Shown: piece by piece, positions 1 to 64,000 of the stretch | How the letters are laid out: each line of letters opens with the position of its first letter | Numbering within the stretch: position 1 is the first letter of the stretch | Assembly: GCA_964597035.1 (NCBI GenBank) | Contig: CAZQWM010000008.1 | Span: forward strand, 12,679 to 76,678 | Source of the DNA: an uncultured Pirellulales bacterium | Lineage (GTDB): Bacteria > Planctomycetota > Phycisphaerae > Sedimentisphaerales > Anaerobacaceae | Length of the DNA stretch: 64,000 bases | Reading direction: 5' to 3' | Position numbers and translations under genes: made by a program | Notes under the pieces: model-generated | Seen by the model: only the letters and a program-made list of their open reading frames with translations | Databases searched by the model: none | Told to the model about the DNA's origin: nothing

Positions 1-627
1 TCTGGCTTTCAAGTTGGCTTTGGGGCCTTACCCATAGTCCACAAAGGCACCTTTAATTTAAATGCCCCGATTCTTTTTGTCCTATAAAATTCCAGTTGCA
101 TTTCAACTGCGGTCTGTGAGCAACGAACCAACCGTGTTAGATGACCTGTAACCGTGATTATACTTGATTTGGCTCAGCAAGTTAGCTAAAATAGGTTCAA
201 ACAAGGGGGTTCGACTATATGCCGGAGACCATTCCATGCACGGTTGTCAGGACTATGCGGTTCTGCAGAGTTAAAAGTCCGTATTGGCATGTTTCGTCGG
301 ACTTACCTCGTGGTTCTATTAGAACACGGTGTGAAGTGCTGTTGTTGATGTATAAACCCGTAAATGGTTCTGCAAAGATATTTACTAATCCGGGGCAGGA
401 AAGCGGAATACTTGATTGCTGTGCCTGAAGTTGACGGCGGGTATTCTGCACACAAGATGAAAATGCTTCTGCGTTGCCATTGTTTTCGAGCAGCAATAAA
501 AACGGCGAGGTAAGGTAACTGGGTTGGGGAAGCCCTGTATACATTTCCTCGCCGACTTGCCAATCCATTATGCCTTTATGCCGACCCTCCGTGGCCGACC
601 TTGGACACAGCAGTTTATCTATCGGTG

Positions 628-912
628 TTATATACCAAACGTGATGATGTTGGACGCGGCCTCTCTAATGTTTGCCGGATTATCAAGCTGGCCCGATTCC
701 AGAAGCTCTCGTGCCCGCTGGACGGCGCCGGCATCGGCGGGTGTTGCCTTGGCCGCCTCAATCAGGCGGTCATAGTTGATTTGAAGCGTGGCGTCTGCCT
801 GCTCACTTGAAGCGGCTTTCGAACGGCTTGCCTTGCCGGCCGGTTGACCGTCAAAAGGGTCCTGAATTTGATTTGTGTCTATCTTGTCTATCATTGCTTC
901 GCTACCGGACAA
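628..912 (-). CDS. flgM: anti-sigma-28 factor FlgM-like protein
   Basis: 94-aa ORF with TTG at 912 and an in-frame ATG at 894. The C-terminal AVQRARELLESGQLDNPANIREAASNII matches by eye the conserved FlgM C-terminal helix pattern. It is the last gene of the minus-strand string that contains fliA. Confidence 0.6.
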   Translation of the reverse strand: MSGSEAMIDKIDTNQIQDPFDGQPAGKASRSKAASSEQADATLQINYDRLIEAAKATPADAGAVQRARELLESGQLDNPANIREAASNIITFGI

Positions 913-995
913 TATTTATCGTTCTGCTTTTTTCTCGTGTATTCCTTGAATAACTTAAGGGCTTCAGCCAAAATTTTTCATTTTTCTTTTAAGGT

Positions 996-1027
996 AGCCG
1001 TTTTTTTAGGACGATAACGGCTTTTTG
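996..1027. terminator. hairpin AGCCGTT-N13-AACGGCT followed by a T-run on the + strand
   Basis: 7-bp inverted repeat at 996-1002/1016-1022, read directly. It lies between the lipoprotein gene stop (1047) and the flgM start. The T-run is on the + strand, so a role as a minus-strand terminator is doubtful. Confidence 0.25.
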
Positions 1028-1046
1028 AAACTCCTGTCGCCTAATT

Positions 1047-1727
1047 TTATCCCGGGTGCAACGACTCGGCCACTTCATACGTCACAAACCTCACAAAATT
1101 TATGGTGCTTAACACGGCCAACTGCTCGCCCAGGGGCGAAAAATCCGGCCGCAGTTGACGTTCAAAAAACCTCTTTATCCGTTGTTCCGTGGATTTGTCG
1201 GCACTGTCCCAGATTTGTTCGATTGACCAGACCGTTTTCCCGTCTCTTAAGTCTATAAGCTCCAGCTCCAATCCCAGTGCCATATGGGGGTATGGTTTGT
1301 AAGACGTAACCGTGCCCATCAGCACGGCGTCAACACCGAGCGTTTTTCGCGTGGCCAGCAATTGTTCGAGCGTGTAAGGCGAATCCGGCTGAATCTGAAG
1401 GTTTCGCCAGAGGGTGTTGCCCTGGCCCAGCGGCGACAAGTCGAACAGTTGCTTTTTCTGAAGCGCCTGGTATAGCGAATCGGTCACGTCGCCGGATATC
1501 TGGGGATACGCCGTATTGTTGTGCAGTTCGACAAGGCAGACCGTTCGAATTGTCATATTCGTCGCCATATTCGGATAATGGCTTTGGCCCAGGCCCGCGG
1601 ATGTTCTGTGCCAGGAGCACCCGGCCGAGATGATTGCAAGGTTTAATCCGATTGCCAGGGATACGCGCGCCGCGCGAGCCGCATTACAGTGTGACTTGCG
1701 TGACTGGATTGTTTTTTCGCAGTGCAT
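1047..1727 (-). CDS. putative lipoprotein (LpoB/FlgO/DUF799-like signature)
   Basis: N-terminal hydrophobic stretch ending in the lipobox IISAGC. The segment GVDAVLMGTVTSYKPYPHMALGLELELIDLRDGKTVWS resembles the G-x-D-A-hydrophobic...hydrophobic-D-x-x-x-G motif of small envelope lipoproteins. The true start may be an internal Met. Confidence 0.55.
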   Translation of the reverse strand: MHCEKTIQSRKSHCNAARAARVSLAIGLNLAIISAGCSWHRTSAGLGQSHYPNMATNMTIRTVCLVELHNNTAYPQISGDVTDSLYQALQKKQLFDLSPLGQGNTLWRNLQIQPDSPYTLEQLLATRKTLGVDAVLMGTVTSYKPYPHMALGLELELIDLRDGKTVWSIEQIWDSADKSTEQRIKRFFERQLRPDFSPLGEQLAVLSTINFVRFVTYEVAESLHPG

Positions 1728-1730
1728 TTT

Positions 1731-2267
1731 TCATTTCTCCGGGGTAGAATCTTGCTCAGGAGCCGATTCGTTTGCTTCGGGCACTTCGCCGCCGAGCAGC
1801 TTTAAAATTTTAAGCAGCGCCTCTAACTGGGCCTTGTCGGCTTCACGTATTTCCCCGCGGAAACCGAGAACGTCGCTTTTCCAGTTATTCAGCTCAATCC
1901 GCATTTCGAGCAGCAGGTCGTTGGCTTCACCCAGCTCTTTTTCCGCCCTTTCCAGCCGGGACCGGCAGCTCTGCATATCATCCTTCAACTGCAGGTTTTC
2001 ATCGTTTAGGTTTTGTGCCTTCTGCCTGAGACCCGATGCCTCCTCGGAAAGTTTTGCGTATTTTTCCGAGAGTTCTATCGCGGATTCGACTGCGGAAGGT
2101 CTCTGTGCCTGCGCCGGCTGGAGTCTCTGATAAGCGGTATTGCCTGAACCAGAAGGACTGTCGAATCGCAAGTCTGAGCCGGCGGGGCCTTTGAAGCCGC
2201 AGCCCATAAAAGGCAGCAGCATTGCAGATGTGGCTATAAATACGATTACTTTTATTCTGGTTTGCAT
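1731..2267 (-). CDS. coiled-coil lipoprotein
   Basis: Signal peptide with lipobox LLPFMGC. The rest is heptad-like and rich in E/K/L/Q (LRQKAQNLNDENLQLKDDMQ...ELGEANDLLLEMRIELNNW). Its stop is 4 nt from the downstream ORF. Confidence 0.6.
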   Translation of the reverse strand: MQTRIKVIVFIATSAMLLPFMGCGFKGPAGSDLRFDSPSGSGNTAYQRLQPAQAQRPSAVESAIELSEKYAKLSEEASGLRQKAQNLNDENLQLKDDMQSCRSRLERAEKELGEANDLLLEMRIELNNWKSDVLGFRGEIREADKAQLEALLKILKLLGGEVPEANESAPEQDSTPEK

Positions 2268-2281
2268 AATTTTATCTCCGC

Positions 2282-2647
2282 CTAAGTTTTCTTTTTCGGT
2301 TCGCGGTTTGGGGTGCCATCCGGCTTAGTAGTCGGCTGTGTGCTTTTTGCTGTCGAGGTATCGTCGTATTCGCACCTGACAACGCTTTTTCTTCCACAGG
2401 AGCAGGTAAGTTCCATTAACGCATATTCCGGCCGGCTTTCGAGAATTTTGACACTGGGCGCTGCTGTGCCGACGCTTCTTGTCTTTGGTGTAGTTGGGCC
2501 TGTAGCCCCAAGTTCGAGGCGGAACCGGCCTTCAATCCTGACCTCGTCGCTTTTCAGAATCCGGCCTGTTGTCTGCAGCATAATTATATGTTTCCTTTCG
2601 TTGTTATGCACTCTCAATTCGTTGTTTAAATTTGTCTGATTGCTCAA
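2282..2647 (-). CDS. hypothetical protein
   Basis: 121-aa ORF whose start overlaps the upstream ORF stop by 4 nt (translational coupling). I recognise no family. The C-terminus is low-complexity and rich in T/P/K. Confidence 0.4.
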   Translation of the reverse strand: MSNQTNLNNELRVHNNERKHIIMLQTTGRILKSDEVRIEGRFRLELGATGPTTPKTRSVGTAAPSVKILESRPEYALMELTCSCGRKSVVRCEYDDTSTAKSTQPTTKPDGTPNREPKKKT

Positions 2648-2871
2648 GCCCGATAGTCTATGGAGTCTTTACCTGCCTGGCCGTTGTCTGCCTTGCCGGT
2701 GTCATTCTGTTGAGTGTCAGAAAGGTCCTGCTGTTCGGAGGGTGTGCTGTGCTGTCGTTGTTGTCGTTGCTGTCGTCTTTTCTCCGCGCGTCGGTCAATC
2801 GGTGCCAAAGCACCAACGTTTTGCGGGTTTTCCACAGGTTGTATTATGTTGTAATCATTGTCCGGTACCAT
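2644..2871 (-). CDS. hypothetical small basic/Q-rich protein
   Basis: 75-aa ORF overlapping the fliA 3' end by 17 nt and the next ORF by 4 nt. Contains RRAEKRRQQRQQRQ. No family recognised. Confidence 0.35.
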   Translation of the reverse strand: MVPDNDYNIIQPVENPQNVGALAPIDRRAEKRRQQRQQRQHSTPSEQQDLSDTQQNDTGKADNGQAGKDSIDYRA

Positions 2872-3700
2872 CGTATTGCCTCAATTTTACGGAAAGATTA
2901 AAAATCGCAGTTGCGTGTAGCTGGCTGACCCTTGGCTCGGTAATGCCGAATACTTCCGCAATCTGCTTCATAGTGAGGTGTTGCTGATAATAGAGCAGAA
3001 CGACTTCCCGCTGGCGCTGGTCCAGTTGCTGAATGGCTTCCGCAAGCCTGTCAATAAGCTCGGCCCGTTCAAATTCTTCATCGGGGGTTTTGGTATCTGG
3101 TGCGGCGAGTATGTTGCCCAGCGCCGGGCCGTCTTCGCCATATCCGTCGATGGATAGAAATTGCTGCGCTCGTGCGCTTTCGAGAGTCTCATATACCTGA
3201 GAAACAGTTATCCCGAGTTTTTCGGCCAGTTCTGTTTCGGATGGGGGCCGACCTGTTTGCTTTGCTATCTCAACGCTGAGGTTCATTGCCCGGCGAATCT
3301 GCTTGTTGACGGTGGGAGGTATAAAGGCCCATCCCCTGAGCTCGTCGAGTATGGCTCCTCTGATTCTTATGTAGGCATAGGTCTGAAATTCTGCGAAGAA
3401 AGAAGGGTCATAATCCCGTGCGGCCTTAACCAGACCCACTGTACCTGCCGATACGAGGTCCTCGTAGGTAAGCGGCGGACGCAGGTAGCTGGCGGCTCGC
3501 TGGGCAATCTTGTGGACCAGAGGCAGAAACTGGGCGATTTGCTGCTCGTCTAAGCGCTGCTTTTTCTGTCCCGCATAGGCGCGCTTGGCGGCCTTGAGAT
3601 GCCCGCGGGCATCCTTTTTAGTCGCCTGTTCCTGCTTGATAAGGCCTTTGGTCTCAGCCGACACTTTCTGTTTCCTTTCGTTTGCTTGTGTGGCTTTCAA
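2855..3700 (-). CDS. fliA: flagellar sigma factor FliA (sigma-28, WhiG family)
   Basis: Region 2 (LVSAGTVGLVKAARDYDP...FQTYAYIRIRGAILDELR) and region 4 HTH (LLYYQQHLTMKQIAEVFGITEPRVSQLH) are typical of FliA. Confidence 0.9.
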   Translation of the reverse strand: MKATQANERKQKVSAETKGLIKQEQATKKDARGHLKAAKRAYAGQKKQRLDEQQIAQFLPLVHKIAQRAASYLRPPLTYEDLVSAGTVGLVKAARDYDPSFFAEFQTYAYIRIRGAILDELRGWAFIPPTVNKQIRRAMNLSVEIAKQTGRPPSETELAEKLGITVSQVYETLESARAQQFLSIDGYGEDGPALGNILAAPDTKTPDEEFERAELIDRLAEAIQQLDQRQREVVLLYYQQHLTMKQIAEVFGITEPRVSQLHATAIFNLSVKLRQYDGTGQ

Positions 3701-3893
3701 TGATTGCTCTTATCAGAACAGCATTTACGACCTTTACGGCCAGCGATGCCGCTATATACGCCAGGGCTGCCCCGACACAGGCCCTTTTGCAGCACGTATA
3801 AGGCGACAGACCGTAGAACAGTCCTACGATGCTTAGCACAAAAAAAGACAAGACCGCAAAACTTGCCGCTATTGAACGAACGTGTATCAGCAT
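3654..3893 (-). CDS. small two-TM membrane protein (hypothetical)
   Basis: 79-aa ORF with two hydrophobic segments (FAVLSFFVLSIVGLFYGL and VGAALAYIAASLAVKVV). It overlaps the annotated fliA start by 47 nt, so one of the two starts may be wrong. Confidence 0.35.
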   Translation of the reverse strand: MLIHVRSIAASFAVLSFFVLSIVGLFYGLSPYTCCKRACVGAALAYIAASLAVKVVNAVLIRAIIESHTSKRKETESVG

Positions 3894-3937
3894 AGCCGGT
3901 TGTCTCTGTTTGTCTGGTTAGTGTTCATTTTGTTTGG

Positions 3938-6070
3938 CTACTGAACGGCTCCAACTAACTGGTGGTTACCCGGGACCTGAAGCTGCTGTTGCTCGATGGA
4001 GACGGTCTCGAGCGGCTCAACTTCGGTTCCGAGGACGATTTCATCGTAAGTAGCCACGGGCAGATTTGGCACGGTTCGCGACAGCATATCAGCCAGAGCC
4101 GCTCGCAGGCGCGGGTCGCAAAGTAATACGACCTTGTCTTTGCCCTTGTCCATCGCACTACGCCAGGCCTGTGCCGTTTTTCTGCTTAGTTCCATTGTCA
4201 TATCCGCCGGCAAAGCCAGGTTTATCGTGTCTGCTTCCTGTTTGAGCGAGTTCAGCATCTGGTGCTCAAGCGAGGCCTCAAAGGTTATCGCCTGTATCTT
4301 CCCGTTTTCGTCTTTGATTCGGTCGGTGATTGTTCTGCTTAGTGCCTTGCGAACCATCTCCGTCAGAACCGCGGTGTTTTTGCTCTTGGTGGCATACTCG
4401 GACAGTGTTTCGATTATTTTTGTCAGCTCACGGATGGGTATCTCGTCTTTCAGCAGGTTTTTCAGGACGCGCTGCAGCAGCCCTATTGATACGGGGCCAT
4501 CGGCTGCGAGGACTTCGCCTACCAGGGACGGCTGCAGCTTGCGGAGTCGGTCGACCAGCAGTTGAACGTCTTCCCGGGTCAACATCTCGTTGGCGTGGCG
4601 CTTAATGGTTTCTGACAGATGCGTTATAAAAACCGATTCCGGGTCAATAACGGTGTAACCGTTTAGTTCCGCTCTTTCCTTTTCCTCCGGTTTAATCCAC
4701 AGTGCCGGCAGGCCGAAGACCGGTTCGATGGTTTCAATTCCTTTTATCTTTGTCCGCACGGCCCCGGAATCCATTGCCAGCAGCATATCCGGTTCGAGCC
4801 GGCCTCTCGCAACGGGCAAATCAGACAATCTAATTTCATAGGCGTTCGGTTCGAGATTGATATTGTCTCGCAGGCGAACCAGCGGAATGATAATACCTAA
4901 CTGCTGTGCGAATCTTCGCCGAAGAGCGCCTATCCGGTCGAAAATACTGCTGTCTTTTCGTGGGTCAACCATTGCAATTAAACGCACGCCGACCTGCACG
5001 CTGATTCTGTCCAAGTCAAGCAGTTCTTCAACAGGTTGTTCCTGGGCCGATTTCTTTTCACCGGCTGGGGTTGACTTTTTTGGTTTCGGTTTTTCACCCT
5101 TTGCTGCGAGCCGGCCGAGCATGGCGGTGCCGACAGCCAGAAGGATAAACGGCACCTTTGGCAGTCCCGGCACAAGGGCCAGTGCTGCAATCACCAGTGA
5201 CGCAACCGATAACGGCTCACGGGCCTTGAGAAATTGCCTGCCTAAGTCCTGGCCGACGCTGTGCTGTGATGAAATCTTTGTTACAAGAAAGCCGCTGCTT
5301 ATAGCGATTATCACTGACGGTATCTGGTTGACGAGGCCGTCGCCGATGGACAATGTGGAGTATGTCTTTATCGCCGCCAGCACGCTCAGGCCGCGGGAGT
5401 AGCCTATTGCGATTCCGGCGATTATGTTCACGGCGGTAATGATAAGTCCCGCCTTGGCGTCGCCTCGGATGAATTTGCTGGCGCCGTCCATCGCCCCGTG
5501 AAATTCGCTTTCCTTGACGATTTTTGTTCGTCGCTCATTGGCCTGCTGTTCGGTGATAAGTCCTGCGTTCAGGTCTGCGTCGATGGCCATTTGTTTTCCT
5601 GGCATAGCGTCCAGTGTGAAGCGGGCAGCAACTTCGCTGATTCTCTCGGCGCCTTTGGTAATTACTATGAACTGGATAATTACGAGAATGAGAAAGATTA
5701 CCACGCCTACGACAAAGCTGCCGCCCGTGACGAAATTGCCGAAGGTCTGGATGATTTTACCGGCGTTGCCCTGCAGCAGTATCAGACGCGTCGAGGCAAC
5801 ATTAAGGGACAGTCGAAACAGCGTGGTAAACAGCAGAAGCGATGGGAAAGTGGACAACTCCAGGGCCTCTTTGGCAGACAGTGTGATTATAAGGATTGAG
5901 ACCGCCAGTGAAACGCTGCAGGCCAGCAGGATATCCAGCATAGCCGTCGGCAGGGGGATAATCAATGTTGCCAGAACGGTTACCAGACCGCCTGCAATGA
6001 TAATATTGCTGTGCGACATAATGGGAGTATCGAGCGCCGTCGGCAGCGTTGGTTTAGTGGCTTGGACCAT
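3938..6070 (-). CDS. flhA: flagellar export gate protein FlhA
   Basis: Full-length match by eye to FlhA: FPSLLLFTTLFRLSLNVASTRLIL, DAMPGKQMAIDADL, FIRGDAKAGLIIT and the C-terminal cytoplasmic domain. An alternative start is Met18 at 6019. Confidence 0.97.
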   Translation of the reverse strand: MVQATKPTLPTALDTPIMSHSNIIIAGGLVTVLATLIIPLPTAMLDILLACSVSLAVSILIITLSAKEALELSTFPSLLLFTTLFRLSLNVASTRLILLQGNAGKIIQTFGNFVTGGSFVVGVVIFLILVIIQFIVITKGAERISEVAARFTLDAMPGKQMAIDADLNAGLITEQQANERRTKIVKESEFHGAMDGASKFIRGDAKAGLIITAVNIIAGIAIGYSRGLSVLAAIKTYSTLSIGDGLVNQIPSVIIAISSGFLVTKISSQHSVGQDLGRQFLKAREPLSVASLVIAALALVPGLPKVPFILLAVGTAMLGRLAAKGEKPKPKKSTPAGEKKSAQEQPVEELLDLDRISVQVGVRLIAMVDPRKDSSIFDRIGALRRRFAQQLGIIIPLVRLRDNINLEPNAYEIRLSDLPVARGRLEPDMLLAMDSGAVRTKIKGIETIEPVFGLPALWIKPEEKERAELNGYTVIDPESVFITHLSETIKRHANEMLTREDVQLLVDRLRKLQPSLVGEVLAADGPVSIGLLQRVLKNLLKDEIPIRELTKIIETLSEYATKSKNTAVLTEMVRKALSRTITDRIKDENGKIQAITFEASLEHQMLNSLKQEADTINLALPADMTMELSRKTAQAWRSAMDKGKDKVVLLCDPRLRAALADMLSRTVPNLPVATYDEIVLGTEVEPLETVSIEQQQLQVPGNHQLVGAVQ

Positions 6071-6120
6071 TATCCTTTGATATCCCTAATTGAGATTTTA
6101 TCTGTCATAGCCGGTCTCGT

Positions 6121-6510
6121 TTACTGTTCTTTGTCCGATTGTGATTCACCGAGGCCGAGTATCTGTTTGATTCTCACTGCAAACCGTCCATCCACAACGA
6201 CCACGTTACCGGTTGCGAATTTTGTGTCTTTCAGATACAGGTCCATCGGTGCGTCCACGGGTTTGTCCAGTTTTATCACGGACCCCGGACCGAGATGGAG
6301 CAGGCGACGTATGGGCATCTGCATAGTGCCGATTGTTATGGTCACGGGGATGCTCATATCGAGCAGTATATCGATGCTTCCACCGGCGCTTGTGGCGCTG
6401 GTTTCGGCGGCCTCGGGAAAATCAGCCGACTGAGCTTGTTTTTTCGAATCGGCAGCAGCTTCCTGATTTTTCTCGACCTTTTCTTCTACGGCTTGGGCTG
6501 ATTGTGGCAT
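6121..6510 (-). CDS. fliN: flagellar motor switch protein FliN
   Basis: C-terminal SpoA/FliN domain: ILLDMSIPVTITIGTMQMPIRRLLHLGPGSVIKLDKPVDAPMDLYLKDTKFATGNVVVVDGRFAVRI. Confidence 0.9.
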   Translation of the reverse strand: MPQSAQAVEEKVEKNQEAAADSKKQAQSADFPEAAETSATSAGGSIDILLDMSIPVTITIGTMQMPIRRLLHLGPGSVIKLDKPVDAPMDLYLKDTKFATGNVVVVDGRFAVRIKQILGLGESQSDKEQ

Positions 6511-6549
6511 TTTTCAAGTTCCTTCAATATGTTGCATCCTGTTCCTTGT

Positions 6550-7527
6550 TTATTTTTTTTCGAAAGCGGCTTCCGTTATTGCCACAGCGTATTTGCCGCC
6601 TGATTGTGCGCAGCGACCGCGAAAAAGCGTCCGGCCGGCGGCAAGCAATAGCACCGGCTCATCGATTTTTTTATCCAGCAGCAATATGTCATCGGCAGAG
6701 AGGTTCAGTACCTGCTCGACCGTTACGGCAACACTTGCCAGTTGAGCAGTAATCGGAATTGATATTTCTTCAATGTGATTCTGAATCGCACGGGCAATGT
6801 CCTTGGCGGAAAGTTTGTCCGCTGCCTGCGCCGATTCAGCGACTATCGGTGCAAGCTTATCGCAGAAAATGAGGATATGGGCCTCCGAGCCGGTCTCGGA
6901 GTCACTTTCTCTGACCTGGAAGGTGATTTTGCAGAACTCTTCAGCGCCCTTGAGCTGAAGCGGCAGACTGTCCGTAATAGCGTCGTCGGCCGGATGGAAA
7001 CCGCACTTGTCGCCGGCCTCGGCAACCGCCTCTACTATAAGCGAAGCCATATCGAACAGAAGCGAGGCCTCAAGCTCGGATATATGCCTGTTCGCATCCT
7101 CTTTCGATTCCGTGTCACCGAGAAGCTGAGTCGTCCAGAGCTTGGCGGTCTGCGGCGGTATGCTGACAAAGCCGCAGGGTTCTCGCTCGTCCGTGCAGAA
7201 AGACAGGTAATAGTTGACGGGGCCTTTTCCCTGGCTTGCTGTATCCTGTCCGAGAAACTGCCCCGCGAAGTGTTCGCTGGTCGAGCTTATCTTCACCTCG
7301 AAACTGTGCTGGCACAAAGCGGCGAATTTCTCCGCAATCAGCTCCGCTAAGCTGGAGGCCAAAGCCGTCAGCTTTTTCATTTGCCGGCTGTTGAAAAAGT
7401 GAGGCTGATGCCAGTCGTATTCGCTCGCCTCTATCTGTTTGCTGTCATCGGGGGCCTTGGAGCCGATGACAGCAAGAAGCTGCTGTATCTTTGCTCTTCC
7501 TGGATTGTTATCAGTCATCCGGGTCAT
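6550..7527 (-). CDS. fliM: flagellar motor switch protein FliM
   Basis: YDWHQPHFFNSRQMKKLTAL corresponds to the FliM YDFxxP...L motif, and the C-terminus is SpoA-like (LLLAAGRTLFRGRCAQSGGKYAVAI). The start is placed at Met 7527 (or 7518), next to the fliL stop. The longer ORF to 7608 would overlap fliL. Confidence 0.85.
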   Translation of the reverse strand: MTRMTDNNPGRAKIQQLLAVIGSKAPDDSKQIEASEYDWHQPHFFNSRQMKKLTALASSLAELIAEKFAALCQHSFEVKISSTSEHFAGQFLGQDTASQGKGPVNYYLSFCTDEREPCGFVSIPPQTAKLWTTQLLGDTESKEDANRHISELEASLLFDMASLIVEAVAEAGDKCGFHPADDAITDSLPLQLKGAEEFCKITFQVRESDSETGSEAHILIFCDKLAPIVAESAQAADKLSAKDIARAIQNHIEEISIPITAQLASVAVTVEQVLNLSADDILLLDKKIDEPVLLLAAGRTLFRGRCAQSGGKYAVAITEAAFEKK

Positions 7528-8102
7528 TGCACGGCGAATTCCTTTATCAAAATCCTTTCGATAACCGGCTTGCCATCGGGGAACAGTCGCTCGTTGAATG
7601 TGTCGCAAAGCTCCATTTGTATTCTCTTGAGGTTTTTGTCGCCCCTCGTTGCCTCCACGTTCAGTCCTGCAAGATATATGGTCAGCAGGTTTGTCAGGAG
7701 CGGCTTTTTCTGTTCGAGAAATGCATTGCCCTTATCGGGTGCAAGTCCGGCGCCAATCTCGAGTGTCAGGGCCGCTCTGACATAGCGTGTCGCGCCCGGT
7801 TCATCGAGATTGGCCACAACCGGCTCCAGGTCGTAAAACCATGTATTACCCGCTGCAACGTCGGGAGCGTTGCTCGCTGGCTGTTCGGTGGCGGCTGTTT
7901 CCTCGGCCGGCGGGACGGTTGTTGTAGTTTCAGTGTTACCGCTGCCTGCGAACAACCGACCCAGCCCGAGTCCGGCGCCGGCACAGACGACTACTACCGC
8001 CGCGATAATTATCATCGGGACAATCGAACCCGACTTTTTCTGTGCAGCAGGTTCGTCCGCTGCGTTTTCCTGTGGATTTGCTTGAGCTTCTTCTTCAGCC
8101 AT
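7524..8102 (-). CDS. fliL: flagellar basal-body-associated protein FliL
   Basis: One N-terminal TM segment (IVPMIIIAAVVVVCAGAGLGLG) and a FliL-type C-terminal domain (YVRAALTLEI...LLTNLLTIYLAG...LKRIQMELCDTFNERL...ILIKEFAVQ). Confidence 0.85.
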   Translation of the reverse strand: MAEEEAQANPQENAADEPAAQKKSGSIVPMIIIAAVVVVCAGAGLGLGRLFAGSGNTETTTTVPPAEETAATEQPASNAPDVAAGNTWFYDLEPVVANLDEPGATRYVRAALTLEIGAGLAPDKGNAFLEQKKPLLTNLLTIYLAGLNVEATRGDKNLKRIQMELCDTFNERLFPDGKPVIERILIKEFAVQ

Positions 8103-8144
8103 ATCTGCTCTCTTGTCTAATCTTAAACCATATTGTTTTATTCG

Positions 8145-9647
8145 CTAAACCGGCTGCAGGCTTCCTTGCTGCCGGTACCTTTTAATCTTGTCGCGCAACG
8201 TTCTGTCGCTGATGCCCAGTGCCTTTGCGGCCCTGGTCTGATTACCGTCTGTTTTCTTGAGTGTTTCGAGGATGGCTCGGCGTTCCAGTTGGGCAAGCGG
8301 CACGCCCGCCAGGCCGATGTGCGGCTGTGTTGTTAAATCCGGTTGCTGAACGCTGCCATCCACTAATTCCGGAAGTGGCTGCAGCTCGTTAAAAAGCCAG
8401 GATACGTCGGCTAATGATAGCGTCTCACCCACGCCGAGTATCAACGAGGTCATTACGACGTTTCGCAACTGGCGGACGTTTCCAGGCCAGTGATATTTAG
8501 AGAACATCTCCATCATTGCCGGGTCCAGACGGGTTATGCGACGATGTGATTGCCCCGCGTGGAGATTTATAAAATGCCAGACTAGCTCCGGCAGGTCCTC
8601 GCTTCGCTGCCGCAGTGGAGACACAATCAGACGAACTCCGCAAAGTCGGTAATAAAGGTCCTGACGGAACCTCTGCCTGGCGACCTCCTGCAACAAATCC
8701 TTGTTTGTCGTGCTTATGATACGGACGTCGACTCTTATGTTTTCGTTGCCGCCGACGCGCTGAAGGTCCTGCTGTTCGAGCACCCGAAGGAGCTTTGCCT
8801 GAAACCTCAAAGGCGTTTCGCTGATTTCATCGAGAAGCAATGTCCCCCCGTGTGCCGACTCGAACCGCCCTTTGCGCTGGGCGTAAGCTCCCGTGAATGC
8901 TCCTTTCTCGTGTCCGAACAGCTCGCTTTCGAGCAGTGTCTCGCTAAGCGCCGCACAGTTTATCTTCAAAAAAGGCCCCTGGACGCGCCTGCTGTTGTAA
9001 TGCACAACGTATGATACGAGTTCTTTTCCCGTTCCGCTTTCGCCGCTTATCAGAACGGGAACACTTGTCGGTGCGACTTTTCTGGCAAGGTTTACCGTCT
9101 GCATAAGCCCGGCACTTCTGCCGACGATTTTGTAAAGGCATCCGGTGCCCTCTTCGGTTGATGCAATGGTTCTTATGGGCCTGTTGGGTACGACTGTATC
9201 GAGCAGCTTTTCCAGCCGGTCGTGGTTTATCGGCTGAGGCAGGAAATCGCGGCAGCCGGTGTGCACTGCTTTAACGGCTGTTTCGACTATCTGTTGTTGC
9301 GTGCTTCTTCCGGGCACGTCATTGCATGCAATCATAACTATAGGCAGTTCCGGCCAGAGGCTCCTGATTCTTGTTACTAATTCAAAGTTATGGTCCTTCT
9401 GCGAGGGCCTGCCGTTTTGGGCAGTTATCGTTTCCTCCGTCAGCACAAGCCCGCAGTCGTTCTTGTCCAGCAAATCGAGGGCGACTTTTTCGTCGCCGGC
9501 AACCATCGCCTGTATTGCCTTGCGGGCAAGTGTCTCCAGAACAGGCCGAATAATGTCGGGTGACTGACTTATCAGTAAAACGTTTGTTGATGGGGCTGTC
9601 CTGCCGTCTGTTTGTGAGTTTGTCGCCGATGTTTCAGTCACTTGCAA
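8145..9647 (-). CDS. sigma54-dependent transcriptional activator (NtrC family) with degenerate receiver domain
   Basis: AAA+ core with Walker A GESGTGKE, GAFTGA (EKGAFTGA) and ESELFGHE, plus a C-terminal Fis-type HTH (GNQTRAAKALGISDRTLRDKIKRY). The N-terminal receiver-like domain lacks the usual DD/D/K residues. Confidence 0.95.
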   Translation of the reverse strand: MQVTETSATNSQTDGRTAPSTNVLLISQSPDIIRPVLETLARKAIQAMVAGDEKVALDLLDKNDCGLVLTEETITAQNGRPSQKDHNFELVTRIRSLWPELPIVMIACNDVPGRSTQQQIVETAVKAVHTGCRDFLPQPINHDRLEKLLDTVVPNRPIRTIASTEEGTGCLYKIVGRSAGLMQTVNLARKVAPTSVPVLISGESGTGKELVSYVVHYNSRRVQGPFLKINCAALSETLLESELFGHEKGAFTGAYAQRKGRFESAHGGTLLLDEISETPLRFQAKLLRVLEQQDLQRVGGNENIRVDVRIISTTNKDLLQEVARQRFRQDLYYRLCGVRLIVSPLRQRSEDLPELVWHFINLHAGQSHRRITRLDPAMMEMFSKYHWPGNVRQLRNVVMTSLILGVGETLSLADVSWLFNELQPLPELVDGSVQQPDLTTQPHIGLAGVPLAQLERRAILETLKKTDGNQTRAAKALGISDRTLRDKIKRYRQQGSLQPV

Positions 9648-9667
9648 TGCTCCCTTTGTCGTTGACT

Positions 9668-10630
9668 TTAGTGGTTAAGCTCCCGGATTAGTTTGCCGGG
9701 CTGGTCCTTCTGGTACCAATCGATAACGCTGTGCCGGGCCTTTGCGATTTGGGCCCAGGGCGAATCAGGATGCACCCTTAAAAGCTCTGCGTAACTTTCC
9801 CGGGCGGTGTTGGGGTCGTCATGCTTGAGACAATTGCCTATCTGGAAAAGTATCCACGCCCTTTCGCCGGCCATGTTTGGGTCGTCCGCGGGTATTGAAA
9901 CAAGGGCCTGTTTGTAGCATAATCCCGCCGCACGGGGCTGGCCGCTTTGAAACAGAACCTCTGCGAGTTGCAGAGGTTCTGCAACGCGGTTGGGCTCTAT
10001 GACTGCTTGTCGTACCATTTGGAGCGTCTCGTCGCTCATCGATTTTGTGGACGTTTCTGACTGAGTTGGTGTTGCGTCGGATAATGGAGCTGGTTCATCA
10101 GGGGCGATGCCCGGTTCAGGTTCAGAGGTATCACTTGCTATGGCCTCGGCTGTCTCCTGAGATTGGAATCGGACGGAGTTGATTTGCGAAATCAGACGTT
10201 TTAAATCCTCGCTTTTGTCGTCGGCGGAGCTTGAATCCAGCGGGCTTATTCTGCTTTTCCTCAGTTCCGATTCCAGTTGTTGTGCGGACGCCTCAGTGCT
10301 ATTGGCGAAACTGTTCGTGTGTGGCGCTTCTTTTACGGTCGACGCCAGATTTGCTGAAAGACTATCGCCCGGCTGGGGTGCTTCAAGATTGACTGGGCCG
10401 GCGTGCACGGGCATTTGGATATTGAGCGAGTTTGATTCCCCTCCGATTTGCGCCGAATCGACCGCCAGCAGCATGGCAGGATTAAGCTCTTCGATGCTAA
10501 ACTCGTCTGCAATTGAGAGTCCGTGTAAAAAATACGCTATTATTAACGCAAATGCGCATACTCGCAGATATCTGCCTCGGGCCGACATTTGCCCTTGCTG
10601 TGGGTCTGCATTTTTGATTATTACGTTCAT
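9668..10630 (-). CDS. signal-anchored protein with C-terminal TPR-like domain
   Basis: N-terminal hydrophobic segment YLRVCAFALIIAYFLHGLSIA, an acidic/Ser-rich middle and a C-terminal TPR-like region (AEVLFQSGQPRAAGLCYKQAL...ILFQIGNCLKHDDPNTARESYAELLRVHPDSPWA). Its start overlaps the upstream ORF stop by 4 nt. Confidence 0.6.
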   Translation of the reverse strand: MNVIIKNADPQQGQMSARGRYLRVCAFALIIAYFLHGLSIADEFSIEELNPAMLLAVDSAQIGGESNSLNIQMPVHAGPVNLEAPQPGDSLSANLASTVKEAPHTNSFANSTEASAQQLESELRKSRISPLDSSSADDKSEDLKRLISQINSVRFQSQETAEAIASDTSEPEPGIAPDEPAPLSDATPTQSETSTKSMSDETLQMVRQAVIEPNRVAEPLQLAEVLFQSGQPRAAGLCYKQALVSIPADDPNMAGERAWILFQIGNCLKHDDPNTARESYAELLRVHPDSPWAQIAKARHSVIDWYQKDQPGKLIRELNH

Positions 10631-13539
10631 TTTTCCGTCGTATCGCTCCGGTTTGATGCCATCAGCAGCGCCAGTGCCGCCTTGTCATAATTTTGTTGCT
10701 TGCTGTAGGCCGCGGCCAGCGTTCTTGAGGCCTGCTCTTTTATCTGTGTCGAAGCCGATGATTCCATAAGTTTTGTGCAGATGGAAATGGCCTGCTGAAT
10801 GTCGTTTAGTTTGAGGCACACACCGGCAAGTTCGAGTGAGACCTGATGGGCAATGGGGCCCGGCTCAACTAATGAAAGCACCTCTGTCAGATGTGCCCTC
10901 GCACCGACGTGATTCTGTATCGCAATTTCGCATCTGGCCAACTCTAAAATTATGCTGGCTCTCAGGTGGGGCTCGGTAAGGTATTGTGCTCTTTCGGCAA
11001 GCACCGTTGTTGCGTCTTCGGCAAGCCCTATTGCGCGCAGGGTCTTGCTTTTCAGCAGCAACAGCGTTGTTACCTGTTCCTGAGAAAAGGGCCAGGAGCG
11101 TATGTTTTCGATAGCGCCGAGGGCCGCAACAAAATCATCTTGCTTAAGCTGTGCCTCCACAAGGGCCGAGACCGCGTCGATACACTGACTGCTTGATGCT
11201 GCTTTTCTTGCGGCGATATCCAGTGCCTCACAGGCCTGCTGCGTTTTGCCCAGAGCTAGATTTGCCCTGCCCAACAGAAGATAGGCCGTATAAAGCTCAG
11301 CTTCTGCGGGTTGCGACATTTGTTGTTGCCGGACGGATTGGAGATATCGCGCAATCCATTCTGCCGCAGATTTGTAATCTTTTGTCTGATAAAAGCACTT
11401 CCCTGCCCCGAACGCGGCAGCGGCCCTTATTTCCGCTGAAAACCCGAGACTATGTGCTTTTTTGTATAGTGAGCAGGCATCGTCATATACCTCAAGTTTC
11501 ATCGTTGTATCGGCGAGGTCCAGATGGGCCTGGCCAATCAGCTCGTTGTCCGGGTATTGTTCGATAAGCTGCTGGAGGTCGCTGCCGGCACCGGTGTAAT
11601 TGCGCAGGGCTGACTTGAGCCGGCTTGAACGCAACAGAGCACAAGGTGCCAGTGGCGTTTGTGAATAACGATTAGCTACCAGTTTGTATTCGGCGATTGC
11701 CTCCACCACCTGCCCCCTGCTTGCCTGCAGGACTCCGAGTGCAAAGTGAGCGTTTGTCACACGCGGGTCGTCGTTGTATATCAGCAGCCAGTTTCTCCAT
11801 AGCCATATCGCATGTTCGCTGAGCATCCGTGTATGTTCGGACAACGATGAATACTCTGTTGGGTCGGTTACAATTACGGTCCCGGCTTCGTCAATAAGTG
11901 CAAGCAGCCCGACAGTTCCGGCGGTGGTTGTTACTATCTGCTCGGTTGTCGCCGCGGTTAAATATACCGTAACGGAGCGGTTTCGCAGATGCGATTGCTG
12001 CCCGGCTCCACTTGTACCTTCGCTCTGCCACGCCCATTTGACGTCAATTCCGGAATTGGCGGCGAATCTCGCCATTAGCTCCTCGATACTTGGTCCGTTG
12101 CAGACCACGGACCAGCGGCTCAGTGTTCCCGTTCGTTCGGCCGATGAAACCTGCGGGGCCAACAGCCCACTGTTTAGCCGTTCGATACCCGAATTCAAAA
12201 GGGCCGTTAGCTCGGTTTCGTTGAGTCCTGCCAGTGGGTCTTCGTCCGTCGGGTGGAACCATAGCTGGTCCGGCAGCTCGCTATCTGCGTCGCATAGCGA
12301 CAGCACTTGTCTTGTCAGCGCCTCGGCGACGACAAAAAGACAGTCTCGCTCCAGCTCAAGTGCCCATTCATGCTCGGTCGTCAACACGCCGGTCAGTGCG
12401 ATGGTCTTGTATGCATTTGTCCGGGCCTTGAGGTACTGACCTGATTCGAGTTCGAGCAGCGAGCAGTGGAAATTTGCAAGCGTCCTTACAACTACCGAAC
12501 TGCTTTTAGCGGCTTCTCTGAACAATTTACCGGCCCGGTCGAGCTTCATTTGCTTCTCAAGACAAAGGGCCATTCGCAGCTTGAGAAAGTCCTTCATCAG
12601 TTCGAAGTCCCCACCGTAGAGATTCAGGTACAAGCGCTCATAGCTGCGGCACGCCGCTTCATAATCGCCGCCCGCGTAATAACTCTCGGTGGTCTGGAGA
12701 GATACCGCCTCGGTCTGCACAACATCAGAAGATGAAGGTTCTATTATGTGCCTGTCCTGGTTTCCCTGTTCGGTTGCCAACCTGTTCGCGTCTGCAGTTG
12801 CCGGAAATTCCTGTTCCGCATATACCGGATATGGCACTCGTTGCACGGGTGGGGAGTGGAAAATCGAATAGCTCAAAAGTCCTGCACTAATAAGGATGCT
12901 GATGATAAGAACAAGTTGCACTAATGAGAATATGCGGCTGCGAGAGTGCTTCAGGACAGGTTCGCTGTCTGTAATTGCGGCCTCGGTGGGCTCAGGGCCG
13001 GTGTAGCTTATTTCCGCAGTCTCCTCCGCAGCAATCTCCTCTGTTTCCTTGGTATCTATAGCCGGCTGTGTGGCAACAATATCTTCACTAGGCGGTTCAA
13101 TTTGCATCGCGGGCTGTAATGGACTGTCCGTTTCTGCGCCCGAGTCTTCCATTTCTCCGCCCGCGGACACGTCGGTGGGCATATCGGTAGTGTCGGCAGG
13201 TTCGTTTGCCGGCTGCTCGGCAGTCTCACTCGAAACCGCTGGCTGTATGGCTGGTTCCGTGGTAACCTCTTCGGTCTTGGCGGGAGTATCTACCGGTGTA
13301 TCAGTTGCGGTGTCCGATTCGTTTGGTGGGTGCTTTATAGCTTCACTGGGCCGCTCAGGTTGCGCAGCCGCTTCTGCGGTTTCGGCTTTGACCTGCGAAG
13401 ATGCATCCTTGGGAACCTCGGTTTCGACCGGTAACTTGTTCTGCGGCTCAACAGGTTTTTCACTCCCTGCCGGTGCCTTGGCTGCCGGGCTCTTGCGGGT
13501 TTTTTTTCTTCGCGTTACTTTTTTCTTACGCTCTACCAT
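10627..13539 (-). CDS. 970-aa single-pass membrane protein with a very large TPR-repeat domain
   Basis: Basic N-terminus (KKKVTRRKKTRK), a roughly 190-aa acidic P/E/T/A-rich region, one TM segment (IFSLVQLVLIISILISAGLLSYSIF) and then about 740 aa of TPR-like repeats (many A-x-x-x-Y/F-x-x-A-x-x-x-G patterns). Confidence 0.75.
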   Translation of the reverse strand: MVERKKKVTRRKKTRKSPAAKAPAGSEKPVEPQNKLPVETEVPKDASSQVKAETAEAAAQPERPSEAIKHPPNESDTATDTPVDTPAKTEEVTTEPAIQPAVSSETAEQPANEPADTTDMPTDVSAGGEMEDSGAETDSPLQPAMQIEPPSEDIVATQPAIDTKETEEIAAEETAEISYTGPEPTEAAITDSEPVLKHSRSRIFSLVQLVLIISILISAGLLSYSIFHSPPVQRVPYPVYAEQEFPATADANRLATEQGNQDRHIIEPSSSDVVQTEAVSLQTTESYYAGGDYEAACRSYERLYLNLYGGDFELMKDFLKLRMALCLEKQMKLDRAGKLFREAAKSSSVVVRTLANFHCSLLELESGQYLKARTNAYKTIALTGVLTTEHEWALELERDCLFVVAEALTRQVLSLCDADSELPDQLWFHPTDEDPLAGLNETELTALLNSGIERLNSGLLAPQVSSAERTGTLSRWSVVCNGPSIEELMARFAANSGIDVKWAWQSEGTSGAGQQSHLRNRSVTVYLTAATTEQIVTTTAGTVGLLALIDEAGTVIVTDPTEYSSLSEHTRMLSEHAIWLWRNWLLIYNDDPRVTNAHFALGVLQASRGQVVEAIAEYKLVANRYSQTPLAPCALLRSSRLKSALRNYTGAGSDLQQLIEQYPDNELIGQAHLDLADTTMKLEVYDDACSLYKKAHSLGFSAEIRAAAAFGAGKCFYQTKDYKSAAEWIARYLQSVRQQQMSQPAEAELYTAYLLLGRANLALGKTQQACEALDIAARKAASSSQCIDAVSALVEAQLKQDDFVAALGAIENIRSWPFSQEQVTTLLLLKSKTLRAIGLAEDATTVLAERAQYLTEPHLRASIILELARCEIAIQNHVGARAHLTEVLSLVEPGPIAHQVSLELAGVCLKLNDIQQAISICTKLMESSASTQIKEQASRTLAAAYSKQQNYDKAALALLMASNRSDTTEK

Positions 13540-13642
13540 CGTTTTAATAGCAAATGACCCAGCTCGGCCAGTCTCCGTTTTACGCCGGTTGCTGTTGAAA
13601 TTGCGAGCCAGCGGCCCTTAAGCTTTTTTATGGTGGAATAGG

Positions 13643-13658
13643 TGCAACAGCTATGCCA
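13643..13658 (-). promoter_or_regulatory. sigma54-type promoter (TGGCAT-N5-TTGCA)
   Basis: The reverse complement of 13643-13658 reads TGGCATAGCTGTTGCA. It lies about 105 nt upstream of the 970-aa ORF start at 13539. Confidence 0.65.
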
Positions 13659-13822
13659 ACTACACTTGGTTGCCGTTTCAGGCGTTGAAATTGCCGATTA
13701 CCGGCGTAGAACCCCGTTTTTTTACTGTTAGAGGAAGTTTTTGCATCTTTAAGGTGTCAGGATTCTAAACGGCCCGATGGATTTTCTTACAGCTACTTAG
13801 GCGGACCATTCCTACTTTCGCC

Positions 13823-15265
13823 TCAGCCGGCGTATACGGCTTCAGATACGGCAAGATTGGAAGATTCGTCTTCAGGGGGTCTGGGGATGTAGGTGCCTCT
13901 TTGAATATTATGCTGTTTTACCTTGGCATACAGCGTGGCGCGAGTTATGCCCAGCAAAGCAGCCGCCTTGGTCTTCTGCCAGCCACTTTCCTGTAGAGCA
14001 CGCGCAATAAGCTCACGTTCCGCCTTCTCGAGCGAGAAATTCTGGATGCTGCTGGTGGCAGTCATAGTTAGGCCGGTTCCAGGCGTCTCGAAAGGGTCTT
14101 CAGATTCAATCATGATACTGCTTAGCCCGATTTTTTCGGTGTTCTCAAGCAATATTGCCCGTTCGATTACGTTACGAAGCTCACGGACATTGCCTGGCCA
14201 GTTATGCTTTTCCAGTGCCTCCAGGGCCATTTGGGTAAGTGCAGTGATATTGCCTGCCTTTGCCGGGCAGACCGTTGATGTCTTTATGAAGTATTCGGTT
14301 AATAGCCGGATGTCGTCTTTTCGGTCGGAAGACCTCAGCGCAGTAATAGCGATAGGGAATATGTTCAGCCGATAGTAAAGGTCTCGACGGAAGCGATTGG
14401 CCTTGACCTCCTCTCTAAGGTTGCGATTGCTCGATGCGATTATTGTGGCTTTGCAGGTCAAATCCGCGGTGCCGCCGACCTTTCTGAAGGTCTTTTCCTG
14501 TAAGACACGGAGAAGTTTCGCCTGCAGCTCCAGTGGCATCTCACTGATTTCGTCGAGAAAGATTGTGCCCTCGCCGGCCAGTTCGAGTAGGCCCGTTTTG
14601 TCCCTGTCGGCACCGGTGAAGCAGCCCTTAACGTGCCCGAACAGCTCGCTTTCGAGCAGGGTAGCCGTCAGCGCAGCGCAATTGACGGCGACAAATTTCT
14701 CATTTGGATGACGAAGAGTGTGAACAGCTTTGGCGGCCAGTTCCTTTCCAGTTCCTGTTTCACCGGTTATTAACACGGGATTGCAGTTACTGCCGGCAAC
14801 AAGTCTTATCATTTTCAACGTGTTGAGGATGGCTTTGCTTTTGCCGGCCATTGAAACCGATATAGCAAGCTCGTCGCCGAAAAAACAATTCTCGCTGCTA
14901 TCGCCGGAACGTTGCCCAAAACGAATTTCATTAAGTATCTCACTCAACCGGTTATCGTCGCAGGGATGGGACAGGTAGTAAGGCGCCGTGACCTTCTTAA
15001 GCTGTTCAAACCAGGCAGGTGGGTTGCTGTTACTGCCTATGACCAAAGAAGCGATTCGCGAGATTTTATCGGTCCGTAATAAGAGCAAGTCGATTTCTGC
15101 CGGCTTGAGAAGGTCATCGAGAAGAATAAGATCAGGAGCAACAGTTTCGAGTATGTCAGTGGCCTCGGCGGCGTCGTCTGCTACGAACACCTCCTCCGCG
15201 ATACGGCGCGCGAACTGATGGAGTTGAGTTTGCCTGCTCAGTACAACAACTCTGCGGAGAACCAT
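13823..15265 (-). CDS. sigma54-dependent transcriptional activator (NtrC/Fis family) with atypical receiver domain
   Basis: Walker A GETGTGKE, GAFTGA variant GCFTGA (VKGCFTGA), ESELFGH, and a C-terminal HTH (WQKTKAAALLGITRATLYAKVKQH). The N-terminal receiver-like domain keeps a candidate Asp (LILLDD) but lacks the DD pair and the Lys. Confidence 0.95.
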   Translation of the reverse strand: MVLRRVVVLSRQTQLHQFARRIAEEVFVADDAAEATDILETVAPDLILLDDLLKPAEIDLLLLRTDKISRIASLVIGSNSNPPAWFEQLKKVTAPYYLSHPCDDNRLSEILNEIRFGQRSGDSSENCFFGDELAISVSMAGKSKAILNTLKMIRLVAGSNCNPVLITGETGTGKELAAKAVHTLRHPNEKFVAVNCAALTATLLESELFGHVKGCFTGADRDKTGLLELAGEGTIFLDEISEMPLELQAKLLRVLQEKTFRKVGGTADLTCKATIIASSNRNLREEVKANRFRRDLYYRLNIFPIAITALRSSDRKDDIRLLTEYFIKTSTVCPAKAGNITALTQMALEALEKHNWPGNVRELRNVIERAILLENTEKIGLSSIMIESEDPFETPGTGLTMTATSSIQNFSLEKAERELIARALQESGWQKTKAAALLGITRATLYAKVKQHNIQRGTYIPRPPEDESSNLAVSEAVYAG

Positions 15266-15737
15266 TTGTTAATTTGCATAATCAGTGTTGTCCCCCACGG
15301 TTCAATTGGGTGTCCCCATAGATGTCCGGTAAATCGACACTTTTGTGTAACCTTCTTTAATTTTTATTGGACGGACTCATAATATCCTGAGCCCTCGATT
15401 TGTTTTACTAACAGGTTCACAAAGTGTGCTTAGAGCAGATCTTTTAATGTATGATGAAGATGCGTGTAGGTCCTTGATTTTTATGGGACTTCAATATCAC
15501 AGATCTGTTTATCGGACGCTTGGGGATTAAGAAATTTCTCTTTTGAACTTCGTTTTTTTCGTTTTCATATCGAAAGGCAGGCGGCAGATTTTTCCGCTCA
15601 GGAAGTAATCTCCGCGGTAATTTACTTAATGATGTCTGTTACCTCGAATCTATGTTAGCGGGATGAGGATGTTGTGTGTTCATAACATATTCTGCTGCAA
15701 ACAGTTATGAGTGAAGCGGAGAATCCTCAATTAAGTT

Positions 15738-15753
15738 TGGCACGGCGGTTGCT
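15738..15753 (+). promoter_or_regulatory. sigma54-type promoter (TGGCAC-N5-TTGCT)
   Basis: Reads TGGCACGGCGGTTGCT directly. It ends 76 nt upstream of the flgD ATG at 15829. Confidence 0.75.
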
Positions 15754-15828
15754 TAGTAATTTGTTCAGTCCGGCTTGCCAGCGATAGCATCAAAGGTTTT
15801 GAGTATGAATTTGACGGAGAACTGAACA

Positions 15829-16242
15829 ATGGCTGATTCGAGTACGGTGACGAGCGCAAGTCAGATTCAGATGGATTATATGAATCTTCTTGTCGCACAA
15901 CTGCAGAATCAAAATCCTCTTGAACCGATGGACAATAACGAGATGGCCTCGCAGCTTGCTCAACTTTCACAACTGGGCCAGCTCGAATCTCTTGGCAGCA
16001 GCTTTAAGGAGGTAATGGCTAACACTCAGCGCAGTTATGCCAATTCACTCATCGGAAGAAATGTGACTTTCTTCGCGGAAAATGAAGTTACTGGTGAGTT
16101 GGAGAAACTAAACGGGAGCGTCGATTCGGTTTTCAATGACCCGGAAACCAGAGATTGCCTTTTGGGCGTGATCGTCGGAGAAGGTGACCTGGCCCAGGAA
16201 TACACGCTCGGACTCGCTGCCGTCGTTCTGGTCCAGAGCTGA
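15829..16242 (+). CDS. flgD: flagellar hook capping/assembly protein FlgD
   Basis: N-terminal FlgD motif DYMNLLVAQLQNQNPLEPMDNNEMASQLAQLSQL. Confidence 0.9.
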   Translation: MADSSTVTSASQIQMDYMNLLVAQLQNQNPLEPMDNNEMASQLAQLSQLGQLESLGSSFKEVMANTQRSYANSLIGRNVTFFAENEVTGELEKLNGSVDSVFNDPETRDCLLGVIVGEGDLAQEYTLGLAAVVLVQS

Positions 16243-16275
16243 AACTGAAAATTAAGATATAAGGAGAAGCCGAAA

Positions 16276-17955
16276 ATGAGTTTTGCCTTGTCTTCCGGAG
16301 TTACCGGCCTGCAGGCGCATCAGCAGATGCTGGATGTAGCGGGCAACAATCTTGCGAATGTTAACACGACCGCATTCAAAGCCAGTAGAATTCTGTTCTC
16401 GGAGCTTTTGAGTGAGACTATCAAAAAGGCGTCACAGCCAACGACGAATACAGGCGGTACAAATCCCGTACAGATGGGTAGCGGTGTCGGCGTATCGGGT
16501 ATTACGCCGAATATGTCGCAGGGAAACATTGTCAACACCGGTAATCCGCTCGACCTGGCGATAGAAGGTGAGGGATATTTCGTCCTCAGCGACGGCCAGC
16601 AGTACGTTTACACGCGTGCGGGTGCATTTGCAGTAGACCAGGATTCGGTGCTGGTTGACCCCTCAACCGGATACCGTGTGCAGCGTATCGGTTCTGAAGG
16701 CGAGGCGGATGGATTCCAGGTGGCCGGAGATAGTAACGTGCACGTGCCGTACGACATTGCAATGGCGGCCAAAACGACCAGTGAAGTTATAGTCGCCGGA
16801 AACCTCAGTGCCGATGCAACCCTTACGACGACACAGACAAATGTCCTCGCGTCGAATATTAAATTTACCGTAAGCAGCGGAACCTCTGCAACCACTTCGG
16901 ATGAGCTTGATACCCTTGACCAGTTTACCGCCGGCACGCTTAGCTCGGCTACGATTACAGTGTCGGGTTATGACCGTGACGGCAACCCTCTGGTCGATGC
17001 AGCCGGCTTGAGCGTTATCGATACGACGACAGTAGGCGAACTGATTACACACATAAACAGCGTCCTTGGAACGAGCGGCACGGCCTCGCTTGTCGATGGG
17101 AAAATCCAGATAACCGATACACAGAGCGGTTACAGTTTGTCGGACGTGCGCCTTACGTTTGCCAACTCAGGAGATGCTCAATTGCAGATGCCGTCGTATT
17201 TCGAGGTTACAACCGTCGGGGGCGAAGAGGTTAAAAACGTCAACATCACGGTCTATGACAGTCAGGGCGGCAAGCACGTGCTAAGCGGTGCACTTGTCCG
17301 CACCGATACGACTAATACCTGGGATATGATTCTCACCTCGATTACCGGGGATGTGCAGGAGCTGACATTGGATAATCGAAGGATAAGAGGGATTGAGTTC
17401 AATGCTTCCGATGGTTCTTTCTCGGGGCTGAACACTACGATAGGCGATACCGCTGAGTTTGTGATAACCTTTGCACACGACACCACAAATCCGCAGACGA
17501 TTGCAATATCGATGGGAACCGCCGGGCAGCTAAATGGCCTGACTCAGTTTGCAGGTAATTCCACCGCGGTAGCCAGAGAACAGGACGGCTACACCGCGGG
17601 GCGATTGTCCACCGTCTCGGTTAACAAGGAGGGCATACTCATTGGTGCATTTTCGAACGGAGTAAAAAAGGATATCGCGACGCTGCAAATAGCGCTGTTC
17701 CAGAATACCTCCGGTCTGGAAAGCATTGGGGGCAGCTATTTCATCCCGTCGGCTAACTCCGGCGGAGCGGTTGCCACTCAGGCCCTGACCGGCGGTGCCG
17801 GCTCTATCCACGGCGGCTCTCTGGAGAAATCAAATGCCGATGTTGCTACCGAGTTTATCAACCTGATTCAGGCACAGAATGGTTTCCAGGCAAATGCCAG
17901 GACCATTAGAGTTGCAAATGAAATATTGCAGGAACTGTCAACTCTAATCAGGTAA
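16276..17955 (+). CDS. flgE: flagellar hook protein FlgE
   Basis: N-terminal SGVTGLQAHQQMLDVAGNNLANVNTTAFK, an internal GYFVL...YTRAGAF segment, and a C-terminal LEKSNADVATEFINLIQAQNGFQANARTI. Confidence 0.92.
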   Translation: MSFALSSGVTGLQAHQQMLDVAGNNLANVNTTAFKASRILFSELLSETIKKASQPTTNTGGTNPVQMGSGVGVSGITPNMSQGNIVNTGNPLDLAIEGEGYFVLSDGQQYVYTRAGAFAVDQDSVLVDPSTGYRVQRIGSEGEADGFQVAGDSNVHVPYDIAMAAKTTSEVIVAGNLSADATLTTTQTNVLASNIKFTVSSGTSATTSDELDTLDQFTAGTLSSATITVSGYDRDGNPLVDAAGLSVIDTTTVGELITHINSVLGTSGTASLVDGKIQITDTQSGYSLSDVRLTFANSGDAQLQMPSYFEVTTVGGEEVKNVNITVYDSQGGKHVLSGALVRTDTTNTWDMILTSITGDVQELTLDNRRIRGIEFNASDGSFSGLNTTIGDTAEFVITFAHDTTNPQTIAISMGTAGQLNGLTQFAGNSTAVAREQDGYTAGRLSTVSVNKEGILIGAFSNGVKKDIATLQIALFQNTSGLESIGGSYFIPSANSGGAVATQALTGGAGSIHGGSLEKSNADVATEFINLIQAQNGFQANARTIRVANEILQELSTLIR

Positions 17956-17964
17956 TGTTTTGGA

Positions 17965-18996
17965 GTGAATAAAATGAATGCACCGGCTCTTATCGCCATC
18001 TGGTTAGCGGAGGGTGTACTGGGGCTTACTGCGAGAGAAAGATGGCAGGCAATGCAGCAGGTCGAAAGTGGTTCAGCAAACAACAGATGGTTTAGCATCG
18101 GTATGGTGCTTCTGCTTGTATTTTCTGCTGTTGCACTGGTGGTTGTGACTCTGCTCAGGAAGGCCCGGGAAGTCAAGAAAGCAGAAAAGGCATTTTCTGA
18201 TAACGCTGCTCGAAAGGGCTTGACCGAATCCGAATCCGACCTGCTTATGGCCGTTGCAGTCAAGGCCGGCCTTATTAAGGCCGAGGCTATTTTCAGTTCC
18301 GGTGCCGCTTTCGACAGTGGTTCTGCGGCGTTGCTTAAGGAGAGTCTTTCAGCGGGCAAGCCGACCAGCGAAACGAGTCGATTGGAAAAGCAACTTGCCG
18401 ATTTGCGAAATAAAATGGGCTTTCGCAAGGCGGCTTCGGCTCCTGCTGGGGCTCCGGCGCGACAGAGCGCTTCGGTGCCTGCAAAGGCACCGATGGCTGC
18501 AAAACCAAAGGCATCCGATTCGCGACCGGGTGAAACATCGTGGCACGAGACGGCTTTTGTGGCATTGTTTCCGTTTTCCACCAAATCGGATTCTGTTTCG
18601 CAGGTCAATTCTCAACTTCCGCAGTTCGTACCTGCGGTTGTCACCGGACTGGTCGGTCGCGTTGTCTCCCTCGAAACAACACTGCCGGCAAATGTCGGCG
18701 ACAGGGTTCTGGCTGTGATTGGGCCGACAGGTACCCGCAGTAATGGCGAACAGGTCGAATGGCTCGAAGATGTCGGACTTGTCCAGCAAAGTGCTCAGCC
18801 GGCTCAGTCAATGAAGGAAGAAAAAGCGCGTCGTCTGTCAATAGCGCTTGTCGGGCTTGAAGAAGCACAGATTGCTCAGCTTGCACAGACTACAGGAAGT
18901 ATAAAGAAAGAAAAGGTACCACAAACAGATACGCAACCTCCTGAACAGACACAAGATAAATCCCAACCCGTAGCTGCAAAGGAGCAGACGAACTAA
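17965..18996 (+). CDS. hypothetical membrane protein embedded in the hook/rod operon
   Basis: 343-aa ORF with GTG at 17965 or ATG at 17974. Two N-terminal hydrophobic segments and an A/S/P-rich linker. No family recognised. It is tightly packed between flgE and flgF, and its stop overlaps the flgF start. Confidence 0.55.
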   Translation: MNKMNAPALIAIWLAEGVLGLTARERWQAMQQVESGSANNRWFSIGMVLLLVFSAVALVVVTLLRKAREVKKAEKAFSDNAARKGLTESESDLLMAVAVKAGLIKAEAIFSSGAAFDSGSAALLKESLSAGKPTSETSRLEKQLADLRNKMGFRKAASAPAGAPARQSASVPAKAPMAAKPKASDSRPGETSWHETAFVALFPFSTKSDSVSQVNSQLPQFVPAVVTGLVGRVVSLETTLPANVGDRVLAVIGPTGTRSNGEQVEWLEDVGLVQQSAQPAQSMKEEKARRLSIALVGLEEAQIAQLAQTTGSIKKEKVPQTDTQPPEQTQDKSQPVAAKEQTN

Positions 18997-19727
18997 TGGA
19001 GCCGACGACACAGGTCAGTGCCAGTATCGATGCGTTAACGCGGGAGCTTGAGATAATCACCCACAATCTGGCCAATGCAAGCACCGCCGGATTCAAACGC
19101 AGATGCAATGCTTTCTCTAAGGCCCTCGATGCGCAGCAGGGCACAGCGGAAACGTATGAACCCGGCAACATAGACTTGGAATCGGCCTTCGATTTTTCAC
19201 AGGGCAGTCTCGTTCAGACCGGCAGGAATCTGGATTTCGCCCTGATGGGCAACGGCCTGTTTGTCGTAGAGACACCTGAGGGCCCTCTGTATACACGCAA
19301 CGGAACGTTTCAGACAAATCAGAATGGTCAGATAGTTGATTCGATGGGCAGGACCGTTGCCGGCGAGGCAGGTCCAATCACGGTGCCGGTTTCTGTTGGC
19401 CTTGCGCAGCTTCAGGTCTCGGCGGACGGCCGGGTAACTGCAGGCGACATCAACATAGGAAAGCTTCAAGTGGTGGACTTTCAGGAAAACCAGAGCAAGC
19501 TTGTCCCCGCCGGCGCGAATTGTTTTGTGATGCCTGATAAGGATATTCGACCTGAGCCCGCTGATAACGTCGTAATCAAGCAGGGTTATCAGGAAGCGTC
19601 CAACGTCATGATAGTCGATGAGCTGGTTGATATGATAATGGTTACCCGCCTCTATGAAGCCAATATGAGATACGTATCGGCCCAGAGTGAAACCTCCAGC
19701 AGCATTATGGGCGTTGCGATGGGTTGA
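18996..19727 (+). CDS. flgF: flagellar basal-body rod protein FlgF
   Basis: N-terminal rod motif LEIITHNLANASTAGFKR, internal GLFVVETPEGPLYTRNG, and C-terminal QGYQEASNVMIVDELVDMIMVTRLYEAN. Confidence 0.85.
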   Translation: MEPTTQVSASIDALTRELEIITHNLANASTAGFKRRCNAFSKALDAQQGTAETYEPGNIDLESAFDFSQGSLVQTGRNLDFALMGNGLFVVETPEGPLYTRNGTFQTNQNGQIVDSMGRTVAGEAGPITVPVSVGLAQLQVSADGRVTAGDINIGKLQVVDFQENQSKLVPAGANCFVMPDKDIRPEPADNVVIKQGYQEASNVMIVDELVDMIMVTRLYEANMRYVSAQSETSSSIMGVAMG

Positions 19728-19815
19728 CGCTTGGACTTTTTACGCAGGTGGGTGATGAGAAACGAAAAAGCTGAATCTTTTGTTCACATCAGTTAGTTTT
19801 GAGGAGCTTATTGTT

Positions 19816-20601
19816 ATGTTAAAAGCATTTTCGACGGCCGCGACGGGTATGACGGGCCAGCAGATGATGGTGGATGTTATTGCGAACAACCTCGCCAACA
19901 TCAATACCACCGGTTTCAAGCGGAGCCAAATCAATTTCCAGGACCTGCTCTATGTTAAGATGAGCCAGGCCGGCGCCGAAGTTGCTTCCGGTATAAACTC
20001 GCCGACCGGGCTTGAGATAGGCAGCGGCGTACGGGCCTCTGCAACGGTAAAAGTATTCACCGTCGGAGAGCTGGACAATACAGGCAGACCTCTGGATATC
20101 GCCATTTACGGCGATGGATTTCTTCAGGTTACGATGCCTAATGGTGACATAAGATACACGCGCGACGGGGCTTTGCAGGTAAATGCCAACGGCCAGCTTG
20201 TAAACACGGCCGGCTATTCCATAGAGCCGGCAATCACGCTGCCGACCGATGCCGTGGCTGTTGATATAGGCAAAGACGGAACGGTAAATGTAACCGATGT
20301 CGGGGGGACAACCTCGGTGGTCGGCACTTTGCAGCTTGTCCGTTTTCCGAACCCCGCCGGACTGTCGAACGAAGGGGACAACCTCTTTTCCGAAACCGAG
20401 GCCAGCGGCACGGCTGTAACGGGGACTCCGGGCGAAAACGGATTCGGCGCGATTCAGTCGAGTATGCTCGAAAGGTCAAACGTCCAGATGGTGACCGAGC
20501 TTGTCAATCTTATCACGGCCCAGCGGGCCTACGAAATCAACGCACGTGCGATTCGCGCAGGAGACGAAATGCTGCGAACCGCAACGACTATTGGCAGATA
20601 G
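19816..20601 (+). CDS. flgG: flagellar distal rod protein FlgG
   Basis: AATGMTGQQMMVDVIANNLANINTTGFKR, GDGFLQV...YTRDGAL, and LERSNVQMVTELVNLITAQRAYEINARAI. Start is the ATG at 19816, preceded by GAGGAG at 19801-19806. Confidence 0.95.
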   Translation: MLKAFSTAATGMTGQQMMVDVIANNLANINTTGFKRSQINFQDLLYVKMSQAGAEVASGINSPTGLEIGSGVRASATVKVFTVGELDNTGRPLDIAIYGDGFLQVTMPNGDIRYTRDGALQVNANGQLVNTAGYSIEPAITLPTDAVAVDIGKDGTVNVTDVGGTTSVVGTLQLVRFPNPAGLSNEGDNLFSETEASGTAVTGTPGENGFGAIQSSMLERSNVQMVTELVNLITAQRAYEINARAIRAGDEMLRTATTIGR

Positions 20602-20611
20602 TTAACGTGAT

Positions 20612-21610
20612 ATGAAGATGAAACTGTTTGGCGTTGCTGTTGCTTTGTTGCTGACCTGCTCGCAGTTGTGCTGGTCGTCGGCGCCCGACGACTCAGAAGT
20701 TTCGGCGCAGCACCCCCGGCTGATTATACATCTGCCGAGGGAAACGACCGTGGAAGGTGAGAGGTTGACTTTAGGCCAGGTCGCCGTTGTCACGGGCAGG
20801 GAGCCTTTTGCATCAAAGGCAAGAGAGATTGGTCTCGGCCGAATCTCAATCCCTGGCCAGAAGGTAACCATCGACCGCTCGCTGATACTCAGCCGGCTCG
20901 CCTGCAGCGAAATAGCTGATTGTGTTCCCGTCTTGTCGGGTGCTGATTCAGTTACCGTCAGGCATAATACTACCGTTATCACGGGTCAGAGTTTCATCGA
21001 GTCAGCTTCGTTGTTTCTTTCTGATAACATCAGGGACAAGGCCATCACAGGTTGGCAGGCAGCGCGAGAGCCGGCTAAGTTGGCCCTTCCCGAAAAGGCT
21101 CTACAAATCGATATGGTTCCGCGTCTGGTATCGCGCGGCGCAAATGGTCAGGCCGTCACCGAAGTCAGCGTGGTCGCAGACGGCAAGCTGATAGGAACGC
21201 GGCAGGTCGTGTTTCGCCCCAGGTATAATATCAGCAGGGCGGTCACAGTTGCGGAAGTGTCAGCGGGAGAGACCATAACGCCGGATAACACGAGAATTGA
21301 AAAAGTTATTTCTAACGAGCCGCCTGTGCCTGATTGGACGGTTCCTTATGGGCTTGTTGCGGTTCGCAGACTACCGGCGGGAACGGTCATCAGCCCGGAG
21401 ATGGCAGTGACCCCACGGCCGGAGGTGGTCGTCGAACGCAATCAGACCGTTGTTGTTAGGGTCGAAAGGCCGGGCCTTGTTGTAACTGCGATGGGTAAAG
21501 CTATGGAGAAGGGCCGGCTCGGCGAGTGCATAAAAGTTCGAAACCTTGATTCGCAGCGGGTGATATTGGCTAAGGTCAATGAAGATGGAACCGTTGAGCC
21601 GGTTTTTTAG
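20612..21610 (+). CDS. flgA: flagellar P-ring assembly chaperone FlgA
   Basis: Signal peptide, and a C-terminal SAF/FlgA pattern (VVAVRRLPAGTVISPEM...ERNQTVVVRVERPGLVVTAMGKAMEKGRLGECIKVRNLDSQRVILAKVNEDGTVE). At 332 aa it is longer than typical FlgA. Confidence 0.8.
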   Translation: MKMKLFGVAVALLLTCSQLCWSSAPDDSEVSAQHPRLIIHLPRETTVEGERLTLGQVAVVTGREPFASKAREIGLGRISIPGQKVTIDRSLILSRLACSEIADCVPVLSGADSVTVRHNTTVITGQSFIESASLFLSDNIRDKAITGWQAAREPAKLALPEKALQIDMVPRLVSRGANGQAVTEVSVVADGKLIGTRQVVFRPRYNISRAVTVAEVSAGETITPDNTRIEKVISNEPPVPDWTVPYGLVAVRRLPAGTVISPEMAVTPRPEVVVERNQTVVVRVERPGLVVTAMGKAMEKGRLGECIKVRNLDSQRVILAKVNEDGTVEPVF

Positions 21611-21622
21611 AGGATATCGAAA

Positions 21623-22270
21623 ATGAGCCGAACTAAAGCGAATCATATTGTGAAGTCTTCGAGGCCAGGAATTGGGTTTGGTTTTCTTGTTGCTGCTCTT
21701 TGTTTAGTGCTTGTCACTGCCTGTGCACGGGGGGACTCAATCTGGGCCAAAAGAGATAAAAATAAGCCCAGCCCTTACGCCGATGATACGGCCAGAAACA
21801 TCGGCGATATATTGACCATCAAAATCACAGAAGACAGCAAGGTCGATAACAAGGCCAAGAGAGACCTCAAGAAGGATACGGACAGGTCGAACACCTTTAA
21901 CGGCAAGGTGGGCGGCTTCGCTGACCTTGGAGAATTCGGCCTGAGTGCCAAATCCACCAATGAGCTTAAGAGCAAGGCCGACTACAAGGACGAGCGCAGC
22001 TTCGAAGACAGTGTTACCGTCACCGTCGTTGATATTCAGCCCAATGGCAACCTCGTGGTTATTGGAACACGCAACCGCAACATAGGCGGCGATACTCAGG
22101 TCATTGAAATCAGCGGTATCGTTCGACCGAGCGACATCGCGTTCGACAACACGGTAGAAAGTGAAAAGGTGGCCGATTTTCGCATCGTCAGCAGAAACGG
22201 TGGTGTTTCCGAACCGTACACAAGGCCCGGATGGCTTGGCAGAATATTCGATATCATCTGGCCTTTCTGA
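21623..22270 (+). CDS. flgH: flagellar L-ring lipoprotein FlgH
   Basis: Lipobox LVTAC. FlgH motifs: ADDTARNIGDILTIKITE, VTVVDIQPNGNLVVIG...IGGDTQVIEISGIVRPSDI, and GWLGRIFDIIWPF. Confidence 0.92.
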   Translation: MSRTKANHIVKSSRPGIGFGFLVAALCLVLVTACARGDSIWAKRDKNKPSPYADDTARNIGDILTIKITEDSKVDNKAKRDLKKDTDRSNTFNGKVGGFADLGEFGLSAKSTNELKSKADYKDERSFEDSVTVTVVDIQPNGNLVVIGTRNRNIGGDTQVIEISGIVRPSDIAFDNTVESEKVADFRIVSRNGGVSEPYTRPGWLGRIFDIIWPF

Positions 22271-22314
22271 CAACCTATGAAGATTCACTGTGCAGTTTTT
22301 GAGGATAGCTGCTT

Positions 22315-23421
22315 ATGAGATACCGTTTGATTGTGCCGCTGGCAATGTTGCTTGGTTGTTCTGGTCTCGGATTATGCGAGCGCATCAAAGACGTTGTTGA
22401 TATTCAGGGTATTCGCGGCAATCCCCTTTCAGGTGTCGGCCTGATAATCGGACTGGCGGGCACGGGTGATGCCACACAGCCGTCGCGTCAGATGCTGACA
22501 AACATATTACGTGACTCAGGCCTGGTGTTGTCGCCGAAGGATTTGACCGGGGGCAATATCGCCGTTGTGATGGTTACTGCTGAGCTTGGAGCTTTCTCAC
22601 GGGTCGGCTCGCGAATAGATGCCGATGTTTCAGCCATTGGAGACGCAAAGAGCTTGCAGGGGGGAATGCTGCTGCCTACGCCGTTAAAAGGTCTCGATGA
22701 CCAGGTTTACGCCGTGGCACAGGGCGGGATTTCACTGGGCGGCTGGGCCGCTGGTGGCAGTGAGGCCTCAATCTCAAAGAACCATCAGACGGTCGGCAGA
22801 ATACCCGATGGCGCCATCGTCGAGATGGCTGAGGTTGCGACGTTCGTCGAGCGGATTGCCGACCAGAGGTTCATCACGCTCAATCTCAGGAATAGCGATT
22901 TTACAACCGCACAGCGCATCAGCAATATGGTTAATATAGCGAGCCCTGATTGTGCTGCGGTGGTCGATGCTGGCACCATCAGGGTGAGAATTCCTGACCA
23001 GGTCGAAGCTGCCGGAATAGCTGGCTTCATTGACGATATAACCCGGCTGGAGGTCGTCGTCGATGTGCCCGCAGTCGTGGTGATAAATGAGCGGACCGGA
23101 ACAATTGTGGTCGGCGAAAATGTCAGCATATCAGGAGTGGCGATTTCCCAGGGCAGTCTGGTCGTCAAAATCAAGGAGACTGAGATTGTCTCTCAGCCCA
23201 CGGCGCCTTTCTCTGATGCAGGCTCAACAGAGAGAGTGCCCGACACAATCATAGGTGTCGAAGAAAAACAGGGCTATCTGATTCCGGTCTCCCGCTCGGT
23301 TACCGTCTCGGACCTTGCCAAGACGCTCAACGCCATCGGGGCGACGCCGAGAGACCTTATCGCGATATTTAATGCTTTGAAAAAAGCCGGAGCTTTACAG
23401 GCCCGGCTGGAGATTATGTAG
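22315..23421 (+). CDS. flgI: flagellar P-ring protein FlgI
   Basis: RIKDVVDIQGIRGNPLSGVGLIIGLAGTGD, LQGGMLLPTPLKG, VINERTGTIVVGENV, and LIAIFNALKKAGALQARLEIM. Confidence 0.95.
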   Translation: MRYRLIVPLAMLLGCSGLGLCERIKDVVDIQGIRGNPLSGVGLIIGLAGTGDATQPSRQMLTNILRDSGLVLSPKDLTGGNIAVVMVTAELGAFSRVGSRIDADVSAIGDAKSLQGGMLLPTPLKGLDDQVYAVAQGGISLGGWAAGGSEASISKNHQTVGRIPDGAIVEMAEVATFVERIADQRFITLNLRNSDFTTAQRISNMVNIASPDCAAVVDAGTIRVRIPDQVEAAGIAGFIDDITRLEVVVDVPAVVVINERTGTIVVGENVSISGVAISQGSLVVKIKETEIVSQPTAPFSDAGSTERVPDTIIGVEEKQGYLIPVSRSVTVSDLAKTLNAIGATPRDLIAIFNALKKAGALQARLEIM

Positions 23422-23429
23422 GTGAATCT

Positions 23430-23807
23430 ATGGATGGCGTGAACCTCATATTGACGACGCCCGTTATGCCGCCAACACTGCTCGAAAAGATAGCGGCTGA
23501 CGGACTTAACGGTATCGCACGTAAGACCGGTTCGTCTGAAGCAGATACCGCGAAAACAGAAAAGCTGGCAAAAGACTTTGAGTCGGTCCTGCTGACAAAG
23601 CTGTTCGATGAAATGAAGGAAACCGTCGGTAACTGGGGTTTCGAGGAGGATGCTGCGTCAGGGCAGGTGCAGGGATTGTTCTGGCTTTACCTCGCACGTG
23701 ACGTTGCGGACAAGGGCGGCCTCGGATTGTGGAAAGACCTACAGCAGTTCTTTAACGACCTGCAAAATCAAAATCAATCCCCACAATCGCTGGATGAGAG
23801 TTTATGA
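23430..23807 (+). CDS. flgJ: rod-binding protein (FlgJ N-terminal-domain type, no muramidase domain)
   Basis: AKDFESVLLTKLFDEMKETV fits the FlgJ rod-binding domain motif. The ORF is only 125 aa, with no glycoside-hydrolase part. Confidence 0.8.
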   Translation: MDGVNLILTTPVMPPTLLEKIAADGLNGIARKTGSSEADTAKTEKLAKDFESVLLTKLFDEMKETVGNWGFEEDAASGQVQGLFWLYLARDVADKGGLGLWKDLQQFFNDLQNQNQSPQSLDESL

Positions 23808-24325
23808 CTGAACAGTCATCCGAATTATCACAAAAAGTTCGGGAGCTGCTCGATGTCCTCGACCGGGATATCGAACAGATAGAACGCGCAACCTCCCGGC
23901 TGAACGAGCTTCGGGAATTAGTGATAAAGCGCGACGAACAGGCGCTTGCCCGGGTTCTCGAAAAGATACGAACCGAGGCACAGGACTATCAGGCAAACGA
24001 GCAGCAACGCAGTTTGATACGTCAGCAGCTCTCAGGTCTGCTCGGCTGTAAGGGGGACAGGTTAACGCTGTCCGTGCTTCAATCGCGAATAGCCGAGCCG
24101 GCAAAGAGTGCTGTTGCTGGAATTCAACAAAAGCTAAAGACACTGGTGAGACGTTTGCAGACCGAATACGTTTCCACGGTCACATTATTGTCGGATTGCG
24201 CAAGGATAAATGCGATTCTTTTGAAAATTGTCTTCGACCGCGGTCAGACCGGCCCGATTTGCTACGATTCGACCGGCTCGGCCTCAAGAGAGTCCGACGC
24301 CGCATTTATGAATATGCGACTTTGA
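23804..24325 (+). CDS. flgN: FlgN-like flagellar export chaperone
   Basis: All-helical 173-aa protein (LLDVLDRDIEQIERATSRLNELRELVIKRDEQALARVLEKI) directly upstream of flgK-flgL, the usual FlgN position. Its start overlaps the flgJ stop. Confidence 0.6.
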   Translation: MTEQSSELSQKVRELLDVLDRDIEQIERATSRLNELRELVIKRDEQALARVLEKIRTEAQDYQANEQQRSLIRQQLSGLLGCKGDRLTLSVLQSRIAEPAKSAVAGIQQKLKTLVRRLQTEYVSTVTLLSDCARINAILLKIVFDRGQTGPICYDSTGSASRESDAAFMNMRL

Positions 24326-24352
24326 CGGGCTTTAGACGGATAAGTACAGCGA

Positions 24353-26314
24353 ATGTGGAATTTTGATATAGGATTGAGCGGACTCGATGCAGCCCGCAGA
24401 GGGCTTGACGTTGTCGGCAATAATATCGCCAACGCCGCCACCGAGGGATATCACCGCCAGAGAGTGGACCTGGTCACCGCTTTCTCGCGATGGGAAGGCG
24501 GACTGCTTATTGGTGGAGGCGTCGAGGTCGCCGGTATTACAAGGATGATAGATGAATTCCTCGAAGCTGAGATTCTCCGTCAGCAGTCTTCGCTCGGCCA
24601 GGTTTCACAGGAATCCTCAACGCTCAGCAGCGTGGAATCGGCCTTTGGAGAGCTGACGGGTAATACGGGTCTCAATGCCGCCATAGACCGGTTCTTCAAT
24701 TCCTTAAGCAGTCTTGGTGCCAATCCCGACCAGGTTGTTTACCGCAACGACGTGCTTTCCTCGGCGGATGCAATGGCCAGCCAGTTCAGAATGCTCGGCG
24801 ACTTCCTGACAAACCTCGAATCGCAAATCAGACTGCAGGCCAAAAACATCATCGGCAGGACCAACGAATTGGCTTCGCAGATTGCCAAGCTTAATGAAAA
24901 TATACAACAAGTAGAGATGGGCGGCACCGAAGCGGGCAACCTGCGTGACCAGCGAGACCAGCTCATAAGCCGGATGTCCGAGCTGATGGGGGTCCAGACG
25001 CAGCAGAGAGAATATGGCGTCGTCGATGTCGAGGCCGGCGGTATCCCAATAGTTATGGGCACAAATACACTGGAGCTTGAAGTCGGCCTTAATAATGACG
25101 GTAAGCTCGGTATTACCCCCGTCGGCGCATACAATTACCAGACTCAGATTCAGGGCGGAAAACTCGCCGGTCTTATGACTCTGCATAATACCACTCTTGC
25201 TGACATTCATAGCGACCTCGATACACTTGCTCTGGCGATAATTCAGCAGGTCAATCAGTACCACGTCGAGGGAGTCGGCTCCGACGGCTCGTTTACCGAG
25301 CTGACCGGCTGGGCGATGACAAGCCAAAACCTCAGCGATTTTGACCCGCCTATAAGCGACGGTGCTTTGTTTATTCGCGTAATCGATACCACTACCGGTG
25401 AAGTAACCCGCCATCAAATTGATATCGATGCTTCGAGTGATACATTGACCACGGTTGCATCGGCCATCTCAGCCATCACGGGGCTAAATGCAACGGTATC
25501 CGGCTCACGGTTAAGCATTCAGGCCGATTCCGGCTATGAATTTGACTTTCTTCCTGCGGTGCTGTCTGAGCCGACGGCCCAGACTTTCACCGCCGGTTCG
25601 CCGCCGAGCGTTTCAGTATCCGGTATTTATACCGGCGCCGAAAACCAGACCTTTACACTCACGGTGGTAGGCAGCGGGACCGTTGGAAATGCCCCGTTGT
25701 TGCTTGAGGTAAGAGACGAATCATTGCAGCTTGTCGATACGCTCAACATCGGCACCGGTTATGCAGCCGGTGACCTGCTTGATTTCGGCAACGGAATCAA
25801 AATAGCCGTCGGCACAGGTGACCTCAACAATGGTGACAGCTTTGAGATAGCTGCCTTTGCCAGTTCCGATACATCGGGATTACTGGCGGCGGTTGGTCTC
25901 AATACCTTTTTCTCAGGTGTAAACGCATCCAGTATGGAACTGTGCAGCGATGTCTCGGAATCGCCCGGTCGGATAGCGACCTCTCTTGGTGCGGATATGA
26001 CCGACAATGCCAACGCATTAAAATTGGCCTCGGTCAGTGAGCTGCAGATTAACGAGCTGGACTCGCTTACCGCCGGCCAGTTTTACCGCAAGCTCGTCTC
26101 CGATATCGGGCAGCAGTTGTCAATCAAGCAGATGTCGCAGGACAGCATCGAGACCCTTCTGCAGAGCTTGACGAACCAGCAAAGCGAAATCAGTGGTGTG
26201 GACATTAACGATGAAGCCGCACAGATGCTTGTCTTTGAACGGATGTTCGAGGCGATGGCCAAGTATCTAAACACCGTTCAGTCAACGATAACTACTATTA
26301 TGGAGTTGCTATAA
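24353..26314 (+). CDS. flgK: hook-associated protein 1 FlgK
   Basis: N-terminal GLSGLDAARRGLDVVGNNIANAATEGYHRQ and C-terminal SGVDINDEAAQMLVFERMFEAMAKYLNTV. Confidence 0.9.
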   Translation: MWNFDIGLSGLDAARRGLDVVGNNIANAATEGYHRQRVDLVTAFSRWEGGLLIGGGVEVAGITRMIDEFLEAEILRQQSSLGQVSQESSTLSSVESAFGELTGNTGLNAAIDRFFNSLSSLGANPDQVVYRNDVLSSADAMASQFRMLGDFLTNLESQIRLQAKNIIGRTNELASQIAKLNENIQQVEMGGTEAGNLRDQRDQLISRMSELMGVQTQQREYGVVDVEAGGIPIVMGTNTLELEVGLNNDGKLGITPVGAYNYQTQIQGGKLAGLMTLHNTTLADIHSDLDTLALAIIQQVNQYHVEGVGSDGSFTELTGWAMTSQNLSDFDPPISDGALFIRVIDTTTGEVTRHQIDIDASSDTLTTVASAISAITGLNATVSGSRLSIQADSGYEFDFLPAVLSEPTAQTFTAGSPPSVSVSGIYTGAENQTFTLTVVGSGTVGNAPLLLEVRDESLQLVDTLNIGTGYAAGDLLDFGNGIKIAVGTGDLNNGDSFEIAAFASSDTSGLLAAVGLNTFFSGVNASSMELCSDVSESPGRIATSLGADMTDNANALKLASVSELQINELDSLTAGQFYRKLVSDIGQQLSIKQMSQDSIETLLQSLTNQQSEISGVDINDEAAQMLVFERMFEAMAKYLNTVQSTITTIMELL

Positions 26315-26340
26315 CACGCGATTTTAATGAGTGATAACAA

Positions 26341-27528
26341 ATGAGCGGCATACTTAACAGCATATACAACAACGTCAGCTTCGCCCTTGCACGGCATTCA
26401 GACGCCCTTACCCGGCTGCAGGAACAGGTCTCAACCGGCTCTCGGATAAATCGTCCGTCGGACGACCCGTCGGCTGCGTATCATATACTCACGCTCAATA
26501 CCGAACAGAGTTCGCTCGAAAATTATATCCAGAAGCTGTCCGACACAATGAGCACGCTTGAGGTCAGCTCGTCTGTTCTCCAGCAAATGAGTTCGGTCAT
26601 CAGCCAGGCAAGGGTTAGTGTCACCCAGATTGCCAGCGGTGTTTACGACGAAGACGGGCGCCAAAGGGCTGCCGAGGCGATTGACGATGTGCTTGAGCAA
26701 CTGGTTCAGCTCGCCAATACAAAACATAACGGTTGCTACCTCTTTGGCGGAGCAAATACCTCTCAGGCCCCGTACGTTGTCGAGCGCACTGATGGCGAAA
26801 TCACCTCCGTCAGTTATCAGGGCAGTCTGGACCAGCGCAACGTCGATGTTGCTCCCGGCGTAACGTCAGCCGCGTATTATGTGGGTGAGGACCTGTTTCG
26901 CTCCTCGCAGCGGTCCACGCCCGAATTCAGCGGCATCACCGGTGCCGCTGCCGGTACGGGAACCTCCAATGTCACCGGAGACGTCTGGCTGACGGTAACA
27001 TTCGACGGCTCGAACTATCAAATTTCAATAGACGACGGTGCCACCTTCGTGACCGTTCCCTCAGGTGGAGACGCAAATCAGCAGGTAACGGATTCCCGAA
27101 CCGGAAAGGTCCTTTACGTTGATACGACCGGGATAGACTCTACCGGCGTCGAGCTTGTTCGTGTCCCCGGGACATACGATATTTTCAGCACGCTAATCAG
27201 TATCCGCGATATACTCAGAAACGACAGGGACCTGTCGGACCAGCAGCTAAACCAGCTTCACAGCGACTCGATGACAGCACTTGAGGAAATAGGGAATCTC
27301 GTCACTCAGAAACAGGTTTCGGTGGGGGCAAAAGTAGGATTCCTCAGTCAGCTCAATGACAGTCTCGAAAGCGTAAAGTACGACGCCGAAGACGAGGTGA
27401 GCCGCCTGGAAGAAGCGGACATTGCCCAGATTGCCATAGACCTGTCGCGTCACGAATTGCTTTACGAGATGTCACTGTCGGTTGCCGGCAAGCTTATGTC
27501 CTTGTCGCTGCTTGATTTCATTGAATAA
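26341..27528 (+). CDS. flgL: hook-associated protein 3 FlgL
   Basis: Flagellin-like N-terminus (LTRLQEQVSTGSRINRPSDDPSAA) and C-terminus (RLEEADIAQIAIDLSRHELLYEMSLSVAGKLMSLSLLDF), in the position after flgK. Confidence 0.85.
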   Translation: MSGILNSIYNNVSFALARHSDALTRLQEQVSTGSRINRPSDDPSAAYHILTLNTEQSSLENYIQKLSDTMSTLEVSSSVLQQMSSVISQARVSVTQIASGVYDEDGRQRAAEAIDDVLEQLVQLANTKHNGCYLFGGANTSQAPYVVERTDGEITSVSYQGSLDQRNVDVAPGVTSAAYYVGEDLFRSSQRSTPEFSGITGAAAGTGTSNVTGDVWLTVTFDGSNYQISIDDGATFVTVPSGGDANQQVTDSRTGKVLYVDTTGIDSTGVELVRVPGTYDIFSTLISIRDILRNDRDLSDQQLNQLHSDSMTALEEIGNLVTQKQVSVGAKVGFLSQLNDSLESVKYDAEDEVSRLEEADIAQIAIDLSRHELLYEMSLSVAGKLMSLSLLDFIE

Positions 27529-27658
27529 CGGGGGTGGGTGTTATCAGGATATTGCCGTGTCGGCGATGTCCCGTGGAAATGTTCGATATTTATACACATT
27601 TTGAGGTTTCTGCGGGTTTGATCGCCCTTGGTGTTGCCTGAGGAGCCGGTGAGGTTGC

Positions 27659-27674
27659 GGGCACGCCGTTTGCA
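27659..27674 (+). promoter_or_regulatory. sigma54-type promoter variant (GGGCAC-N5-TTGCA)
   Basis: Reads GGGCACGCCGTTTGCA. The GG and GC dinucleotides have the canonical spacing. It lies about 80 nt upstream of the ATG at 27755, the first gene of the glycosylation island. Confidence 0.5.
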
Positions 27675-27754
27675 TCGTTTTACGGCGTCAAACCGGGTGC
27701 ATAAAGTCGGTGCACCTGTGTTTTGTTGAAGGTCAGATTAGGGAGCGAAAGTTA

Positions 27755-29188
27755 ATGGAAAACACCAATAATTACTACCAGGAGGGCCTCAAGCTGGCCG
27801 AAGCCGGCCGGCACAAAGAGGCCCTGGAGTGTATGCAGTTGCACCTGAATTCTTCCCCTGACGACGCCCAGGCGATAAACGATGCCGGGGCGATTCTGCA
27901 CTGCCTTGGACGGTCCGAAGAGGCGATAGAATACTTCCGAAGGGCAAGGATTCTCGTCCCGGATTCTGCGGAGATACTCTGGAATCTCGCGGAGGCCTGC
28001 CTGGCCGTTGGAAATGCAAAACACGCCGCCGAGCTTTTCGATGATATGGCGCGCAAGGGTATTCTAAATGCCGATGTTCTCAACAGGACGGCAAACGTCT
28101 TCCTCGACCAGGGCCGCGCGGGCGATGCCATCGAAATGCTCCTTCGTTCGTTACAGGTCTCGCCCAACCAGGAGCTGCTTACGCCTATGCTGAAGGTCAT
28201 ACGAACTAAAAGGCCGAAGGTCGCGTTTTTTTGCGGCGTGAAAGGGGACGTGAAGTTCCTTTCGGACATTTACAGCTTCATCGAGCAGCGGTTCCCGGTC
28301 GAATTTTGTGAAAGCTCCGATGTCAACCGGATACGTGAGGTGATGCAGTCCAGTGATATATGCTGGTTCGAATGGTGCACCGGTATCGTTGCCGCCGCAT
28401 CGAAGCTGCCTAAGGTCTCTAAAAATATTGTTCGCCTGCACCGTTTCGAGGCCTACAGCGACTGGCCGATGAAGACAAACTGGGAGAATATCGATACGCT
28501 TATTACCGTGGGTAACTCCTTCGTAAAGGATGCTCTGTTGCGACAGGTCCCGGCTATCGAAGCTCACACCAGTCTCGTTACAATTCCCAATGGCGTAAAT
28601 CTCGAAAAGTTCAATTTTGGCGAAAAACCGCGAGGCAAAAACATCGCCTGTATCGGCTATCTGAATGTGAGAAAGAATCCGATGTTCCTGCTGCAGTGCA
28701 TGCAAAAGCTGCACTATATAGACCCGCAATACAAGCTGTTTTTCGCCGGAGTTTTCCAGGACGCGGCACTTGAGCAGTATATCCGCCATATGGTCAAAGC
28801 GCTCGACCTGTCTGACGTGGTGTTCTTCGATGGCTGGCGAGACGATGTCAGTGGCTGGCTTGCGGATAAACACTTTATAGTATCCGCCAGCATATCGGAA
28901 AGTCAGGGAATGGGTATTTTGGAGGGGATGGCCTGTGGGCTTAAGCCCGTTGTTCACAATTTCCCCGGCGCTGAGCAGATACTGCCCCCAGAGTTTCTTT
29001 TCAACATCGCCGAGGAGTTCTGCGGGCAGATTTGTTCGGATTCTTACCAGCCGCAGCGATATCGGGCGTTCGTTGAAGAAAAGTATTCGCTTAAGCAACA
29101 GCTAAGCGAAATCAACAAGCTCTTTTTGCGCTTCGGGGCCGAAATAGACGCCCGCAAATCTGCCGTAACTTGTGCTGCTGGAACGTAG
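27755..29188 (+). CDS. TPR-domain + GT-B (GT4-like) glycosyltransferase, FlmG-like architecture
   Basis: N-terminal TPRs (YYQEGLKLAEAGRHKEALECMQLHLNSSPDDAQAINDAGAILHCLGRSEEAIEYFRRA...). C-terminal GT1/GT4-type E-x7-E region (SASISESQGMGILEGMACGLKPVVHNFPGAEQIL). ATG at 27755 with GGGAG 10 nt upstream. Confidence 0.8.
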   Translation: MENTNNYYQEGLKLAEAGRHKEALECMQLHLNSSPDDAQAINDAGAILHCLGRSEEAIEYFRRARILVPDSAEILWNLAEACLAVGNAKHAAELFDDMARKGILNADVLNRTANVFLDQGRAGDAIEMLLRSLQVSPNQELLTPMLKVIRTKRPKVAFFCGVKGDVKFLSDIYSFIEQRFPVEFCESSDVNRIREVMQSSDICWFEWCTGIVAAASKLPKVSKNIVRLHRFEAYSDWPMKTNWENIDTLITVGNSFVKDALLRQVPAIEAHTSLVTIPNGVNLEKFNFGEKPRGKNIACIGYLNVRKNPMFLLQCMQKLHYIDPQYKLFFAGVFQDAALEQYIRHMVKALDLSDVVFFDGWRDDVSGWLADKHFIVSASISESQGMGILEGMACGLKPVVHNFPGAEQILPPEFLFNIAEEFCGQICSDSYQPQRYRAFVEEKYSLKQQLSEINKLFLRFGAEIDARKSAVTCAAGT

Positions 29189-29195
29189 CCCCCAA

Positions 29196-30806
29196 ATGAG
29201 CCGGACGAGCGAAACCAAAAATGGACCGATGGTTAGTGTCCTTGTGCCGACGTTCAACAGGCCCTTGTATCTGGCACAGGCACTTGATTCCGCCGTGCGC
29301 CAGACCTATGCCAATCTGCAAATCATAGTCATAAACGACGGCGGCAGTGACGTCACAAACATAGTTGAATCGTTTAACGACCCACGAATCCTGTTCATAA
29401 ATAAAAATCAAAATTGCGGCAAGGCGGCTTCGCTCAACGTCGCCCTCGAACACGCCGGGGGAAAATACGTGGCTTATCTCGATGACGACGACATCTACTA
29501 TCCGCATCATATTGAAACGCTTGTTGACACCCTGGAGAATCATACCGACTGCGGAGTTGCTTATACCGACCTCTATAAAACATATTACAGACCTGCTCCG
29601 GACGGAAGGAGAATCGCACTGAGCAAAGTCGTCAAGGTCAGCAGAGACTTCGACCGATTCCTTATGCTGTATTACAACCACGTCCTGCACGTAAGCTGTC
29701 TTCATCGTAGGGACCTGCTCGATAAGACGGGGCCTTATAACGAGACGCTCAACGTTCTGATTGACTGGGATATGACACGTCGGCTGGCCTTTTTCTCCGA
29801 TTTCTGTCACGTTCATCAAATTACCGGCGAATACTTTCAGTCCATCGGCGAAAGTGACAGGATATCAATTCAAAAGCGAAAGGACGAAAAAGAATACATC
29901 CGCAACGTGATGACTATTCGCACGACAAGGCCGGCCAGGCCCTGGCCTATGCTCGGGGATTTATCCATAATCTGCACCGCCGACCGCCTCAATCGTCAAA
30001 CAGCCCTTACAATCGGTCTTATTTGCAGACATACTTTCTATCCCAACAAGTTGTATTTGACACTGCCGGGCGAGGATATAGCTCGCCTGAGCACCGATGT
30101 ATCGAATATCGTTACAGTGCCTGTCGACCCGGCCGCAACGCAGCTTCAGCGCATTGACAGGGCGCTTGCCGATTGCGACGCTGACTTCGTAGCCGTGGTC
30201 CCGCCGGATTTTCCAATTCGCGATATGTGGCTGGAGGATTCTCTCTACGCTCTGCTCAACACATCGAATGCTTCTGAGGCGTTTGAGCTTGAGGATTCCA
30301 CGCCTGCCTGTCGTGCGGTAGTTGCGAAAAGAGAACATCTGCAGATCGCTCGCTCCGGATACCCGAATTTACCCATTGAGCAAGGTCTTGTGGCCGCGGG
30401 CGTCGGCCTGCGTCGTCTGCGGCCTGAAGAGATTCCATTCCAGTTTGACACGCTGCTTCAACAGGCACACGAAAACGAAAAGCAGGGCGACTGGAAACAA
30501 GCCGCTAAAATCTATGAGTTCATTGCTGAACATCATCAGAATCAGTTATGGATGAAATCACAGGCTGCTGCCGCCCTGTTTAACGCCGGGGATTTTGGCA
30601 GGGCGACCGAGCTTATCTCGTGGGTAAACAGCCGGCGCCCGACCGTGGATACGCTGATGCTGGAGGCACGGCTTAGACGGCGGGAAAGAGATTTCAAATC
30701 GGCCTTGGTGCTGCTCAATAGGGCCGAAGATATATTAACCTGCCACCTGTCGCCTGAAATTATTGAAGAGCAACAGGCCGCACATACAAACAGCAAACGT
30801 AAATAG
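29196..30806 (+). CDS. GT2 glycosyltransferase with C-terminal TPR-like domain
   Basis: VSVLVPTFNRPLYLAQALDSAVRQTYANLQIIVINDGGSD...YLDDDDIYYPHH is a classic GT-A/GT2 N-terminus with a DxD motif. The C-terminal ~130 aa are TPR-like (GDWKQAAKIYEFIAEHHQN...AAALFNAGDFGRA). Confidence 0.85.
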   Translation: MSRTSETKNGPMVSVLVPTFNRPLYLAQALDSAVRQTYANLQIIVINDGGSDVTNIVESFNDPRILFINKNQNCGKAASLNVALEHAGGKYVAYLDDDDIYYPHHIETLVDTLENHTDCGVAYTDLYKTYYRPAPDGRRIALSKVVKVSRDFDRFLMLYYNHVLHVSCLHRRDLLDKTGPYNETLNVLIDWDMTRRLAFFSDFCHVHQITGEYFQSIGESDRISIQKRKDEKEYIRNVMTIRTTRPARPWPMLGDLSIICTADRLNRQTALTIGLICRHTFYPNKLYLTLPGEDIARLSTDVSNIVTVPVDPAATQLQRIDRALADCDADFVAVVPPDFPIRDMWLEDSLYALLNTSNASEAFELEDSTPACRAVVAKREHLQIARSGYPNLPIEQGLVAAGVGLRRLRPEEIPFQFDTLLQQAHENEKQGDWKQAAKIYEFIAEHHQNQLWMKSQAAAALFNAGDFGRATELISWVNSRRPTVDTLMLEARLRRRERDFKSALVLLNRAEDILTCHLSPEIIEEQQAAHTNSKRK

Positions 30807-30817
30807 GAATCGGCAAA

Positions 30818-31480
30818 ATGTCTGAAAAGCAAACCACCGCAACCGATACTACGCAAAACACAATTGTCGAACAGCCCAATTCGACTCAGCACTATGAGTT
30901 GTTGATGGAGCTGGCTGACTGTCTGACGAGTGTCGGTAAATATGAAGAAGCGCAGCAGCACTACGAGAAGGCGACTTCGCTCGACCCGGATGCTGCGGGA
31001 CCTTACCTCGGCCTGGGTGTTGTCGCCCTGCAGAAAAACCTGCCCGAAGACGCTGCGATTGCCTTCAAGGTTGCCTGCCGGCTTGACCCGGCCTGTGCCA
31101 GGGCCTATGCTGGCCTGGCTATTATCGCGCAACAGCGAGCGCACTACACGGAGGCCTTCCAGATGTATCTTAAATGCCTTGAGCTTGAAAACGACAATCT
31201 GACCGCGCTGCTCGGACTGTTTCAGACATCCTGCCAGATGGGTTCGTTTGAGAAGATAATCCACTACCTTCGTGCGTATCTGAAGATGCATCCCGGCGAT
31301 ACATCGGTTATGTTCGCCCTGGCTGCTTTGTATATGAAAGACGGTCGGCTTGACGAATCCCAAAACCTCCTTCGTGACGTTCTTGCACTACAGCCGGACC
31401 ACAAAGATGCGGCAAACCTGCTCGAAGAGCTTGAACGCGGACCCGCGGAGAAGGCTCAGCCCGGAGTCAACGGCAAATGA
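30818..31480 (+). CDS. TPR-repeat protein
   Basis: 220 aa of consecutive TPRs (GKYEEAQQHYEKATSLDPDAAGPYLGLGVVALQKNLPEDAAIAFKVACRLDPACARAYAGLAII...). Confidence 0.8.
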   Translation: MSEKQTTATDTTQNTIVEQPNSTQHYELLMELADCLTSVGKYEEAQQHYEKATSLDPDAAGPYLGLGVVALQKNLPEDAAIAFKVACRLDPACARAYAGLAIIAQQRAHYTEAFQMYLKCLELENDNLTALLGLFQTSCQMGSFEKIIHYLRAYLKMHPGDTSVMFALAALYMKDGRLDESQNLLRDVLALQPDHKDAANLLEELERGPAEKAQPGVNGK

Positions 31481-31794
31481 GTGTAGAAGAAGAGATGCAA
31501 CTGCTGACTCAACTTACCGAGCTGCTCGAAAAACAGCTCGACCGGGCTCGGCGGGGAAGCTTCACGGATATGGAGCGGTTGGCTGCAAAGTGCGAACCGC
31601 TTGTAGAGAAAATAACGCAAGCCCGACTGCTTGAAAGGCCGGAATACAAAGTCAGCCGGGAGCATCTTGCTGAGCTTTATCATCAGCTTCAGCTTGTGCT
31701 TTCGGCGCAAAAAAACGTTACTGCTGAAAAACTTGGCTCGATTCGCAAAAGTAAGCGCGTTGTCTCGGCCTACCGTGACAATGCGCACCGCTGA
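31477..31794 (+). CDS. small helical protein, FlgN/FliT-like chaperone candidate
   Basis: 105-aa all-helical ORF (LLTQLTELLEKQLDRARRGSFTDMERLAAKCEPLVEKI) whose ATG overlaps the TPR gene stop (ATGA). The resemblance to FlgN-type chaperones is in pattern only. Confidence 0.45.
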   Translation: MSVEEEMQLLTQLTELLEKQLDRARRGSFTDMERLAAKCEPLVEKITQARLLERPEYKVSREHLAELYHQLQLVLSAQKNVTAEKLGSIRKSKRVVSAYRDNAHR

Positions 31795-31800
31795 TTTGAT

Positions 31801-33198
31801 ATGCAGCATAATAAGCCCAATGTCGTTGTTGTATTAGTTGATGCCCTCAGGCCTGACCACCTCTCGTGTTATGGCTATGGCAGACCGACCGGCTCAAGGC
31901 TCAATGAATTTGCAGAACAATCGGTCCTGTTTACGTCGGCTTTTTCCGCATCATCCTGTACGGTCAGCTCCATTCCTTCTATTATCACCGGGCTTTATCC
32001 GTCGTTGCACCGCACGGGTGTGGATGGGAATCTTACGACTCTTTCCGCCGATGTCCCCACCATCGCCGAGGTGCTGAACAGGTCCGGCTATTGCACGGTG
32101 GGATTCAATACCAATCCTTTGGTTTGCGGCAAACATGGTTACAGCAGGGGGTATAGTTGCTATTACGACCTTTTTCCAGAAAAGACTAATATTAAAATAC
32201 CGGCCACCATCGAGTATTCCTGGCAGGGTGTAACTAAAAGGGAGAATGTCGAATTTACTCAGCCGTATGTCTGCAGCGGGGATTTAACAAAGCAGGTCGG
32301 CGCCTGGCTGGACGCAAATGAACGGCAGCCGTTCTTTATGTGGTTGCATTATATGGACACCCACGCGCCATATCTTCCAAGACAACCTCATTTTTCCCGG
32401 TTCTCGGCCGACAAACCCAAAGCAGAGGTTGTTCGCTTTGTCAGACAGCTCAACAGCATATACGACGTACTTCACCGGGACCAGGACCGGATAAGCCCGC
32501 TGGACAGGCAATTGATAATGGACTGTTACGATTCGGAGATAGCGTATTTCGATAGCATGTTTGGCAGGTTGTTGGATTGTTTCCAAAAGCACGGCCTGCT
32601 CGAAAATACCCTCTTGATTGTTACTGCGGACCACGGCGAGGAGTTCTGGGAGCATCAACGATGGGGACATTATGTGAGAATGTTCGATATTAACCTCCGT
32701 GTGCCCCTGATTTTGAGATACCCGCAGTTGCATTCATCGAACAAAATATTATCGCAGCAGGTTCGCAATATCGACATCTTCCCGACTATCCTGGAGATTT
32801 TAAATCTCAACAGCGATTGCCGGATGTCCGGGGTTTCGCTGTTGCCTTGTATCCGCGACGAATATATGGCGGCGCCTTTGCCTGTCGTGGCGGAAGGCGG
32901 GGGGGTGATTCAACTTTTAACGAAAACAAATACTGACCGTATGTATGCACTAAGGACGCCGGAGTGGAAGTATATAAAGAACACCACTCATCCTCAGTCG
33001 CAGCTCTATGACTTGCAAAATGACCCGCAGGAGACCAGCGACCTGTCGGCTGAACCATTCGCTGACGCCACTATGAAGGCCCTTGACCGCCGGTTAACGG
33101 ATTTGTTGAGTTCCGGTGGCGAACGAAAAAATAGTATGCCGCAGCAGGAGATGGATTCCAAGATTATCGCACAGCTCGCACAGCTTGGATACGCATAA
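31801..33198 (+). CDS. sulfatase-family / alkaline-phosphatase-superfamily enzyme (no signal peptide, no C-x-P-x-R motif seen)
   Basis: PNVVVVLVDALRPDHLSCYGY, ...SIPSIITGLYPSLH and LIVTADHGEEFWEH are hallmark segments of the sulfatase/AP fold. No N-terminal signal sequence is present. Confidence 0.85.
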   Translation: MQHNKPNVVVVLVDALRPDHLSCYGYGRPTGSRLNEFAEQSVLFTSAFSASSCTVSSIPSIITGLYPSLHRTGVDGNLTTLSADVPTIAEVLNRSGYCTVGFNTNPLVCGKHGYSRGYSCYYDLFPEKTNIKIPATIEYSWQGVTKRENVEFTQPYVCSGDLTKQVGAWLDANERQPFFMWLHYMDTHAPYLPRQPHFSRFSADKPKAEVVRFVRQLNSIYDVLHRDQDRISPLDRQLIMDCYDSEIAYFDSMFGRLLDCFQKHGLLENTLLIVTADHGEEFWEHQRWGHYVRMFDINLRVPLILRYPQLHSSNKILSQQVRNIDIFPTILEILNLNSDCRMSGVSLLPCIRDEYMAAPLPVVAEGGGVIQLLTKTNTDRMYALRTPEWKYIKNTTHPQSQLYDLQNDPQETSDLSAEPFADATMKALDRRLTDLLSSGGERKNSMPQQEMDSKIIAQLAQLGYA

Positions 33199-33285
33199 AC
33201 GCCCGAGGGGTTTTTACGTGGCACAAGCAGGACGGTAGGGGATGGTTGTGCAACTGGCGGGCGAGCTGACGAGATATAGTAATTT

Positions 33286-36200
33286 GTGAAAATAGCTATG
33301 CACCGAAAGATAAGAGTATTGTTCTCAATTGAGACGGCCGACCCCTGGATTCTCCGCGTTTACAAATCCTTTTACGATGGCTTGGCATCTCTGCCTTATG
33401 AGCTGTTTTGCACGGCTTGTGACGTGAAGGAACCGGCCGGACAGCTTGATGCATACAATATTATCGATTATGCAAAGCTCCCGGATTTGGCACCGGCCTT
33501 GGCTGCCTGTGGACCTGTGGGCACGCCATCCCGGCGTCTGCTCGAACTGGCGCCCGGCTTCGCGCTTTGGGATTCACCACAGCGCCTGCTCGAACGCTTC
33601 GACAGATTCAGGTCGGCTTTTCATATTGTTCAGCCGGACTTGGTCATTGTCTGGAATGGAATGGCGGACATACGACGAATGATAAGGATTTTCCTGTCGG
33701 AGCAGAGCACACCCTTTTTCTATGCCGAAAAGGGTGTGTTGCCTGACAGTTGGTATATAGACGAGGCGGGTATAAATGCCTGTTGTTCGCTTAGGCCGTC
33801 TGTGGCAAACGCCGGCATACCTGAATCTCAGCGGGACAGAGTCGAGCAGTACCTGCAGAATGTCATTAGTTCCGGCTCAAGCGCGTGGCAGCAGCCGGCC
33901 GGAATCAGTGGTGATGCTCTTAGGCGTAAACTCTCTATCGCGGTGAATTCGCCGGTTATTTTCTTCCCGGGTTGGGTGGATGAAGATACCAGCATCACTG
34001 AGCTCTCATGCTTTAAGACCGTGGCCGAGGCGGTCGGTGCCGTCGCCGATGCGATGCCCTCCGGCGCAACCTTGATTGTCAAACCGCATCCAAAATCAAA
34101 AACCGAAAGTCGTCAGCAGCTCCAGGAACTCGCACCGCAATCGCCGAACCTGCGTATCGTAACTGATGCCGATATCTGGGACCTGATTGACGTTGCAGAT
34201 TTGGTTGTATCGATAAACTCCACGGTTGCCTTCGAGTCACTGCTTGGAAAACGTAAATTGCTTCTGTTGGGGGATAATATTTTATCAAAGGTTGGTCTCG
34301 TCGAGAAAGTAAATGTCGCTGAGCTGAAAGACGCGTTAAAGGCGTCTCTTGAGGGTTCGTTCGACAACCGGGTGAATTACTCACGAGTGCTTTCGTTTGT
34401 GAAGTTTTTGCTTGATGATTACTACCTGTTTACAGGATGCAGCTCGGTCCCTCAGTCGGTCTTGTCGAGAATTGACTCGAAGGCAATAAAAGCTTCAGAC
34501 AAAACTTTCAGCGTGGACAAACTCAAAGAAATACTCTACCCGCACGAGAACACGATTTTGCCGTCCGGGCCAGTGACAGGTGAATCGTTTGACCCTGCTG
34601 TTGCTTGTTTTCGCAAGGCAGTTGACCGGTTTGCTGCCGGCAATTTCCAGCAGGCAGTGGAATTGATGGAGCAATACCGCAGGGCAATTGATTACACAAA
34701 GCTGCCACGGACGACTAAAACCCGGAACAAGTCCTCTGATGTTCAGGTCTCGGTTATTATTGTTACGTATAACAGAACTGAAGAGCTGAAAAACTGTCTC
34801 GAATCGCTCAGCAAACAGAACGAGGAGAATTTTGAAGTAGTTATTGTAGATAACGGCGGCACCAACCTCAACGAGCTTGGCAACGACTTCGACCAGTATA
34901 TCAAATGTCCGATGAACTTCAGTCTTTCGGAAGGGCGTAACATCGGCGCCTTCTTTGCTAAGGGGGCGATACTTGCCTTCCTCGACGACGACGCTGTTGT
35001 TGGGCCGGATTATATAAGTTCGATAAGGACGGCCTTTAAAACTTATGACATCTGCGGCCTTCGCGGCAGGGCGCTGCCCAAAAGCAGCCAAAATACGAAT
35101 AATGGCACGAAGGGTTACGACCACGGTCCGAATCCCTTCCCAACGGTCTGCGACCTTGAAGGGGGCTCCGCATTTTCAAGAGAGATATTCCTGTCGATTA
35201 ATGGGATGGACCCATTGCTGTTCGGCCATGAGGGCTATGACCTGACTTACAGAATCGCAAAAAACTCCGATATGCTGAATAGTATTATTTACTGGCCTTA
35301 TACCATCATTTATCATGATGCTCCATCTACCGATTCGCAGGGACAAAAAGACCAGAGATACAGTTTTAACGAGCAGTATTTGCGCTTCAAGCACAGTGAC
35401 CACATCTTCTCCCTGCGGGATGAGATTGAGAAGTGTTATCTGCCCGGCCCTCCCGGCGATGCCTGTCCCGAGCAACCAGTGGTGGGCGAAATCGAACCAC
35501 ATCGAGGGGCCGGCAACGTGACTGCACAGCCATCCCATACCGGCCCGGCTGCGGCGCCGCAGAACGATGTCCCCGTCGCACTCGTAGTTTACAACAGGCC
35601 AAAACACACGCTCGAAGTCTTGAAATCGCTCAGAGGGCACAATGTTCAAAACCTATATATATTCTGCGATGCGCCGAAGCGACCTGAGCACGAACAGGAC
35701 GTCTCGCTGGTCAGACGACTTGTTCACAGCATAAACTGGACAACGCCTGAAATAATCGAGCGTGAGCAAAACTTCGGCCTGGCGAAAAGTATAACCAGTG
35801 CGACCGACTTTGTATTCGAACGGCACGACCGCCTGATTTTACTCGAAGATGACTGTGTTCCTCAGCAGCACTTCTTCGATTTTATGTGCACCTGCCTCGA
35901 AAAATACAAGGACAATCCGAAAGTTTTCGGTGTCGCTGGTTACTCGATATCGATGCCCGATGAACTCCTCCGTGAATATCCTTACGACCTTTACTTTTGC
36001 CCGCGCATTTGCAGCTGGGGCTGGGCCACCTGGAAAAGGGCCTGGAAATATTATGACAGGGACTTGCAAAAACTCGTTGAAGAGGCCAATGAAAGAGGAA
36101 TCGACCTCGCCCAGGGCGGGAGCGAAGTCCAGGTTTTTATCGAAAAATTCTTAAGAGGTCGGCTAAACGACGTCTGGACGCTGAACTGGATTCTTACCGT

Positions 36201-39200
36201 TTATCTTAATAATGGTTATTACGCCTATCCTACAAGTTCTCACATCAAAAACGTAGGTATGGACGGCAGCGGACTGCATTGCAGAAAGACTACGAAGTAC
36301 GACAGCGTCTGCGCCGATGCAAAACCTCATCGCTATCCGGACCGGATTATACTCAACGACCAGTTTCTTGAAAGGTTCAGAAAGCACTTTGATTTCGACG
36401 AAGAACAAAGCCGAAAGGCAGCGGTTTTTCTAAGCACTATCAAAAAACATCAGACACAGCGATTAACTTCTGAAAAGCCTGCGTTATCCGCGAACAAGCC
36501 TGCAACGCCGAGCCGGTATCTCGTTTCGGCGATAGTTTCGACCTACAATTCGCAGGAGTCAATCCGCGGCTGCATCGAAAACCTCGAAAGCCAGACAATA
36601 GCCGACAAGCTTGAAATCATTGTTGTCGATAGCGGCTCTCAGCAAAACGAGCAGGCCGTCGTCGCCGAGCTACAGCAAAAATACGATAACATTAAGTATA
36701 TAAAAACCGCACAACGTGAGACCATTTATGCCGCGTGGAACAAGGCCGTCAAAGCCGCAACCGGCAAATACATCACAAATGCCAACACCGACGACAGACG
36801 TTACGAGGATGCCCTTGAAATAATGGCTAATGCCCTTGACCGGGACCCTGATGGAGTCCTGGTTTACGGCGACAACGAAATTATTGACGCCGAAACGGGT
36901 GCCGTTGTTGGCAAAACCACGAGGAGTGATTTCACCATGGCCCGTCTGCTTGACCATTGCTTCGTCGGCCCCCAGCCGATGTGGCGAAGGGAGCTCCACG
37001 ACGAGTTTGGTTACTTTGATGAATCATTCTTCTCGGCGGGCGATTACGAATTCTGGCTCAGAATCGCCCAGAAATATGAGTTTATGTATCTCACTATGGT
37101 CCTTGGCCAGTATCAGCGCAGGTCCGACAGCATCGAACACAGCAACGGCGGCTGGGTGGGCAGGTTTGAGACGGCGCTTATCAAAAAGGCCTATCAATAT
37201 GCCAGCATTAACTCTATATTCATCGGCAGTGCCGGCTTGACCGGCACGTCGCCTTTTACTGATTGGTGCGAGACGAATATCGTAAAAAGGCAAACCGCCC
37301 AAATATTAACGGGCCGGCCGGTCGAACCGGTCGAAAAGGTTGATGACAACCGAAATCCCGACACTGTGCCTTTGCTTTCCATAATTATAGCGACATTCAA
37401 CCGCACCGATGGTTTGCTCAAATGCATCGGTGCTCTCGCCGGGCAAAGCGAATCTGATTTCGAGCTGATAGTCGTAAACAACGGCTTAACCATAATCCCG
37501 CTCGCGGATAACCGCCGGTATCCTTTCGGCGTATGCTGTATGGACCTAAAAAGCAATTATGGCCCGTCGCTGGCACGAAACATCGGGGCAGGGTTTGCGA
37601 AGGCGCCTTATATTGCTTTTCTGGATGACGATGCCATAGCCGATGAGAATTTTGTCCGAAATATCCTGAGGCACTTCAACGAAACTGACATATCCGGCCT
37701 CAGGGGCAAAGCCCTCCCCGAATCAGGCGACCGCAAGCCGGACCATTACGACCTCGGTGACGAGCCGATGCCTTTTCTTGTGGACCTCGAAGGTAACTGC
37801 GCCTTCAAAAAAGATGTTTTACTTGAAGTAGGCGGTTTCGACGAATTCCTGTTCCACACCGAAGGCCAGGAGCTTTCTTACAGAATCTTCAGGCATCAAA
37901 AAGAAAGCTTAAACGCCCTGATGTATTTTCCCGATGTTGTAATTTATCACGACCCGCGGAACGTGGACGATGCCGGCGGGATTGAAAAAACCCTTCGCTC
38001 GCAGGTAATGGCTGAGATGCTTGCACGCAAGGCCCACGGCATCAGAAAATACATCAGGTTCTTCAGTAATTTCTACCCCGCCAACAGGGCTACTCTCGAG
38101 AGTAACTTTTTCCGCCTTATGGTCAACGTGTCGTTTCTCGAAAAAAATTACCCCGACCTTGCCTTGTTCTGGGCCTTGAAGGCAATTGCCATTGAGCCGG
38201 ACAACGTTCCTTGTCGCTATGCCGTCGGCCGGATGAATGTGCGACTCGGCCGGTTCGATGTCGCCGAGAGATTCCTCGAACCCTTGAGTCGGCAGTTATA
38301 TATAGCCGTTGCACAGGATAATATTTCCTCGCTCGGCGAATCCTTCAAAGATGAAAAATCAGCAACACTTTGCTACATCGATGCCGCTATGAAGCTGGCC
38401 TTCTCCTATGCACAACAGGGTAAATCACGCCAGGCCGCCGCCGCTTATTCGCAGATTCTCAACTGCTCATTCATTACGCTGTCGGACCAGCAGAAAGATT
38501 GCATAAGCAAAGAAATCGACAGATTGACCGAGTCGCCTGTTACCGTCATGCCTCAGCAACAAGATGCCAGTGTTACTGATTCCTTGTCCCAGAAGGGGGC
38601 TTACCTCGTTTCAGCCATCGTCTCAACATACAACGCGCAAGAGTTTATTCGCGGCTGTCTCGAGGACCTCGAACGTCAGACAATAGCCGACCAAACTGAA
38701 ATTATCGTTGTCAATAGCGGCTCTCAGCAAAACGATGAGCAAATCGTAAAAGAGTTCCAGAAAAGATACAGCAACATCGTCTATATCAAAACAGAGCATC
38801 GCGAGCCCTTGTACTCTGCCTGGAACCGGGCCATCAAAGCTGCCTCAGGCCGGTTTCTAACGAATGCCAACACCGATGACCGGCACCGAAAAGATGCGAT
38901 GGAGATTATGGCCGACACACTCACCGCAAATCCTGATGTTGCCTTGGTCTATGGCGACCAGATTGTTACCGACACACCGAACGGCACCTTCGAGAATCAT
39001 CACGCCGTCGAAATGACCAAAAGACCGGAATTCAGTTGGCAGCGTTTGCTCTTCGGCTGCTGTGTCGGGTCCCAGCCGATGTGGAGAAAGTCACTGCACG
39101 ACGAGTTCGCCGGTTTCGACGAGTCACTCACTTGTGCCGCCGACTGGGACTTCTGGCTTAAAGTCGCCAAAAAGCACAGCTTCAAGCACATACCTCAATT

Positions 39201-40308
39201 CCTCGGTCTTTACTATCGCAACAAGGATGGTATCGAGCACGGCCGAAAAATTCACAGCTTGTATGAGCGATATGCCGTTGGCAGACGATACGGCAACCCC
39301 TATATATCCGTTATCCCGCTCTATCAGGCACCGGACAATCCGCTTGTCTCAATTGTGATTACCGCCTACAACTCCGCCGGCTATATCGCGAGAGCAATCG
39401 AAAGCGTACTGATTCAAAATTACAGAAACTTCGAGCTGATTGTTGTCGACGACGGCTCTACTGACAACACCGCCGACATTGTTCGCAGCTTCACAAACGA
39501 GCCGATAAAATATTTCTTCAAGGAAAATGGCGGTGTCGCCTCCGCACGTAACTTCGGGCTGAAAAAATCCACCGGCTCATTCATAGTTATGCTCGACAGT
39601 GACGATATGATGACGCCTAATTACCTCGCCGAACACCTCAAAGGTTTTGTTCAGTACCCCCAGGCGGATATGGTCTACTGCGACGAATATCTCATCGACG
39701 AACAGGACCAGCCAATCCGTGTAATCCACAGGCCTCAGTACTCAGACTCGCAGGCAATCATAGCCGATATGTTCCACTCCGGCTGGCCGGTCGTGCATTT
39801 CAAAACCTGCATCAAAAGAAGTGTCTTCGACAAAATAGGACTTTACGACGAACGTCTGATTGTCGCTGAAGATTACGATATGATGAGACGTTTCATAAAA
39901 CAAGGCCTCAAGATGCATCGCCTGCCGGAGGCGCTTTACCTGCGCCGTCTGAGGCAGGAGAGTCTCTCGAAAACATATGATACCGCCAAGGCAAAGAGTC
40001 ATTTCGATGTCGTTCATAGATTTACCGAGACATTCACCCCGGAGCAATTGTTTCCCGATGTCGTTTGGAACAAGCTGCCGGCTGGCCAAAAGCCGTTACT
40101 GGCCAAATGCAAGGCCGCACTTGTCTATCTTGATATTGGCCAGAAATACCTTGGTTCTAATGCTGCTGATTATGCGGCTGTGGCCTTCGATTTGGCCTGC
40201 ACCCAACTGGATGATTGCTGCAGAATCGAGCCGGCAAATCAGAACATCATAAATCTAAGGGGAAAATGCCGGTCCATACGCGACAGGCACCTGCAGCCCG
40301 TTGCCTGA
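33286..40308 (+). CDS. 2,340-aa multi-domain glycosyltransferase (KpsS/KpsC-like + 5x GT2 + GnT-I-like + TPR-like spacer)
   Basis: One uninterrupted ORF with GTG at 33286 or ATG at 33298. Modules read from the translation are listed under the finding at 33286-40308. Approximate nt starts of the GT-A modules: 34744, 35569, 36517, 37368, 38602, 39343. Confidence 0.9.
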   Translation: MKIAMHRKIRVLFSIETADPWILRVYKSFYDGLASLPYELFCTACDVKEPAGQLDAYNIIDYAKLPDLAPALAACGPVGTPSRRLLELAPGFALWDSPQRLLERFDRFRSAFHIVQPDLVIVWNGMADIRRMIRIFLSEQSTPFFYAEKGVLPDSWYIDEAGINACCSLRPSVANAGIPESQRDRVEQYLQNVISSGSSAWQQPAGISGDALRRKLSIAVNSPVIFFPGWVDEDTSITELSCFKTVAEAVGAVADAMPSGATLIVKPHPKSKTESRQQLQELAPQSPNLRIVTDADIWDLIDVADLVVSINSTVAFESLLGKRKLLLLGDNILSKVGLVEKVNVAELKDALKASLEGSFDNRVNYSRVLSFVKFLLDDYYLFTGCSSVPQSVLSRIDSKAIKASDKTFSVDKLKEILYPHENTILPSGPVTGESFDPAVACFRKAVDRFAAGNFQQAVELMEQYRRAIDYTKLPRTTKTRNKSSDVQVSVIIVTYNRTEELKNCLESLSKQNEENFEVVIVDNGGTNLNELGNDFDQYIKCPMNFSLSEGRNIGAFFAKGAILAFLDDDAVVGPDYISSIRTAFKTYDICGLRGRALPKSSQNTNNGTKGYDHGPNPFPTVCDLEGGSAFSREIFLSINGMDPLLFGHEGYDLTYRIAKNSDMLNSIIYWPYTIIYHDAPSTDSQGQKDQRYSFNEQYLRFKHSDHIFSLRDEIEKCYLPGPPGDACPEQPVVGEIEPHRGAGNVTAQPSHTGPAAAPQNDVPVALVVYNRPKHTLEVLKSLRGHNVQNLYIFCDAPKRPEHEQDVSLVRRLVHSINWTTPEIIEREQNFGLAKSITSATDFVFERHDRLILLEDDCVPQQHFFDFMCTCLEKYKDNPKVFGVAGYSISMPDELLREYPYDLYFCPRICSWGWATWKRAWKYYDRDLQKLVEEANERGIDLAQGGSEVQVFIEKFLRGRLNDVWTLNWILTVYLNNGYYAYPTSSHIKNVGMDGSGLHCRKTTKYDSVCADAKPHRYPDRIILNDQFLERFRKHFDFDEEQSRKAAVFLSTIKKHQTQRLTSEKPALSANKPATPSRYLVSAIVSTYNSQESIRGCIENLESQTIADKLEIIVVDSGSQQNEQAVVAELQQKYDNIKYIKTAQRETIYAAWNKAVKAATGKYITNANTDDRRYEDALEIMANALDRDPDGVLVYGDNEIIDAETGAVVGKTTRSDFTMARLLDHCFVGPQPMWRRELHDEFGYFDESFFSAGDYEFWLRIAQKYEFMYLTMVLGQYQRRSDSIEHSNGGWVGRFETALIKKAYQYASINSIFIGSAGLTGTSPFTDWCETNIVKRQTAQILTGRPVEPVEKVDDNRNPDTVPLLSIIIATFNRTDGLLKCIGALAGQSESDFELIVVNNGLTIIPLADNRRYPFGVCCMDLKSNYGPSLARNIGAGFAKAPYIAFLDDDAIADENFVRNILRHFNETDISGLRGKALPESGDRKPDHYDLGDEPMPFLVDLEGNCAFKKDVLLEVGGFDEFLFHTEGQELSYRIFRHQKESLNALMYFPDVVIYHDPRNVDDAGGIEKTLRSQVMAEMLARKAHGIRKYIRFFSNFYPANRATLESNFFRLMVNVSFLEKNYPDLALFWALKAIAIEPDNVPCRYAVGRMNVRLGRFDVAERFLEPLSRQLYIAVAQDNISSLGESFKDEKSATLCYIDAAMKLAFSYAQQGKSRQAAAAYSQILNCSFITLSDQQKDCISKEIDRLTESPVTVMPQQQDASVTDSLSQKGAYLVSAIVSTYNAQEFIRGCLEDLERQTIADQTEIIVVNSGSQQNDEQIVKEFQKRYSNIVYIKTEHREPLYSAWNRAIKAASGRFLTNANTDDRHRKDAMEIMADTLTANPDVALVYGDQIVTDTPNGTFENHHAVEMTKRPEFSWQRLLFGCCVGSQPMWRKSLHDEFAGFDESLTCAADWDFWLKVAKKHSFKHIPQFLGLYYRNKDGIEHGRKIHSLYERYAVGRRYGNPYISVIPLYQAPDNPLVSIVITAYNSAGYIARAIESVLIQNYRNFELIVVDDGSTDNTADIVRSFTNEPIKYFFKENGGVASARNFGLKKSTGSFIVMLDSDDMMTPNYLAEHLKGFVQYPQADMVYCDEYLIDEQDQPIRVIHRPQYSDSQAIIADMFHSGWPVVHFKTCIKRSVFDKIGLYDERLIVAEDYDMMRRFIKQGLKMHRLPEALYLRRLRQESLSKTYDTAKAKSHFDVVHRFTETFTPEQLFPDVVWNKLPAGQKPLLAKCKAALVYLDIGQKYLGSNAADYAAVAFDLACTQLDDCCRIEPANQNIINLRGKCRSIRDRHLQPVA
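36517..37200 (+). repeat. internal paralogous GT2 module (copy 1) of the giant ORF
   Basis: YLVSAIVSTYNSQESIRGCIENLESQTIADKLEIIVVDSGSQQNE...NANTDDRR...GPQPMWRRELHDEFGYFDE. The nt string 36622-36650 recurs at 38707-38735 with one mismatch, at an offset of 2085 nt. Confidence 0.85.
38602..39290 (+). repeat. internal paralogous GT2 module (copy 2) of the giant ORF
   Basis: YLVSAIVSTYNAQEFIRGCLEDLERQTIADQTEIIVVNSGSQQND...NANTDDRH...GSQPMWRKSLHDEFAGFDE. It is collinear with copy 1 at both protein and nt level. Confidence 0.85.
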
Positions 40309-40357
40309 GTCGCTTTCGGCCGGGCTGAGTCTTGAGTATGAAGATGCACGAAATGAC

Positions 40358-40384
40358 TAAACAACTAGTGACTTCTCTCGATAA
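40358..40384 (+). promoter_or_regulatory. sigma28-type promoter (TAAA-N15-CTCGATAA)
   Basis: TAAA at 40358-40361, a 15-nt spacer, then CTCGATAA at 40377-40384, against the consensus TAAA-N15-GCCGATAA. It lies 83 nt upstream of the fliD ATG. Confidence 0.65.
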
Positions 40385-40466
40385 TAACGTATCACGGATG
40401 CTGTATGTCCGGCACGGAGGTAAGCCCTATAAAATCTTGATTGTTTGAACGGGAAGGCCAACAAAA

Positions 40467-42809
40467 ATGTCCGTCTTGCGTCTGCCGGGTTTATATACAG
40501 GTATCGACACGGAAACATTGATTTCACAGCTTCTGGCCATTGAGAGCCGGACGATGAATCTTTACCAGCAGCGCCTCTCGCAATGGGAAGAGAAGAAAGA
40601 TGCACTCGGCACTATCGAAACTAGGTTAAGCACACTTGTCTCTGCCGTTCGTGCCTTGTCGGATGCCCAGCAGCTCCGGGCTTTCGGTGTCGCGTCCAGT
40701 GACCCTGATATAGTCACCGCTCAGGCAACCAGCGATGCCTTCGAGGGCAACCACAACGTTGTCATCGACCGTCTCGCAACCGCCGACCGCTGGGTTCATA
40801 CCGCCGGCTTTGAATACGCCGAGGATTACGTGGACGCGGGAACCTTTATCTATTCATACAACGGCAAGGAAACTGTTATTACAACCACCGACACGACGAC
40901 GCTGGAGGGCCTTGTCGGCCTGATTAACAACGATGCCGACAACCCGGGCGTCACCGCGTCTTTACTGCATTATGCCAATTCTTATCATCTTATCCTTAAC
41001 GGCAACGACGCCGGAGGCGATTATCGAATCTCAATCAATTCGGGCTCTACCGAGGTCTTGCAGGCCGACACTGCCTTCACACGCAACTCGGACAACGCCG
41101 CTTTAAGCACTCACATCACGCAGCTCGACCAGTTCGGCGACAATCCCCTCGAAGGCGGGGAGGTCATAGAGATAAAAGGAACCGACCGCTACGGCAACGA
41201 CATAACGCAGGTGGACCTTGAGCTGACTGCAAACACAAAGCTCAGCCATCTCATTGACAAAATCAACCAGGCCTTTGATGGAAACGTAAAGGCCACGCTC
41301 GAAAACGGCAAAATTGTTGTCACCGACGCTTTTTCAGATGACAGCGAACTTTCAATCAGTTTGACTTATAACGCAAATGATTCTGCTGCCATGTTGTCGC
41401 TGCCGACGATTGAACTCCTGACCGACGGCGGCACCCCTGCAACGCTGGATGGCTTCAGTCTTGCCGATTTCACAAGAACACAGGCGGCACAGGACTCCAA
41501 AATCAAAATCGATGGTTACCCCTTTCAGGATGCCGTTTCGGAGGTCCAGCAAATCGAGCATACATCCGCCGTTACCAGCGGAACGTTCACGCTTGGCTAT
41601 GGCGGTTTTATCACCGATGCTATCGCTTATAACGCCGACATTGCTACAATCCAGGCCGCTCTCGATGCCCTGCCCAATGTCAATGCAGGCGACATAGTTG
41701 TCGAGGGTGACGCTCTGAATACAAGCGGCACCTTGACTTTCACCTTCAATGACACCCTTGGCGATGTCAGTATGATACTAATTGACTCCTCGGGTCTCAG
41801 CGAGACGCTTGCCGTCACCGAGCAGACAGAAGGCGTCGATGAATACATAAGCAGAAGCTCCAACACAATAGACGATGTCATTTACGGATTGACGCTGAAC
41901 CTGCACGATGTCACCAGCGAAAGCGGCGAAAGTATCACGCTCACAAGAAACACCGAATCGGTGAAGCAGAAGCTGCTCTCGATGATAGACGCCTATAATT
42001 CCGTCATTACCTATATAAAAGAGAAAACCGGCTATAATGACGTCCTCAAGACGGCCGGCATTCTTATGGGCGATTATGTCGTCGGCACAATAAAAACCCA
42101 GCTTTCTATGCCGCTGATTAGACAGACGTCCGGATTCATTCAGGATGTCGACTCGTTCCTTACGCCTGGCCAGATCGGCCTGGAGCTCGGCAGTGACGGT
42201 ATGCTCTCGCTTGACACCAACGCCTTTGAAAAAGCAATTGCAGAGGACTATACGGGCGTTCTTGCCGTCATCGGTGCGGCCAAAACCGGAAGCTCCGACA
42301 GCAACACCATTCGCTTCTACCATGCCAGTAGCAGTTACACCACCGCCGGAACTTATGATGTCGAAGTAACTGTAGGCGGAGGCGCTATAACCGGCGCGAG
42401 AATGAAATTATCGACCGAATCGAGTTGGAACGATGCGACGTACTCCGGCAACGTTGTCACCGGAGACAGCTCATTCGACGAAAACGGCAATCCCGTATAT
42501 CCGGAAAACAGCTTGCAGTTCAGTGTGGATTTGAGTCAGGACGGAACCTACACCGCCACGGTCAGGGTCAAGCAGGGTTTTGCCGGTGCCATTGAAGATG
42601 CCCTCGATAGAATGCTCAAGGCCTCTACTGGCTCAATTGATATCGACCAGAAGCATATAGACGATACAATCAAGCTGTTGGAGGACAGAATCGAGGCCGA
42701 AAAATATCGGGTAGACCAGAAGGAACAACGCCTTATTGGGCAGTTTGCTCGTCTTGAAAAGACGCTGACGCTTTGGCAGAACCAAATGGCGGCCCTCGGT
42801 TTGAGCTAA
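40467..42809 (+). CDS. fliD: flagellar filament capping protein FliD
   Basis: N-terminal GLYTGIDTETLISQLLAIESRTMNLYQQRLSQWEEKKDAL and C-terminal KYRVDQKEQRLIGQFARLEKTLTLWQNQMAAL are FliD N- and C-terminal domains. At 780 aa it is unusually long. Confidence 0.9.
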   Translation: MSVLRLPGLYTGIDTETLISQLLAIESRTMNLYQQRLSQWEEKKDALGTIETRLSTLVSAVRALSDAQQLRAFGVASSDPDIVTAQATSDAFEGNHNVVIDRLATADRWVHTAGFEYAEDYVDAGTFIYSYNGKETVITTTDTTTLEGLVGLINNDADNPGVTASLLHYANSYHLILNGNDAGGDYRISINSGSTEVLQADTAFTRNSDNAALSTHITQLDQFGDNPLEGGEVIEIKGTDRYGNDITQVDLELTANTKLSHLIDKINQAFDGNVKATLENGKIVVTDAFSDDSELSISLTYNANDSAAMLSLPTIELLTDGGTPATLDGFSLADFTRTQAAQDSKIKIDGYPFQDAVSEVQQIEHTSAVTSGTFTLGYGGFITDAIAYNADIATIQAALDALPNVNAGDIVVEGDALNTSGTLTFTFNDTLGDVSMILIDSSGLSETLAVTEQTEGVDEYISRSSNTIDDVIYGLTLNLHDVTSESGESITLTRNTESVKQKLLSMIDAYNSVITYIKEKTGYNDVLKTAGILMGDYVVGTIKTQLSMPLIRQTSGFIQDVDSFLTPGQIGLELGSDGMLSLDTNAFEKAIAEDYTGVLAVIGAAKTGSSDSNTIRFYHASSSYTTAGTYDVEVTVGGGAITGARMKLSTESSWNDATYSGNVVTGDSSFDENGNPVYPENSLQFSVDLSQDGTYTATVRVKQGFAGAIEDALDRMLKASTGSIDIDQKHIDDTIKLLEDRIEAEKYRVDQKEQRLIGQFARLEKTLTLWQNQMAALGLS

Positions 42810-42838
42810 TCCTACTGAGACCGCGTTGACCCCGCCGA

Positions 42839-43909
42839 CTACTGTCTTTTTCTCCGCCGCAGCCGATGCAGCATCGCGAGAACCTGTGCCACCGCTACAT
42901 ACAAGCTCTGCGGTATCGCCTCGCCGATTTGCACCGTTGAGTATATCGTTCTTGCAAGCTCCGGCCTGCGAACAATAGGAACCCCGTACGCACGGGCGAT
43001 TTCCATAATCTTCTCCGCCATGTGGTCGGCTCCTTTAGCCAGCACCACGGGTGCATCCATCTGTGCCCCCTCGTATTTAAGTGCTACGGCTACGTGTGTC
43101 GGGTTGACCAGCACAACGTTGGCCTTGGGCACGTCCTGCAGCATCCGCTTCATACTCATTTGTATCTGCATTTTGCGGATTCTTACCTTGACCTCGGGCG
43201 CGCCTTCGGTGTCTCTGTGTTCCTGCTTGACCTCCTGCTTGCTCATCTTCAAATCTTCGATGTATTTCCATTTCTGGTACATCAGGTCCCCTATTGCCAC
43301 TGCAACCAGCGCGATGCACACACGGATGCACAGTCCCAGTATTATCCGGGCGGTTGTTATGATTATCTGTCCGGACCATGCCCATCGAAGACCGACTAAT
43401 GTTTCGATTTTGCTGTCGAGATAGACCCAGACGATTATCCCAAGCATCGCAAGTTTAAGTATAGAGGCCAGCAGCTTGACCATTGATTTGCCGTTGAAAA
43501 GCTGCTGCAAACCCAGAACAGGGTTTATTGCGTTGAATTTAAGTTGTATTGCTCCCGGTGCAAAGTTTGGTCCGGCGATGGCCAGTCCCGCCAGGACCGC
43601 ACTGGCTGAAAGCACCGCAAGAACGGGAATGCCGACAAAAATGGAGTCCGCTATCTTGGTATTTATAAAACCGAGAAACGTCTCAGTATTTGTGAATACT
43701 TCCCTTTGGCAGCTCATCCCTTCTCTCGCTAATGTCGCAGCCCACTCTGCAAGCCACCGGCCGAATACAGCAAGTGCCGCTATCAGCGCAAGAAGCGTCG
43801 CCAGCGACATCGCTTCCTGGCTGTGCGGAACCCTGCCGCGTTCCCTGGCCTTTCGCAGGCGACGCGCTGTTGGTTGTTCTGTTCTTTCCGCCGCGGGCTG
43901 CTCAGGCAT
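42839..43909 (-). CDS. flhB: flagellar export apparatus protein FlhB
   Basis: RTEQPTARRLRKARERGRVPHSQE at the N-terminus, the NPTH autocleavage site (VVLVNPTHVAVALKY), and AYGVPIVRRPELARTIY. Confidence 0.95.
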   Translation of the reverse strand: MPEQPAAERTEQPTARRLRKARERGRVPHSQEAMSLATLLALIAALAVFGRWLAEWAATLAREGMSCQREVFTNTETFLGFINTKIADSIFVGIPVLAVLSASAVLAGLAIAGPNFAPGAIQLKFNAINPVLGLQQLFNGKSMVKLLASILKLAMLGIIVWVYLDSKIETLVGLRWAWSGQIIITTARIILGLCIRVCIALVAVAIGDLMYQKWKYIEDLKMSKQEVKQEHRDTEGAPEVKVRIRKMQIQMSMKRMLQDVPKANVVLVNPTHVAVALKYEGAQMDAPVVLAKGADHMAEKIMEIARAYGVPIVRRPELARTIYSTVQIGEAIPQSLYVAVAQVLAMLHRLRRRKRQ

Positions 43910-44007
43910 ATTACATCTCTAAAGACTTTCTCATTGAATTACACGATTGTTTTTTTAATCGGTTCTTCGCTGTTGGCGGGTTGTCTGTCCTCGATGACGA
44001 AATACTC

Positions 44008-44760
44008 TTACAAAGGCAGCATCTTCGACATCAGTTCCGCCATTTCGCTCACAAAGTCGTTTATAAAAGGAACGCATACCGTCACTATCGCAAGCCCCAG
44101 CCCGATTCTCAGCGGAAAACTGATGAAGAATATGTTCATCTCGGGGACTAATCTCGCAAGAATCGCCAATGCAACCAGCAGAACCAGCATCGCCGCCAGC
44201 ACGGGTGCGGCAAGCCGCAATCCCGCCACGAACATCGCTGAGCTTGCCTCGAGCATTTTGCCCGCAAGGGTGGCTGCGGACGGTATATCGCCCGCAGGAA
44301 AGACCTCGTAACTGCGCTCGATAACTTTCAATAACAGGTGATGCCCGTTGGCCGCGAGAAATGCCAGTGCCAATACCATCTCTAACAAGCTCGCTATAGG
44401 CGCGCCATGTTCCTGAGTAAAAGGGTCTATTACCTGGGCCATCGACAACCCCATCTGGCGCTCTGCTATCTTGCCGCCGAGCTTGGCTGCCGAGAATAGA
44501 ACATTTGCTACTGCACCAAGGGCCAGCCCATAAGTTGCCTCACAGCCGAGCAGCAACACCGCCTGGACCGCCGACGTCTGTTCTGCTGTTACAGCCGGCG
44601 GATGTGTTATCGAGAAGAAAATTGCAAGCATCACGGGGGCGGCGACTTTTATCATCGAAGGGATGCTGCGCCATCCGAACACCGGTGCCACGAGAAAAAA
44701 AGCGGATATCCTCGTCATCACCATCACAAAACCAAGCAGCTTCTCAATCAGCAGCTCCAT
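44008..44760 (-). CDS. fliR: flagellar export apparatus protein FliR
   Basis: 250-aa polytopic membrane protein (FVMVMTRISAFFLVAPVFG...IKVAAPVMLAIF...) between fliQ and flhB. Confidence 0.9.
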   Translation of the reverse strand: MELLIEKLLGFVMVMTRISAFFLVAPVFGWRSIPSMIKVAAPVMLAIFFSITHPPAVTAEQTSAVQAVLLLGCEATYGLALGAVANVLFSAAKLGGKIAERQMGLSMAQVIDPFTQEHGAPIASLLEMVLALAFLAANGHHLLLKVIERSYEVFPAGDIPSAATLAGKMLEASSAMFVAGLRLAAPVLAAMLVLLVALAILARLVPEMNIFFISFPLRIGLGLAIVTVCVPFINDFVSEMAELMSKMLPL

Positions 44761-44763
44761 CGC

Positions 44764-45033
44764 TCAGTGCCCGATGTTCTGGATATACGCGAAAATCTCA
44801 TTGGTGAAACGCAGTGCTACTTCGAGCATCCAGCCGCCCGCCAGCAGAGCCACGACGCCCACTGCCAGAAGTTTCGGAACTATGGTCAGCGTCATATCGC
44901 GGATACTGGTTACCGCCTGGAGCAGCGTCACGGTTACACCGACTATGATACACGCCAACAGAAGGGGAGCCGACAATAGCAGGGCGGTCTCGAGTGTGTG
45001 CCGACCCAAATGCAAAGCAAAACTTCCGTCCAT
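44764..45033 (-). CDS. fliQ: flagellar export apparatus protein FliQ
   Basis: 89 aa; LLLSAPLLLACIIVGVTVTLLQAVTSIRDMTLTIVPKLLAVGVV is the FliQ signature. Confidence 0.95.
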   Translation of the reverse strand: MDGSFALHLGRHTLETALLLSAPLLLACIIVGVTVTLLQAVTSIRDMTLTIVPKLLAVGVVALLAGGWMLEVALRFTNEIFAYIQNIGH

Positions 45034-45052
45034 CTTTAATCTCCGATGAGCG

Positions 45053-45886
45053 TTATCTGAAGCTCAAACTCAGGCTTTTCGCCAGCAGCCCCCAGCCGTC
45101 GACGAGTATGAACAACATCAGCTTTATAGGCAGGGAAATCATAACCGGCGGAAGCAGCATCATACCGGCACTGAGCAGAACCCCTGCGATAACAATATCA
45201 ATCAGCAAAAATGGAATAAAAAGCAGGCATCCTATCTCGAACGCCGTGCGAAATTCGCTGATGATAAATGCCGGTATCACGATATGAAGTCCCAGCTCCG
45301 TCGGGCTGCTCGGCCGCTCAATCTTCGCCATCTGCACGAATAATGCCAGGTCTGCCTGTCTGCTCTGCCTGAGCATGAATTCCTTTATGCAGTCGCCTGA
45401 CTTCTCTGCTGCCGTCTGGAAACTTATCTGGTCCGCAAGGTATGGCTTGATTGCTGCGACATTTATTTGTGTCAAAGTCGGCGTCATCGTGTAAAGCGTC
45501 AAAAACAAGGCCAGCCCCATAATCGCGATATTCGGCGGAATCGTCTGCGTTGAAAGCGCCCGCCGCACAAACGCCAGCACAATCACTATTCTCGTAAAAG
45601 ATGTCATCATCACCAGCAGCGTCGGAAGTATCGCAAGACCGGTAAAAATGATTACCAGTTTAACCGGTGTTGACCAGTCTTTGCTTTTGTCCTGCGTCGC
45701 CTTTTCAAATGTTTTCATCAGCTCGTCGATACTTGGAACCGCGTTTGATGGACTGCCTGAGGTTTGTGTTATGCCTGTTTGCAACGCTGGCAAAACCGCG
45801 AATGTTGTGCTCGGTGCCTGTCCGGATGCAGAAGGACTGTGCATCAGGAAAATCACAGCCAATAGTAACAGGTGTTTGGCTCTCAT
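45053..45886 (-). CDS. fliP: flagellar export apparatus protein FliP
   Basis: [34 protein letters not shown] and [41 protein letters not shown]-type motifs, with a long N-terminal signal region. Confidence 0.95.
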   Translation of the reverse strand: [277 protein letters not shown]

Positions 45887-46377
45887 TCGTCCGGCGCGCT
45901 CCTTGCCTCTAACTCGGCCGCGAAGTCCGCCTCCGGCTCCGTAACGTCAGCTAACATCGTAACCGTATCGTTGGTGCTGCCTATCAGCAGGCGCCGATTG
46001 CCTACCTGAATCAGGTGTATACCCTTGCGAGGCGCGATATACGCCGTCTCCATAACGCGTATCTGTTTTCCCGGCATATTCACAAACCGAGGCAGCAGCT
46101 TCTTCGAAACGTATACCGCCGCAATAGCCAAAACAATCACCAGCGATACCGACAGCAGCATCTTGTAGAACAATTCTCGCCTGCCGAAGGTACCGAACTG
46201 CCCGCTGTTGGGTGATGAGTCAGCTTCGTTAATCTGTTGTTCTTCCTGTTGCGGTTCCAAAGGTTCGATTTCCTGCTGGTTTGTCGTGGCAAATACACGG
46301 GCCGCGATTGGCAGTAGACCGCCCGCCAATATCAAACCGGCCAGCACCGCAGCAAGTTTTATTTTGCCTCTCGACAC
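45883..46377 (-). CDS. fliO: flagellar biosynthesis protein FliO
   Basis: A single TM segment followed by IRVMETAYIAPRKGIHLIQVGNRRLLIGSTNDTVTMLADV (FliO pattern). Its stop overlaps the fliP start. Confidence 0.72.
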   Translation of the reverse strand: MSRGKIKLAAVLAGLILAGGLLPIAARVFATTNQQEIEPLEPQQEEQQINEADSSPNSGQFGTFGRRELFYKMLLSVSLVIVLAIAAVYVSKKLLPRFVNMPGKQIRVMETAYIAPRKGIHLIQVGNRRLLIGSTNDTVTMLADVTEPEADFAAELEARSAPDE

Positions 46378-46416
46378 TTCAAAACCGCCAAACGAACCTT
46401 GTCTTGTTCAGATAAC

Positions 46417-46432
46417 TGCAAAAGATGTGCCC
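46417..46432 (-). promoter_or_regulatory. sigma54-type promoter variant (GGGCAC-N5-TTGCA)
   Basis: The reverse complement of 46417-46432 reads GGGCACATCTTTTGCA. It lies about 40 nt upstream of the fliO start, inside the 220-nt gap after motB'. Confidence 0.55.
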
Positions 46433-46598
46433 GAACGCCCCAAACGCCGCCAATGGCCTTTTTGGGCCAAAATAGCGGTTAGCCGCCTTGGCATTGCTGG
46501 GGGAAAATCAGACGCTTTGTTGAAAAACTTAACGCAGTCGGTATCTGCAATCACATATTCCTGCACGAACCGAAGTTCGCAGCAGGATACTCCTGGAT

Positions 46599-47327
46599 TT
46601 AGCTGTCATTTCTGAGAATTGCAATCAGCACCTGTGGCTGTGCTGAAACTGTTTTATCCCCGTCGGACCACGTGCTCCCCGGCCCGGTCCCCCAGGAATA
46701 CATCGACCATTTCCCCGTCCCGGGCAGATTCGCACGAAGAAAATCTTCAACCGCCTTGCCCCGCTTGGCTGACAAAGCCCATTCCTTATCCCGCGGCTGC
46801 CTGTTGCTGCCCACGCACATCACGCACAACCTCACCTCCTCCGGGCTTTGGTCCTGCTGCAGACCCGTGCAGAACTGCCGAAGGAATCGTTCGGATTGTT
46901 CGTTAATTGTAACCGCCTCGCCCGAAAACTGTATATCCGTCAGGACAAAATCAATCTTGCCGGCGGTTATCGGCGACGGCATGGCGGCTCCGTATGAAGC
47001 TATCTTCTTGACGTTCCGCCTCACCCTCTCGCTTCTCGCGTCTATCGTCCTGCCTTCGGTATCGTCCTCCGGGTCGCTTACCGAATAGTAGTAGTTGGGG
47101 CTTCCGCTGCCTAAGTTTCTTTTGCCCCCGAATCCCGCTTGGAAAGACTCAAGAAACGACCACCCGCCGCCTTCACCTTCATCCAGCAGCGTATCGTCGC
47201 GGACGTGTCCCATACTCACTAAGACCACGAAAAATGCCAGCAGCAAGGCGATTAACGTCGTGAATATGACAATATATGCCGGTGCCTTTGCGACTTCTTC
47301 TACTATTTGACGATGCTGCCGGCTCAT
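46599..47327 (-). CDS. MotB-like paralog lacking the conserved TM aspartate
   Basis: The N-terminal TM region PAYIVIFTTLIALLLAFFVVLVSM aligns with PEWMVTFSDCLTLLLTFFVLLMTF of the adjacent MotB, but has Thr where MotB has Asp. The C-terminus has a weak OmpA/MotB-like trace (ALSAKRGKAVEDFLRANL). Its start overlaps the motB stop (ATGA). Confidence 0.6.
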   Translation of the reverse strand: MSRQHRQIVEEVAKAPAYIVIFTTLIALLLAFFVVLVSMGHVRDDTLLDEGEGGGWSFLESFQAGFGGKRNLGSGSPNYYYSVSDPEDDTEGRTIDARSERVRRNVKKIASYGAAMPSPITAGKIDFVLTDIQFSGEAVTINEQSERFLRQFCTGLQQDQSPEEVRLCVMCVGSNRQPRDKEWALSAKRGKAVEDFLRANLPGTGKWSMYSWGTGPGSTWSDGDKTVSAQPQVLIAILRNDS

Positions 47328-48025
47328 TTGCTTACGTTTTCCCCTAATAGAACTATCTCTATTGTGTTTTCATCTGTCCGGCTGGCGCTATCCTGCCTGC
47401 TTGTCGAAAACGCTCCAGATGCGGCCACGCTCGCCGTTGATATACCGAATCTGCTCCGCTCCAGTCCGCCTTTGGTTGTTAAGTAATCCACCACTGCCAG
47501 CATCCGTGAAGGTCCAATCTGGTCGTCAGCCGGAGACCGTGCAGCCCTGTGTTCGCCTATAATCACGCCGTTGGGCACCTTGTTCAGGTAAGCCGCAAGA
47601 ACGTCCAGAATCTCCCGGCCCTGTGGAGACAATGTTGCTGCCCTCCCCGCAAAAATCTTGCTCGATGGTATCAGAAAAACTCTCGGCGCGTATGGGTCAC
47701 GAAAACCCGTTGTCTCTTTCAGCCAGCCGCCTGGCCCCTGTTCTAATGTCGCGTGCTCACTGCCTTCCAGGGCGCCCTCGACCGGGTCCCTCTTCATAAT
47801 AGTTGCAAGATTGTTGCGGTACATCTGGTCCGCCCACTTGAACCCGGGCATTACCCTGCGAAATGCGTTGCTCAACCCCGGTATGGTCTCAACCCCTATC
47901 GATGAAAACGTCATCAAAAGCACGAAAAATGTCAGAAGCAGCGTCAGGCAGTCGCTGAATGTAACCATCCACTCCGGTGCGCCTGATGTGTCGTCTGCCG
48001 GCGGTGGCTTCTTGTTAAATCCCAT
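47324..48025 (-). CDS. motB: flagellar stator protein MotB
   Basis: PEWMVTFSDCLTLLLTFFVLLMTFSS is the MotB plug/TM motif and includes the invariant Asp. The C-terminal part is short and OmpA-like (GPSRMLAVVDYLTTKGGLERSRF). Confidence 0.85.
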   Translation of the reverse strand: MGFNKKPPPADDTSGAPEWMVTFSDCLTLLLTFFVLLMTFSSIGVETIPGLSNAFRRVMPGFKWADQMYRNNLATIMKRDPVEGALEGSEHATLEQGPGGWLKETTGFRDPYAPRVFLIPSSKIFAGRAATLSPQGREILDVLAAYLNKVPNGVIIGEHRAARSPADDQIGPSRMLAVVDYLTTKGGLERSRFGISTASVAASGAFSTSRQDSASRTDENTIEIVLLGENVSK

Positions 48026-48795
48026 TACACGTTGGCCTTTACTTCTTTGCGTCTGCTCTGCGACACGAATACCTGCATCTTCTCGCGAACTATGGTGGGG
48101 CTTTCTCCCTCGGATACCGCGCAGATTCCCTCCACAATCATCTCCTTGGCCGTAACCTCCGCCTTGGAGTAAAGTCCCAGTTTGCCCGCCAACGGAATGA
48201 AAATCAGATTCGCCGACATCGCCCCATAGAACGTCGTAATCAATGCGACTGCCATTCCGGCCCCGATTGATTCCGGCGAGGTCATGTTACGCAGCATCTG
48301 AACCAGACCGATTAGCGTCCCTATCATTCCGAACGCCGGCGCCGCCGAACCCATAAACTCCAATATCTTCTTGCCCGTCGAATGCCTGTCCTGAAGGTAC
48401 TGGATTTCCATCGACATTATGTCCCTGATTGAATCGCCGTTCTGTCCGTCGACAAGCATTTGTAGTGCTCGACCTAAAAATGCGTCATTGGCCTTGGGAA
48501 TTTCCTGCTCTAAAGCAAGTGCGCCGTCACGCTTGTTGATGGCGGCGTAGTTGACCATAAGCTGAATCAGCTCCGACTGTGAGGGTATCTTGGTCACAAT
48601 CGTTTTCTTGATGACCGAGAATATCCCCACAAACTGCGGCAGCGAAAAGTGTATCATTGTCGCGCAGAGCATCCCGCCTATGGTGATTGCCATCGCGGGA
48701 TAATCGATGAATATCTTCCAGCTTCCGCCGGATAGTATTGCCCAGCCGATTAGTAAAAAACCGAAAATTACTCCTGCTATTGTTGTAGGGTCCAT
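48025..48795 (-). CDS. motA: flagellar stator protein MotA
   Basis: MotA/TolQ/ExbB family: AAPAFGMIGTLIGLVQML...AGMAVALITTFYGAMSANLIFIPLAGKL. The start is placed at the Met at 48795, 2 nt after the upstream stop. The longer ORF to 48978 would overlap the upstream gene. Confidence 0.92.
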   Translation of the reverse strand: MDPTTIAGVIFGFLLIGWAILSGGSWKIFIDYPAMAITIGGMLCATMIHFSLPQFVGIFSVIKKTIVTKIPSQSELIQLMVNYAAINKRDGALALEQEIPKANDAFLGRALQMLVDGQNGDSIRDIMSMEIQYLQDRHSTGKKILEFMGSAAPAFGMIGTLIGLVQMLRNMTSPESIGAGMAVALITTFYGAMSANLIFIPLAGKLGLYSKAEVTAKEMIVEGICAVSEGESPTIVREKMQVFVSQSRRKEVKANV

Positions 48796-48797
48796 AT

Positions 48798-49511
48798 CTA
48801 TTTCTGCTCTACTATTTCTTTTAGTCTCTGACAGAGAACTGCCGTCAGCTTCGGTTCCGTCGCAACCAGCTCTGCGAGAAGCTTCGCCTTGGTCCTCTCC
48901 GTCATATAGAATAAAATTTTCACGGCGTCGTCCATCGCTCCGCCACGCACTCTGCCGGTCTCCACTTGACTGGCACACATGTTACGTATAATTTTGCTTG
49001 CGCTGGCCGGGTCCATCTTGTCGTAGGTGGCCGCTATACTGGCCAGGTTCGCCTTTTCACTCTCTTCTATCTGCGTCCGTGTTTCCAGCAGTAGCTTTCT
49101 CTGCTCCTTAAGGTTCACCACCAGAGTTGCCAGCTCAACGCGTATCCCGTTCAGCTCGTCGATATCGTTCTTTAACGTCTCCTGGGTCATCTGGAGTCTC
49201 GCCTCGCGAACCTCCAGCCCTCTGACCTTGCCCTGGTAATCGTTTATCTTTTCACGCACCTCGTAAACGAGACTGTTGAGCCGTTTTTCACTAAGACCTT
49301 TTTTTGTTTCCCTCCTCTCGGTAATTTGCATATCCGCGGGGAAAACGGCGGTGCTTTCGACCGTTGGCTGTTCGGGCGTTTCAGTTTGTTGGGATGCAGC
49401 CGGCTCCGGCGGTGGCGGGGCGGGACCCAGGAGCATAAACGCCGCCGCAAATGTCACCCCGAAGCTCAAAAGTCCCGCTCCGGCCGCGATTATTATCTGT
49501 TTCTTGTTCAC
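48798..49511 (-). CDS. MgtE-N-like flagellar protein (YlxF/FlbB-type)
   Basis: N-terminal TM segment, a coiled coil, and a C-terminal ATYDKMDPASASKIIRNM...AVKILFYMTERTKAKLLAEL that resembles MgtE-N repeats. Its position after fliJ matches B. subtilis ylxF. Confidence 0.6.
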   Translation of the reverse strand: MNKKQIIIAAGAGLLSFGVTFAAAFMLLGPAPPPPEPAASQQTETPEQPTVESTAVFPADMQITERRETKKGLSEKRLNSLVYEVREKINDYQGKVRGLEVREARLQMTQETLKNDIDELNGIRVELATLVVNLKEQRKLLLETRTQIEESEKANLASIAATYDKMDPASASKIIRNMCASQVETGRVRGGAMDDAVKILFYMTERTKAKLLAELVATEPKLTAVLCQRLKEIVEQK

Positions 49512-49541
49512 TTTTAGTCTCCTGTCAAACGCCCGGACGTA

Positions 49542-50030
49542 TCAAATCACGCCGTCCTGCTCTTCTATACCGCCGTCTTTTTTGTCCCTGATACTCTCAC
49601 GCGCAAAACCTACGGTCGCCATCTCGTCAAGCTGCTTCTGTTCGAGTTTGTCCTGTGCTTCAATGAAGTCCTTCTTCGCCTGTTCTCTCAGGCGTTCGAG
49701 ACTCTCCTTGAATCGCCTGATTTTCATCACTTCGGCTATCTTGCTTCTCTGTTGTTGTTCGAGCTTCTCGACGCTCGCTTTGAGCTGCTTGATTCGTTCG
49801 TCCGTTGCCGCCGAATGCCGTAGAAAAAATTCCTGTTTGCCTAATCGGTGCATCGGGTCCTCATTGGCTATTCCATCGAGTATGTCCCGCAGGATTCTCT
49901 GCTGTGAAAGCAGCTCACCGCGTTTAGCCGTAAGTTTCTCTGTTATTGCAAAGAGCTCTTGGGTCTTAATCTGTTCCTGTTTCGTCCTTATATCGAGCAC
50001 ACGCTGCAGGCGCCATACGAATCGCCTCAT
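49542..50030 (-). CDS. fliJ: flagellar export protein FliJ
   Basis: 162-aa coiled coil starting RRFVWRLQRVLDIRTKQEQIKTQELFAI, immediately after fliI. Confidence 0.78.
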   Translation of the reverse strand: MRRFVWRLQRVLDIRTKQEQIKTQELFAITEKLTAKRGELLSQQRILRDILDGIANEDPMHRLGKQEFFLRHSAATDERIKQLKASVEKLEQQQRSKIAEVMKIRRFKESLERLREQAKKDFIEAQDKLEQKQLDEMATVGFARESIRDKKDGGIEEQDGVI

Positions 50031-50048
50031 CTAATTATTCCCTGAATT

Positions 50049-51404
50049 TTAATTACCGAGCAGCCGGTCCCAAGTCTCCGTTATGGCCTTCATCTGGCCG
50101 ACGGTCTCTCGCAGTTCGGTCCTCTGCCGAACCGGCTGCACTAAAAAATTCCTTATCTGGTCAATCAGGGCGATGGCCCCGTCGATTCTACGGTTGCTGC
50201 CCGGCGAAAATGCCCCGATGTTGATAAGGTCCTCGGCGTCGGCGTAAGTGGCGTATATCTCCCGCACTTTTTTCGCCGCCGTTTTGTGCTCCTTGCTCGT
50301 CACCACCGGCATCAGCCGGCTCACGCTTGCTAAAATATCCACCGCCGGAAAATATCCTCGCTCCGCCAGTTTTCTCGATAGCACTATGTGCCCGTCTAAC
50401 AAACTCCTTGCGCTGTCCGCCACGGGGTCCGTCAGGTCGTCGTTTTCCACTAAGACCGTCAGTATCCCCGTAATGCTGCCGTTCTCGGCACGCCCCAGAC
50501 GCTCCACCAGCCGAGGCATTAGTGAAAAAACGCTCGGGCAGTATCCTTTTGTTGCCGGCGGCTCGCCCGCGGCAAGCCCTATCTCTCGCTGGGCCTGTGC
50601 AAAACGCGTCAGTGAGTCCATCATAAATAGCACGTTCCTGCCGCGGTCTCTGAAATACTCGGCAACCGTTACTGCCACAAATGCCGCCTTGACCCGCTGA
50701 ATGGGCGGTGAATCCGACGTCGCCACTATGACCACGCTGCGGGACAATCCTTCCGGCCCAAGGTCATTGTCTAAAAATTCACGAACCTCCCGGCCACGCT
50801 CGCCTATCAGCGCCACCACGTTGACGTCGGCCTCGCTCGAGTTGGCGATGTCGCCTAACAAAACACTCTTGCCGACGCCGCTTCCCGAAAAAATCCCGAT
50901 ACGCTGACCCTTGCCGCACGTCAGCAGTCCGTCTATCGACCGGATACCCAGTGGAAGCGGCTCGCTTATCTTCGTGCGGCTCAATGGCGGCGGACTGCTC
51001 GTGTCAAGCGCCCGCTTGTCGGCTCCCTGCAGCGACCCTTTGCCGTCGATTGGTTCGCCAAGCCCGTTGATGACTCTGCCGAGAATGCCTTCGCTTAGCA
51101 TAATCGTTCGCGGAGTCGTTCTCGCCGTCACTGTGTCGCCGGGCGATATACCGTCTATGTGCGCGAGTGGCAGCAGAATCAAATGGTCTTTTTGAAAACC
51201 GACGACTTCCGCCAGAACACGCCTGCCGTCGCGAATATGAATACCGCACAGCTCACCAAGACCGACTATCGGGCCGTTCGATTCAACAGTCAGCCCGGAC
51301 ACCCTTACGACCGTGCCCTGGCAGTCCAGCAGATTGATTGTATCGAGCGCCGAATGAAGCCGGTCGAAATCTATCACAAACTCTTCTATGCCTTCAGGTG
51401 TCAT
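50049..51404 (-). CDS. fliI: flagellum-specific ATPase FliI
   Basis: Walker A GSGVGKSVLLG, Walker B VLFMMDSLTRFAQAQREI, and SITGILTVLVENDDLTDPVADSARSLLDGHIVLSR. Confidence 0.97.
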   Translation of the reverse strand: MTPEGIEEFVIDFDRLHSALDTINLLDCQGTVVRVSGLTVESNGPIVGLGELCGIHIRDGRRVLAEVVGFQKDHLILLPLAHIDGISPGDTVTARTTPRTIMLSEGILGRVINGLGEPIDGKGSLQGADKRALDTSSPPPLSRTKISEPLPLGIRSIDGLLTCGKGQRIGIFSGSGVGKSVLLGDIANSSEADVNVVALIGERGREVREFLDNDLGPEGLSRSVVIVATSDSPPIQRVKAAFVAVTVAEYFRDRGRNVLFMMDSLTRFAQAQREIGLAAGEPPATKGYCPSVFSLMPRLVERLGRAENGSITGILTVLVENDDLTDPVADSARSLLDGHIVLSRKLAERGYFPAVDILASVSRLMPVVTSKEHKTAAKKVREIYATYADAEDLINIGAFSPGSNRRIDGAIALIDQIRNFLVQPVRQRTELRETVGQMKAITETWDRLLGN

Positions 51405-51407
51405 TTT

Positions 51408-51959
51408 TCAAATCGCCTTGCCCAGCGCCCTGCTGACCTGTTCGAGATGTTCCTCTATCAGTGACTCTACCTTGCCTTTCGGCGTCTCGATTACGCACTG
51501 TGCCGGTCCTATCCCGGCGTCGGCAACGAATTTCACGCCGTCGAATGTCCCACTGTCCCCCTGGATTTGTTGTAACCGGCTCAGGTCCTGGGGATTCAGC
51601 CGAACAACAATATCCTGCCGAGTAGGTGAATTGTTCAGGGCTTCCTGGACTATCGTCTCTATCTTGTAGTCGCCCTCCTGGACCTTCTGTGCGAGTATCT
51701 TTCTCGCTATCTCAACTGCCAGTTTTGCTATCGCCTGTCTGTGCTCGACTATCATCCTGTTGCATACAACCTGTAATTTCTTCGCCGTTGCTTGGAGTGC
51801 CTGTATCGCCTGGGCATACTGTTGCTTTAGCGTCTCCGGCTCGACCGCTGTCCCGCCCTCGATATTGACCTCGAAAGATTGTGGCCCTTCGAGCGTCGAG
51901 TCAATTAGCTCCACTGAATCGACAGGCCCTGCCAGTTTTATAGTGGGTGTCCCCGACAT
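51408..51959 (-). CDS. fliH: flagellar assembly protein FliH
   Basis: 183 aa. LAVEIARKILAQKV...ETIVQEALN...VVRLNPQDL...AQCVIETPKGKVES fits the FliH C-terminal domain. It lies between fliG and fliI. Confidence 0.78.
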   Translation of the reverse strand: MSGTPTIKLAGPVDSVELIDSTLEGPQSFEVNIEGGTAVEPETLKQQYAQAIQALQATAKKLQVVCNRMIVEHRQAIAKLAVEIARKILAQKVQEGDYKIETIVQEALNNSPTRQDIVVRLNPQDLSRLQQIQGDSGTFDGVKFVADAGIGPAQCVIETPKGKVESLIEEHLEQVSRALGKAI

Positions 51960-51960
51960 A

Positions 51961-52977
51961 TCATTGTCCTTCTGCGAACATCAGTTCGCCCTTTATGTTC
52001 ATCTCGCGAAAGACCTTGACGATTTCTTCCCTTGCCGCCGCCATATCCTCTTTCTTCACGGTTCCCATAAGCGATGTCTCCTCGTCCACCATCGCGTTGG
52101 CTCGCTCCGATATGTTTGACCTGATTTTTTGCTTTATTGCTTCATCAGCATCACGCAGGGCAAGCGCCAGCCGGCCGGCTTCGATGCCCCGCAGCGCCTG
52201 CTGACAGGACCTGTCCGCGACAAGGGGAATGTCCTCCCAGATTATCATCAGTTCCGCCACGCTGTCGGCTGTGGCGGCGTCCTTTTCCCTGATTGAGCTG
52301 AGCAAGCCGTCCCGGAGTTCCTGGCCTAAGTTTCGCAGAATAACCGCCACCTTCCTCAGCGACTGTTCTCCCTGTGGCCCGGCTGCCGCTGCTGCGGCTC
52401 CTGTCAGTGCCTTCAAATGTGAATCGACCATTTTTGCTATGTGCAGTCTTGCCTCCCCGCCGACCGCCTCGCGAGTCGTCATTCGACTGATAACGCTCAG
52501 CCGGACGCCTTCGCCCAGCATACTCAGCACCGCCGAGCTTTTCTTGGCATCCAGTTCCGACAAAACCACTCCTATTGCCTGGGGATGCTCGTTCTCGAGC
52601 GCCTTGGCCAGCACCTCCGGGCCGACCGACCGTATCTGCATGAACGGGTCTCGCTTATGCAGCAGGTTGCTGATTTCCTTTTGAATCTGTTGTGCCTTCT
52701 CGAAGCCCACTGCGCTTTTGAGCATCTCCTCTAAAAACGTCTTGAAGTGGAAGGTATCGCTGCCTTTTACATGGGTGCAGAATTCCTTCGCAAGTTCAAG
52801 GCTCTCTTTGCTGTTGCGATAACCCGAAGCGTCGAGATACGCAAGTTCCAGCGCAAGTTCCTGAACCGATTGTGGGTCCATTCCCTTCAGCAGCTCTCCC
52901 GCCGTATTTGCATCCAGACCCATCAGCAGCATTGCCGCCTTTTGTTTGCCTTTGAATTGGACTATTGCTGTTGGCAT
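51961..52977 (-). CDS. fliG: flagellar motor switch protein FliG
   Basis: KAAMLLMGLDANTAGELLKGMDPQSVQEL, EHPQAIGVVLSEL, and the C-terminal LALALRDADEAIKQKIRSNISERA...REMNIKGEL. Confidence 0.95.
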   Translation of the reverse strand: MPTAIVQFKGKQKAAMLLMGLDANTAGELLKGMDPQSVQELALELAYLDASGYRNSKESLELAKEFCTHVKGSDTFHFKTFLEEMLKSAVGFEKAQQIQKEISNLLHKRDPFMQIRSVGPEVLAKALENEHPQAIGVVLSELDAKKSSAVLSMLGEGVRLSVISRMTTREAVGGEARLHIAKMVDSHLKALTGAAAAAAGPQGEQSLRKVAVILRNLGQELRDGLLSSIREKDAATADSVAELMIIWEDIPLVADRSCQQALRGIEAGRLALALRDADEAIKQKIRSNISERANAMVDEETSLMGTVKKEDMAAAREEIVKVFREMNIKGELMFAEGQ

Positions 52978-53017
52978 ATTGTTCAGTTGCTCCGCTGTCT
53001 ATAAATCTTCATTACGA

Positions 53018-54523
53018 CTATGCCTTTTCTTGGAGCCAGTTTACGAATAACCTTCTTGCCTGCTCAGGGTTGCTTCGCATTACTTCCGCCAATTGCCTGC
53101 GCACCACAACCGGTTCCACGCCGCCCGCCCCGGGAAGCATACCGGCTGCCTCTGCTCCTGCCGGAAGCTCCGCTATGGCTGTCTGGCCCTCCACTTTCTT
53201 CCGCGCTTTTGTGAATACCCTCAGCACGATTAATGCGCAAAATGCCGTAATACCTAATGAGGCGTTGCGGGCAATCGTTATATAATCCAGCTTTTTCGGC
53301 TCCTCCTGCTGCTCGGCACTGACAATTGGCCGGAAGAACCTCGCCTCGACGACCTTCAGCGAATCTCTTCCGTTAAGCTCCAGCCCAAGCGCCGTCTCGA
53401 TTAATTTCTCAACGTCCGCAAGCTGCATTATCTTTGCTCCTTCTACCGTTGACTCCGTCCCGTTTACATCGGCCACTGATAAATCCACAACCGCGGCCAC
53501 TGATAGCGTTGTTACGTCGCCAGGAACAATCGCTTTTTGCTCCACTGTCTTGCCTACAACGTATTCCGTTACCACTGTTTCATCTTTCTTCACCCCGCCG
53601 GCCAATGTCCCGCCGCTTTCCGTGCCCGTAGCCGGTTCCGTCTCCGAATTACTCTTTATCTCTTCCTTGGTGGTTACCTTTCCCGTGGGGCTGTAGGTCT
53701 CCGTGACCGTGCTGACGCTGGTCATATCTACCTCCGCGCTTACCCGCACAGTGGCCCGGCCGGGACCTAACACCGCCTGCAGCATCTGTTCGACCTTGTT
53801 CGCAAGGTTCTGTTCCACCCTCTCCCTGTAATCTTGGACCGTCCCGGCACCGCCTGTCAGCGCCTGGTCCGACTGACCGTTGAGAAGTCTCCCGTTGCTG
53901 TCGACGATGGTTACGTTGTCGCTCTTGAGACCCTCAACGCTGCCTGCAACTAAATTGGCAATTGCCGCGATGTTTGAGTTGCTCAGCTTGTAGCCCGGCT
54001 TTAATTTCAGAACTACCGATGCGCTTGTCTGCTGTTCGCTCGAGGTAAATACCGTCTGGTTGCTGCTTACTATATGGACGCGTGCATTCAGCACCCCTTC
54101 AATCATCTGGATGCTTCTGGCGAGCTCGTCCTGCAAAGCACGTTTGAGATTGACGTTCTGAACAAACGGGCTTACTCCGATTTTCTCGTTGTCGAATATA
54201 CTGTAGCCGCTTTTTCCACCCGTCGGCAGCCCTTCCTTGGCGAGGTCCAGCCGGAGCTGGTAAACCATCTCTCTCGGAACGTATACGCTTTTGCCCCCGT
54301 TTCGCAATTCGTATGCGATGCCTTTCTCGCTGATTTTGTCGGTTATCTTGGCCGCCTCTTCCGGGCCAAGCTCCGAGTACAGCATTGTCATATCAGGCAG
54401 CCGTGCCCAGTAAGTTAAAAGCGCTCCTATGATGCACATCGTAATGACAATCGCCGCCAGCAGCGTTCGCTGCACTATGTTTATCTTCTGCCAAACCGCG
54501 ACAAGTTTCTCAAAAAAGTTCAT
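53018..54523 (-). CDS. fliF: flagellar MS-ring protein FliF
   Basis: N-terminal TM segment, LYSELGPEEAAKITDKISEKGIAYEL, ELARSIQMIEGVLNARVHIV, a second TM segment near the C-terminus, and a C-terminal FliG-binding tail. Confidence 0.93.
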   Translation of the reverse strand: MNFFEKLVAVWQKINIVQRTLLAAIVITMCIIGALLTYWARLPDMTMLYSELGPEEAAKITDKISEKGIAYELRNGGKSVYVPREMVYQLRLDLAKEGLPTGGKSGYSIFDNEKIGVSPFVQNVNLKRALQDELARSIQMIEGVLNARVHIVSSNQTVFTSSEQQTSASVVLKLKPGYKLSNSNIAAIANLVAGSVEGLKSDNVTIVDSNGRLLNGQSDQALTGGAGTVQDYRERVEQNLANKVEQMLQAVLGPGRATVRVSAEVDMTSVSTVTETYSPTGKVTTKEEIKSNSETEPATGTESGGTLAGGVKKDETVVTEYVVGKTVEQKAIVPGDVTTLSVAAVVDLSVADVNGTESTVEGAKIMQLADVEKLIETALGLELNGRDSLKVVEARFFRPIVSAEQQEEPKKLDYITIARNASLGITAFCALIVLRVFTKARKKVEGQTAIAELPAGAEAAGMLPGAGGVEPVVVRRQLAEVMRSNPEQARRLFVNWLQEKA

Positions 54524-54566
54524 ATCCTCTGCCCGCTTGTATTTTGCCCAATCACGCCGTTACCGG

Positions 54567-54881
54567 TTATAATGGCATATTCATAGTCTGCTTATACGCG
54601 TCGATAAGCTTGTTCCGCACGCCAACTAAAACCTTGAAGCTGATGTCCGCCTTCGCCACCGCGGCTACCACCGATGCGATGTCCTGATTTCGACCGGCTA
54701 ACAAATCCTGTATTGACATATCCGATGACTGCTGAAGCCCGTCGACCTCCGTCAGGTACTTGCCTAATGCCTTTACTGTGCCGGAAAAGTCTCCCTGCTC
54801 GCCGGCCTGGTTGCCGGCCTTTTGCGCCTGCTGGAGAAGATTGTTGGTTGCTGAACTTACGTTCGGGTCAAAGTTAATCAT
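54567..54881 (-). CDS. fliE: flagellar hook-basal body protein FliE
   Basis: 104 aa; the C-terminal AVAKADISFKVLVGVRNKLIDAYKQTMNMPL is the FliE signature. Confidence 0.9.
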   Translation of the reverse strand: MINFDPNVSSATNNLLQQAQKAGNQAGEQGDFSGTVKALGKYLTEVDGLQQSSDMSIQDLLAGRNQDIASVVAAVAKADISFKVLVGVRNKLIDAYKQTMNMPL

Positions 54882-54896
54882 TGTCTTTCACCTCAC

Positions 54897-55301
54897 CTAT
54901 CGAAGAAGTTCGAGTGTCGCATCGACCATTTGCTGATACCGCCGAAGCACTGCCGCATTCGCCTGGTATGTCCGCGTCGCCACTGTAAGGTTCATCATCT
55001 CGACGGGAATGCTCACGTTTGGCATTCGGACATAGCCGTTCTCGTCTGCATCCGGGTGCCCCGGCTCAAGCACTCTGCTAAAATCACTCATATCCTTTGC
55101 TATCCGCTCTACCTCGACTCCGCTTATACCGTCAGTTTCCGTTTTGAGTATCGCCTCAAGCCGTCGGTATGGTTCGCCTTTGCCCGCGTCGGTCGTCCTC
55201 GAATTGGAGATGTTCGACGAAATTACCTCCATCTGCTTGTTCTGCGCCCGCAAACCCGACACGGCAATGTCTATTGGCCCGAATCCGTTTTCGATTCTCA
55301 T
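54897..55301 (-). CDS. flgC: flagellar proximal rod protein FlgC
   Basis: DIAVSGLRAQNKQMEVISSNISNSRTT...GYVRMPNVSIPVEMMNLTVATRTYQANAAV. Confidence 0.95.
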   Translation of the reverse strand: MRIENGFGPIDIAVSGLRAQNKQMEVISSNISNSRTTDAGKGEPYRRLEAILKTETDGISGVEVERIAKDMSDFSRVLEPGHPDADENGYVRMPNVSIPVEMMNLTVATRTYQANAAVLRRYQQMVDATLELLR

Positions 55302-55315
55302 CTTTTGACTCCCGG

Positions 55316-55687
55316 CTATCTGATGGTGATTGCATTATCGATTTGACTGTATTTCTTGTTCAACAGGCGAATCAACGCCTTGTGCCTCAGGGCATTCTTC
55401 ACTAATTCGCCCACTTCAACTTCGAGGTTGACGTCATTGCCATCCGGTTTCACAGCCGTGTTTTTGGGACGGTACATCTGCGGCACGAACTCTTCCAGGT
55501 CCTCTAAGTCCCCTAAGTCCCCGGACTCCATCGCCTTGGCTAAAAGCTCTTCGAACTTCACGTCAAGACGCCGATAACCGGGCGTGCGCATATTGGCGAT
55601 GTTATTGGCAATCGCCTGCTGGCGCATCGCTTCAGCTCTTAGCCCCGCCTCGAGCAGTTCCACTATGCCCGTTTTGGACATCTGCAA
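55316..55687 (-). CDS. flgB: flagellar proximal rod protein FlgB
   Basis: LEAGLRAEAMRQQAIANNIANMRTPGYRR...GNDVNLEVEVGELVKNALRHKALIRLL. TTG at 55687 or ATG at 55681. Confidence 0.9.
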   Translation of the reverse strand: MQMSKTGIVELLEAGLRAEAMRQQAIANNIANMRTPGYRRLDVKFEELLAKAMESGDLGDLEDLEEFVPQMYRPKNTAVKPDGNDVNLEVEVGELVKNALRHKALIRLLNKKYSQIDNAITIR

Positions 55688-55728
55688 GCCCTGAAAAATA
55701 TGGTTAACCTTTTCTTATCCGCCTGAAG

Positions 55729-55745
55729 TTGCAACGCTCGTGCCA
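55729..55745 (-). promoter_or_regulatory. sigma54-type promoter (TGGCAC-N5-TTGCA)
   Basis: The reverse complement reads TGGCACGAGCGTTGCAA. It lies about 42 nt upstream of the flgB start. Confidence 0.75.
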
Positions 55746-56063
55746 GAAATGACTTTTTGGCTCGGCGGGATTGTTTAAGCTCGTTTTTTGTGAAAAATCG
55801 CCTGTTTTGACTCTCAAACTCGCGGTTTATAGAGATGATTACCGTTCGGTTTCTATACAACAAGCCCTGTTTCTTGACGACGAGAAAAAGGGGGCAGGAG
55901 TCTTTTTGAGATTGCCGTAAGGAAATTGTTTCCTCGCAGGCCGGAACATTTTACCGGCTTTCGATTCCGGCTCAACATCTTTACGAAAAAACACTTTTTA
56001 TATAATACTTAAGTCCTATGCTAACAAGGTCTTATGGCTGTATGTATGCGGCAGGGCCTGAAG

Positions 56064-56079
56064 TGGCATCCTGATTGCT
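56064..56079 (+). promoter_or_regulatory. sigma54-type promoter (TGGCAT-N5-TTGCT)
   Basis: Reads TGGCATCCTGATTGCT. It ends 24 nt upstream of the fliK ATG, and is divergent from the flgB promoter about 320 nt away. Confidence 0.7.
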
Positions 56080-56102
56080 AACATTCGTCTTAGTTTTGCG
56101 CT

Positions 56103-57884
56103 ATGAATATAGGTCCATTAACAACTGATTTGTTATTCGCAGCGTCTTTGGAGCGGACGCAGGATTTTGCTGCGCGCAACTCAACAGCATCAAACTCTAA
56201 AAGCCGCGATAATGGTCTTACAAAACGCCCCGAAGGCGAATTCGCTGATAGCGATTACGTTTCGATTCATAGCGAATCTGCAAAACGCTCTGCCGAGAAT
56301 ACTCAGTCCGATAAAACATCTCAGAACACACAGAAAACAACGGAAAATGCGACCGAGAACGATTTTCATGAGATTCTCGAAAACCGGCTCATAATTGCCC
56401 AACAAAATAATGGAAAACGTGAAAAATCGGATATGGATAAAACGGCAAAGACCGTCGAATCCTCAAAACAGGATATTACGCTTACACTGGATGGACTACG
56501 AGATGTTATTGGTGTTGCCACTGGTCAAAAACAACAGGGTAAAGTGGTCCTTGGCCAGGAAGGCCGGCTAAGCACGCTTAACGATAAGTGTATAGACGGG
56601 GATGCTTCGGGGCAGTCACAAGCGGTTGACAAAGCAACGAATACAGCAGCCGAAGTAAATCCCGGCCAAAACGATAAAGCCAATATAGCTCAAGCGAGCT
56701 TGCCTTTACTCGCAAAAGTTGATTCAGCCGAGACATCAAAAACAACTCAGTCGCAAACGGTTAACGCTGCTCAGGATGCCACACAGGACAAAACCGAAGC
56801 CCTTCAACAGGCGTTACTAACTTCTGCAGACCATAAAACAGCCCCTCAGCAAAATGTTCAGCCCACAAAACAAAACAATACCGCTTCTTTACTTCCGCAA
56901 AGTAAACCGGCCGGGATAGCGTTCGACGGCTCAGAAAACTCAAACGACAAGCTAATCGAGTCAGGCAGGAATGCGGAGTTGTCAAATACACTGAATAACA
57001 GCAACGCTTTGATTGCAGCAAACGTGAAAAATAATGGAAATAACGAAGCCGGCCAGGTGCAGACCGACAAGGCAGGGAAGCTGTCTGATAATTGGGAGAT
57101 AGCTCGTCCCAATAACATTCAGGTTCAGCTCACAAATGATGGGCAGGGAAGCCCTCAGCACCTGGCTGGCCAACGCTCCGGTTACGACGCAATATTCGCC
57201 CAGTCGGCTGAAAAATTCGGTATTGAATCGGCTGAGCTGTTCTCTAAAAAGCAGGGCGGTACTGACTCTAAAAAACTACAATCCAACCGTGGCCAGGATG
57301 TCGGCCTTGAGCTGACTAATGGTGTTGCCGCAAATCGTCTAATGGCCCAGACCAGCGGAACTCCTGTCGCTAAAAGTGCAACTGTCTCCGACCCTGCCGC
57401 TGCGGTAAAAGAGCAGATTCGCGAGTCAATCCAATCCTCGCTCCAGCAGGGAAACCGCCAGATTACAATTCAGCTTCATCCGCCCGAGCTTGGTAGGGTG
57501 TATGTAAAGTTCAGCCAGCAGGGTAACGAGCTTACAGGCCTGCTGGAGACAACCAATCCACAGACCAGGGGAGAGATTCAACAGGCAATCCCTGAAGTAA
57601 TGCGCGCTCTTGAGCAGTTGGGCATTGCGATAAGACGTATTGATGTCACGCTTTCGGATTCGTTTAGGCAGTCGGCCCAGCAGTCCTGGCGGGATAGTTA
57701 CTCTCACGATGCCTCGGAACAGTTTGCTCATCACAGCTTCAATGATTCCGGCTCAAATAGGCCGTGGGACGATTCGTTTGCCGCAACGGAATATCTCGCG
57801 GACGCAACTGCATTCAATTCACAAACAACCTCCGGTGCACATCAATCATCACCCTCAAACGAGTTGCTGGATGTCTTAATCTAA
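56103..57884 (+). CDS. fliK: flagellar hook-length control protein FliK
   Basis: Long Q/N/S/T/A-rich low-complexity N-terminal region, and a C-terminal Flg_hook-type domain ITIQLHPPELGRVYVKFSQQGNELTGLLETTNPQTRGEIQQAIPEVMRALEQLGI. Confidence 0.85.
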   Translation: MNIGPLTTDLLFAASLERTQDFAARNSTASNSKSRDNGLTKRPEGEFADSDYVSIHSESAKRSAENTQSDKTSQNTQKTTENATENDFHEILENRLIIAQQNNGKREKSDMDKTAKTVESSKQDITLTLDGLRDVIGVATGQKQQGKVVLGQEGRLSTLNDKCIDGDASGQSQAVDKATNTAAEVNPGQNDKANIAQASLPLLAKVDSAETSKTTQSQTVNAAQDATQDKTEALQQALLTSADHKTAPQQNVQPTKQNNTASLLPQSKPAGIAFDGSENSNDKLIESGRNAELSNTLNNSNALIAANVKNNGNNEAGQVQTDKAGKLSDNWEIARPNNIQVQLTNDGQGSPQHLAGQRSGYDAIFAQSAEKFGIESAELFSKKQGGTDSKKLQSNRGQDVGLELTNGVAANRLMAQTSGTPVAKSATVSDPAAAVKEQIRESIQSSLQQGNRQITIQLHPPELGRVYVKFSQQGNELTGLLETTNPQTRGEIQQAIPEVMRALEQLGIAIRRIDVTLSDSFRQSAQQSWRDSYSHDASEQFAHHSFNDSGSNRPWDDSFAATEYLADATAFNSQTTSGAHQSSPSNELLDVLI

Positions 57885-58035
57885 GGTATGGCGTCCCCAT
57901 GCTTGTAGTCGCAGTTGTCGCGTGACATTTTTTTGTCACCTTGAATTTCTCGGACGTTATCAACCCTGTTTCAGCGTCCCAGACGCCCATATTACAGGGC
58001 CAAAATATTGTCGCCTGCCGCATCGATTAACTCCC

Positions 58036-58062
58036 TTAAGTCCCCGTTTTCATAATCGATAA
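58036..58062 (+). promoter_or_regulatory. sigma28-type promoter (TTAAG-N14/15-ATCGATAA)
   Basis: CTTAAGTCCCCGTTTTCATAATCGATAATG. The -10 core CGATAA is exact and the -35 element matches 3 of 4 positions. It lies about 125 nt upstream of the flagellin ATG. Confidence 0.6.
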
Positions 58063-58186
58063 TGACAGTTGGAAGCTCGCTACGTGCTCGTAGCACGATA
58101 AAGGAGTTGTATCGCAGGTCTTCAATGGCCCCCGCGATGAAAGAGAGCTGAGGATTTGATGGAATGGCTTTTAAGGAGTTAGAAAT

Positions 58187-58999
58187 ATGTTAGTTATTAA
58201 AAACAACATTATGGCGGCAAACGCCGCTCGCCACCTGGGCCAGAGCTATGATGCCTTGGCTACGTCGGTCGAGAGGTTGTCGTCGGGCCTGCGCATCAAC
58301 ACCGCAAAGGATGATGCCGCTGGTCTCGCCGTCCGCGAATTGATGAGGGCGGACATCGCCGTGCTTCAACAGGGAGCACGAAACGCCCAGGACGGCATCA
58401 GTCTTCTGCAGACCGCAGAGGGTGGTATGCAGACCATCGACAACCTGCTTGTCCGTATGAAACAGTTGGCTGAACAGGCCGCCACCGGAACCTATACATC
58501 TGACCAGTTGTCCATTATGGACACCGAGTTTGATGAGCTTGCCGAGGAAATCGAGCGTATCGCCGGCTCCGCCAAGTTTAACGGAACCAGCCTGCTCGAC
58601 AGCGCAACAGGCACCGTTTCGGTCGTGTTTGGCACTGCGGACGATGCAATCACGGTCAATATGAAGGATATGACTAAGGAAGGACTTGGTATCGATGCGC
58701 TCAGTATCACCTCCGATGACAGTGCTATGACGGCACTTTCAACGCTTGACACCGCCATTGGCACCGCCACAACAGCTCGGGCGGAATTTGGTGCAAAGAT
58801 GAACCGCTTGATGACGTCGGTGGAAGTGCTCAACATTCAGGCCGAAAACCTGATGTCAGCCGAGTCACGTGTCTCAGACGTCGATGTAGCTACGGAAATG
58901 GCTGCGATGACAAGGAACCAGGTTCTTGCACAGGCCGGTGTCGCGATGTTGGCGCAGGCAAATATGATGCCGACTATGGCGCTGACTCTGCTGGGCTAA
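58187..58999 (+). CDS. fliC: flagellin
   Basis: N-terminal NIMAANAARHLGQSYDALATSVERLSSGLRINTAKDDAAGLAV and C-terminal ESRVSDVDVATEMAAMTRNQVLAQAGVAMLAQANMMPTMALTLL. At only 270 aa it has essentially D0/D1 with a short middle. Confidence 0.95.
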   Translation: MLVIKNNIMAANAARHLGQSYDALATSVERLSSGLRINTAKDDAAGLAVRELMRADIAVLQQGARNAQDGISLLQTAEGGMQTIDNLLVRMKQLAEQAATGTYTSDQLSIMDTEFDELAEEIERIAGSAKFNGTSLLDSATGTVSVVFGTADDAITVNMKDMTKEGLGIDALSITSDDSAMTALSTLDTAIGTATTARAEFGAKMNRLMTSVEVLNIQAENLMSAESRVSDVDVATEMAAMTRNQVLAQAGVAMLAQANMMPTMALTLLG

Positions 59000-59030
59000 C
59001 ACCTGGAAAACTGTGATTTGAAGTGAATGG

Positions 59031-59076
59031 GGGGAGGTGGCTGTCGCCACAGGCATAGTCGCCTCCCCATCTTTTT
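59031..59076 (+). terminator. rho-independent terminator after flagellin
   Basis: GGGGAGGTG...CGCCTCCCC stem (9 bp with one G-U pair) followed by ATCTTTTT. Confidence 0.7.
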
Positions 59077-59090
59077 AATCACGAAACCAG

Positions 59091-59119
59091 GTGGCACGGG
59101 ATTCAAACCCGTGGAAAAC
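59091..59119. repeat. REP-like hairpin element, copy A (GTGGCACGGGATTCAAACCCGTGGAAAAC)
   Basis: Palindrome CACGGG-N7-CCCGTG. A near-identical element lies at 61731-61758. Both lie shortly 3' of a terminator. Confidence 0.6.
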
Positions 59120-59171
59120 AAAACTCACTGTTTGTTAAAACGCATCGTATGATGCTTAAAGGAGCAGTCGG

Positions 59172-59531
59172 ATGAAAGGACTCGATGTATACAAGGACCA
59201 CGCCGTTAGTACCCAGGGCAAAGGCCGTCTTATCGTTATGCTATATGAGGGTGCTATCAAGTTTATGAATCTCGCAATCGAGCAGATGCAGGCCGGAAAT
59301 CTCGACGAAAAAAGCCGATACATCTCTAGGGCACAGGACATTATCAACGAGCTTAATGCCGTCCTCGATATGGATGAAGGCGGCCAGGTCGCTACAAATC
59401 TCCGCCAGCTTTACAGCTTTATGACAAGACGCCTCTCAGAGGCAAACACTAAGCAGGACACGCAAATGGTTCGCGATGTTATAAGCTTGATGCAGGAGCT
59501 GCACCAGGGCTGGAAGGCAATAACCTGCTGA
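59172..59531 (+). CDS. fliS: flagellin-specific chaperone FliS
   Basis: GRLIVMLYEGAIKFMNLAIEQM...KSRYISRAQDIINELNAVLDMDEGGQVATNLRQLYSFMTRRLSEAN is a typical FliS. Confidence 0.92.
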   Translation: MKGLDVYKDHAVSTQGKGRLIVMLYEGAIKFMNLAIEQMQAGNLDEKSRYISRAQDIINELNAVLDMDEGGQVATNLRQLYSFMTRRLSEANTKQDTQMVRDVISLMQELHQGWKAITC

Positions 59532-59632
59532 CGGATTCTTCCCTTGGAACTCGCATTTCTTTAAAAGGCAAAGGGCACTTCCCGTTTCTATTCAGCTTGT
59601 TTATGTCTGGTTCCTCTAAGGACTGGGAAAAA

Positions 59633-59662
59633 AGAAGCCGGTCTTTAGACCGGCTTCTTTGC
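59633..59662. terminator. bidirectional rho-independent terminator
   Basis: AGAAGCCGGTC-TTTA-GACCGGCTTCT: an 11-bp perfect stem, flanked by an A-run on the left and a T-rich stretch on the right. It lies between the convergent fliS and HTH-receiver genes. Confidence 0.8.
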
Positions 59663-59690
59663 TTGAAAATTGCTTGGTGTTCTGCTGTCG

Positions 59691-60263
59691 CTAATAGATT
59701 ATTGCTGTGGCCTCTTCTATCTTTCTGACGACCTCGGAAACATCGTCGGGTCTTGATACATACCCGTCAAAACCCTTCTGAATAAGTGCAGTGGCTTCGC
59801 TGGTAGTCAGATTGTTCGCAAGGGCGATAATCTTGATGGTTTGCAGCTCTTCATCTGCTCGTATATTCCTGCAGATTTCAGCCGCATCTATATCTCTGGC
59901 TAAAAGGTTCACAAGCAGAACGTGCGGTGCAAATCTCTGGACTTCGCTGCCGGTCTCAAAGTTGTTCCGGACCACTCTGACCTCATAATCCGAATTTTCT
60001 TTCAGCATGTTTGCTAGGGCCGATTCTGTGTCACCGTTGACTATCACCACGCGCATTTTGTCGACAGGCAGCGACGGCACTGGCATATCATGCTGCTTCA
60101 TAAATCGAATCAGCTCGTTGACCGGTATCCGCCTGTCCCTGCTTCCCGGTATCCGGTAACCCCTGAGCTGGCCGCTGTCGAACCATTTCGACACCGTCCG
60201 CGGCGCAACGTTGCATATCTTCGCAACGTCGCCTGTAGTCAGTACGTTTTTCCCTTTTGCCAT
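59691..60263 (-). CDS. excisionase/MerR-type HTH fused to a degenerate receiver domain
   Basis: N-terminal LTTGDVAKICNVAPRTVSKWFDSGQLRGYRIPGSRDRRI (excisionase-family HTH). The C-terminal CheY-like fold (RVVIVNGDTE...HVLLVNLLARDIDAAEICRNIR...IIALAN...YVSRP) has Asn at the phospho-acceptor position. Confidence 0.85.
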   Translation of the reverse strand: MAKGKNVLTTGDVAKICNVAPRTVSKWFDSGQLRGYRIPGSRDRRIPVNELIRFMKQHDMPVPSLPVDKMRVVIVNGDTESALANMLKENSDYEVRVVRNNFETGSEVQRFAPHVLLVNLLARDIDAAEICRNIRADEELQTIKIIALANNLTTSEATALIQKGFDGYVSRPDDVSEVVRKIEEATAIIY

Positions 60264-60567
60264 TTTAATATCCCCGTTTGTGTCCGAACGCTACGTCTGC
60301 CCATAGTTTATCGACTTGATAATGGGCCTTGTTTAGCACGTCTAATCCACTTTCAAGTCCTTTGTTTGATACGACCTTTTGCCATTGTTACTACGTCCCA
60401 TAAGCACAATTGGTTTGCGTTGCTAAAATCGACCGTTTTTCCCGCCCGGGCCTGATATGCCCTGACTTGTCTGGATTGTCAGGCCGGGTTAGAAAGTCTT
60501 TGGCTTTCTTTAGTGCCGGTAGTAAAATGGTTCTGTTTGTTTTATGCGCCTGTGATTTGATAAGGAG

Positions 60568-61692
60568 TTGCTTGTGCGAATATACCTGTCCCGGCCCGAC
60601 ATAACAGAAAAAGAGATTCAGGCCGTAACTGAAGTGCTGCAAGGCCCAAATCTTTCGCTGGGGCCGAAACTGCCGGAATTCGAACAGGCGTTTACAAGCT
60701 ACATTGGCACAAAGCGGGCCGTCGCCGTAAACAGCGGAACAAGTGGCCTGTTTTTGTGTTTGCTCGCTCTCGGTATCGGACCCGGTGATGAAGTCATCAC
60801 AACGCCCTTCACGTTTATCGCAACATCCAACGTTATAATTATGACCGGCGCCAAACCCGTCTTTGTCGATATCGACCCTGTGACTTTGAATATAGACGTA
60901 TCCAAAATTGAATCTAAAATCACGAAAAAGACCAGAGCAATCATACCCGTAGAGGTCTTCGGCAGCCCCGCCGGCTTCGACAAAGTCTCCGAGGTTGCTG
61001 ATAAGCATAAGCTCATCGTCATCGAGGATTGCTGTGAGGCACTCGGCTCATCGCTCAACGCCAAAAAGGCCGGAACCTTCGGCAAAATGAGCGTCTTCGC
61101 CTTCTATCCCAATAAGCAAATCACTACTGGAGAAGGCGGAATGATTCTCACCAACGATGACGCTCTTGCTGATATGTGTGTCTCGCTGCGAAATCAGGGC
61201 AGGGCCTCGGCGGGGGGGTGGTTGAGTCACGAACGACTCGGCTACAACTACCGCCTCAGCGACATAAACTGCGCGCTCGGAATCGCCCAGCTATCGAGAA
61301 TCGATGAAATCAAAGCCAAACGAAAACAGGTCGCAAAATGGTATCAGGAATCCCTTGCTGATGACGAAAGGTTTATTGTTCCGTCCGAGCCGCCCGGCTG
61401 CGACGTTAACTGGTTCGTTTTCGTGATTCGGCTTGCAGAACAGTATAGTCGCCAACAGCGAGATAAAATCCTGCAGCTAATGCGGGATGCGGGCATCCAG
61501 GTCAGCAATTATTTCACCCCGGTTCACCTCCAGCCGTTTATGGTCGAACAGTTCGGCTTCAAAAAAGGCGACTTCCCCGTAACCGAATCAGTCGCCGAAA
61601 GAACAATCGCTCTGCCTTTCTATAACAATCTCACAAAAGCCGAAGTTTCAATCGTCTGCGACGAGCTTCGTAAAGCCGTCGAAAAACTTTGA
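60568..61692 (+). CDS. DegT/DnrJ/EryC1/StrS-family PLP-dependent sugar aminotransferase
   Basis: FEQAFTSYIGTKRAVAVNSGTSGLFLCL, GDEVITTPFTFIATSN, SVFAFYPNKQITTGEGGMILTND (catalytic Lys context) and YNYRLSDINCALGIAQL. TTG at 60568 or GTG at 60574, after AAGGAG. Confidence 0.93.
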   Translation: MLVRIYLSRPDITEKEIQAVTEVLQGPNLSLGPKLPEFEQAFTSYIGTKRAVAVNSGTSGLFLCLLALGIGPGDEVITTPFTFIATSNVIIMTGAKPVFVDIDPVTLNIDVSKIESKITKKTRAIIPVEVFGSPAGFDKVSEVADKHKLIVIEDCCEALGSSLNAKKAGTFGKMSVFAFYPNKQITTGEGGMILTNDDALADMCVSLRNQGRASAGGWLSHERLGYNYRLSDINCALGIAQLSRIDEIKAKRKQVAKWYQESLADDERFIVPSEPPGCDVNWFVFVIRLAEQYSRQQRDKILQLMRDAGIQVSNYFTPVHLQPFMVEQFGFKKGDFPVTESVAERTIALPFYNNLTKAEVSIVCDELRKAVEKL

Positions 61693-61700
61693 TAAAAAAA

Positions 61701-61730
61701 CGCCGTCCCTTAGGGACGGCGCTTGTTTTT
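61701..61730. terminator. bidirectional rho-independent terminator
   Basis: CGCCGTCCC-TTA-GGGACGGCG stem flanked by AAAAAAA (left) and CTTGTTTTT (right). Confidence 0.8.
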
Positions 61731-61758
61731 GTGGCACGGGCTTCCAAGCCCGTGAAAA
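61731..61758. repeat. REP-like hairpin element, copy B (GTGGCACGGGCTTCCAAGCCCGTGAAAAC)
   Basis: Palindrome CACGGGC-N6-GCCCGTG. It shares the GTGGCACGGG...CCCGTG.AAAAC frame with copy A. Confidence 0.6.
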
Positions 61759-61768
61759 CTGCGATAAA

Positions 61769-63439
61769 TTACTTCACCTCGTATTCCTTCGCCGGTATCA
61801 GTGAATTTACAAGCACGGCTAGTTCTTCCTCGGTCACCGCACCGTTAACCGCTATCAGCGGGACCGTTCCGGATGGCGTCTCGACTATGTAACCAACACG
61901 GTCTTGTGCCGGCTCGAATCCGCAGTTCCTGAAACACAAGTCCGTCCAGAACGCCTCGCCGCCGATGTTTGCGTATAATTTGCAGCCATTGGCATACTCG
62001 GTGTAATTAAGTCCCTGTCCGTGTGCCTCCGCCGAGCGGGCCTGCGCCTGCTTGAACATCATTCCCATATATTTGTTATGAGTAGTGGATTGAATCAGCA
62101 GCACGTGCCGGCCGTCTTCCGCGGTGTACAGAATCAAGAACATCCTCGCCGACGGGTTCATCGGGTCAACAACGTCTACTATCATTCGCTGCTGCGTCCA
62201 GCTCGGGTCGCTTGCGAAGATATACGTCTCGAACTCTGCCCTGTCAACCATATGCCGCACTGACACGTTATCGATGGCGACATCGGATGCCACCGTTACT
62301 GCGCTTGGTGCTTGCCCTGCAAGCTCTTTGCTGCTGAGCTCCGCAAGGTTCCAAGAATATCCCGGCTCATCTACCGGTTCGCTCGCTATCCTTCGAATCA
62401 GCATCTGCTGCTGGCCCATATAGGTGTACTCAATCTCTGCGATTATCTCATCGGCACGACGCACCTTGAAAAGATAATAAGTGTTTAGCTCACCCCACGG
62501 GTCCGGGAAACCAAGCTTATATACAAGAACCGGAGTCCCGTCTTCGAGCTTGTCTTCCACTACATCTTGAATTGGCTCTGCCACACACTTGTCGCTGAGA
62601 CACTGCCGAACGCCTGCAGTTATCCCTAAAAACTCCGCTGGATTCTCCGGTGCCCTGAAATCGGACGTAACTGCCTCGCCTTTTAACTGGATTTTTCCGT
62701 CAGCGGCCGTCTCAGTAATACTTACGAATTCGCCGTCGTAAGCGTTGACAAAAATTACCTTGTCGTCTGTCTCCATTGTGCGGACAAATCGTCCCGTACG
62801 CGGCTCGTACCACGAATTGTCAAAAATCGTATATGGCTGGTTCGCGTCCCTCGACAACCTGATTTCCGTCAGACGTTGCCCTCCGTCGGCCTCCAGCGAG
62901 CACATCGGAAGCCAGTTTATCATCCAGGAGCTTACTAATTCGCGATTGAGTTTCTGCATTTCCTCGTCCGTAATTTTAGGGTCGCCGAGCTTCTCTATCA
63001 TTTCGTTTGTTTTGGGATTGTAATGGCTCCCGTAGATTGTGATTTCGTTCAGGATATGCACAATCTTGTCCCCGGTGAAAAGCGCCTGCTCGGCCGCCTG
63101 TGCCTTCGCAAGAAACTCTATCGACGTTATTGGATCAGTGTGGCCGGGTCTGAATATTGCACGGTTCAAAAAAACTGCAATGGCCACTATTGCCGCTACC
63201 GCCGCTAATTTTGTTATTCTGCTCGTGGTGAGCTTGTCGAATCCGCTTCGCATAATCGTTCTCCAGACCCCGATTTCTCCGCCTTGGGCGGGTCGGGTTC
63301 GTCTCTCTTCTTGCCATTGGCGTCGTGCAAAAGCAGCCAGCAGTTCCTTCTGTAGCTTGTTCCGGTGATGATAATCGCACTTGTCGTCGAATGTCACCTT
63401 GCTGAAAAGTTCTTCGAATTGTCTTTCATCATTTCTCAT
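61769..63439 (-). CDS. single-pass membrane protein, anti-sigma-factor candidate
   Basis: 556 aa with a short cytoplasmic N-terminus, one TM segment (ITKLAAVAAIVAIAVFL) and a large extracytoplasmic domain. Its start overlaps the stop of the ECF sigma gene (ATGA), the usual sigma/anti-sigma arrangement. No family motif recognised. Confidence 0.55.
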   Translation of the reverse strand: MRNDERQFEELFSKVTFDDKCDYHHRNKLQKELLAAFARRQWQEERRTRPAQGGEIGVWRTIMRSGFDKLTTSRITKLAAVAAIVAIAVFLNRAIFRPGHTDPITSIEFLAKAQAAEQALFTGDKIVHILNEITIYGSHYNPKTNEMIEKLGDPKITDEEMQKLNRELVSSWMINWLPMCSLEADGGQRLTEIRLSRDANQPYTIFDNSWYEPRTGRFVRTMETDDKVIFVNAYDGEFVSITETAADGKIQLKGEAVTSDFRAPENPAEFLGITAGVRQCLSDKCVAEPIQDVVEDKLEDGTPVLVYKLGFPDPWGELNTYYLFKVRRADEIIAEIEYTYMGQQQMLIRRIASEPVDEPGYSWNLAELSSKELAGQAPSAVTVASDVAIDNVSVRHMVDRAEFETYIFASDPSWTQQRMIVDVVDPMNPSARMFLILYTAEDGRHVLLIQSTTHNKYMGMMFKQAQARSAEAHGQGLNYTEYANGCKLYANIGGEAFWTDLCFRNCGFEPAQDRVGYIVETPSGTVPLIAVNGAVTEEELAVLVNSLIPAKEYEVK

Positions 63440-63978
63440 ATTGTTACCTCCTGCCCATTAGTTTGGGCCGAAGAGATATGCCTTCGCAGCTTCACTAATG
63501 CCCGCGACAACTGACTGCGGACTGTGCCGGCGCTTGTCCCGACTATCTCGGCTATTTCCTCTAATTTCAGTTTCTCGAAAAAACGCATTGTGATGATGGC
63601 CTGATACTCCGGCTTGAGCGCGAGTATTGCTCTTTTGATGATAGCCGTTTTCTTTTGCGATTCGTCTGCAAACGATTCTTCGCTGTTTTTATTGCTCAGC
63701 CACTGCCGCACCCAGGTCATAATTGCGCTTCGCCGGGTGGTCTTTCTTGTATGCTCGTTTATCGCGTTGGTGGCTATCGTGTAAAGCCAGTTGCGAAATT
63801 GCCTCTCGTCGCCGTCGAATCTCTGGAAGTTCTCCACCATACGCAGGAAAACCTCCGACGTGATGTCCTCTGCCGTGGTTCTGTTAAAGAGTCGGTGTGC
63901 ACAATATCTGAATATCGCGTCATAGTGGCGGAAATATAATCTTGTGAAGGCCCCGGGGTCGCTTTTGGCCGTCGTCAT
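63436..63978 (-). CDS. ECF-type RNA polymerase sigma factor (sigma-70 family)
   Basis: Region 2 (FRYCAHRLFNRTTAEDITSEVFLRMVENFQRFD...FRNWLYTIATNAINEHTRK) and region 4 (PEYQAIITMRFFEKLKLEEIAEIVGTSAGTVRSQLSRALVKLR). Confidence 0.9.
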   Translation of the reverse strand: MTTAKSDPGAFTRLYFRHYDAIFRYCAHRLFNRTTAEDITSEVFLRMVENFQRFDGDERQFRNWLYTIATNAINEHTRKTTRRSAIMTWVRQWLSNKNSEESFADESQKKTAIIKRAILALKPEYQAIITMRFFEKLKLEEIAEIVGTSAGTVRSQLSRALVKLRRHISSAQTNGQEVTI

Positions 63979-64000
63979 CAGGTCCGGCTCGAAGGCAAAA

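Follow-up and report, generated by a model that had tools for sequence, protein, structure and literature searches.

TPR-type envelope proteins at the head of a planctomycete fliL-fliM-fliN-flhA unit are candidate scaffold components of the flagellar motor

Introduction

In the window, the 64,000-nucleotide stretch of DNA from an uncultured planctomycete that was analysed here, two genes for TPR-type envelope proteins (TPRbig and TPRsmall) stand ahead of the flagellar genes fliL-fliM-fliN-flhA. This arrangement raises the question of what such a protein pair contributes to the flagellum. A sequence-only reading of the window had offered two answers, a lineage-specific periplasmic scaffold or collar of the motor and a polar landmark of the FimV/HubP kind. 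Feng et al. 2025 defined PflB by a transmembrane (TM) motif and beta structure mid-way in a TPR array; their potential PflA/B homologues include TPR proteins, mostly of about 750-990 aa, that adjoin flagellar genes in many Planctomycetes (PMC11870540). Since proteins of similar size are already listed under 'potential PflA' in their Supplementary Table 5 (PMC11870540), the findings reported here are only moderately new. All features of the window given with coordinates below lie on the minus strand.

Results

A sigma54-type element, TGGCAT-N5-TTGCA, had been noticed in front of the gene for a 970-aa protein, and direct reading of the DNA bears this out: the motif TGGCATAGCTGTTGCA occupies positions 13643..13658 (read 13658-13643) at the head of the TPRbig operon, and the ATG of TPRbig follows 104 nt downstream. 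The pattern TGGCAY-N5-TTGCW, counted as exact matches only, occurs four times in the window versus 0.26 expected occurrences, a count reached by 0 of 100 shuffles. All four motifs are intergenic and directed into flagellar operons, namely the TPR operon, flgD-E.., flgB-C-fliE-F-G.., and fliK. Directly upstream of the pair lies the gene for EBP1 (13823..15265), a sigma54 enhancer-binding protein (Pfam Sigma54_activat, E 9e-62, and HTH_8) that is a candidate activator of the TPR-operon promoter. A second enhancer-binding protein with a receiver domain, EBP2 (8145..9647; Sigma54_activat, E 2.6e-67; Response_reg, 24.5 bits), is encoded from 20 nt downstream of TPRsmall. The Pfam assignments also uphold the order of genes proposed earlier for the remainder of the putative operon (3938..8102): fliL (7524-8102; FliL), fliM (6550-7608; FliMN_C), fliN (6121-6510; FliMN_C) and flhA (3938-6070; FHIPEP). 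Intergenic gaps are 50 nt or less and terminators are not in excess. It is from these sequence features that we infer the extent of the operon and the activity of its promoter.

The translational coupling suggested for the two TPR genes is likewise present, as a 4-nt ATGA overlap at positions 10627-10630 (GAA AAA TGA over ATG AAC). The public gene call for TPRsmall (P0062, 306 aa) starts at Met15, and with this start the overlap would vanish. In alignments, homologous N-termini coincide with the upstream start. The spacing of the two genes varies among relatives, the extremes being a 4-nt overlap and a gap of 58 nt. The resulting TPRsmall protein (320 aa; 9668..10630) is exported or signal-anchored: an N-terminal hydrophobic segment (about aa 17-41; 10508..10582; Kyte-Doolittle peak 1.9 at residues 22-42) is preceded by RGRYLR, is kept in homologues, and may be a signal peptide or a signal anchor. 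In many homologues a Cys residue follows just past this segment, but the protein encoded in the window has none there. TPRsmall has 73 homologues, and most of the 24 invariant alignment columns fall into the conserved C-terminal TPR-like domain (aa 215-320; 9671..9988; Pfam TPR_14, E 5.7e-6), to which no NCBIfam family was matched.

To place this locus in a wider context, we surveyed its relatives; 80 species genomes were fetched out of the 186 matched, and the survey comprised 328 protein clusters. For TPRbig, 61 homologues at 34-61% identity, 328 clusters at 50% identity and matches in 186 species genomes were obtained, and the pair is present in about two hundred uncultured planctomycete species. 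In the related loci examined, the pair always resides within flagellar clusters. Wherever contigs permit, every one of the 80 species loci and several metagenome loci share the order EBP1-TPRbig-TPRsmall-EBP2-fliL-M-N-flhA-fliA together with the divergent flgD-E-x-F-G genes. In these syntenic loci the large protein is 40-60% and the small one 28-52% identical to its counterpart. In 65 of 69 related loci, the interval that separates the TPR gene from EBP1 contains the exact sigma54 motif, and both neighbourhood and promoter are kept down to about 40% protein identity wherever the flanks are visible. The family-wide arrangement is thus one in which the TPR pair provides the first two genes of a unit under a conserved sigma54 promoter, together with a sigma54 activator and fliL-fliM-fliN-flhA. 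These data support the view that the pair is flagellum-specific and a member of the sigma54 flagellar regulon.

Within this arrangement, TPRsmall always sits directly 3' of TPRbig, EBP1 is found 5' of the pair in all loci, and the four-gene unit EBP1-TPRbig-TPRsmall-EBP2 is kept in essentially every related locus examined. It is intact even in the distant locus L086, where EBP2 is followed by flgB-C-fliE-F-G-H-I-J in place of fliL-M-N-flhA. That the pair is sandwiched between two sigma54 activators even when the downstream genes differ would be explained equally well by a regulatory role, and this counts against a scaffold. The pair might then sense the state of the periplasm or basal body and control the co-transcribed EBP2, comparable to the FliX-FlbD system of Caulobacter or to FlgS-FlgR of Campylobacter. 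Such a checkpoint would fit with the lack of a recognisable kinase in the flagellar cluster, which leaves EBP2 without a partner histidine kinase nearby, with the atypical acceptor region of its receiver (LVLTEET in the window; DLVFTSD or non-acidic variants in orthologues), and with the repeated [DE]-[LIV]-F-[AG] motifs that many TPRbig homologues carry in their cytoplasmic tails. However, this tail, which alone lies in the cytoplasm, has the lowest conservation of all regions (0.35) and varies from 13 to 203 aa, and the motifs are entirely absent from the window protein. The 740 conserved periplasmic residues also far exceed what known checkpoint factors need; FliX comprises 144 aa. Moreover, linkage to the activators could be mere inheritance of an ancestral operon. 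We therefore consider a checkpoint function unlikely.

The architecture of TPRbig (970 aa; 10627..13539), as judged from its ORF, its homologues and an AF2 model, is bitopic, with one passage through the inner membrane and a repeat scaffold on the periplasmic side. Its composition agrees with the earlier description. Ten K/R residues are found within aa 1-20, and an acidic, disordered stretch follows (aa 21-200; E 16%, A 14%, P 13%, T 12%; 41 D/E versus 11 K/R), the two forming a tail (12940..13539; pLDDT <35) in front of a single TM helix. This helix (aa 203-227; 12859..12933) is the sole hydrophobic peak of the protein (Kyte-Doolittle 2.54), is modelled at 206-227, has a conservation of 0.58, and carries KHSRSR on its N-terminal flank. 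From these features an N-in/C-out topology is predicted, which would place the bulk of TPRbig in the periplasm, as had been anticipated. Across the family the tail varies in length and sequence (13-131 aa in homologues), and 129 of the 202 tail positions of the window protein lack a counterpart in most relatives. The comparison with FimV/HubP fails on two grounds: the acidic tail is poorly conserved, and its location is cytoplasmic. The 180-aa acidic disordered segment with its TM helix does recall these bitopic proteins with their long acidic low-complexity region, and a landmark of this kind would use such a segment to recruit flagellar assembly to the pole; FlhF/FlhG were not recognised among the window ORFs covered by a non-exhaustive scan. 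Nevertheless, the topology is inverted, with the acidic part N-terminal and the large conserved part periplasmic; neither a LysM domain nor the FimV C-terminal motif is present; and an acidic tail of this length is peculiar to the window protein, relatives having a short one or none. A polar landmark is consequently the least probable of the readings weighed here, and a very improbable one.

The periplasmic part of TPRbig amounts to 743 aa, close to the roughly 740 aa noted before; helical repeats are indeed prominent, but not all of it is TPR. In the AF2 model, a 48-aa linker leads to seven repeat-like helices (aa 281-415; 12295..12699; pLDDT 80-93; conservation 0.66), for which a weak TPR_6 is the sole Pfam match. 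A C-terminal solenoid of 24 helices, equivalent to 12 repeats (aa 566-965; 10645..11844), is modelled with a pLDDT of about 90 or more nearly throughout and matches Pfam TPR_16, TPR_6 and TPR_21. Between them lies an alpha/beta domain of about 120 aa (aa 441-560; 11860..12219; predicted strand-helix-strand, pLDDT <50). Of 22 family members, 14 give a Pfam TcpQ match to this domain below threshold (lowest E 8e-4), the top Foldseek matches are the N0 domains of GspD, PilQ and InvG and the FecA signalling domain (E 0.3-2), and a search against PDB sequences gave no match. Tentatively, this low-confidence model with its sub-threshold matches may represent a secretin-N0/STN-like domain. Conservation is even over the periplasmic domains (0.62-0.72) and drops to 0.33-0.35 in the cytoplasmic tail and linker.

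Neither protein belongs to a named family, the matches being to generic YbgF-type TPRs only. Profile searches against PDB sequences and NCBIfam yielded generic TPR matches and no characterised scaffold homologue, and no sequence link of either protein to PflA, PflB, FlcA, BB0236, FimV or HubP was found. Foldseek comparison with the Campylobacter jejuni scaffold chains 9hmf_K/L gave TM-scores of 0.18-0.27, no better than those of unrelated eukaryotic TPR proteins; TPR arrays are generic interaction modules, so that fold similarity is uninformative on function. The best family-level matches (TIGR02795, E 7e-19; CpoB 6g5s, E 5e-7; OM_YfiO, E 1.6e-9) could be taken to indicate a transient periplasmic TPR factor, either a chaperone or an adaptor, akin to YbgF/CpoB, BamD or PilF, one that helps the rod, the P/L rings or the stators to pass or attach to the cell wall and is not part of the finished motor. 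Several TPRsmall homologues are named 'TolA-binding protein' by JGI, TPRsmall shares with CpoB the order of signal sequence, short conserved helix and C-terminal TPR, secretion systems use N0/STN-like domains for docking, and no FlgJ-type peptidoglycan hydrolase was recognised in the flagellar cluster. Yet these matches all lie under the family cut-offs (68.6 versus 90.1 bits for the solenoid against TIGR02795) and reflect the TPR subtype only. The context is flagellar, not tol-pal or BAM, with no tie of the pair to tol-pal or peptidoglycan synthases, and an inner-membrane anchor with a 400-aa solenoid is more typical of stoichiometric ring components. A transient factor is hence improbable, to about the same degree as the checkpoint.

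Elsewhere in the window, between fliJ and motA, an ORF for 237 aa (48798..49511) encodes a TM segment, a coiled coil and a C-terminal helical head. This candidate FlbB/FlgY/MotE-type E-ring protein has collar_FlbB as its best NCBIfam match (E 2.2e-5, 24 bits, under the cut-off) and shares 31% identity with the L086 ORF that takes the equivalent place in a fliJ-X-motA order. Its position and size fit the description by Feng et al. (PMC11870540, PMC13023049), and in three other phyla TPR proteins are the partners of such FlbB/FlgY-like proteins (PMC13023049); it is a likely partner of the TPR pair. The adjoining stator genes (46599..48978) comprise motA (48025-48978; Pfam MotA_ExbB) and two tandem motB paralogues (47324-48025 and 46599-47327; Pfam MotB_plug). 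In both MotB proteins the OmpA domain is detected at sub-threshold level only (E 0.0014 and 0.014), and a dependence on a protein anchor would fit with this; MotA/MotB stators are the presumed clients of a scaffold.

Discussion

We give about an even chance to the interpretation that TPRbig and TPRsmall are lineage-specific structural accessories of a motor of the Phycisphaerae/Sedimentisphaerales type, with TPRbig acting by analogy as a PflB-like scaffold anchored in the inner membrane. This part of the sequence-only reading gains from the flagellum-specific context and from the FlbB/FlgY-like candidate next to motA; it rests on context and analogy, because homology to PflA, PflB, FlcA and BB0236 was not found. 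In its favour are the synteny, the exact sigma54 motif, the evenly conserved periplasmic domains, the single TM helix with a high-confidence solenoid, and the FlbB/FlgY-like partner, together with the PflB definition and listing by Feng et al. and the sub-threshold OmpA domains of the MotB proteins.

With PflB, the rim or distal-ring protein of Campylobacter and Helicobacter flagella, TPRbig has in common an N-terminal TM anchor, an extensive TPR array (about 800 aa) in the periplasm that is broken by beta structure, an E-ring candidate of the FlgY/FlbB type encoded by the same organism, and an expected early, sigma54-dependent expression. It differs by its lack of sequence or profile similarity, by a mid-protein domain of about 120 aa where PflB has a single strand paired with the C-terminus, by its long cytoplasmic tail, and by a small TPR partner instead of the AMIN-TPR protein PflA. 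The TPR spoke partners of FlgY/MotE (PflA, MotC, MotK and CC_2058) likewise reside in the periplasm and have their genes inside or close to flagellar clusters; PflA and MotK, though, start with a cleavable signal peptide and an AMIN/beta-sandwich domain, whereas TPRbig has neither and is membrane-anchored, and the TPR-like fold of TPRsmall spans only about 100 aa. The Borrelia collar, in which FlcA, FlcB and BB0236 form an inner-membrane-associated TPR scaffold around TM-anchored FlbB, resembles the planctomycete situation, also through the sub-threshold collar_FlbB match of the E-ring candidate, but no collar-family model matched TPRbig or TPRsmall, and planctomycete flagella are external. 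The Vibrio T-ring of MotX and MotY is a two-protein periplasmic accessory that includes a Sel1/TPR-like repeat protein and stabilises stators. It parallels the TPR pair in this respect. MotX, though, is a small soluble protein and MotY contains a domain of the OmpA type; the architecture is unrelated, and the genes lie outside the fliLMN operon.

The scaffold interpretation lends itself to the following model. EBP1 and sigma54 would fire the promoter early in assembly. TPRbig, once inserted in the inner membrane, would leave its variable tail in the cytoplasm and expose about 740 aa to the periplasm, where two helical-repeat arms would be joined by a small secretin-N0/STN-like interaction module. 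TPRsmall, once exported, would bind via its conserved C-terminal TPR-like domain. Both proteins would build up around the MS ring and an E-ring of the FlbB/FlgY type and, together with FliL, hold or position the MotA/MotB stators, a role that is filled by PflB/PflA in Campylobacterota, by MotC/MotK in alpha-proteobacteria and by FlcA/FlcB in spirochaetes. By this analogy, the TPR pair is probably the counterpart, in these uncultured planctomycetes, of the periplasmic scaffolds by which motor components are kept in position in Campylobacter and spirochaetes.

A Coupled Gene Pair Headed by a Predicted Sigma54-Dependent Promoter

The two genes that we studied lie on the minus strand (10627..13539 and 9668..10630) and encode, as the sequence-only reading had it, proteins of 970 and 320 amino acids, here called TPRbig and TPRsmall. 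The overlap behind their proposed translational coupling was confirmed: the stop codon of the first gene and the start codon of the second share an ATGA at 10627-10630. The public gene call for TPRsmall begins at Met15 (P0062, 306 aa); the upstream start is the one that aligns with the N-termini of the homologous proteins. Since the junction varies among relatives from a 4-nt overlap up to a 58-nt gap, the tight linkage of the two genes is conserved, and the ATGA overlap itself is not.

A run of same-strand flagellar genes with short gaps was expected downstream and is indeed present: it comprises the genes for EBP2, a sigma54 activator that carries a receiver domain (8145-9647, after a gap of 20 nt), fliL (7524-8102, 42-nt gap), fliM (6550-7608, overlapping the fliL reading frame), fliN (6121-6510, 39-nt gap) and flhA (3938-6070, 50-nt gap), followed by a gene for a FliA-like sigma factor (2855-3700), all on the minus strand. 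No excess of terminator-like sites was found along this run. A second sigma54 activator, EBP1 (13823-15265, minus strand), is encoded directly upstream of TPRbig.

The FliM candidate is divergent, passing Pfam through its FliN-like C-terminus only and scoring 62 bits against TIGR01397 (cut-off 219); because its TTG-initiated reading frame overlaps fliL by 85 nt, the true fliM start probably lies further downstream. Beyond the FliA-like sigma factor gene, the region 1047-2267 (minus strand) encodes two small proteins: one of 178 aa forms a predicted coiled coil, and the LpoB-like match of the other, of 226 aa, is sub-threshold (E 4e-4). Similar-sized reading frames follow fliA in the related loci L001, L002 and L004, and the two proteins are possible further motor accessories. 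A non-exhaustive check of the interval from flhA to the FliA-like sigma factor gene (3700-3938), and of the other scanned reading frames of the window, recognised neither FlhF nor FlhG; in related loci the flhA-fliA interval holds only a reading frame of about 80 aa.

The sigma54 element claimed for the head of the operon is present on the minus strand as TGGCATAGCTGTTGCA (13658-13643), with 104 nt separating it from the TPRbig ATG. The window contains four exact matches to TGGCAY-N5-TTGCW where 0.26 are expected, a number reached in none of 100 shuffles. All four are intergenic and point into flagellar operons: besides that of TPRbig, these are flgD-flgE-x-flgF-flgG-flgA-flgH-flgI (15738, plus strand), flgB-flgC-fliE-fliF-fliG-fliH-fliI-fliJ (55730, minus strand) and fliK (56064, plus strand). 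An exact motif also lies between the EBP1 and TPRbig genes in 65 of 69 loci. With GG at -24, GC at -12, the appropriate spacing and two adjacent enhancer-binding proteins, the element is predicted to be a sigma54-dependent promoter.

In the receiver domain of EBP2, the region around residues 60-75 reads LVLTEET at the expected position of the phospho-acceptor aspartate, a site at which orthologues differ (DLVFTSD, DLVFTGE or forms that are not acidic). We saw no gene for a histidine kinase within the flagellar cluster. Taken together, the atypical acceptor site and the lack of a cluster-encoded kinase suggest that EBP2 may escape control by phosphorylation.

Distribution and Genomic Context of the Family

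We found 61 homologues of TPRbig (34-61% identity), which derive from Planctomycetota metagenome bins and are either unnamed or annotated as 'TPR repeat protein', and 73 homologues of TPRsmall. A profile of the family-specific region of TPRbig (aa 276-600) retrieved 328 clusters (50% identity) at E <=1e-3, 304 of them at E <=1e-10; judged by these profile scores, the family is discrete and almost without a twilight tail. When one genome per GTDB species was scanned, relatives turned up in 186 species; the 80 fetched are recorded under the labels Sedimentisphaerales, Phycisphaerae, Phycisphaerales, Planctomycetota or 'uncultured Pirellulales'; a single stray 3-kb contig among the relatives is labelled Aegiribacteria. 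A word-indexed search with the family-specific profile, aimed at named cultured Planctomycetia, returned merely 10 fragments.

When 14 proteins of the window were compared by tblastn with all fetched loci (80 of the 186 species), the gene order EBP1-TPRbig-TPRsmall-EBP2-fliL-fliM-fliN-flhA-fliA was found in every locus with enough flank, with flgD-E-x-F-G upstream and divergent in the same loci; the gene calls of the relatives are consistent with this order. In a more distant member (P0255; loci L086 and L087), EBP1-TPRbig-TPRsmall-EBP2 persists as an intact quartet, and flgB-flgC-fliE-fliF-fliG-fliH-fliI-fliJ, a 218-aa FlbB-like reading frame and motA replace fliL-M-N-flhA behind it. The conserved core consequently consists of the pair and the two activators and does not extend to the fliLMN-flhA linkage; by gene order, the pair travels with two sigma54 activators and not with particular structural genes. 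TPRbig and TPRsmall are typically about 42% and about 35% identical between loci, FlhA and FlgG about 73% and about 75%, and such faster evolution relative to core parts would be expected of peripheral accessories.

Architecture and Predicted Topology of TPRbig

Ten of the first 20 residues of TPRbig are lysine or arginine, residues 21-200 are rich in E, A, P and T (41 acidic versus 11 basic residues), and a lone hydrophobic segment (203-227) carries KHSRSR on its N-terminal flank, all in agreement with the basic N-terminus, acidic segment and single transmembrane helix described from the sequence. The positive-inside rule gives an N-in topology, as had been proposed, so that the large conserved part, which lies C-terminal to the single transmembrane helix, is predicted to be periplasmic. 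The further claim of about 740 aa of TPR repeats stands with regard to length (743 aa follow the membrane helix); it does not stand with regard to uniformity, as an alpha/beta region interrupts the repeats in the AlphaFold2 model. In this model, built on 36 family members (mean pLDDT 67.8), a disordered tail (aa 1-204, low confidence), the transmembrane helix (206-227) and a disordered linker (228-275, low confidence) precede seven repeat-like helices (281-415, pLDDT about 80-93), the alpha/beta region (441-560, pLDDT below 50) and a 24-helix solenoid (566-965, pLDDT about 90 or more nearly throughout), which gives 31 repeat helices in the periplasmic part.

The cytoplasmic tail measures 13-131 aa in homologues versus 203 aa here, 129 of 202 of its positions have no counterpart in most relatives, and its column conservation is 0.35 versus 0.62-0.72 across every periplasmic domain. 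The acidic segment is thus a local expansion and not a feature of the family. Many relatives have a common basic start (MAIRRRKITREKK / MVERKKKVTRRKK), and TPRbig of the window keeps a basic start. Many homologues (e.g., P0038-P0061) carry two or three copies of [DE]-[LIV]-F-[AG] in the otherwise unconserved tail, in forms such as ELFA, EIFV, DIFA and DVFAG; the tail of the window protein has none.

These properties bear on two rival readings. The invariable position of the pair between the two activators, and the fact that no kinase was seen, would fit a FliX/FlbD-like checkpoint that controls EBP2; however, the tail through which TPRbig would face the cytoplasm is unconserved, and we consider such a checkpoint unlikely. 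The sequence-only reading also envisaged a polar landmark of the acidic FimV/HubP kind. FimV/HubP proteins combine a periplasmic LysM domain and a transmembrane helix with a large acidic cytoplasmic C-terminal region bearing the FimV C-terminal motif, whereas TPRbig has no LysM or FimV match and carries its acidic region on the N-terminal side of the membrane helix, in an inverted topology and in an unconserved tail. The FimV/HubP-type reading is thereby ruled out, and a polar landmark function is highly improbable.

The middle domain has the conserved sequence RWSVVCNG-x-IEEL-x-ARFAAN..D..W ... R.V.LYLPAAT.QQ...AAG.VGLLA..D..G.V.I.DP, which at first sight suggests an N0/STN module of secretins. 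TcpQ was matched in Pfam by 14 of 22 members, always below the gathering score (best E 8e-4), and Secretin_N and DotD gave sub-threshold matches in single members. Predicted again on its own with AlphaFold2 (pLDDT only 51), the domain shows the succession strand-strand-helix-strand ... helix-strand-strand, and eight of the 12 top Foldseek matches of this model are N0 domains (GspD, PulD, PilQ, InvG), signalling domains of FecA/FoxA or a FecR-type anti-sigma factor, with non-significant E-values of 0.3-2.4. A profile of the domain matched nothing among PDB sequences. We therefore describe the middle domain as N0/STN-like in a tentative sense.

Relation to Characterised Scaffold Proteins

In Pfam and NCBIfam, only generic TPR models were found for the two proteins, the family-specific ones all remaining below their cut-offs; TPRsmall gave no match to NCBIfam. 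The best family-level match of TPRbig is the YbgF/CpoB-type TPR model TIGR02795 (68.6 bits, cut-off 90.1), followed by BamD, PorW and MamA with lower scores, all below cut-offs. A transient YbgF/BamD-like factor for assembly or wall remodelling would draw on this ranking, and we judge it improbable. As a CpoB/YbgF protein proper, TPRbig was rejected on the TIGR02795 score together with 20.4 bits against a cut-off of 383 for NF008068, the lack of a TPRsmall match and a context that is flagellar where tol-pal genes would be expected.

PflA, PflB, FlcA, FimV and HubP, which had been singled out for sensitive profile searches, were not matched by the family profiles among all PDB sequences, where consensus TPR proteins, CpoB and LGN were the only matches. 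In Foldseek searches with the full-length model, eukaryotic TPR scaffolds dominate; the Campylobacter jejuni periplasmic scaffold chains 9hmf_K and 9hmf_L come at ranks 32 and 38, and their TM-scores (0.18-0.27) do not discriminate, as many unrelated TPR proteins score higher. Such generic matches do not place the two proteins in any scaffold family characterised so far. Likewise, no NCBIfam collar model matched either protein at E <=0.01, and the Borrelia collar TPR family (FlcA, BB0236) was set aside.

The E-ring protein is widespread, as FlgY in Campylobacterota, FlbB in spirochaetes and MotE in alpha-proteobacteria, and it pairs with periplasmic TPR proteins, namely PflA/PflB, FlcA/FlcB and MotC/MotK (PMC13023049, PMC11870540). 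As the sequences of PflA and PflB are not conserved, any multi-TPR protein encoded near flagellar genes has been counted as a potential homologue, PflB being recognised by a transmembrane motif and beta structure in mid-array (PMC11870540). TPRbig shares with PflB, a ring-forming protein around the stators that has PflA and MotB as binding partners, the plan of an N-terminal transmembrane helix (203-227, N-in) followed by a long periplasmic TPR array; its predicted strands at 465-558 fall within the low-confidence alpha/beta domain (pLDDT below 50), and residues 966-970 at the C-terminus are disordered. As a PflB homologue by sequence or structure it was rejected on the profile and 9hmf results. 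PflA/MotK proteins possess a signal peptide, an N-terminal AMIN-like beta-sandwich and about 17 TPRs; TPRbig has instead a 200-aa disordered tail and a transmembrane helix, without a predicted beta-sandwich, and in TPRsmall no beta domain is predicted and the TPR-like sequence is limited to about 100 aa. TPRsmall of the window was also rejected as a lipoprotein, as the cysteine that follows the hydrophobic segment in many homologues is absent here.

In Supplementary Table 5 of the same survey, many cultured Planctomycetes are credited with a FlgY homologue (about 213-280 aa) and at least one TPR protein, mostly of about 750-990 aa, including TPR proteins of about 865 aa in Rhodopirellula/Pirellula and, in one case, Pirellulimonas nuda, entries of 991 and 342 aa; cultured Sedimentisphaera species were scored as non-flagellated (PMC11870540).

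An E-Ring Candidate and Other Genes of the Cluster

A 237-aa FlbB-like reading frame (48798-49511, minus strand), with a transmembrane helix, a P/E-rich linker, a coiled coil and a C-terminal helical head, lies between fliJ and motA and is 31% identical to the reading frame at the same position of L086. Its best NCBIfam match is collar_FlbB, the model of the spirochaete collar protein (E 2.2e-5; 24 bits, below the cut-off of 110), and it has no Pfam MgtE_N match. FlbB/FlgY/MotE proteins have a transmembrane helix or signal peptide, a coiled coil and a C-terminal ARM-like MgtE_N head, and are encoded next to fliJ/fliK; the window protein agrees with them in its fliJ-X-motA position, size, transmembrane helix and coiled coil, and is probably the E-ring protein of this lineage. 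With such a candidate present, the TPR pair suggests itself as a candidate spoke or rim partner. Two MotB paralogues are encoded in tandem downstream of the one motA (46599-47327 and 47324-48025, minus strand). Each has a clear MotB_plug domain, but their matches to the peptidoglycan-binding OmpA domain stay sub-threshold (E 0.014 and 0.0014), which would be compatible with stators anchored through a protein scaffold.

Between flgE and flgF, a 343-aa reading frame (17965-18996, plus strand) belongs to no Pfam or NCBIfam family; it keeps this place, at 24-50% identity, in nearly all related loci, and precomputed annotation records a faint PilZ match in some homologues. Within the flagellar cluster, a glycosylation island (27710-40308, plus strand) separates flgL from fliD; it encodes a TPR-GT1 protein, a GT2 protein, a 220-aa TPR protein, a sulfatase and a 2340-aa protein with five GT2 domains and a capsule-synthesis domain, and presumably modifies flagellin.

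A Model for the Pair and Its Significance

The proposal that the pair forms a motor scaffold is supported in so far as these are flagellum-linked genes headed by a conserved, predicted sigma54 promoter; the profile and structure searches gave no homology to PflA, PflB or FlcA. In the model that we favour, EBP1 and sigma54 would transcribe the operon early, TPRbig would be placed N-in/C-out, and its two repeat arms and docking module would, together with the exported TPRsmall, form an assembly that surrounds the MS ring and the E-ring and, jointly with FliL, places the stators. For this mechanism as a whole, which draws on gene context and analogy, we regard the chances as about even. A more elaborate reading, and a long shot, sees the pair as a dual-purpose envelope-spanning device. 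In the periplasm it would use a secretin-N0-like module to build a stator-holding ring round the FlbB-type E-ring, so that secretin parts would have been exapted independently of the case described for Campylobacterota; its cytoplasmic tail would report completion of the ring to the co-transcribed, kinase-less EBP2. Such a device would account for the unbroken association of the pair with both sigma54 activators.

That TPR proteins of flagellar clusters may be PflA/PflB-like scaffolds, those of the PVC superphylum included, is already in the literature at the level of a catalogue. New are the discrete family in 186 species, its domain plan of transmembrane helix, repeats, tentatively N0/STN-like domain and solenoid, the obligatory small partner TPRsmall, and the predicted, conserved sigma54 promoter with unbroken linkage to two activators. 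To our knowledge, no planctomycete flagellar motor has been dissected, and whether motor accessories are ancient or were invented by individual lineages is an active question around the E-ring and spoke hypothesis (Feng et al. 2025; FEMS review 2026). The pair is a good target for cryo-electron tomography and genetics, although a specialist would not be surprised by it, and the family offers a concrete one in hundreds of species: a membrane-anchored TPR protein that may contain a secretin-type docking module, a small exported partner and an FlbB-like neighbour. Control of EBP2 by the pair would amount to a new kind of flagellar assembly checkpoint. If the pair does form a ring around the stators, the architecture of an E-ring plus TPR spokes would extend to the PVC superphylum, and secretin-like parts would have been recruited into the flagellar motor a second, independent time.

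Follow-up and report, generated by a model that had tools for sequence, protein, structure and literature searches.

The flagellar gene region of an uncultured planctomycete, an organism known solely via metagenomes (salt-marsh samples such as JGI 3300031654 contain the contig), carries a block of glycosyltransferase and TPR genes between flgL and fliD, which raises the question of what such a block does at this position and which protein it acts on. As read from its genes, the locus probably encodes a two-layer cytoplasmic system for the O-glycosylation of flagellar proteins that follows an FlmG-like logic. The window, that is, the whole 64-kb stretch of DNA analysed, contains the features described below; the six ORFs, the flanking genes, flagellin, and the promoters of o1 and fliD are on the + strand. 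ORF calls and gene callers placed six closely spaced co-directional ORFs (o1–o6) between flgL (26341–27528; Flagellin_N by Pfam), the upstream boundary, and fliD (40467–42809; FliD_N and FliD_C by Pfam), which encodes the 780-aa filament cap protein and is the downstream boundary of a variable slot described below. The gaps from o1 to o6 were, in order, 40, 11, −4, 6, and 99 (or 87) nt. The six-gene arrangement and the domains proposed in the initial annotation were borne out by the ORF calls and Pfam. No convincing intrinsic terminator was found between flgL and o1, o5 and o6, or o6 and fliD, therefore read-through is possible at these junctions. No island protein matched an NCBIfam family above threshold. 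Literature searches on flagellar glycosylation in Planctomycetes or Sedimentisphaerales returned nothing specific.

The locus was compared among 80 species-level Planctomycetota MAGs (Phycisphaerae/Sedimentisphaerales). The synteny flgI-…-flgL-o1-o2-o3-o4 was present in essentially all 80 genomes, with flgL preceding o1 in nearly all of them. Between distant loci, o1, o2, and o3 were 54–68% identical and FlgK and FlgL 57–68%, while the identity of o4 was 41–49% and that of the chaperone FlgN 46–51%. Four loci retained only o1-o3-o4-fliD, where o2 was reduced to a remnant of 48–50 codons, which singles out o1, o3, and o4 as indispensable. By this comparison of sequences and neighborhoods, o1–o4 form a core that is conserved throughout the lineage, evolve in the manner of flagellar structural genes, and are not an acquired island. 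The term island, used for the whole block in the initial annotation, suits o5 and o6, which lie in the variable slot, but not o1–o4, which are conserved like FlgK and FlgL.

The first gene, o1 (27755–29188), encodes a 477-aa protein with a TPR region at about residues 1–145 (TPR_2, 8.7e-13) and a C-terminal GT-B/GT4-type glycosyltransferase domain at residues 300–425 (Glycos_transf_1, 7.2e-15; both by Pfam). Its EX7E motif (E382–E390) was invariant among the homologues, which showed 58–76% identity and were distributed over more than 120 clusters and 80 genomes, and the nearest solved glycosyltransferase domains were those of the GT4 BshA enzymes (E 0.002). FlmG shows that nothing beyond a TPR and a GT-B domain is needed to recognize and modify flagellin (PMC7591256). 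The TPR-glycosyltransferase logic of FlmG, which had been invoked for this locus earlier, is a fair analogy for o1: FlmG of Caulobacter crescentus and Brevundimonas (PMC7591256; bioRxiv 2022.03.25.485807) and o1 both have an N-terminal TPR followed by a C-terminal GT-B domain and are both encoded with flagellar genes, the likeness being one of domain order. Like FlmG, o1 is predicted from the promoters to be expressed before flagellin, and the flagellin is short (270 aa here). However, FlmG is longer (596 aa) and uses CMP-Pse/Leg, whereas no Pse/Leg pathway is found in cis with o1, and the GT4-type EX7E domain of o1 suggests NDP-sugars, another class of donors.

The second gene, o2 (29229–30806, with alternative starts at 29172 or 29196), encodes a GT2 domain (Glycos_transf_2, 4e-28 by Pfam) together with another alpha/beta domain of the GT-A-like type and three pairs of TPR-like helices. 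The DDD catalytic motif of the GT2 domain is intact and was invariant, and conservation extended over the entire protein (mean column identity, 56%). The best Foldseek matches were the two-GT-A-domain polymerases K4CP and PmHS2. The TPR region remained below the Pfam thresholds (E 0.0066); in the AF2 model, which had a mean pLDDT of 68 overall and left residues 111–242 unmodelled, six paired helices with a pLDDT of ~90 were predicted at residues 407–504.

A sigma-54-type promoter with GGCAC at −24 and TTGCA at −12 lies ahead of o1 at 27659–27675 and contains GGGCACGCCGTTTGCA (27659–27674). As a sigma-54 promoter we counted an upstream, conserved element with GG at −24 and GC at −12 (consensus TGGCAC-N5-TTGCW), and such an element was found before o1. 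The GGCAC-N5-TTGC motif occurred exactly four times in 64 kb versus 0.86 expected, a number that was reached in 0 of 100 shuffles, and all four copies were situated 54–95 nt ahead of the gene that opens a flagellar operon, the three others preceding flgD-E, fliO, and flgB. Among the relatives, 59 of the 80 loci had the exact motif no more than 300 nt ahead of their o1 homologue and 12 further loci had a GGTAC or GGCAT variant there, so that ~71/80 loci carried the box and ~9/80 had none. In 1.33 Mb of related loci, 57 of the 70 exact matches fell before an o1 homologue; the consensus among the relatives was aACGGCACGgAATTTGCA. The box stays directly before o1 even where an extra gene is inserted after flgL, as in the locus L007. 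Phylogenetic footprinting supports the predicted sigma-54 promoter of the o1 operon as real, as had been claimed from the window sequence. Two Sigma54_activat proteins, one of them a bEBP with a GAFTGA motif (8145–9647), are encoded in the window, and rpoN is located outside it. A terminator-like hairpin in the o1 leader (27694–27718) was rejected as a regulatory element, as it was not kept in the leaders of the relatives.

The promoter of fliD (40358–40384) is of the sigma-28 type: TAAA-N15-CTCGATAA had its sole exact match in the window here, compared with 0.11 expected, and the motif was also present before fliD in the related loci L009/L010, L034, L036, and L083. Of the two such elements listed in the initial annotation, the fliD copy is thus exact, while that of flagellin (58036–58062) has TTAA for TAAA, that is, one mismatch. 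The proposed split between a sigma-54 promoter for the machinery and a sigma-28-type promoter before fliD agreed with the motif matches.

The TPR-only protein o3 (30818–31480; Pfam TPR_2, 3.4e-19), which is 68% identical to its homologues in L007 and L009, is translationally coupled to o4. The two genes overlap by ATGA, and an overlap or a gap of at most 7 nt was found at this junction in 43/52 loci. The 105-aa product of o4 (31477–31794) had been described as a small helical ORF, and both its helical nature and the overlap with o3 hold, but this label missed its likeness to FliT. The match to FliT (PF05400) had an E-value of 1.1e-4 and a score of 23.4 bits with a cut-off of 29.5. PF05400 was matched at E <0.01 by 14 of the 45 o4 homologues (best 1.2e-6), and ~60% of the o4 homologues in databases had a precomputed PF05400 match. 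The AF2 model (pLDDT 89.6) gave its highest TM-scores with FliT (3a7m_B, 0.71/0.64), then with 5gna_A and 6ch2_D, the Foldseek E-values being non-significant throughout (all >0.4), and when the o4 profile was run against PDB sequences, the hits were limited to ribosomal protein S20 and designed helical bundles. The window encodes FlgN and FliS, no other FliT was found there, and in the minimal loci o4 directly adjoins fliD on its upstream side. With its sub-threshold Pfam match and non-significant Foldseek hits, o4 is a candidate FliT-like protein occupying the otherwise empty position of FliT, and may be a FliD chaperone or a GlfM-like adaptor. The small FliS/FliT-like helical adaptor GlfM can serve a flagellin glycosyltransferase (bioRxiv 2023.12.03.569772). 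GlfM of the GlfM-Maf-2 pair (bioRxiv 2023.12.03.569772), FliT (PDB 3a7m, 6ch2), and o4 are small, soluble, and all-helical with remote similarity of the FliS/FliT type; o4 was likened to GlfM by description, and both are encoded in cis with flagellar glycosyltransferases. Unlike GlfM, whose partner is a Maf protein, o4 is coupled to a TPR-only protein, and the MAF_flag10 domain had no Pfam match in any island protein or o6 segment.

The features of o4 bear on the identity of the acceptor. The core could serve the filament cap or the hook-filament junction instead of flagellin, with o4 as a true FliT, o3 as a TPR co-chaperone for the unusually large FliD, and o1 and o2 glycosylating FliD, FlgK, or FlgL. 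The slot occupied by o4, the lack of another FliT next to FlgN and FliS, and the TM-scores of its model, which were best with FliT and FliT-FliD structures, would all fit this arrangement, as would the flanking of the core by flgL and fliD, the flagellin gene being 18 kb away. On the other hand, the known TPR-glycosyltransferase and Maf systems act on flagellin, a hypervariable glycan makes most sense on an abundant and exposed filament protein, and the FliT assignment of o4 is sub-threshold. We regard the cap or junction as an unlikely target of the core. Flagellin (58187–58999, followed by fliS at 59172–59531), which is preceded by the one-mismatch sigma-28 element, would be the most likely acceptor. 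Judged from its predicted sequence of 270 aa, it has no room for D2/D3 outer domains; the flagellin of Caulobacter is likewise short.

The o4-fliD slot proved hypervariable among the relatives, ranging from 0 to >7 kb with very diverse content: genes for nucleotide-sugar synthesis, methyltransferases, or giant mosaic proteins with multiple glycosyltransferases. The 130 slot ORFs of the relatives included epimerase/dehydratases (22), RmlD (19), GDP-mannose dehydratase (14), methyltransferases (12), radical SAM proteins (10), UDP-GlcNAc 2-epimerase (8), and CMP-sugar synthetase (5). Here the slot is filled by o5 and o6. The latter (33298–40308, with a GTG alternative start at 33286) encodes a soluble protein of 2,336 aa with seven glycosyltransferase modules, namely an N-terminal Capsule_synth domain (KpsC/S-like), five GT2 domains, and one GT13-like segment, in the order KpsC/S-like, GT2, GT13-like, GT2, GT2, a weak TPR-like linker, GT2, GT2. 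Pairs of its modules are 39% and 57% identical, indicating internal duplication, and its modules reappear among the relatives in other combinations, the giant proteins there being mosaics. No nucleotide-sugar genes are present inside the island, and DegT at 60568, an isolated gene whose PseC-like match was below the cut-off, is the only nucleotide-sugar candidate in the window, both as had been noted before. Because relatives carry nucleotide-sugar genes in the identical slot, their lack, as seen from the gene content, is a property of the present genome and not of the system.

The neighboring o5 (31801–33198) encodes a soluble enzyme of the alkaline-phosphatase superfamily ("sulfatase" PF00884; Pfam 1.4e-50). 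It had been annotated as a sulfatase-fold enzyme, and the fold stands, but the C/S-x-P-x-R motif of sulfatases is absent: T54-V-S-S-I aligns with this motif of the solved sulfatases 7p24, 4upl, and 6s20. Thr54, the predicted nucleophile, was conserved in the homologue of the locus L051; Thr was found in 147 of the 149 nearest representatives of o5 and C-x-P-x-R in none of them. As in the S1 formylglycine sulfatases, the N-terminal metal-ligand Asp and the DHG motif are kept. Since Thr replaces the formylglycine motif residue, o5 is probably a phospho-ester enzyme. The Thr-nucleophile enzymes EptA/MCR-1 have a membrane domain, unlike o5, and the similarity of o5 to EptA models was weak and confined to residues 3–63.

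Flagellin glycosylation islands are known from Pseudomonas, Enterobacteriaceae, and Geobacillus, among others (PMC4875605; PMC5109656). These, too, group glycosyltransferases, in some cases together with sugar-nucleotide genes, in a flagellar locus, adjoin hook-associated or filament genes, and vary greatly in content among relatives; the enterobacterial islands have no single protein common to all (PMC4875605; PMC5109656). In contrast, the present locus has a four-gene core fixed across a whole order or class under its own conserved sigma-54 promoter, and its variable part includes a single protein with seven glycosyltransferase modules and lacks sugar-synthesis genes. In the initial annotation, four TPR modules were taken to suggest several protein substrates or a multi-enzyme complex assembled on the substrate; in this version, the locus would be an acquired island whose TPR modules scaffold such a complex on several different flagellar substrates. 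TPR or TPR-like segments do occur in o1, o2, o3, and weakly in o6, the genes are tightly coupled, and the sigma-54/sigma-28 split separates the machinery from its likely substrates. Nevertheless, we give this version a low probability: o1–o4 are conserved vertically and not acquired, the GC content of the island is only ~2–3% below that of the neighboring genes, and the TPR of o6 is missing from the mosaic giants of many relatives. As to the count of four TPR modules, only those of o1 and o3 are robust, while that of o2 is supported by the model only and that of o6 is weak (E 2e-4 to 1e-3). When the o2 C-terminus and positions 1581–1760 of o6 were compared, profile against profile, with the TPR family of o3, the probability was ~1%, although this is no valid general test for TPRs.

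Capsule/EPS loci, too, typically carry GT2, GT4, and KpsC/S-like modules, and the GT2-plus-TPR layout of o2 recalls that of GmaR, but a cluster for a surface polysaccharide of the capsule, EPS, or LPS type that merely lies inside the flagellar region, or a GmaR-like bifunctional regulator/glycosyltransferase, is highly improbable, as membrane segments are absent from all six proteins, the island lacks an initiating phosphoglycosyl transferase, flippase, polymerase, and exporter, including an ABC exporter, the position and promoter class are fixed in the flagellar regulon across 80 genomes, and a FliT-like gene is coupled to these genes; the capsule or EPS reading was rejected on the absent membrane and export components and the strict flagellar synteny.

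In the two-layer glycosylation system that we favor, the first layer would be the lineage-conserved core operon under sigma-54. The N-terminal TPR of o1 may hold an unfolded or chaperoned flagellar substrate, to which its GT4-type GT-B domain would attach the first sugar from an NDP-sugar donor, and o2 would then add a second, conserved sugar. The TPR protein o3 and the FliT-like o4, made in coupled amounts, may act as a chaperone/adaptor pair, which would deliver FliD or else offer the substrate to the transferases. The second layer would be the hypervariable slot that sets the remaining glycan, here by means of the soluble seven-module glycosyltransferase and the Thr-nucleophile phospho-ester enzyme. 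As the slot contains no sugar-nucleotide genes, its donors are probably supplied by housekeeping metabolism. The machinery would be transcribed with the sigma-54 hook/basal-body class, so that it would be in place before the late sigma-28 substrates, fliD and flagellin.

Flagellin glycosylation islands are usually regarded as strain-variable accessories, but the present locus combines a fixed core, predicted to recognize the acceptor and initiate the glycan and equipped with its own promoter class and a chaperone-like pair, with a freely exchangeable cassette for glycan elaboration. It may thus offer a clean natural system for studying how acceptor recognition stays constant while the glycan diversifies. 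The TPR-GT4 protein and the TPR/FliT-like pair are a candidate third architecture of flagellar glycosyltransferases, in a poorly studied and mostly uncultured phylum, and the seven-module soluble o6 and the Thr-type "sulfatase" o5 are candidates for enzyme discovery. In its widest form, which we consider doubtful and put forward as speculation, glycosylation would be built into flagellar assembly in Phycisphaerae: the TPR-GT4, TPR, and FliT-like proteins would form an obligatory, sigma-54-timed checkpoint complex that couples the chaperoning and export of late substrates to their glycosylation, as a third class beside Maf(+GlfM) and FlmG, while the glycan would diversify through module-by-module exchange among megasynthase-like multi-glycosyltransferase proteins.

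The window comes from an uncultured bacterium and contains a large flagellar gene cluster, as determined by Pfam annotation. The closest homologues of its proteins are labelled as MAG proteins of Sedimentisphaerales, Phycisphaerae or Planctomycetota, and sediment metagenomes (JGI, Logan) include contigs with an identical o5 protein and the same neighbouring genes. The minus strand carries fliA, flhA, fliM/N, fliL, a sigma-54 activator (receiver domain and GAFTGA), two TPR proteins (320 and 970 aa, 9668–13539) and a second sigma-54 activator. These are followed on the plus strand by flgD-flgE, a 343-aa ORF, flgF, flgG, flgA, flgH, flgI, a 125-aa ORF, flgN, flgK, flgL, o1–o6 and fliD. The 343-aa ORF (17965–18996) has no Pfam match and has a 342-aa counterpart in the related locus L009. 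The ORF between flgI and flgN (23430–23807), also without a Pfam match, sits where FlgJ/FlgM is usually encoded and turns up in all related loci (122–128 aa, 38–73% identity). Next come flhB, fliR, fliP, fliO, motB, motB, motA, fliJ, fliI, fliH, fliG, fliF and fliE on the minus strand, where the two consecutive MotB_plug genes after motA (46599–48025) are tandem paralogues, and then fliK, the flagellin gene and fliS on the plus strand. A response regulator gene (minus strand) after fliS precedes a DegT aminotransferase gene (60568–61692, plus strand), whose product scored best as PseC (344 bits, below the 423.5 cut-off) with LegC next; no other Pse/Leg genes lie nearby. The adjoining 556-aa ORF (61769–63439, minus strand) matched neither Pfam nor NCBIfam.

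The six ORFs between flgL (26341–27528) and fliD (40467–42809) have the order, spacing and ATGA overlap described in the initial annotation, which had regarded them together as a glycosylation island. An o1 alignment was scanned against one genome per species and detected relatives in 198 genomes, from which the 80 best loci were taken. In tblastn searches of these 80 with the window proteins, essentially every locus that was long enough showed the order flgI-x-flgN-flgK-flgL-o1-o2-o3-o4, x being the intervening ORF. Against two distant loci, the identities were 67–68% for o1, 54–58% for o2, 68% for o3 and 41–42% for o4, compared with 57–61% for FlgK, 60–68% for FlgL, 42–46% for FlgA and about 46–50% for the chaperone FlgN. 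The first four genes thus evolve like core flagellar genes and do not form an island, a term that suits only o5 and o6, which lie in an exchangeable slot. The core genes are tightly coupled: o3 and o4 overlap by 4 nt in 24 of 52 loci and their junction does not exceed 7 nt in 43, while o2 and o3 overlap by 10 nt in 32 loci. In four minimal loci (L034, L036, L040 and L085, at about 11550–11750) o2 is lost except for its first 48–50 codons, the variable slot is missing, and o1-o3-o4 abut fliD.

The sigma-54-type promoter proposed for o1 gained strong comparative support. Upstream of o1 lies GGGCACGCCGTTTGCA (27659–27674), and GGCAC-N5-TTGC occurs four times in the 64-kb window (0.86 expected; none of 100 shuffles reached four), each time 54–95 nt 5′ of the gene that opens a flagellar operon (flgD, o1, fliO and flgB). 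In 59 of the 80 loci the exact motif is present no more than 300 nt 5′ of the o1 homologue, and a GGTAC or GGCAT variant takes the same place in 12 more; the related DNA (1.33 Mb) contains 70 exact matches, and 57 of them lie at this position. Even in L007, a related locus with an extra methyltransferase-GT9 gene after flgL, the box still directly precedes o1. The consensus of the relatives, aACGGCACGgAATTTGCA, reads as a textbook sigma-54 promoter, from which we infer RpoN dependence of o1. Between the −12 box and the start codon, the predicted 5′ leader contains a 9-bp GC-rich hairpin and, after it, a U-run (27694–27718), which is not conserved in the o1 leaders of the relatives. Of the sigma-28-type elements assigned to fliD and flagellin, the former is the sole exact match within the window, while the latter has one mismatch. 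A further element with one mismatch, TAAA-N17-CTGATAA (3710–3736, minus strand), stands directly 5′ of fliA and hints at autoregulation of this gene; such one-mismatch matches are common (10 found against 3.3 expected).

The domain assignments were mostly retained: by Pfam, o1 (27755–29188) combines TPR with Glycos_transf_1, o2 (29229–30806) is a GT2 protein and o3 (30818–31480) consists of TPR only. In o1 the EX7E motif characteristic of retaining GT4 transferases is invariant, and the nearest solved GT domains, though remote, are those of GT4 BshA enzymes. In o2 the DDD motif is invariant and conservation extends along the whole length; two-GT-A-domain polymerases were the best matches of its model. 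The TPR of o2 fell below the Pfam thresholds; its AlphaFold2 model contains six paired helices at residues 407–504 (pLDDT ~90), equivalent to three TPR-like repeats. Of the four TPR modules originally counted, two are robust, that of o2 is model-supported and that of o6 is weak. The small ORF o4 (31477–31794) is helical, as described, and can now be termed FliT-like: o4 matched FliT in Pfam below threshold, as did 14 of 45 homologues (best E 1.2e-6), and its confident model (pLDDT 89.6) gave the highest TM-scores with FliT structures, but no significant Foldseek E-value. Pfam found no other FliT in the window, where both FlgN and FliS are present. A small helical protein resembling FliS/FliT, GlfM, acts as an adaptor that links a flagellin glycosyltransferase to flagellin (bioRxiv 2023.12.03.569772); o4 is a candidate FliT or, by this precedent, a possible glycosyltransferase adaptor.

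Between o4 and fliD the relatives have anywhere from 0 to >7 kb of DNA, which encodes either a giant multi-domain protein (1,750 to >2,400 aa) or a set of ~300-aa proteins. Among 130 slot ORFs of relatives, the dominant Pfam families included NAD-dependent epimerase/dehydratases, RmlD, GDP-mannose dehydratase, methyltransferases, radical-SAM, UDP-GlcNAc 2-epimerase, Polysacc_synt_2, CMP-sugar synthetases and UDP-glucose dehydrogenase. This mix has the signature of a glycan-specifying cassette and resembles known flagellin glycosylation islands (PMC4875605). In the window, o6 (33298–40308) contains five GT2 domains, an N-terminal Capsule_synth (KpsC/KpsS-like) domain and a segment weakly similar to GT13 POMGnT1. 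The protein is a mosaic, and a two-GT2 unit is duplicated in it (residues 471–750 versus 1341–1600, 39% identity; 1061–1340 versus 1761–2005, 57%). Its modules reappear in the giant proteins of relatives in other orders and combinations, and that of L009 has a methyltransferase-GT9 N-terminus in place of the KpsC-like module, which suggests module shuffling.

The other slot gene, o5 (31801–33198), recurs among the related loci solely in L051, its only close relative. Its PF00884 assignment as a sulfatase-fold enzyme stands, but the active site is not that of a sulfatase. In every alignment to solved sulfatases T54-V-S-S-I sits at the C/S-x-P-x-R formylglycine motif, Thr54 replacing Cys/Ser, and the Pro and Arg are missing. 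The Thr is kept in L051 and in 147 of the 149 nearest 50%-cluster representatives, none of which has the canonical motif; this places o5 in a large clade with a Thr nucleophile. By these residues it is not a classical sulfatase, and the members of the clade probably carry the name sulfatase wrongly. In the alkaline phosphatase superfamily, a nucleophilic Thr is characteristic of the members that catalyse phosphoryl transfer. Within this PF00884 clade, o5 is a soluble member. No hydrophobic segments were found in o1–o6 (maximum Kyte-Doolittle 19-residue score 1.32, compared with 2.7–2.8 for FlhB and FliP), and no exporter, flippase or polymerase accompanies them.

The initial observation was thus confirmed and its interpretation partly supported. 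The data fit a cytoplasmic O-glycosylation system for flagellar proteins. In FlmG, flagellin is bound by TPR and the sugar is transferred by a GT-B domain (PMC7591256). The proposed system matches this logic, and the GT4-type domain of o1 points to donors of another class. Literature searches on flagellar glycosylation in Planctomycetes/Sedimentisphaerales found no experimental evidence of glycosylation in this lineage. At 270 aa, the flagellin of the window is too short for outer D2/D3 domains, and so are the flagellins of Caulobacter. The acceptor could be FliD or the junction proteins instead of flagellin. In the proposed O-glycosylation system, a fixed recognition and initiation core would consist of o1 and the o3/o4 pair, often with o2, and o5 and o6 would here form an exchangeable elaboration cassette. 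Expression of the whole system would begin together with the hook/basal-body genes of the sigma-54 class, ahead of the sigma-28 late genes. Relative to known flagellin glycosylation systems, what is new is this architecture of a conserved core versus a variable slot.

Follow-up and report, generated by a model that had tools for sequence, protein, structure and literature searches.

Glycosylation islands acting on flagellin have been described in Pseudomonas, Aeromonas, Campylobacter and Geobacillus (reviews PMC3958885, PMC5109656, PMC4875605). The planctomycete locus analysed here resembles them in that a block of glycosyltransferase (GT) and tailoring genes lies among late flagellar genes, with fixed borders, variable content, cytoplasmic enzymes and no exporter. 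It departs from them in that most GT activities are fused in one polypeptide, variation arises by module swaps within a gene, and no Maf protein was found at the locus. In Caulobacter crescentus, the TPR domain of FlmG binds flagellin, and FlmG is sufficient for cytoplasmic flagellin glycosylation (PMC7591256). The TPR-GT4 gene of our locus (27755-29188) likewise encodes an N-terminal TPR region and a C-terminal GT-B-type domain within a flagellar locus, a likeness of domain layout only, and the flagellins of both organisms are short (about 270 aa); FlmG, however, accounts for a single pseudaminic acid, whereas the planctomycete locus holds eight further GT modules. Our literature searches retrieved no fused flagellar multi-GT proteins and, among the papers searchable, no description of flagellar glycosylation in Planctomycetes or Sedimentisphaerales.

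Among described fused enzymes, WbbB of Raoultella terrigena and Klebsiella O12 (PMC9587256, PMC11231755), also joins a retaining beta-Kdo-GT-like N-terminal module to further GTs in one chain, and the Asp of its QxxxD motif and the His of its HP motif align with the first module (M1) of the giant protein described below. The three-module WbbB carries a coiled-coil ruler, associates with the membrane, uses an undecaprenol-linked glycan as substrate and has Wzm/Wzt as its partner; the giant protein, in contrast, has seven GT modules, a flagellar context, no exporter nearby and a Trp where the motif has Gln. KpsC, a dual beta-Kdo transferase of family GT107 (PMC10148158), is the best PDB sequence match for M1 and gives the highest target-normalised TM-score, but it acts on a phosphatidylglycerol-linked Kdo linker and belongs to capsule loci. 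Finally, GnT-I and POMGnT1 (GT13) share a GT-A fold and an E-D-D metal-binding motif with the third module (M3), although M3 lacks PF03071, has low identity to them and belongs to a bacterial stand-alone family.

Extent and module composition of the giant gene

A single frame without stop codons extends on the + strand from an in-frame GTG at 33286 to 40308 (2,340 codons), a length with a chance probability of about 1e-49. The 2,340 aa of the initial annotation hold for this mechanical GTG-to-stop frame, whereas the protein most likely comprises 2,336 aa from the downstream ATG at 33298, because homologues open with 'M..KIR(I/V)LFS'. The ORF was described as uninterrupted and is so: three more full-length 2,336-aa variants, differing by 1-3 residues, occur in other assemblies (contigs of 74-85 kb), which brings the near-identical copies from independent assemblies to four, and domain matches span the entire frame. 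Many other metagenomes moreover contain single ORFs, 1,341-2,294 aa long, that encode related sets of modules. The giant ORF is real. An artefact, in which mis-assembly or a frameshift in sequencing joined separate GT genes, was considered from the outset; it was rejected on these grounds and retains practically no probability, even though one related locus (L008) encodes the array in two ORFs that overlap and on a long-read contig (L018) the array is fragmented.

As initially proposed, the giant protein has no membrane-spanning stretch (highest 19-residue Kyte-Doolittle mean, 1.32); no terminal amphipathic anchor was seen in a hydrophobic-moment scan, which is suggestive only, and the protein is apparently soluble. 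No site matched the sigma-28-type promoter pattern TAAA-N13-17-CCGATA, and scans for generic promoters and terminators yielded nothing above chance level.

Table 1. Features of the flagellar island, with the modules of the giant protein (residues numbered from the ATG)
Feature	Coordinates	Strand	Remarks
flgK	24353-26314	+	with flgL, upstream border of the island
flgL	26341-27528	+	upstream border of the island
TPR + GT4 (Glycos_transf_1) protein	27755-29188	+	FlmG-like domain layout; conserved core gene
GT2 protein with TPR-like C-terminal tail	29229-30806	+	conserved core gene
All-TPR protein, 220 aa	30818-31480	+	conserved core gene
FliT-like helical protein, 105 aa	31477-31794	+	weak PF05400 match; conserved core gene
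Sulfatase-family protein	31801-33198	+	without signal peptide and without C/S-x-P-x-R motif
Giant multi-glycosyltransferase gene	33298-40308	+	2,336 aa from likely ATG start; intact in four assemblies
M1, KpsC/WbbB-like (PF05159) GT-B-type module	33298-34587	+	residues 1-430; Asp230 and His264-Pro265 kept; Trp226 for the QxxxD Gln
M2, GT2 type 'a' (DDD motif)	34708-35457	+	residues 471-720; PF00535
M3, GT-A module, GnT-I/POMGnT1-like fold, invariant E-D-D	35548-36417	+	residues 751-1040; structure prediction
M4, GT2 type 'b' (TDD motif)	36493-37197	+	residues 1066-1300; PF00535
M5, GT2 type 'a' (DDD motif)	37348-38067	+	residues 1351-1590; PF00535
M6, helical TPR-like spacer	38098-38517	+	residues 1601-1740; sub-threshold TPR matches only
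M7, GT2 type 'b' (TDD motif)	38578-39312	+	residues 1761-2005; PF00535
M8, GT2 type 'c' (SDD motif)	39328-40305	+	residues 2011-2336; PF00535; conserved helical C-terminal extension
fliD, 780 aa	40467-42809	+	downstream border of the island
Flagellin, 270 aa	58187-58999	+	Ser/Thr-rich at residues 91-215; candidate acceptor
fliS	59172-59531	+	downstream of flagellin

About seven GT modules had been read from motifs in the translation, every one of which we recovered there, and Pfam together with structure prediction supported all seven: M1 (PF05159), five GT2 modules and the GT-A module M3, accompanied by the spacer M6 (Table 1). The domain searches returned the predicted PF05159 on M1 and PF00535 on the five GT2 modules at 70-116 bits (cutoff 23.3), and the motifs listed in Table 1 for these five align at the DxD site. 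A TPR spacer had also been expected; the helical TPR-like region is present at M6, but every TPR match in it falls below the Pfam cutoff, and the equivalent regions of relatives likewise give weak TPR matches. A short helical hairpin was modelled at residues 430-470, ahead of M2. For M8 a GmaR-like identity was rejected, as its match to Listeria GmaR (E = 3e-9) was weaker than many generic GT2 matches.

M1 scored 46.8 bits against PF05159 (cutoff 20). Searched against the PDB, a profile of the M1 family had KpsC (6mgd) as its best match (E = 4e-7), confined to the C-terminal subdomain, and the M1 model (pLDDT 85) gave target-normalised TM-scores of 0.62-0.65 with KpsC and 0.44-0.51 with WbbB, UDP-GlcNAc 2-epimerases giving similar E-values; identity to KpsC is only about 13% in structural alignments. 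In retaining beta-Kdo enzymes (GT99/GT107), the QxxxD motif provides a Gln for binding of the Kdo carboxylate and an Asp that acts as nucleophile, and the His of the HP motif protonates the CMP phosphate. Every member of the M1 family has the KPHPK motif (262-266), which lines up with the HP motifs of both KpsC and WbbB. The QxxxD site, whose counterpart in WbbB is Q228...D232, reads PGQV(D/E)xD in 15 of 16 members. The KpsS/KpsC-type assignment of the N-terminus is supported, in that M1 resembles the CMP-Kdo-dependent KpsC and WbbB in Pfam family, Asp nucleophile and HP motif and probably also in fold. The giant's own copy, however, reads PGWVDED, with Asp230 kept and the Gln replaced by Trp (TGG, 33973-33975), so that transfer of an ulosonic acid by this copy appears doubtful. 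The Trp is common to all four full-length variants, and a second change at a nearly invariant position, R202G, accompanies it.

These two substitutions, of which Trp226 is fixed in 4/4 full-length variants, the severely compromised Q228A mutant of WbbB, and the internal paralogy of M4 and M7 (57% identity) and of M2 and M5 (40% identity) would fit a partly degenerate scaffold, in which some modules are catalytic and others (such as M1 with Trp226 or the duplicated GT2 modules) have a binding role, for carbohydrate or protein, or act as spacers; some modules being inactive, the glycan would then be simpler than seven linkages. We consider this unlikely, given that the DxD/EDD motif and a nearby acidic residue are kept in all six GT-A modules, that M1 retains the Asp nucleophile and the HP motif, and that all modules are conserved in relatives, at 40-80% identity (74-80% for M7).

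M3 had no match in Pfam or NCBIfam; its identity was instead settled by structure prediction. The AlphaFold model (pLDDT 94) had POMGnT1 and GnT-I as its best matches, these two enzymes accounting for the top seven Foldseek hits (E = 1.8e-12 to 2e-9), at 12-15% identity and TM-scores near 0.5; by sequence, phmmer gave only a weak match to POMGnT1 (E = 0.012). Residues E100-D101-D102 of the module are invariant across 56 homologues, and its kin form a large bacterial family of stand-alone 'sugar transferases' of about 300 aa. The GnT-I-like designation thus stands for the GT-A fold and the EDD metal-binding motif but not for the GT13 sequence model, as the predicted PF03071 match is absent from M3 and a weak whole-protein match to it lands on M8.

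The flagellar locus and its relatives

The 64-kb window (the whole stretch of DNA analysed) is an entire flagellar supercluster, composed of flagellar and regulatory genes. Placed by the initial annotation between flgL and fliD, the giant gene is indeed the immediate upstream neighbour of fliD, but the interval to flgL is filled by five genes, encoding the TPR-GT4, GT2-TPR, TPR, FliT-like and sulfatase-like proteins (Table 1). The claimed lack of Wzx/Wzy, an ABC exporter and an initiating phosphoglycosyl transferase was upheld among the window ORFs scanned, in which no sugar-nucleotide gene was detected either. The flagellin gene lies 18 kb from the giant gene, and FliD, FlgK, FlgL or the hook are alternative possible acceptors.

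The three GT- or TPR-containing genes between flgL and the giant gene are far more conserved than the giant itself, the TPR-GT4 protein showing 64-76% identity across the best 120 of 1,129 match clusters, several of which are named Sedimentisphaerales or Planctomycetota. These three genes are better candidates than the giant for a protein-recognising first step. When the TPR-GT4 and GT2-TPR proteins were compared with PDB sequences, generic TPR and GT2 matches alone came back.

All relatives found were metagenomic, with protein names pointing to Sedimentisphaerales (Planctomycetota). The gene order flgK-flgL-TPR/GT4-GT2-TPR-(FliT-like)-[tailoring gene]-multi-GT-fliD is shared by at least 10 distinct loci of relatives (L002-L011 less duplicates, plus L018), and every fused relative with a readable neighbourhood lies in a flagellar locus, which answers the initial question of whether orthologues are flagellum-linked. 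Across these loci flgK-flgL, the four-gene core and fliD are kept, while the slot between them varies. Where the sulfatase-family gene stands here, relatives have genes for methyltransferases or for a B12-radical SAM enzyme, and in one relative dTDP-sugar genes and separate GTs fill the slot. The closest relative, also flagellar-located, encodes a giant with an exchanged N-terminal block (GT4-unknown-GT9-GT2b-GT2a-TPR-GT2b-GT2c). Nine module architectures were counted among 19 M1-type proteins and at least 10 in the slot overall; the fusions comprise 4-7 GT modules, except for one member with 3 and a methyltransferase domain, and an M8-type module is C-terminal in 15 of the 19. The architecture of the giant is accordingly not unique, being one among at least 10 arrangements in a hypervariable slot.

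In contrast to the fused proteins, the closest unfused relatives of M1 adjoin Wzm/Wzt genes (with a Wzt_C domain), together with sulfotransferase, methyltransferase or radical SAM genes, which bears in part on the concern that orthologues might sit in exporter loci, for the domain but not for the fused proteins. The characterised relatives of M1 have lipid-linked glycans as substrates. The exporter linkage would suit an enzyme of the WbbB type, a polymerase-terminator located on the inner membrane face whose product would be a lipid-linked O-antigen, capsule or sheath-like polysaccharide, with M1 capping the chain, an ABC transporter encoded elsewhere exporting it and the flagellar linkage reflecting co-regulation. 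In WbbB, too, a beta-Kdo terminator stands at the N-terminus of a single chain and precedes the GT modules (PMC11231755), M1 is a PF05159 member whose QxxxD and HP sites align with those of KpsC and WbbB, and the duplicated GT2a/GT2b pairs could fit a repeat unit. Even so, we regard such a polymerase as quite improbable: neither the window nor the roughly 20-kb surroundings of ten related loci hold a Wzm/Wzt, phosphoglycosyl transferase or WaaL-type gene, no membrane-spanning segment or terminal amphipathic anchor was seen in the giant, no long coiled-coil ruler appears within the modelled first 470 residues, and the place among late flagellar genes is invariant.

A proposed role in flagellar glycosylation

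Taken together, we assign a probability of roughly 70% to the reading in which the flagellar glycosylation island is hypervariable and the giant gene is one of its alleles, a fused mosaic, encoding a cytoplasmic seven-module enzyme that acts on flagellin or another flagellar export substrate. It would most likely decorate flagellar proteins with a complex sugar chain. Direct observations are the module set, the shuffling of modules, the synteny conserved among relatives and the lack of any membrane-spanning segment; what the enzyme acts on, in which order and with which donors, and the glycan that results, are inferred. The hypervariability of the slot, as in known flagellin glycosylation islands, would favour this reading, and the short flagellin with its Ser/Thr-rich centre may be counted in its favour. 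So may the recurring gene order of the related loci, the intact DxD/EDD motifs, the FlmG-like layout of the TPR-GT4 protein and, among the window ORFs scanned, the lack of genes for export of a lipid-linked glycan. Weighing against it are Trp226, the Wzm/Wzt surroundings of the closest unfused M1 relatives, the lipid-linked substrates of the characterised ones, the distance of the flagellin gene and the lack of a promoter signal above chance.

Under the glycosylation-island reading, the TPR-GT4 and GT2-TPR proteins would bind their target while it is still in the cytoplasm, be it unfolded flagellin or a different axial export substrate, and put the first sugar or sugars on Ser/Thr, perhaps with the 220-aa TPR protein and the FliT-like protein as adaptors. 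The giant enzyme would then lengthen this primer from nucleotide sugars, with one linkage type per module, after which the glycan may be tailored by the sulfatase-fold neighbour, or by methyltransferases in relatives, and the modified protein would be handed to the flagellar type III export machinery. Across the family, the role expected of the KpsC/WbbB-like module would be to transfer an ulosonic acid from its CMP-activated form; capping of the chain end, as WbbB does, would be the simplest version of this step, which may be altered or lost in the giant's own copy. More tentatively, and with a likelihood that we put well below even, the family could be a recombining 'glycan assembly line' that forms one linkage per module on a flagellar protein, its module content (perhaps also the order) specifying the glycan and intragenic cassette exchange making flagellar glycans diverse among closely related strains.

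If the proposed role is correct, flagellar glycosylation would extend to the Planctomycetota, a whole glycan pathway would be condensed into a single soluble protein with as many as seven transferase modules, and strain-level glycan diversity would arise from module swaps within a single gene. Protein glycosylation would also have recruited a module of the WbbB/KpsC type, which is otherwise associated with lipid-linked polysaccharides. The naturally occurring architectures, whose ends are conserved and whose central parts are exchangeable, would offer a ready experiment on the hand-over of glycans from site to site, and the system might provide a chassis for cytoplasmic glyco-engineering of proteins. 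Should the assembly-line reading also hold, the family would represent a re-programmable carbohydrate counterpart of modular PKS/NRPS logic.

Integrity and modular composition of the giant gene

A single frame on the + strand was found open from a GTG codon at 33286 to 40308, as the initial annotation had reported; 2,340 codons would be stop-free by chance with a computed probability of ~1e-49. Because its relatives all open with 'M..KIR(I/V)LFS', this giant multi-glycosyltransferase (GT) gene likely starts at the ATG at 33298 and encodes 2,336 aa (residues numbered accordingly; modules termed M1 to M8 in order). An identical protein is encoded on a 70.8-kb JGI metagenome contig, and three more full-length variants, differing by 1-3 residues, occur in other assemblies (74-85-kb contigs). 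These intact copies from separate assemblies therefore rule out a fusion produced by mis-assembly or frameshift, to which we assign a negligible probability.

The giant was scanned against families piece by piece (Table). The proposed count of about seven GT modules was borne out by PF05159 in M1, PF00535 in five modules and a predicted fold in M3, as was the lack of a membrane-spanning stretch (highest 19-residue window, 1.32); no terminal amphipathic helix stands out in the protein. The suggested TPR-like spacer, M6, gave TPR matches, but all of them below threshold. For M3, described as GnT-I-like, the fold was supported but membership of GT13 by sequence model was not, the scan yielding zero family matches: a confident AlphaFold model from 56 homologues (pLDDT 94) has POMGnT1 and GnT-I as its best PDB matches (E = 1.8e-12 to 2e-9; TM ~0.5), and the aligned homologues all share an E-D-D triad. 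On these grounds M3 is, by its predicted structure, a GT13-like GT-A module lying outside the GT13 sequence model; stand-alone enzymes of this type (~300 aa) are common. DxD motifs are retained in all five GT2 modules, which are of paralogous types, GT2a (M2 and M5, 40% identity), GT2b (M4 and M7, 57%) and GT2c (M8), and the M2-M3 linker is high in Pro, Ala, Gln and Gly.

Table. Features of the window and of related loci
Feature	Position	Remarks
Two sigma-54 activator genes with 970-aa and 320-aa TPR proteins between them	8145-15265	In flagellar cluster
343-aa ORF	17965-18996	Between flgE and flgF; no Pfam/NCBIfam match; 353-aa counterpart at equivalent position in L021
TPR + GT4 protein	27755-29188	Between flgL and giant
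GT2 protein, TPR-like tail	29229-30806	Between flgL and giant
220-aa TPR protein		Between flgL and giant
105-aa FliT-like helical protein	31477-31794	Weak FliT match; kept in island core
Sulfatase-fold protein	31801-33198	No signal peptide; no C/S-x-P-x-R formylglycine motif (reads SSCTVSS)
Giant	33298-40308 (+)	
M1	residues 1-430	PF05159 Capsule_synth, 46.8 bits (cutoff 20)
M2, M4, M5, M7, M8		PF00535 (GT2), 70-116 bits
FliD	40467-42809	Unusually long, 780 aa; Flagellin_IN motif
Two MotB-like genes	46599-48025	Side by side
Flagellin	58187-58999	Minimal, 270 aa; D0/D1 only
556-aa ORF	61769-63978	No family match; overlaps end of ECF sigma factor gene
L008 array	9860-15100, 14970-19274	Overlapping ORFs in different frames
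L020 protein	4175-11422	2,415 aa; other metagenome
L021 giant	14081-20965	2,294 aa

Flagellar setting and exchange of modules

The window is a flagellar supercluster, running from fliA, flhA, switch genes, fliL and two sigma-54 activators through flgD, E, F, G, A, H, I, N, K and L to the island (the slot between flgL and fliD) and fliD, then, on the opposite strand, flhB, fliRQPO, motBBA and fliJIHGF, and lastly fliK, flagellin and fliS. The giant does lie between flgL and fliD, as first described, but five genes intervene on the flgL side. The window ORFs that were scanned include neither an exporter nor a phosphoglycosyl transferase nor a sugar-nucleotide gene, in agreement with the reported absence of the exporter and initiating transferase. 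By analogy with the four-helix-bundle protein GlfM, the 105-aa protein could be a specificity adaptor instead of, or besides, a FliD chaperone. The cytoplasmic sulfatase-fold protein may act in tailoring, on phospho- or sulfo-groups; its gene was found only in loci whose giant has a GnT-I-like module (the window, L005 and L008), its place being taken in other loci by methyltransferases or a B12-radical SAM enzyme. FliD itself could be a glycosylation target. The 556-aa ORF may encode an anti-sigma factor.

A whole-protein search retrieved 18 relatives sharing M1. Module mapping of the 19 proteins revealed nine architectures of 3 to 7 GT modules, in which (i) M1 is always first (19/19), (ii) the M8-type GT2c is last in 15, and (iii) the middle holds GT2a/b/x/y/z (x, y and z being further GT2 types), two GT4 types, GnT-I-like and methyltransferase domains and the TPR spacer. 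Scanning species-representative genomes with an M1 profile gave 11 loci, 9 of them in Planctomycetota MAGs. All eight close matches (L004-L011; 41-51% identity) share the order flgK-flgL-TPR/GT4-GT2-TPR-(FliT-like)-tailoring gene-multi-GT-fliD, the tailoring gene being sulfatase-like, methyltransferase or radical SAM. On a long-read contig the flgL-fliD island locus is present but fragmented. The L008 array is longer than the giant (~3,100 aa in total, ~650 aa matching none of the module queries), and its split is either real or a frameshift error. Among the best 120 of 1,129 hit clusters, the TPR-GT4 protein is far more conserved than the giant (64-76% identity), several clusters being named Sedimentisphaerales or Planctomycetota.

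In the closest relative, L021, the flanking genes are 71-77% identical to those of the window, and the slot, devoid of the sulfatase-like gene, encodes a different giant (GT4-unknown-GT9-GT2b-GT2a-TPR-GT2b-GT2c). Its N-terminal block consists of GT4, a 350-aa region without Pfam match and GT9, its C-terminal block is that of the window's giant, and identity reaches flank level in the last two modules only (80% and 76%). Another relative's slot holds dTDP-sugar genes, methyltransferases and separate GTs. Judged by sequence, the window's giant is a mosaic, since its 5' and 3' blocks match different sets of relatives: the 5' block (M1-GT2a-GnT-I-like) is common to one set, in which both loci read (L005 and L008) have the upstream sulfatase-like gene, and the 3' block to another. 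N-terminal KpsC-like multi-GT giants may also exist outside flagellar loci, because the L020 protein, in which a distant M1-like domain precedes many GT2 modules, lies on an 11.7-kb contig with no flagellar genes.

The N-terminal module

The assignment of M1 as KpsS/C-like agrees with PF05159 and with motif alignment to KpsC and WbbB, but the Gln of QxxxD is Trp in this copy. With the M1 model (pLDDT 85), KpsC, a dual beta-Kdo transferase (PMC10148158), gave the highest target-normalised TM-score (0.62-0.65), against 0.44-0.51 for the beta-Kdo domain of WbbB, a three-module polymerase-terminator (PMC9587256, PMC11231755); generic GT-B epimerases give E-values similar to these matches. A profile from 16 family M1 modules matches KpsC (E = 4e-7) and WbbB, aligning Q-V-D-E-D with WbbB Q228-V-E-D-D232 and K-P-H-P with the HP motif. 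Both enzymes use the Asp as covalent nucleophile and the His to protonate the phosphate of CMP, with the Kdo carboxylate bound by the Gln; WbbB Q228A is severely compromised. As its motifs align with these catalytic residues, the M1 family bears the signature of CMP-ulosonic-acid-dependent retaining transferases. Two nearly invariant positions are altered in the giant's copy only, Gln226 to Trp (TGG, 33973-33975) and Arg202 to Gly, both changes being present in all four full-length variants; these substitutions may reflect a changed donor sugar or an impaired or inactive module. That the giant is a partly degenerate scaffold, which would be compatible with the flagellar glycosylation reading, has a small minority chance.

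When 1.84 billion representative proteins were searched by profile, M1-like domains proved mostly stand-alone (410-550 aa). The two closest unfused relatives with informative neighbourhoods adjoin Wzm/Wzt ABC transporters carrying the Wzt_C carbohydrate-binding domain, and also lie near sulfotransferase, methyltransferase or radical SAM genes. Since the Wzm/Wzt setting is home to chain terminators, the WbbB Kdo module among them (PMC11231755), a capping role for M1 is supported by analogy. The same neighbourhoods would suit a WbbB-like polysaccharide polymerase-terminator, but none of the fused family members whose loci were read has a Wzm/Wzt-type transporter nearby, and we consider this function unlikely.

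A probable flagellar glycosylation island

Overall, the best-supported reading, with a probability of about 0.7, is of a hypervariable island for flagellar glycosylation, of which the giant represents one fused, mosaic allele. Known flagellin glycosylation occurs in the cytoplasm, directly on the protein, with TPR-bearing transferases recognising flagellin (Caulobacter FlmG, PMC7591256; Maf-1), and the island's components fit such roles: the conserved TPR enzymes would be initiators, the variable giant the extender, and the sulfatase-fold or methyltransferase neighbours tailoring enzymes. We infer the acceptor, donors, order of action and glycan of the island. Precedents exist for flagellar glycosylation islands, for their hypervariability and for GTs of two or three modules; no description of such a fused multi-GT flagellar island was found in the searchable literature. 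What is new is (i) a single protein with up to seven GT modules and no membrane-spanning segment, (ii) variation through module exchange within one gene, (iii) a KpsC/WbbB-type module employed within a flagellar locus, and (iv) the phylum, Planctomycetota.
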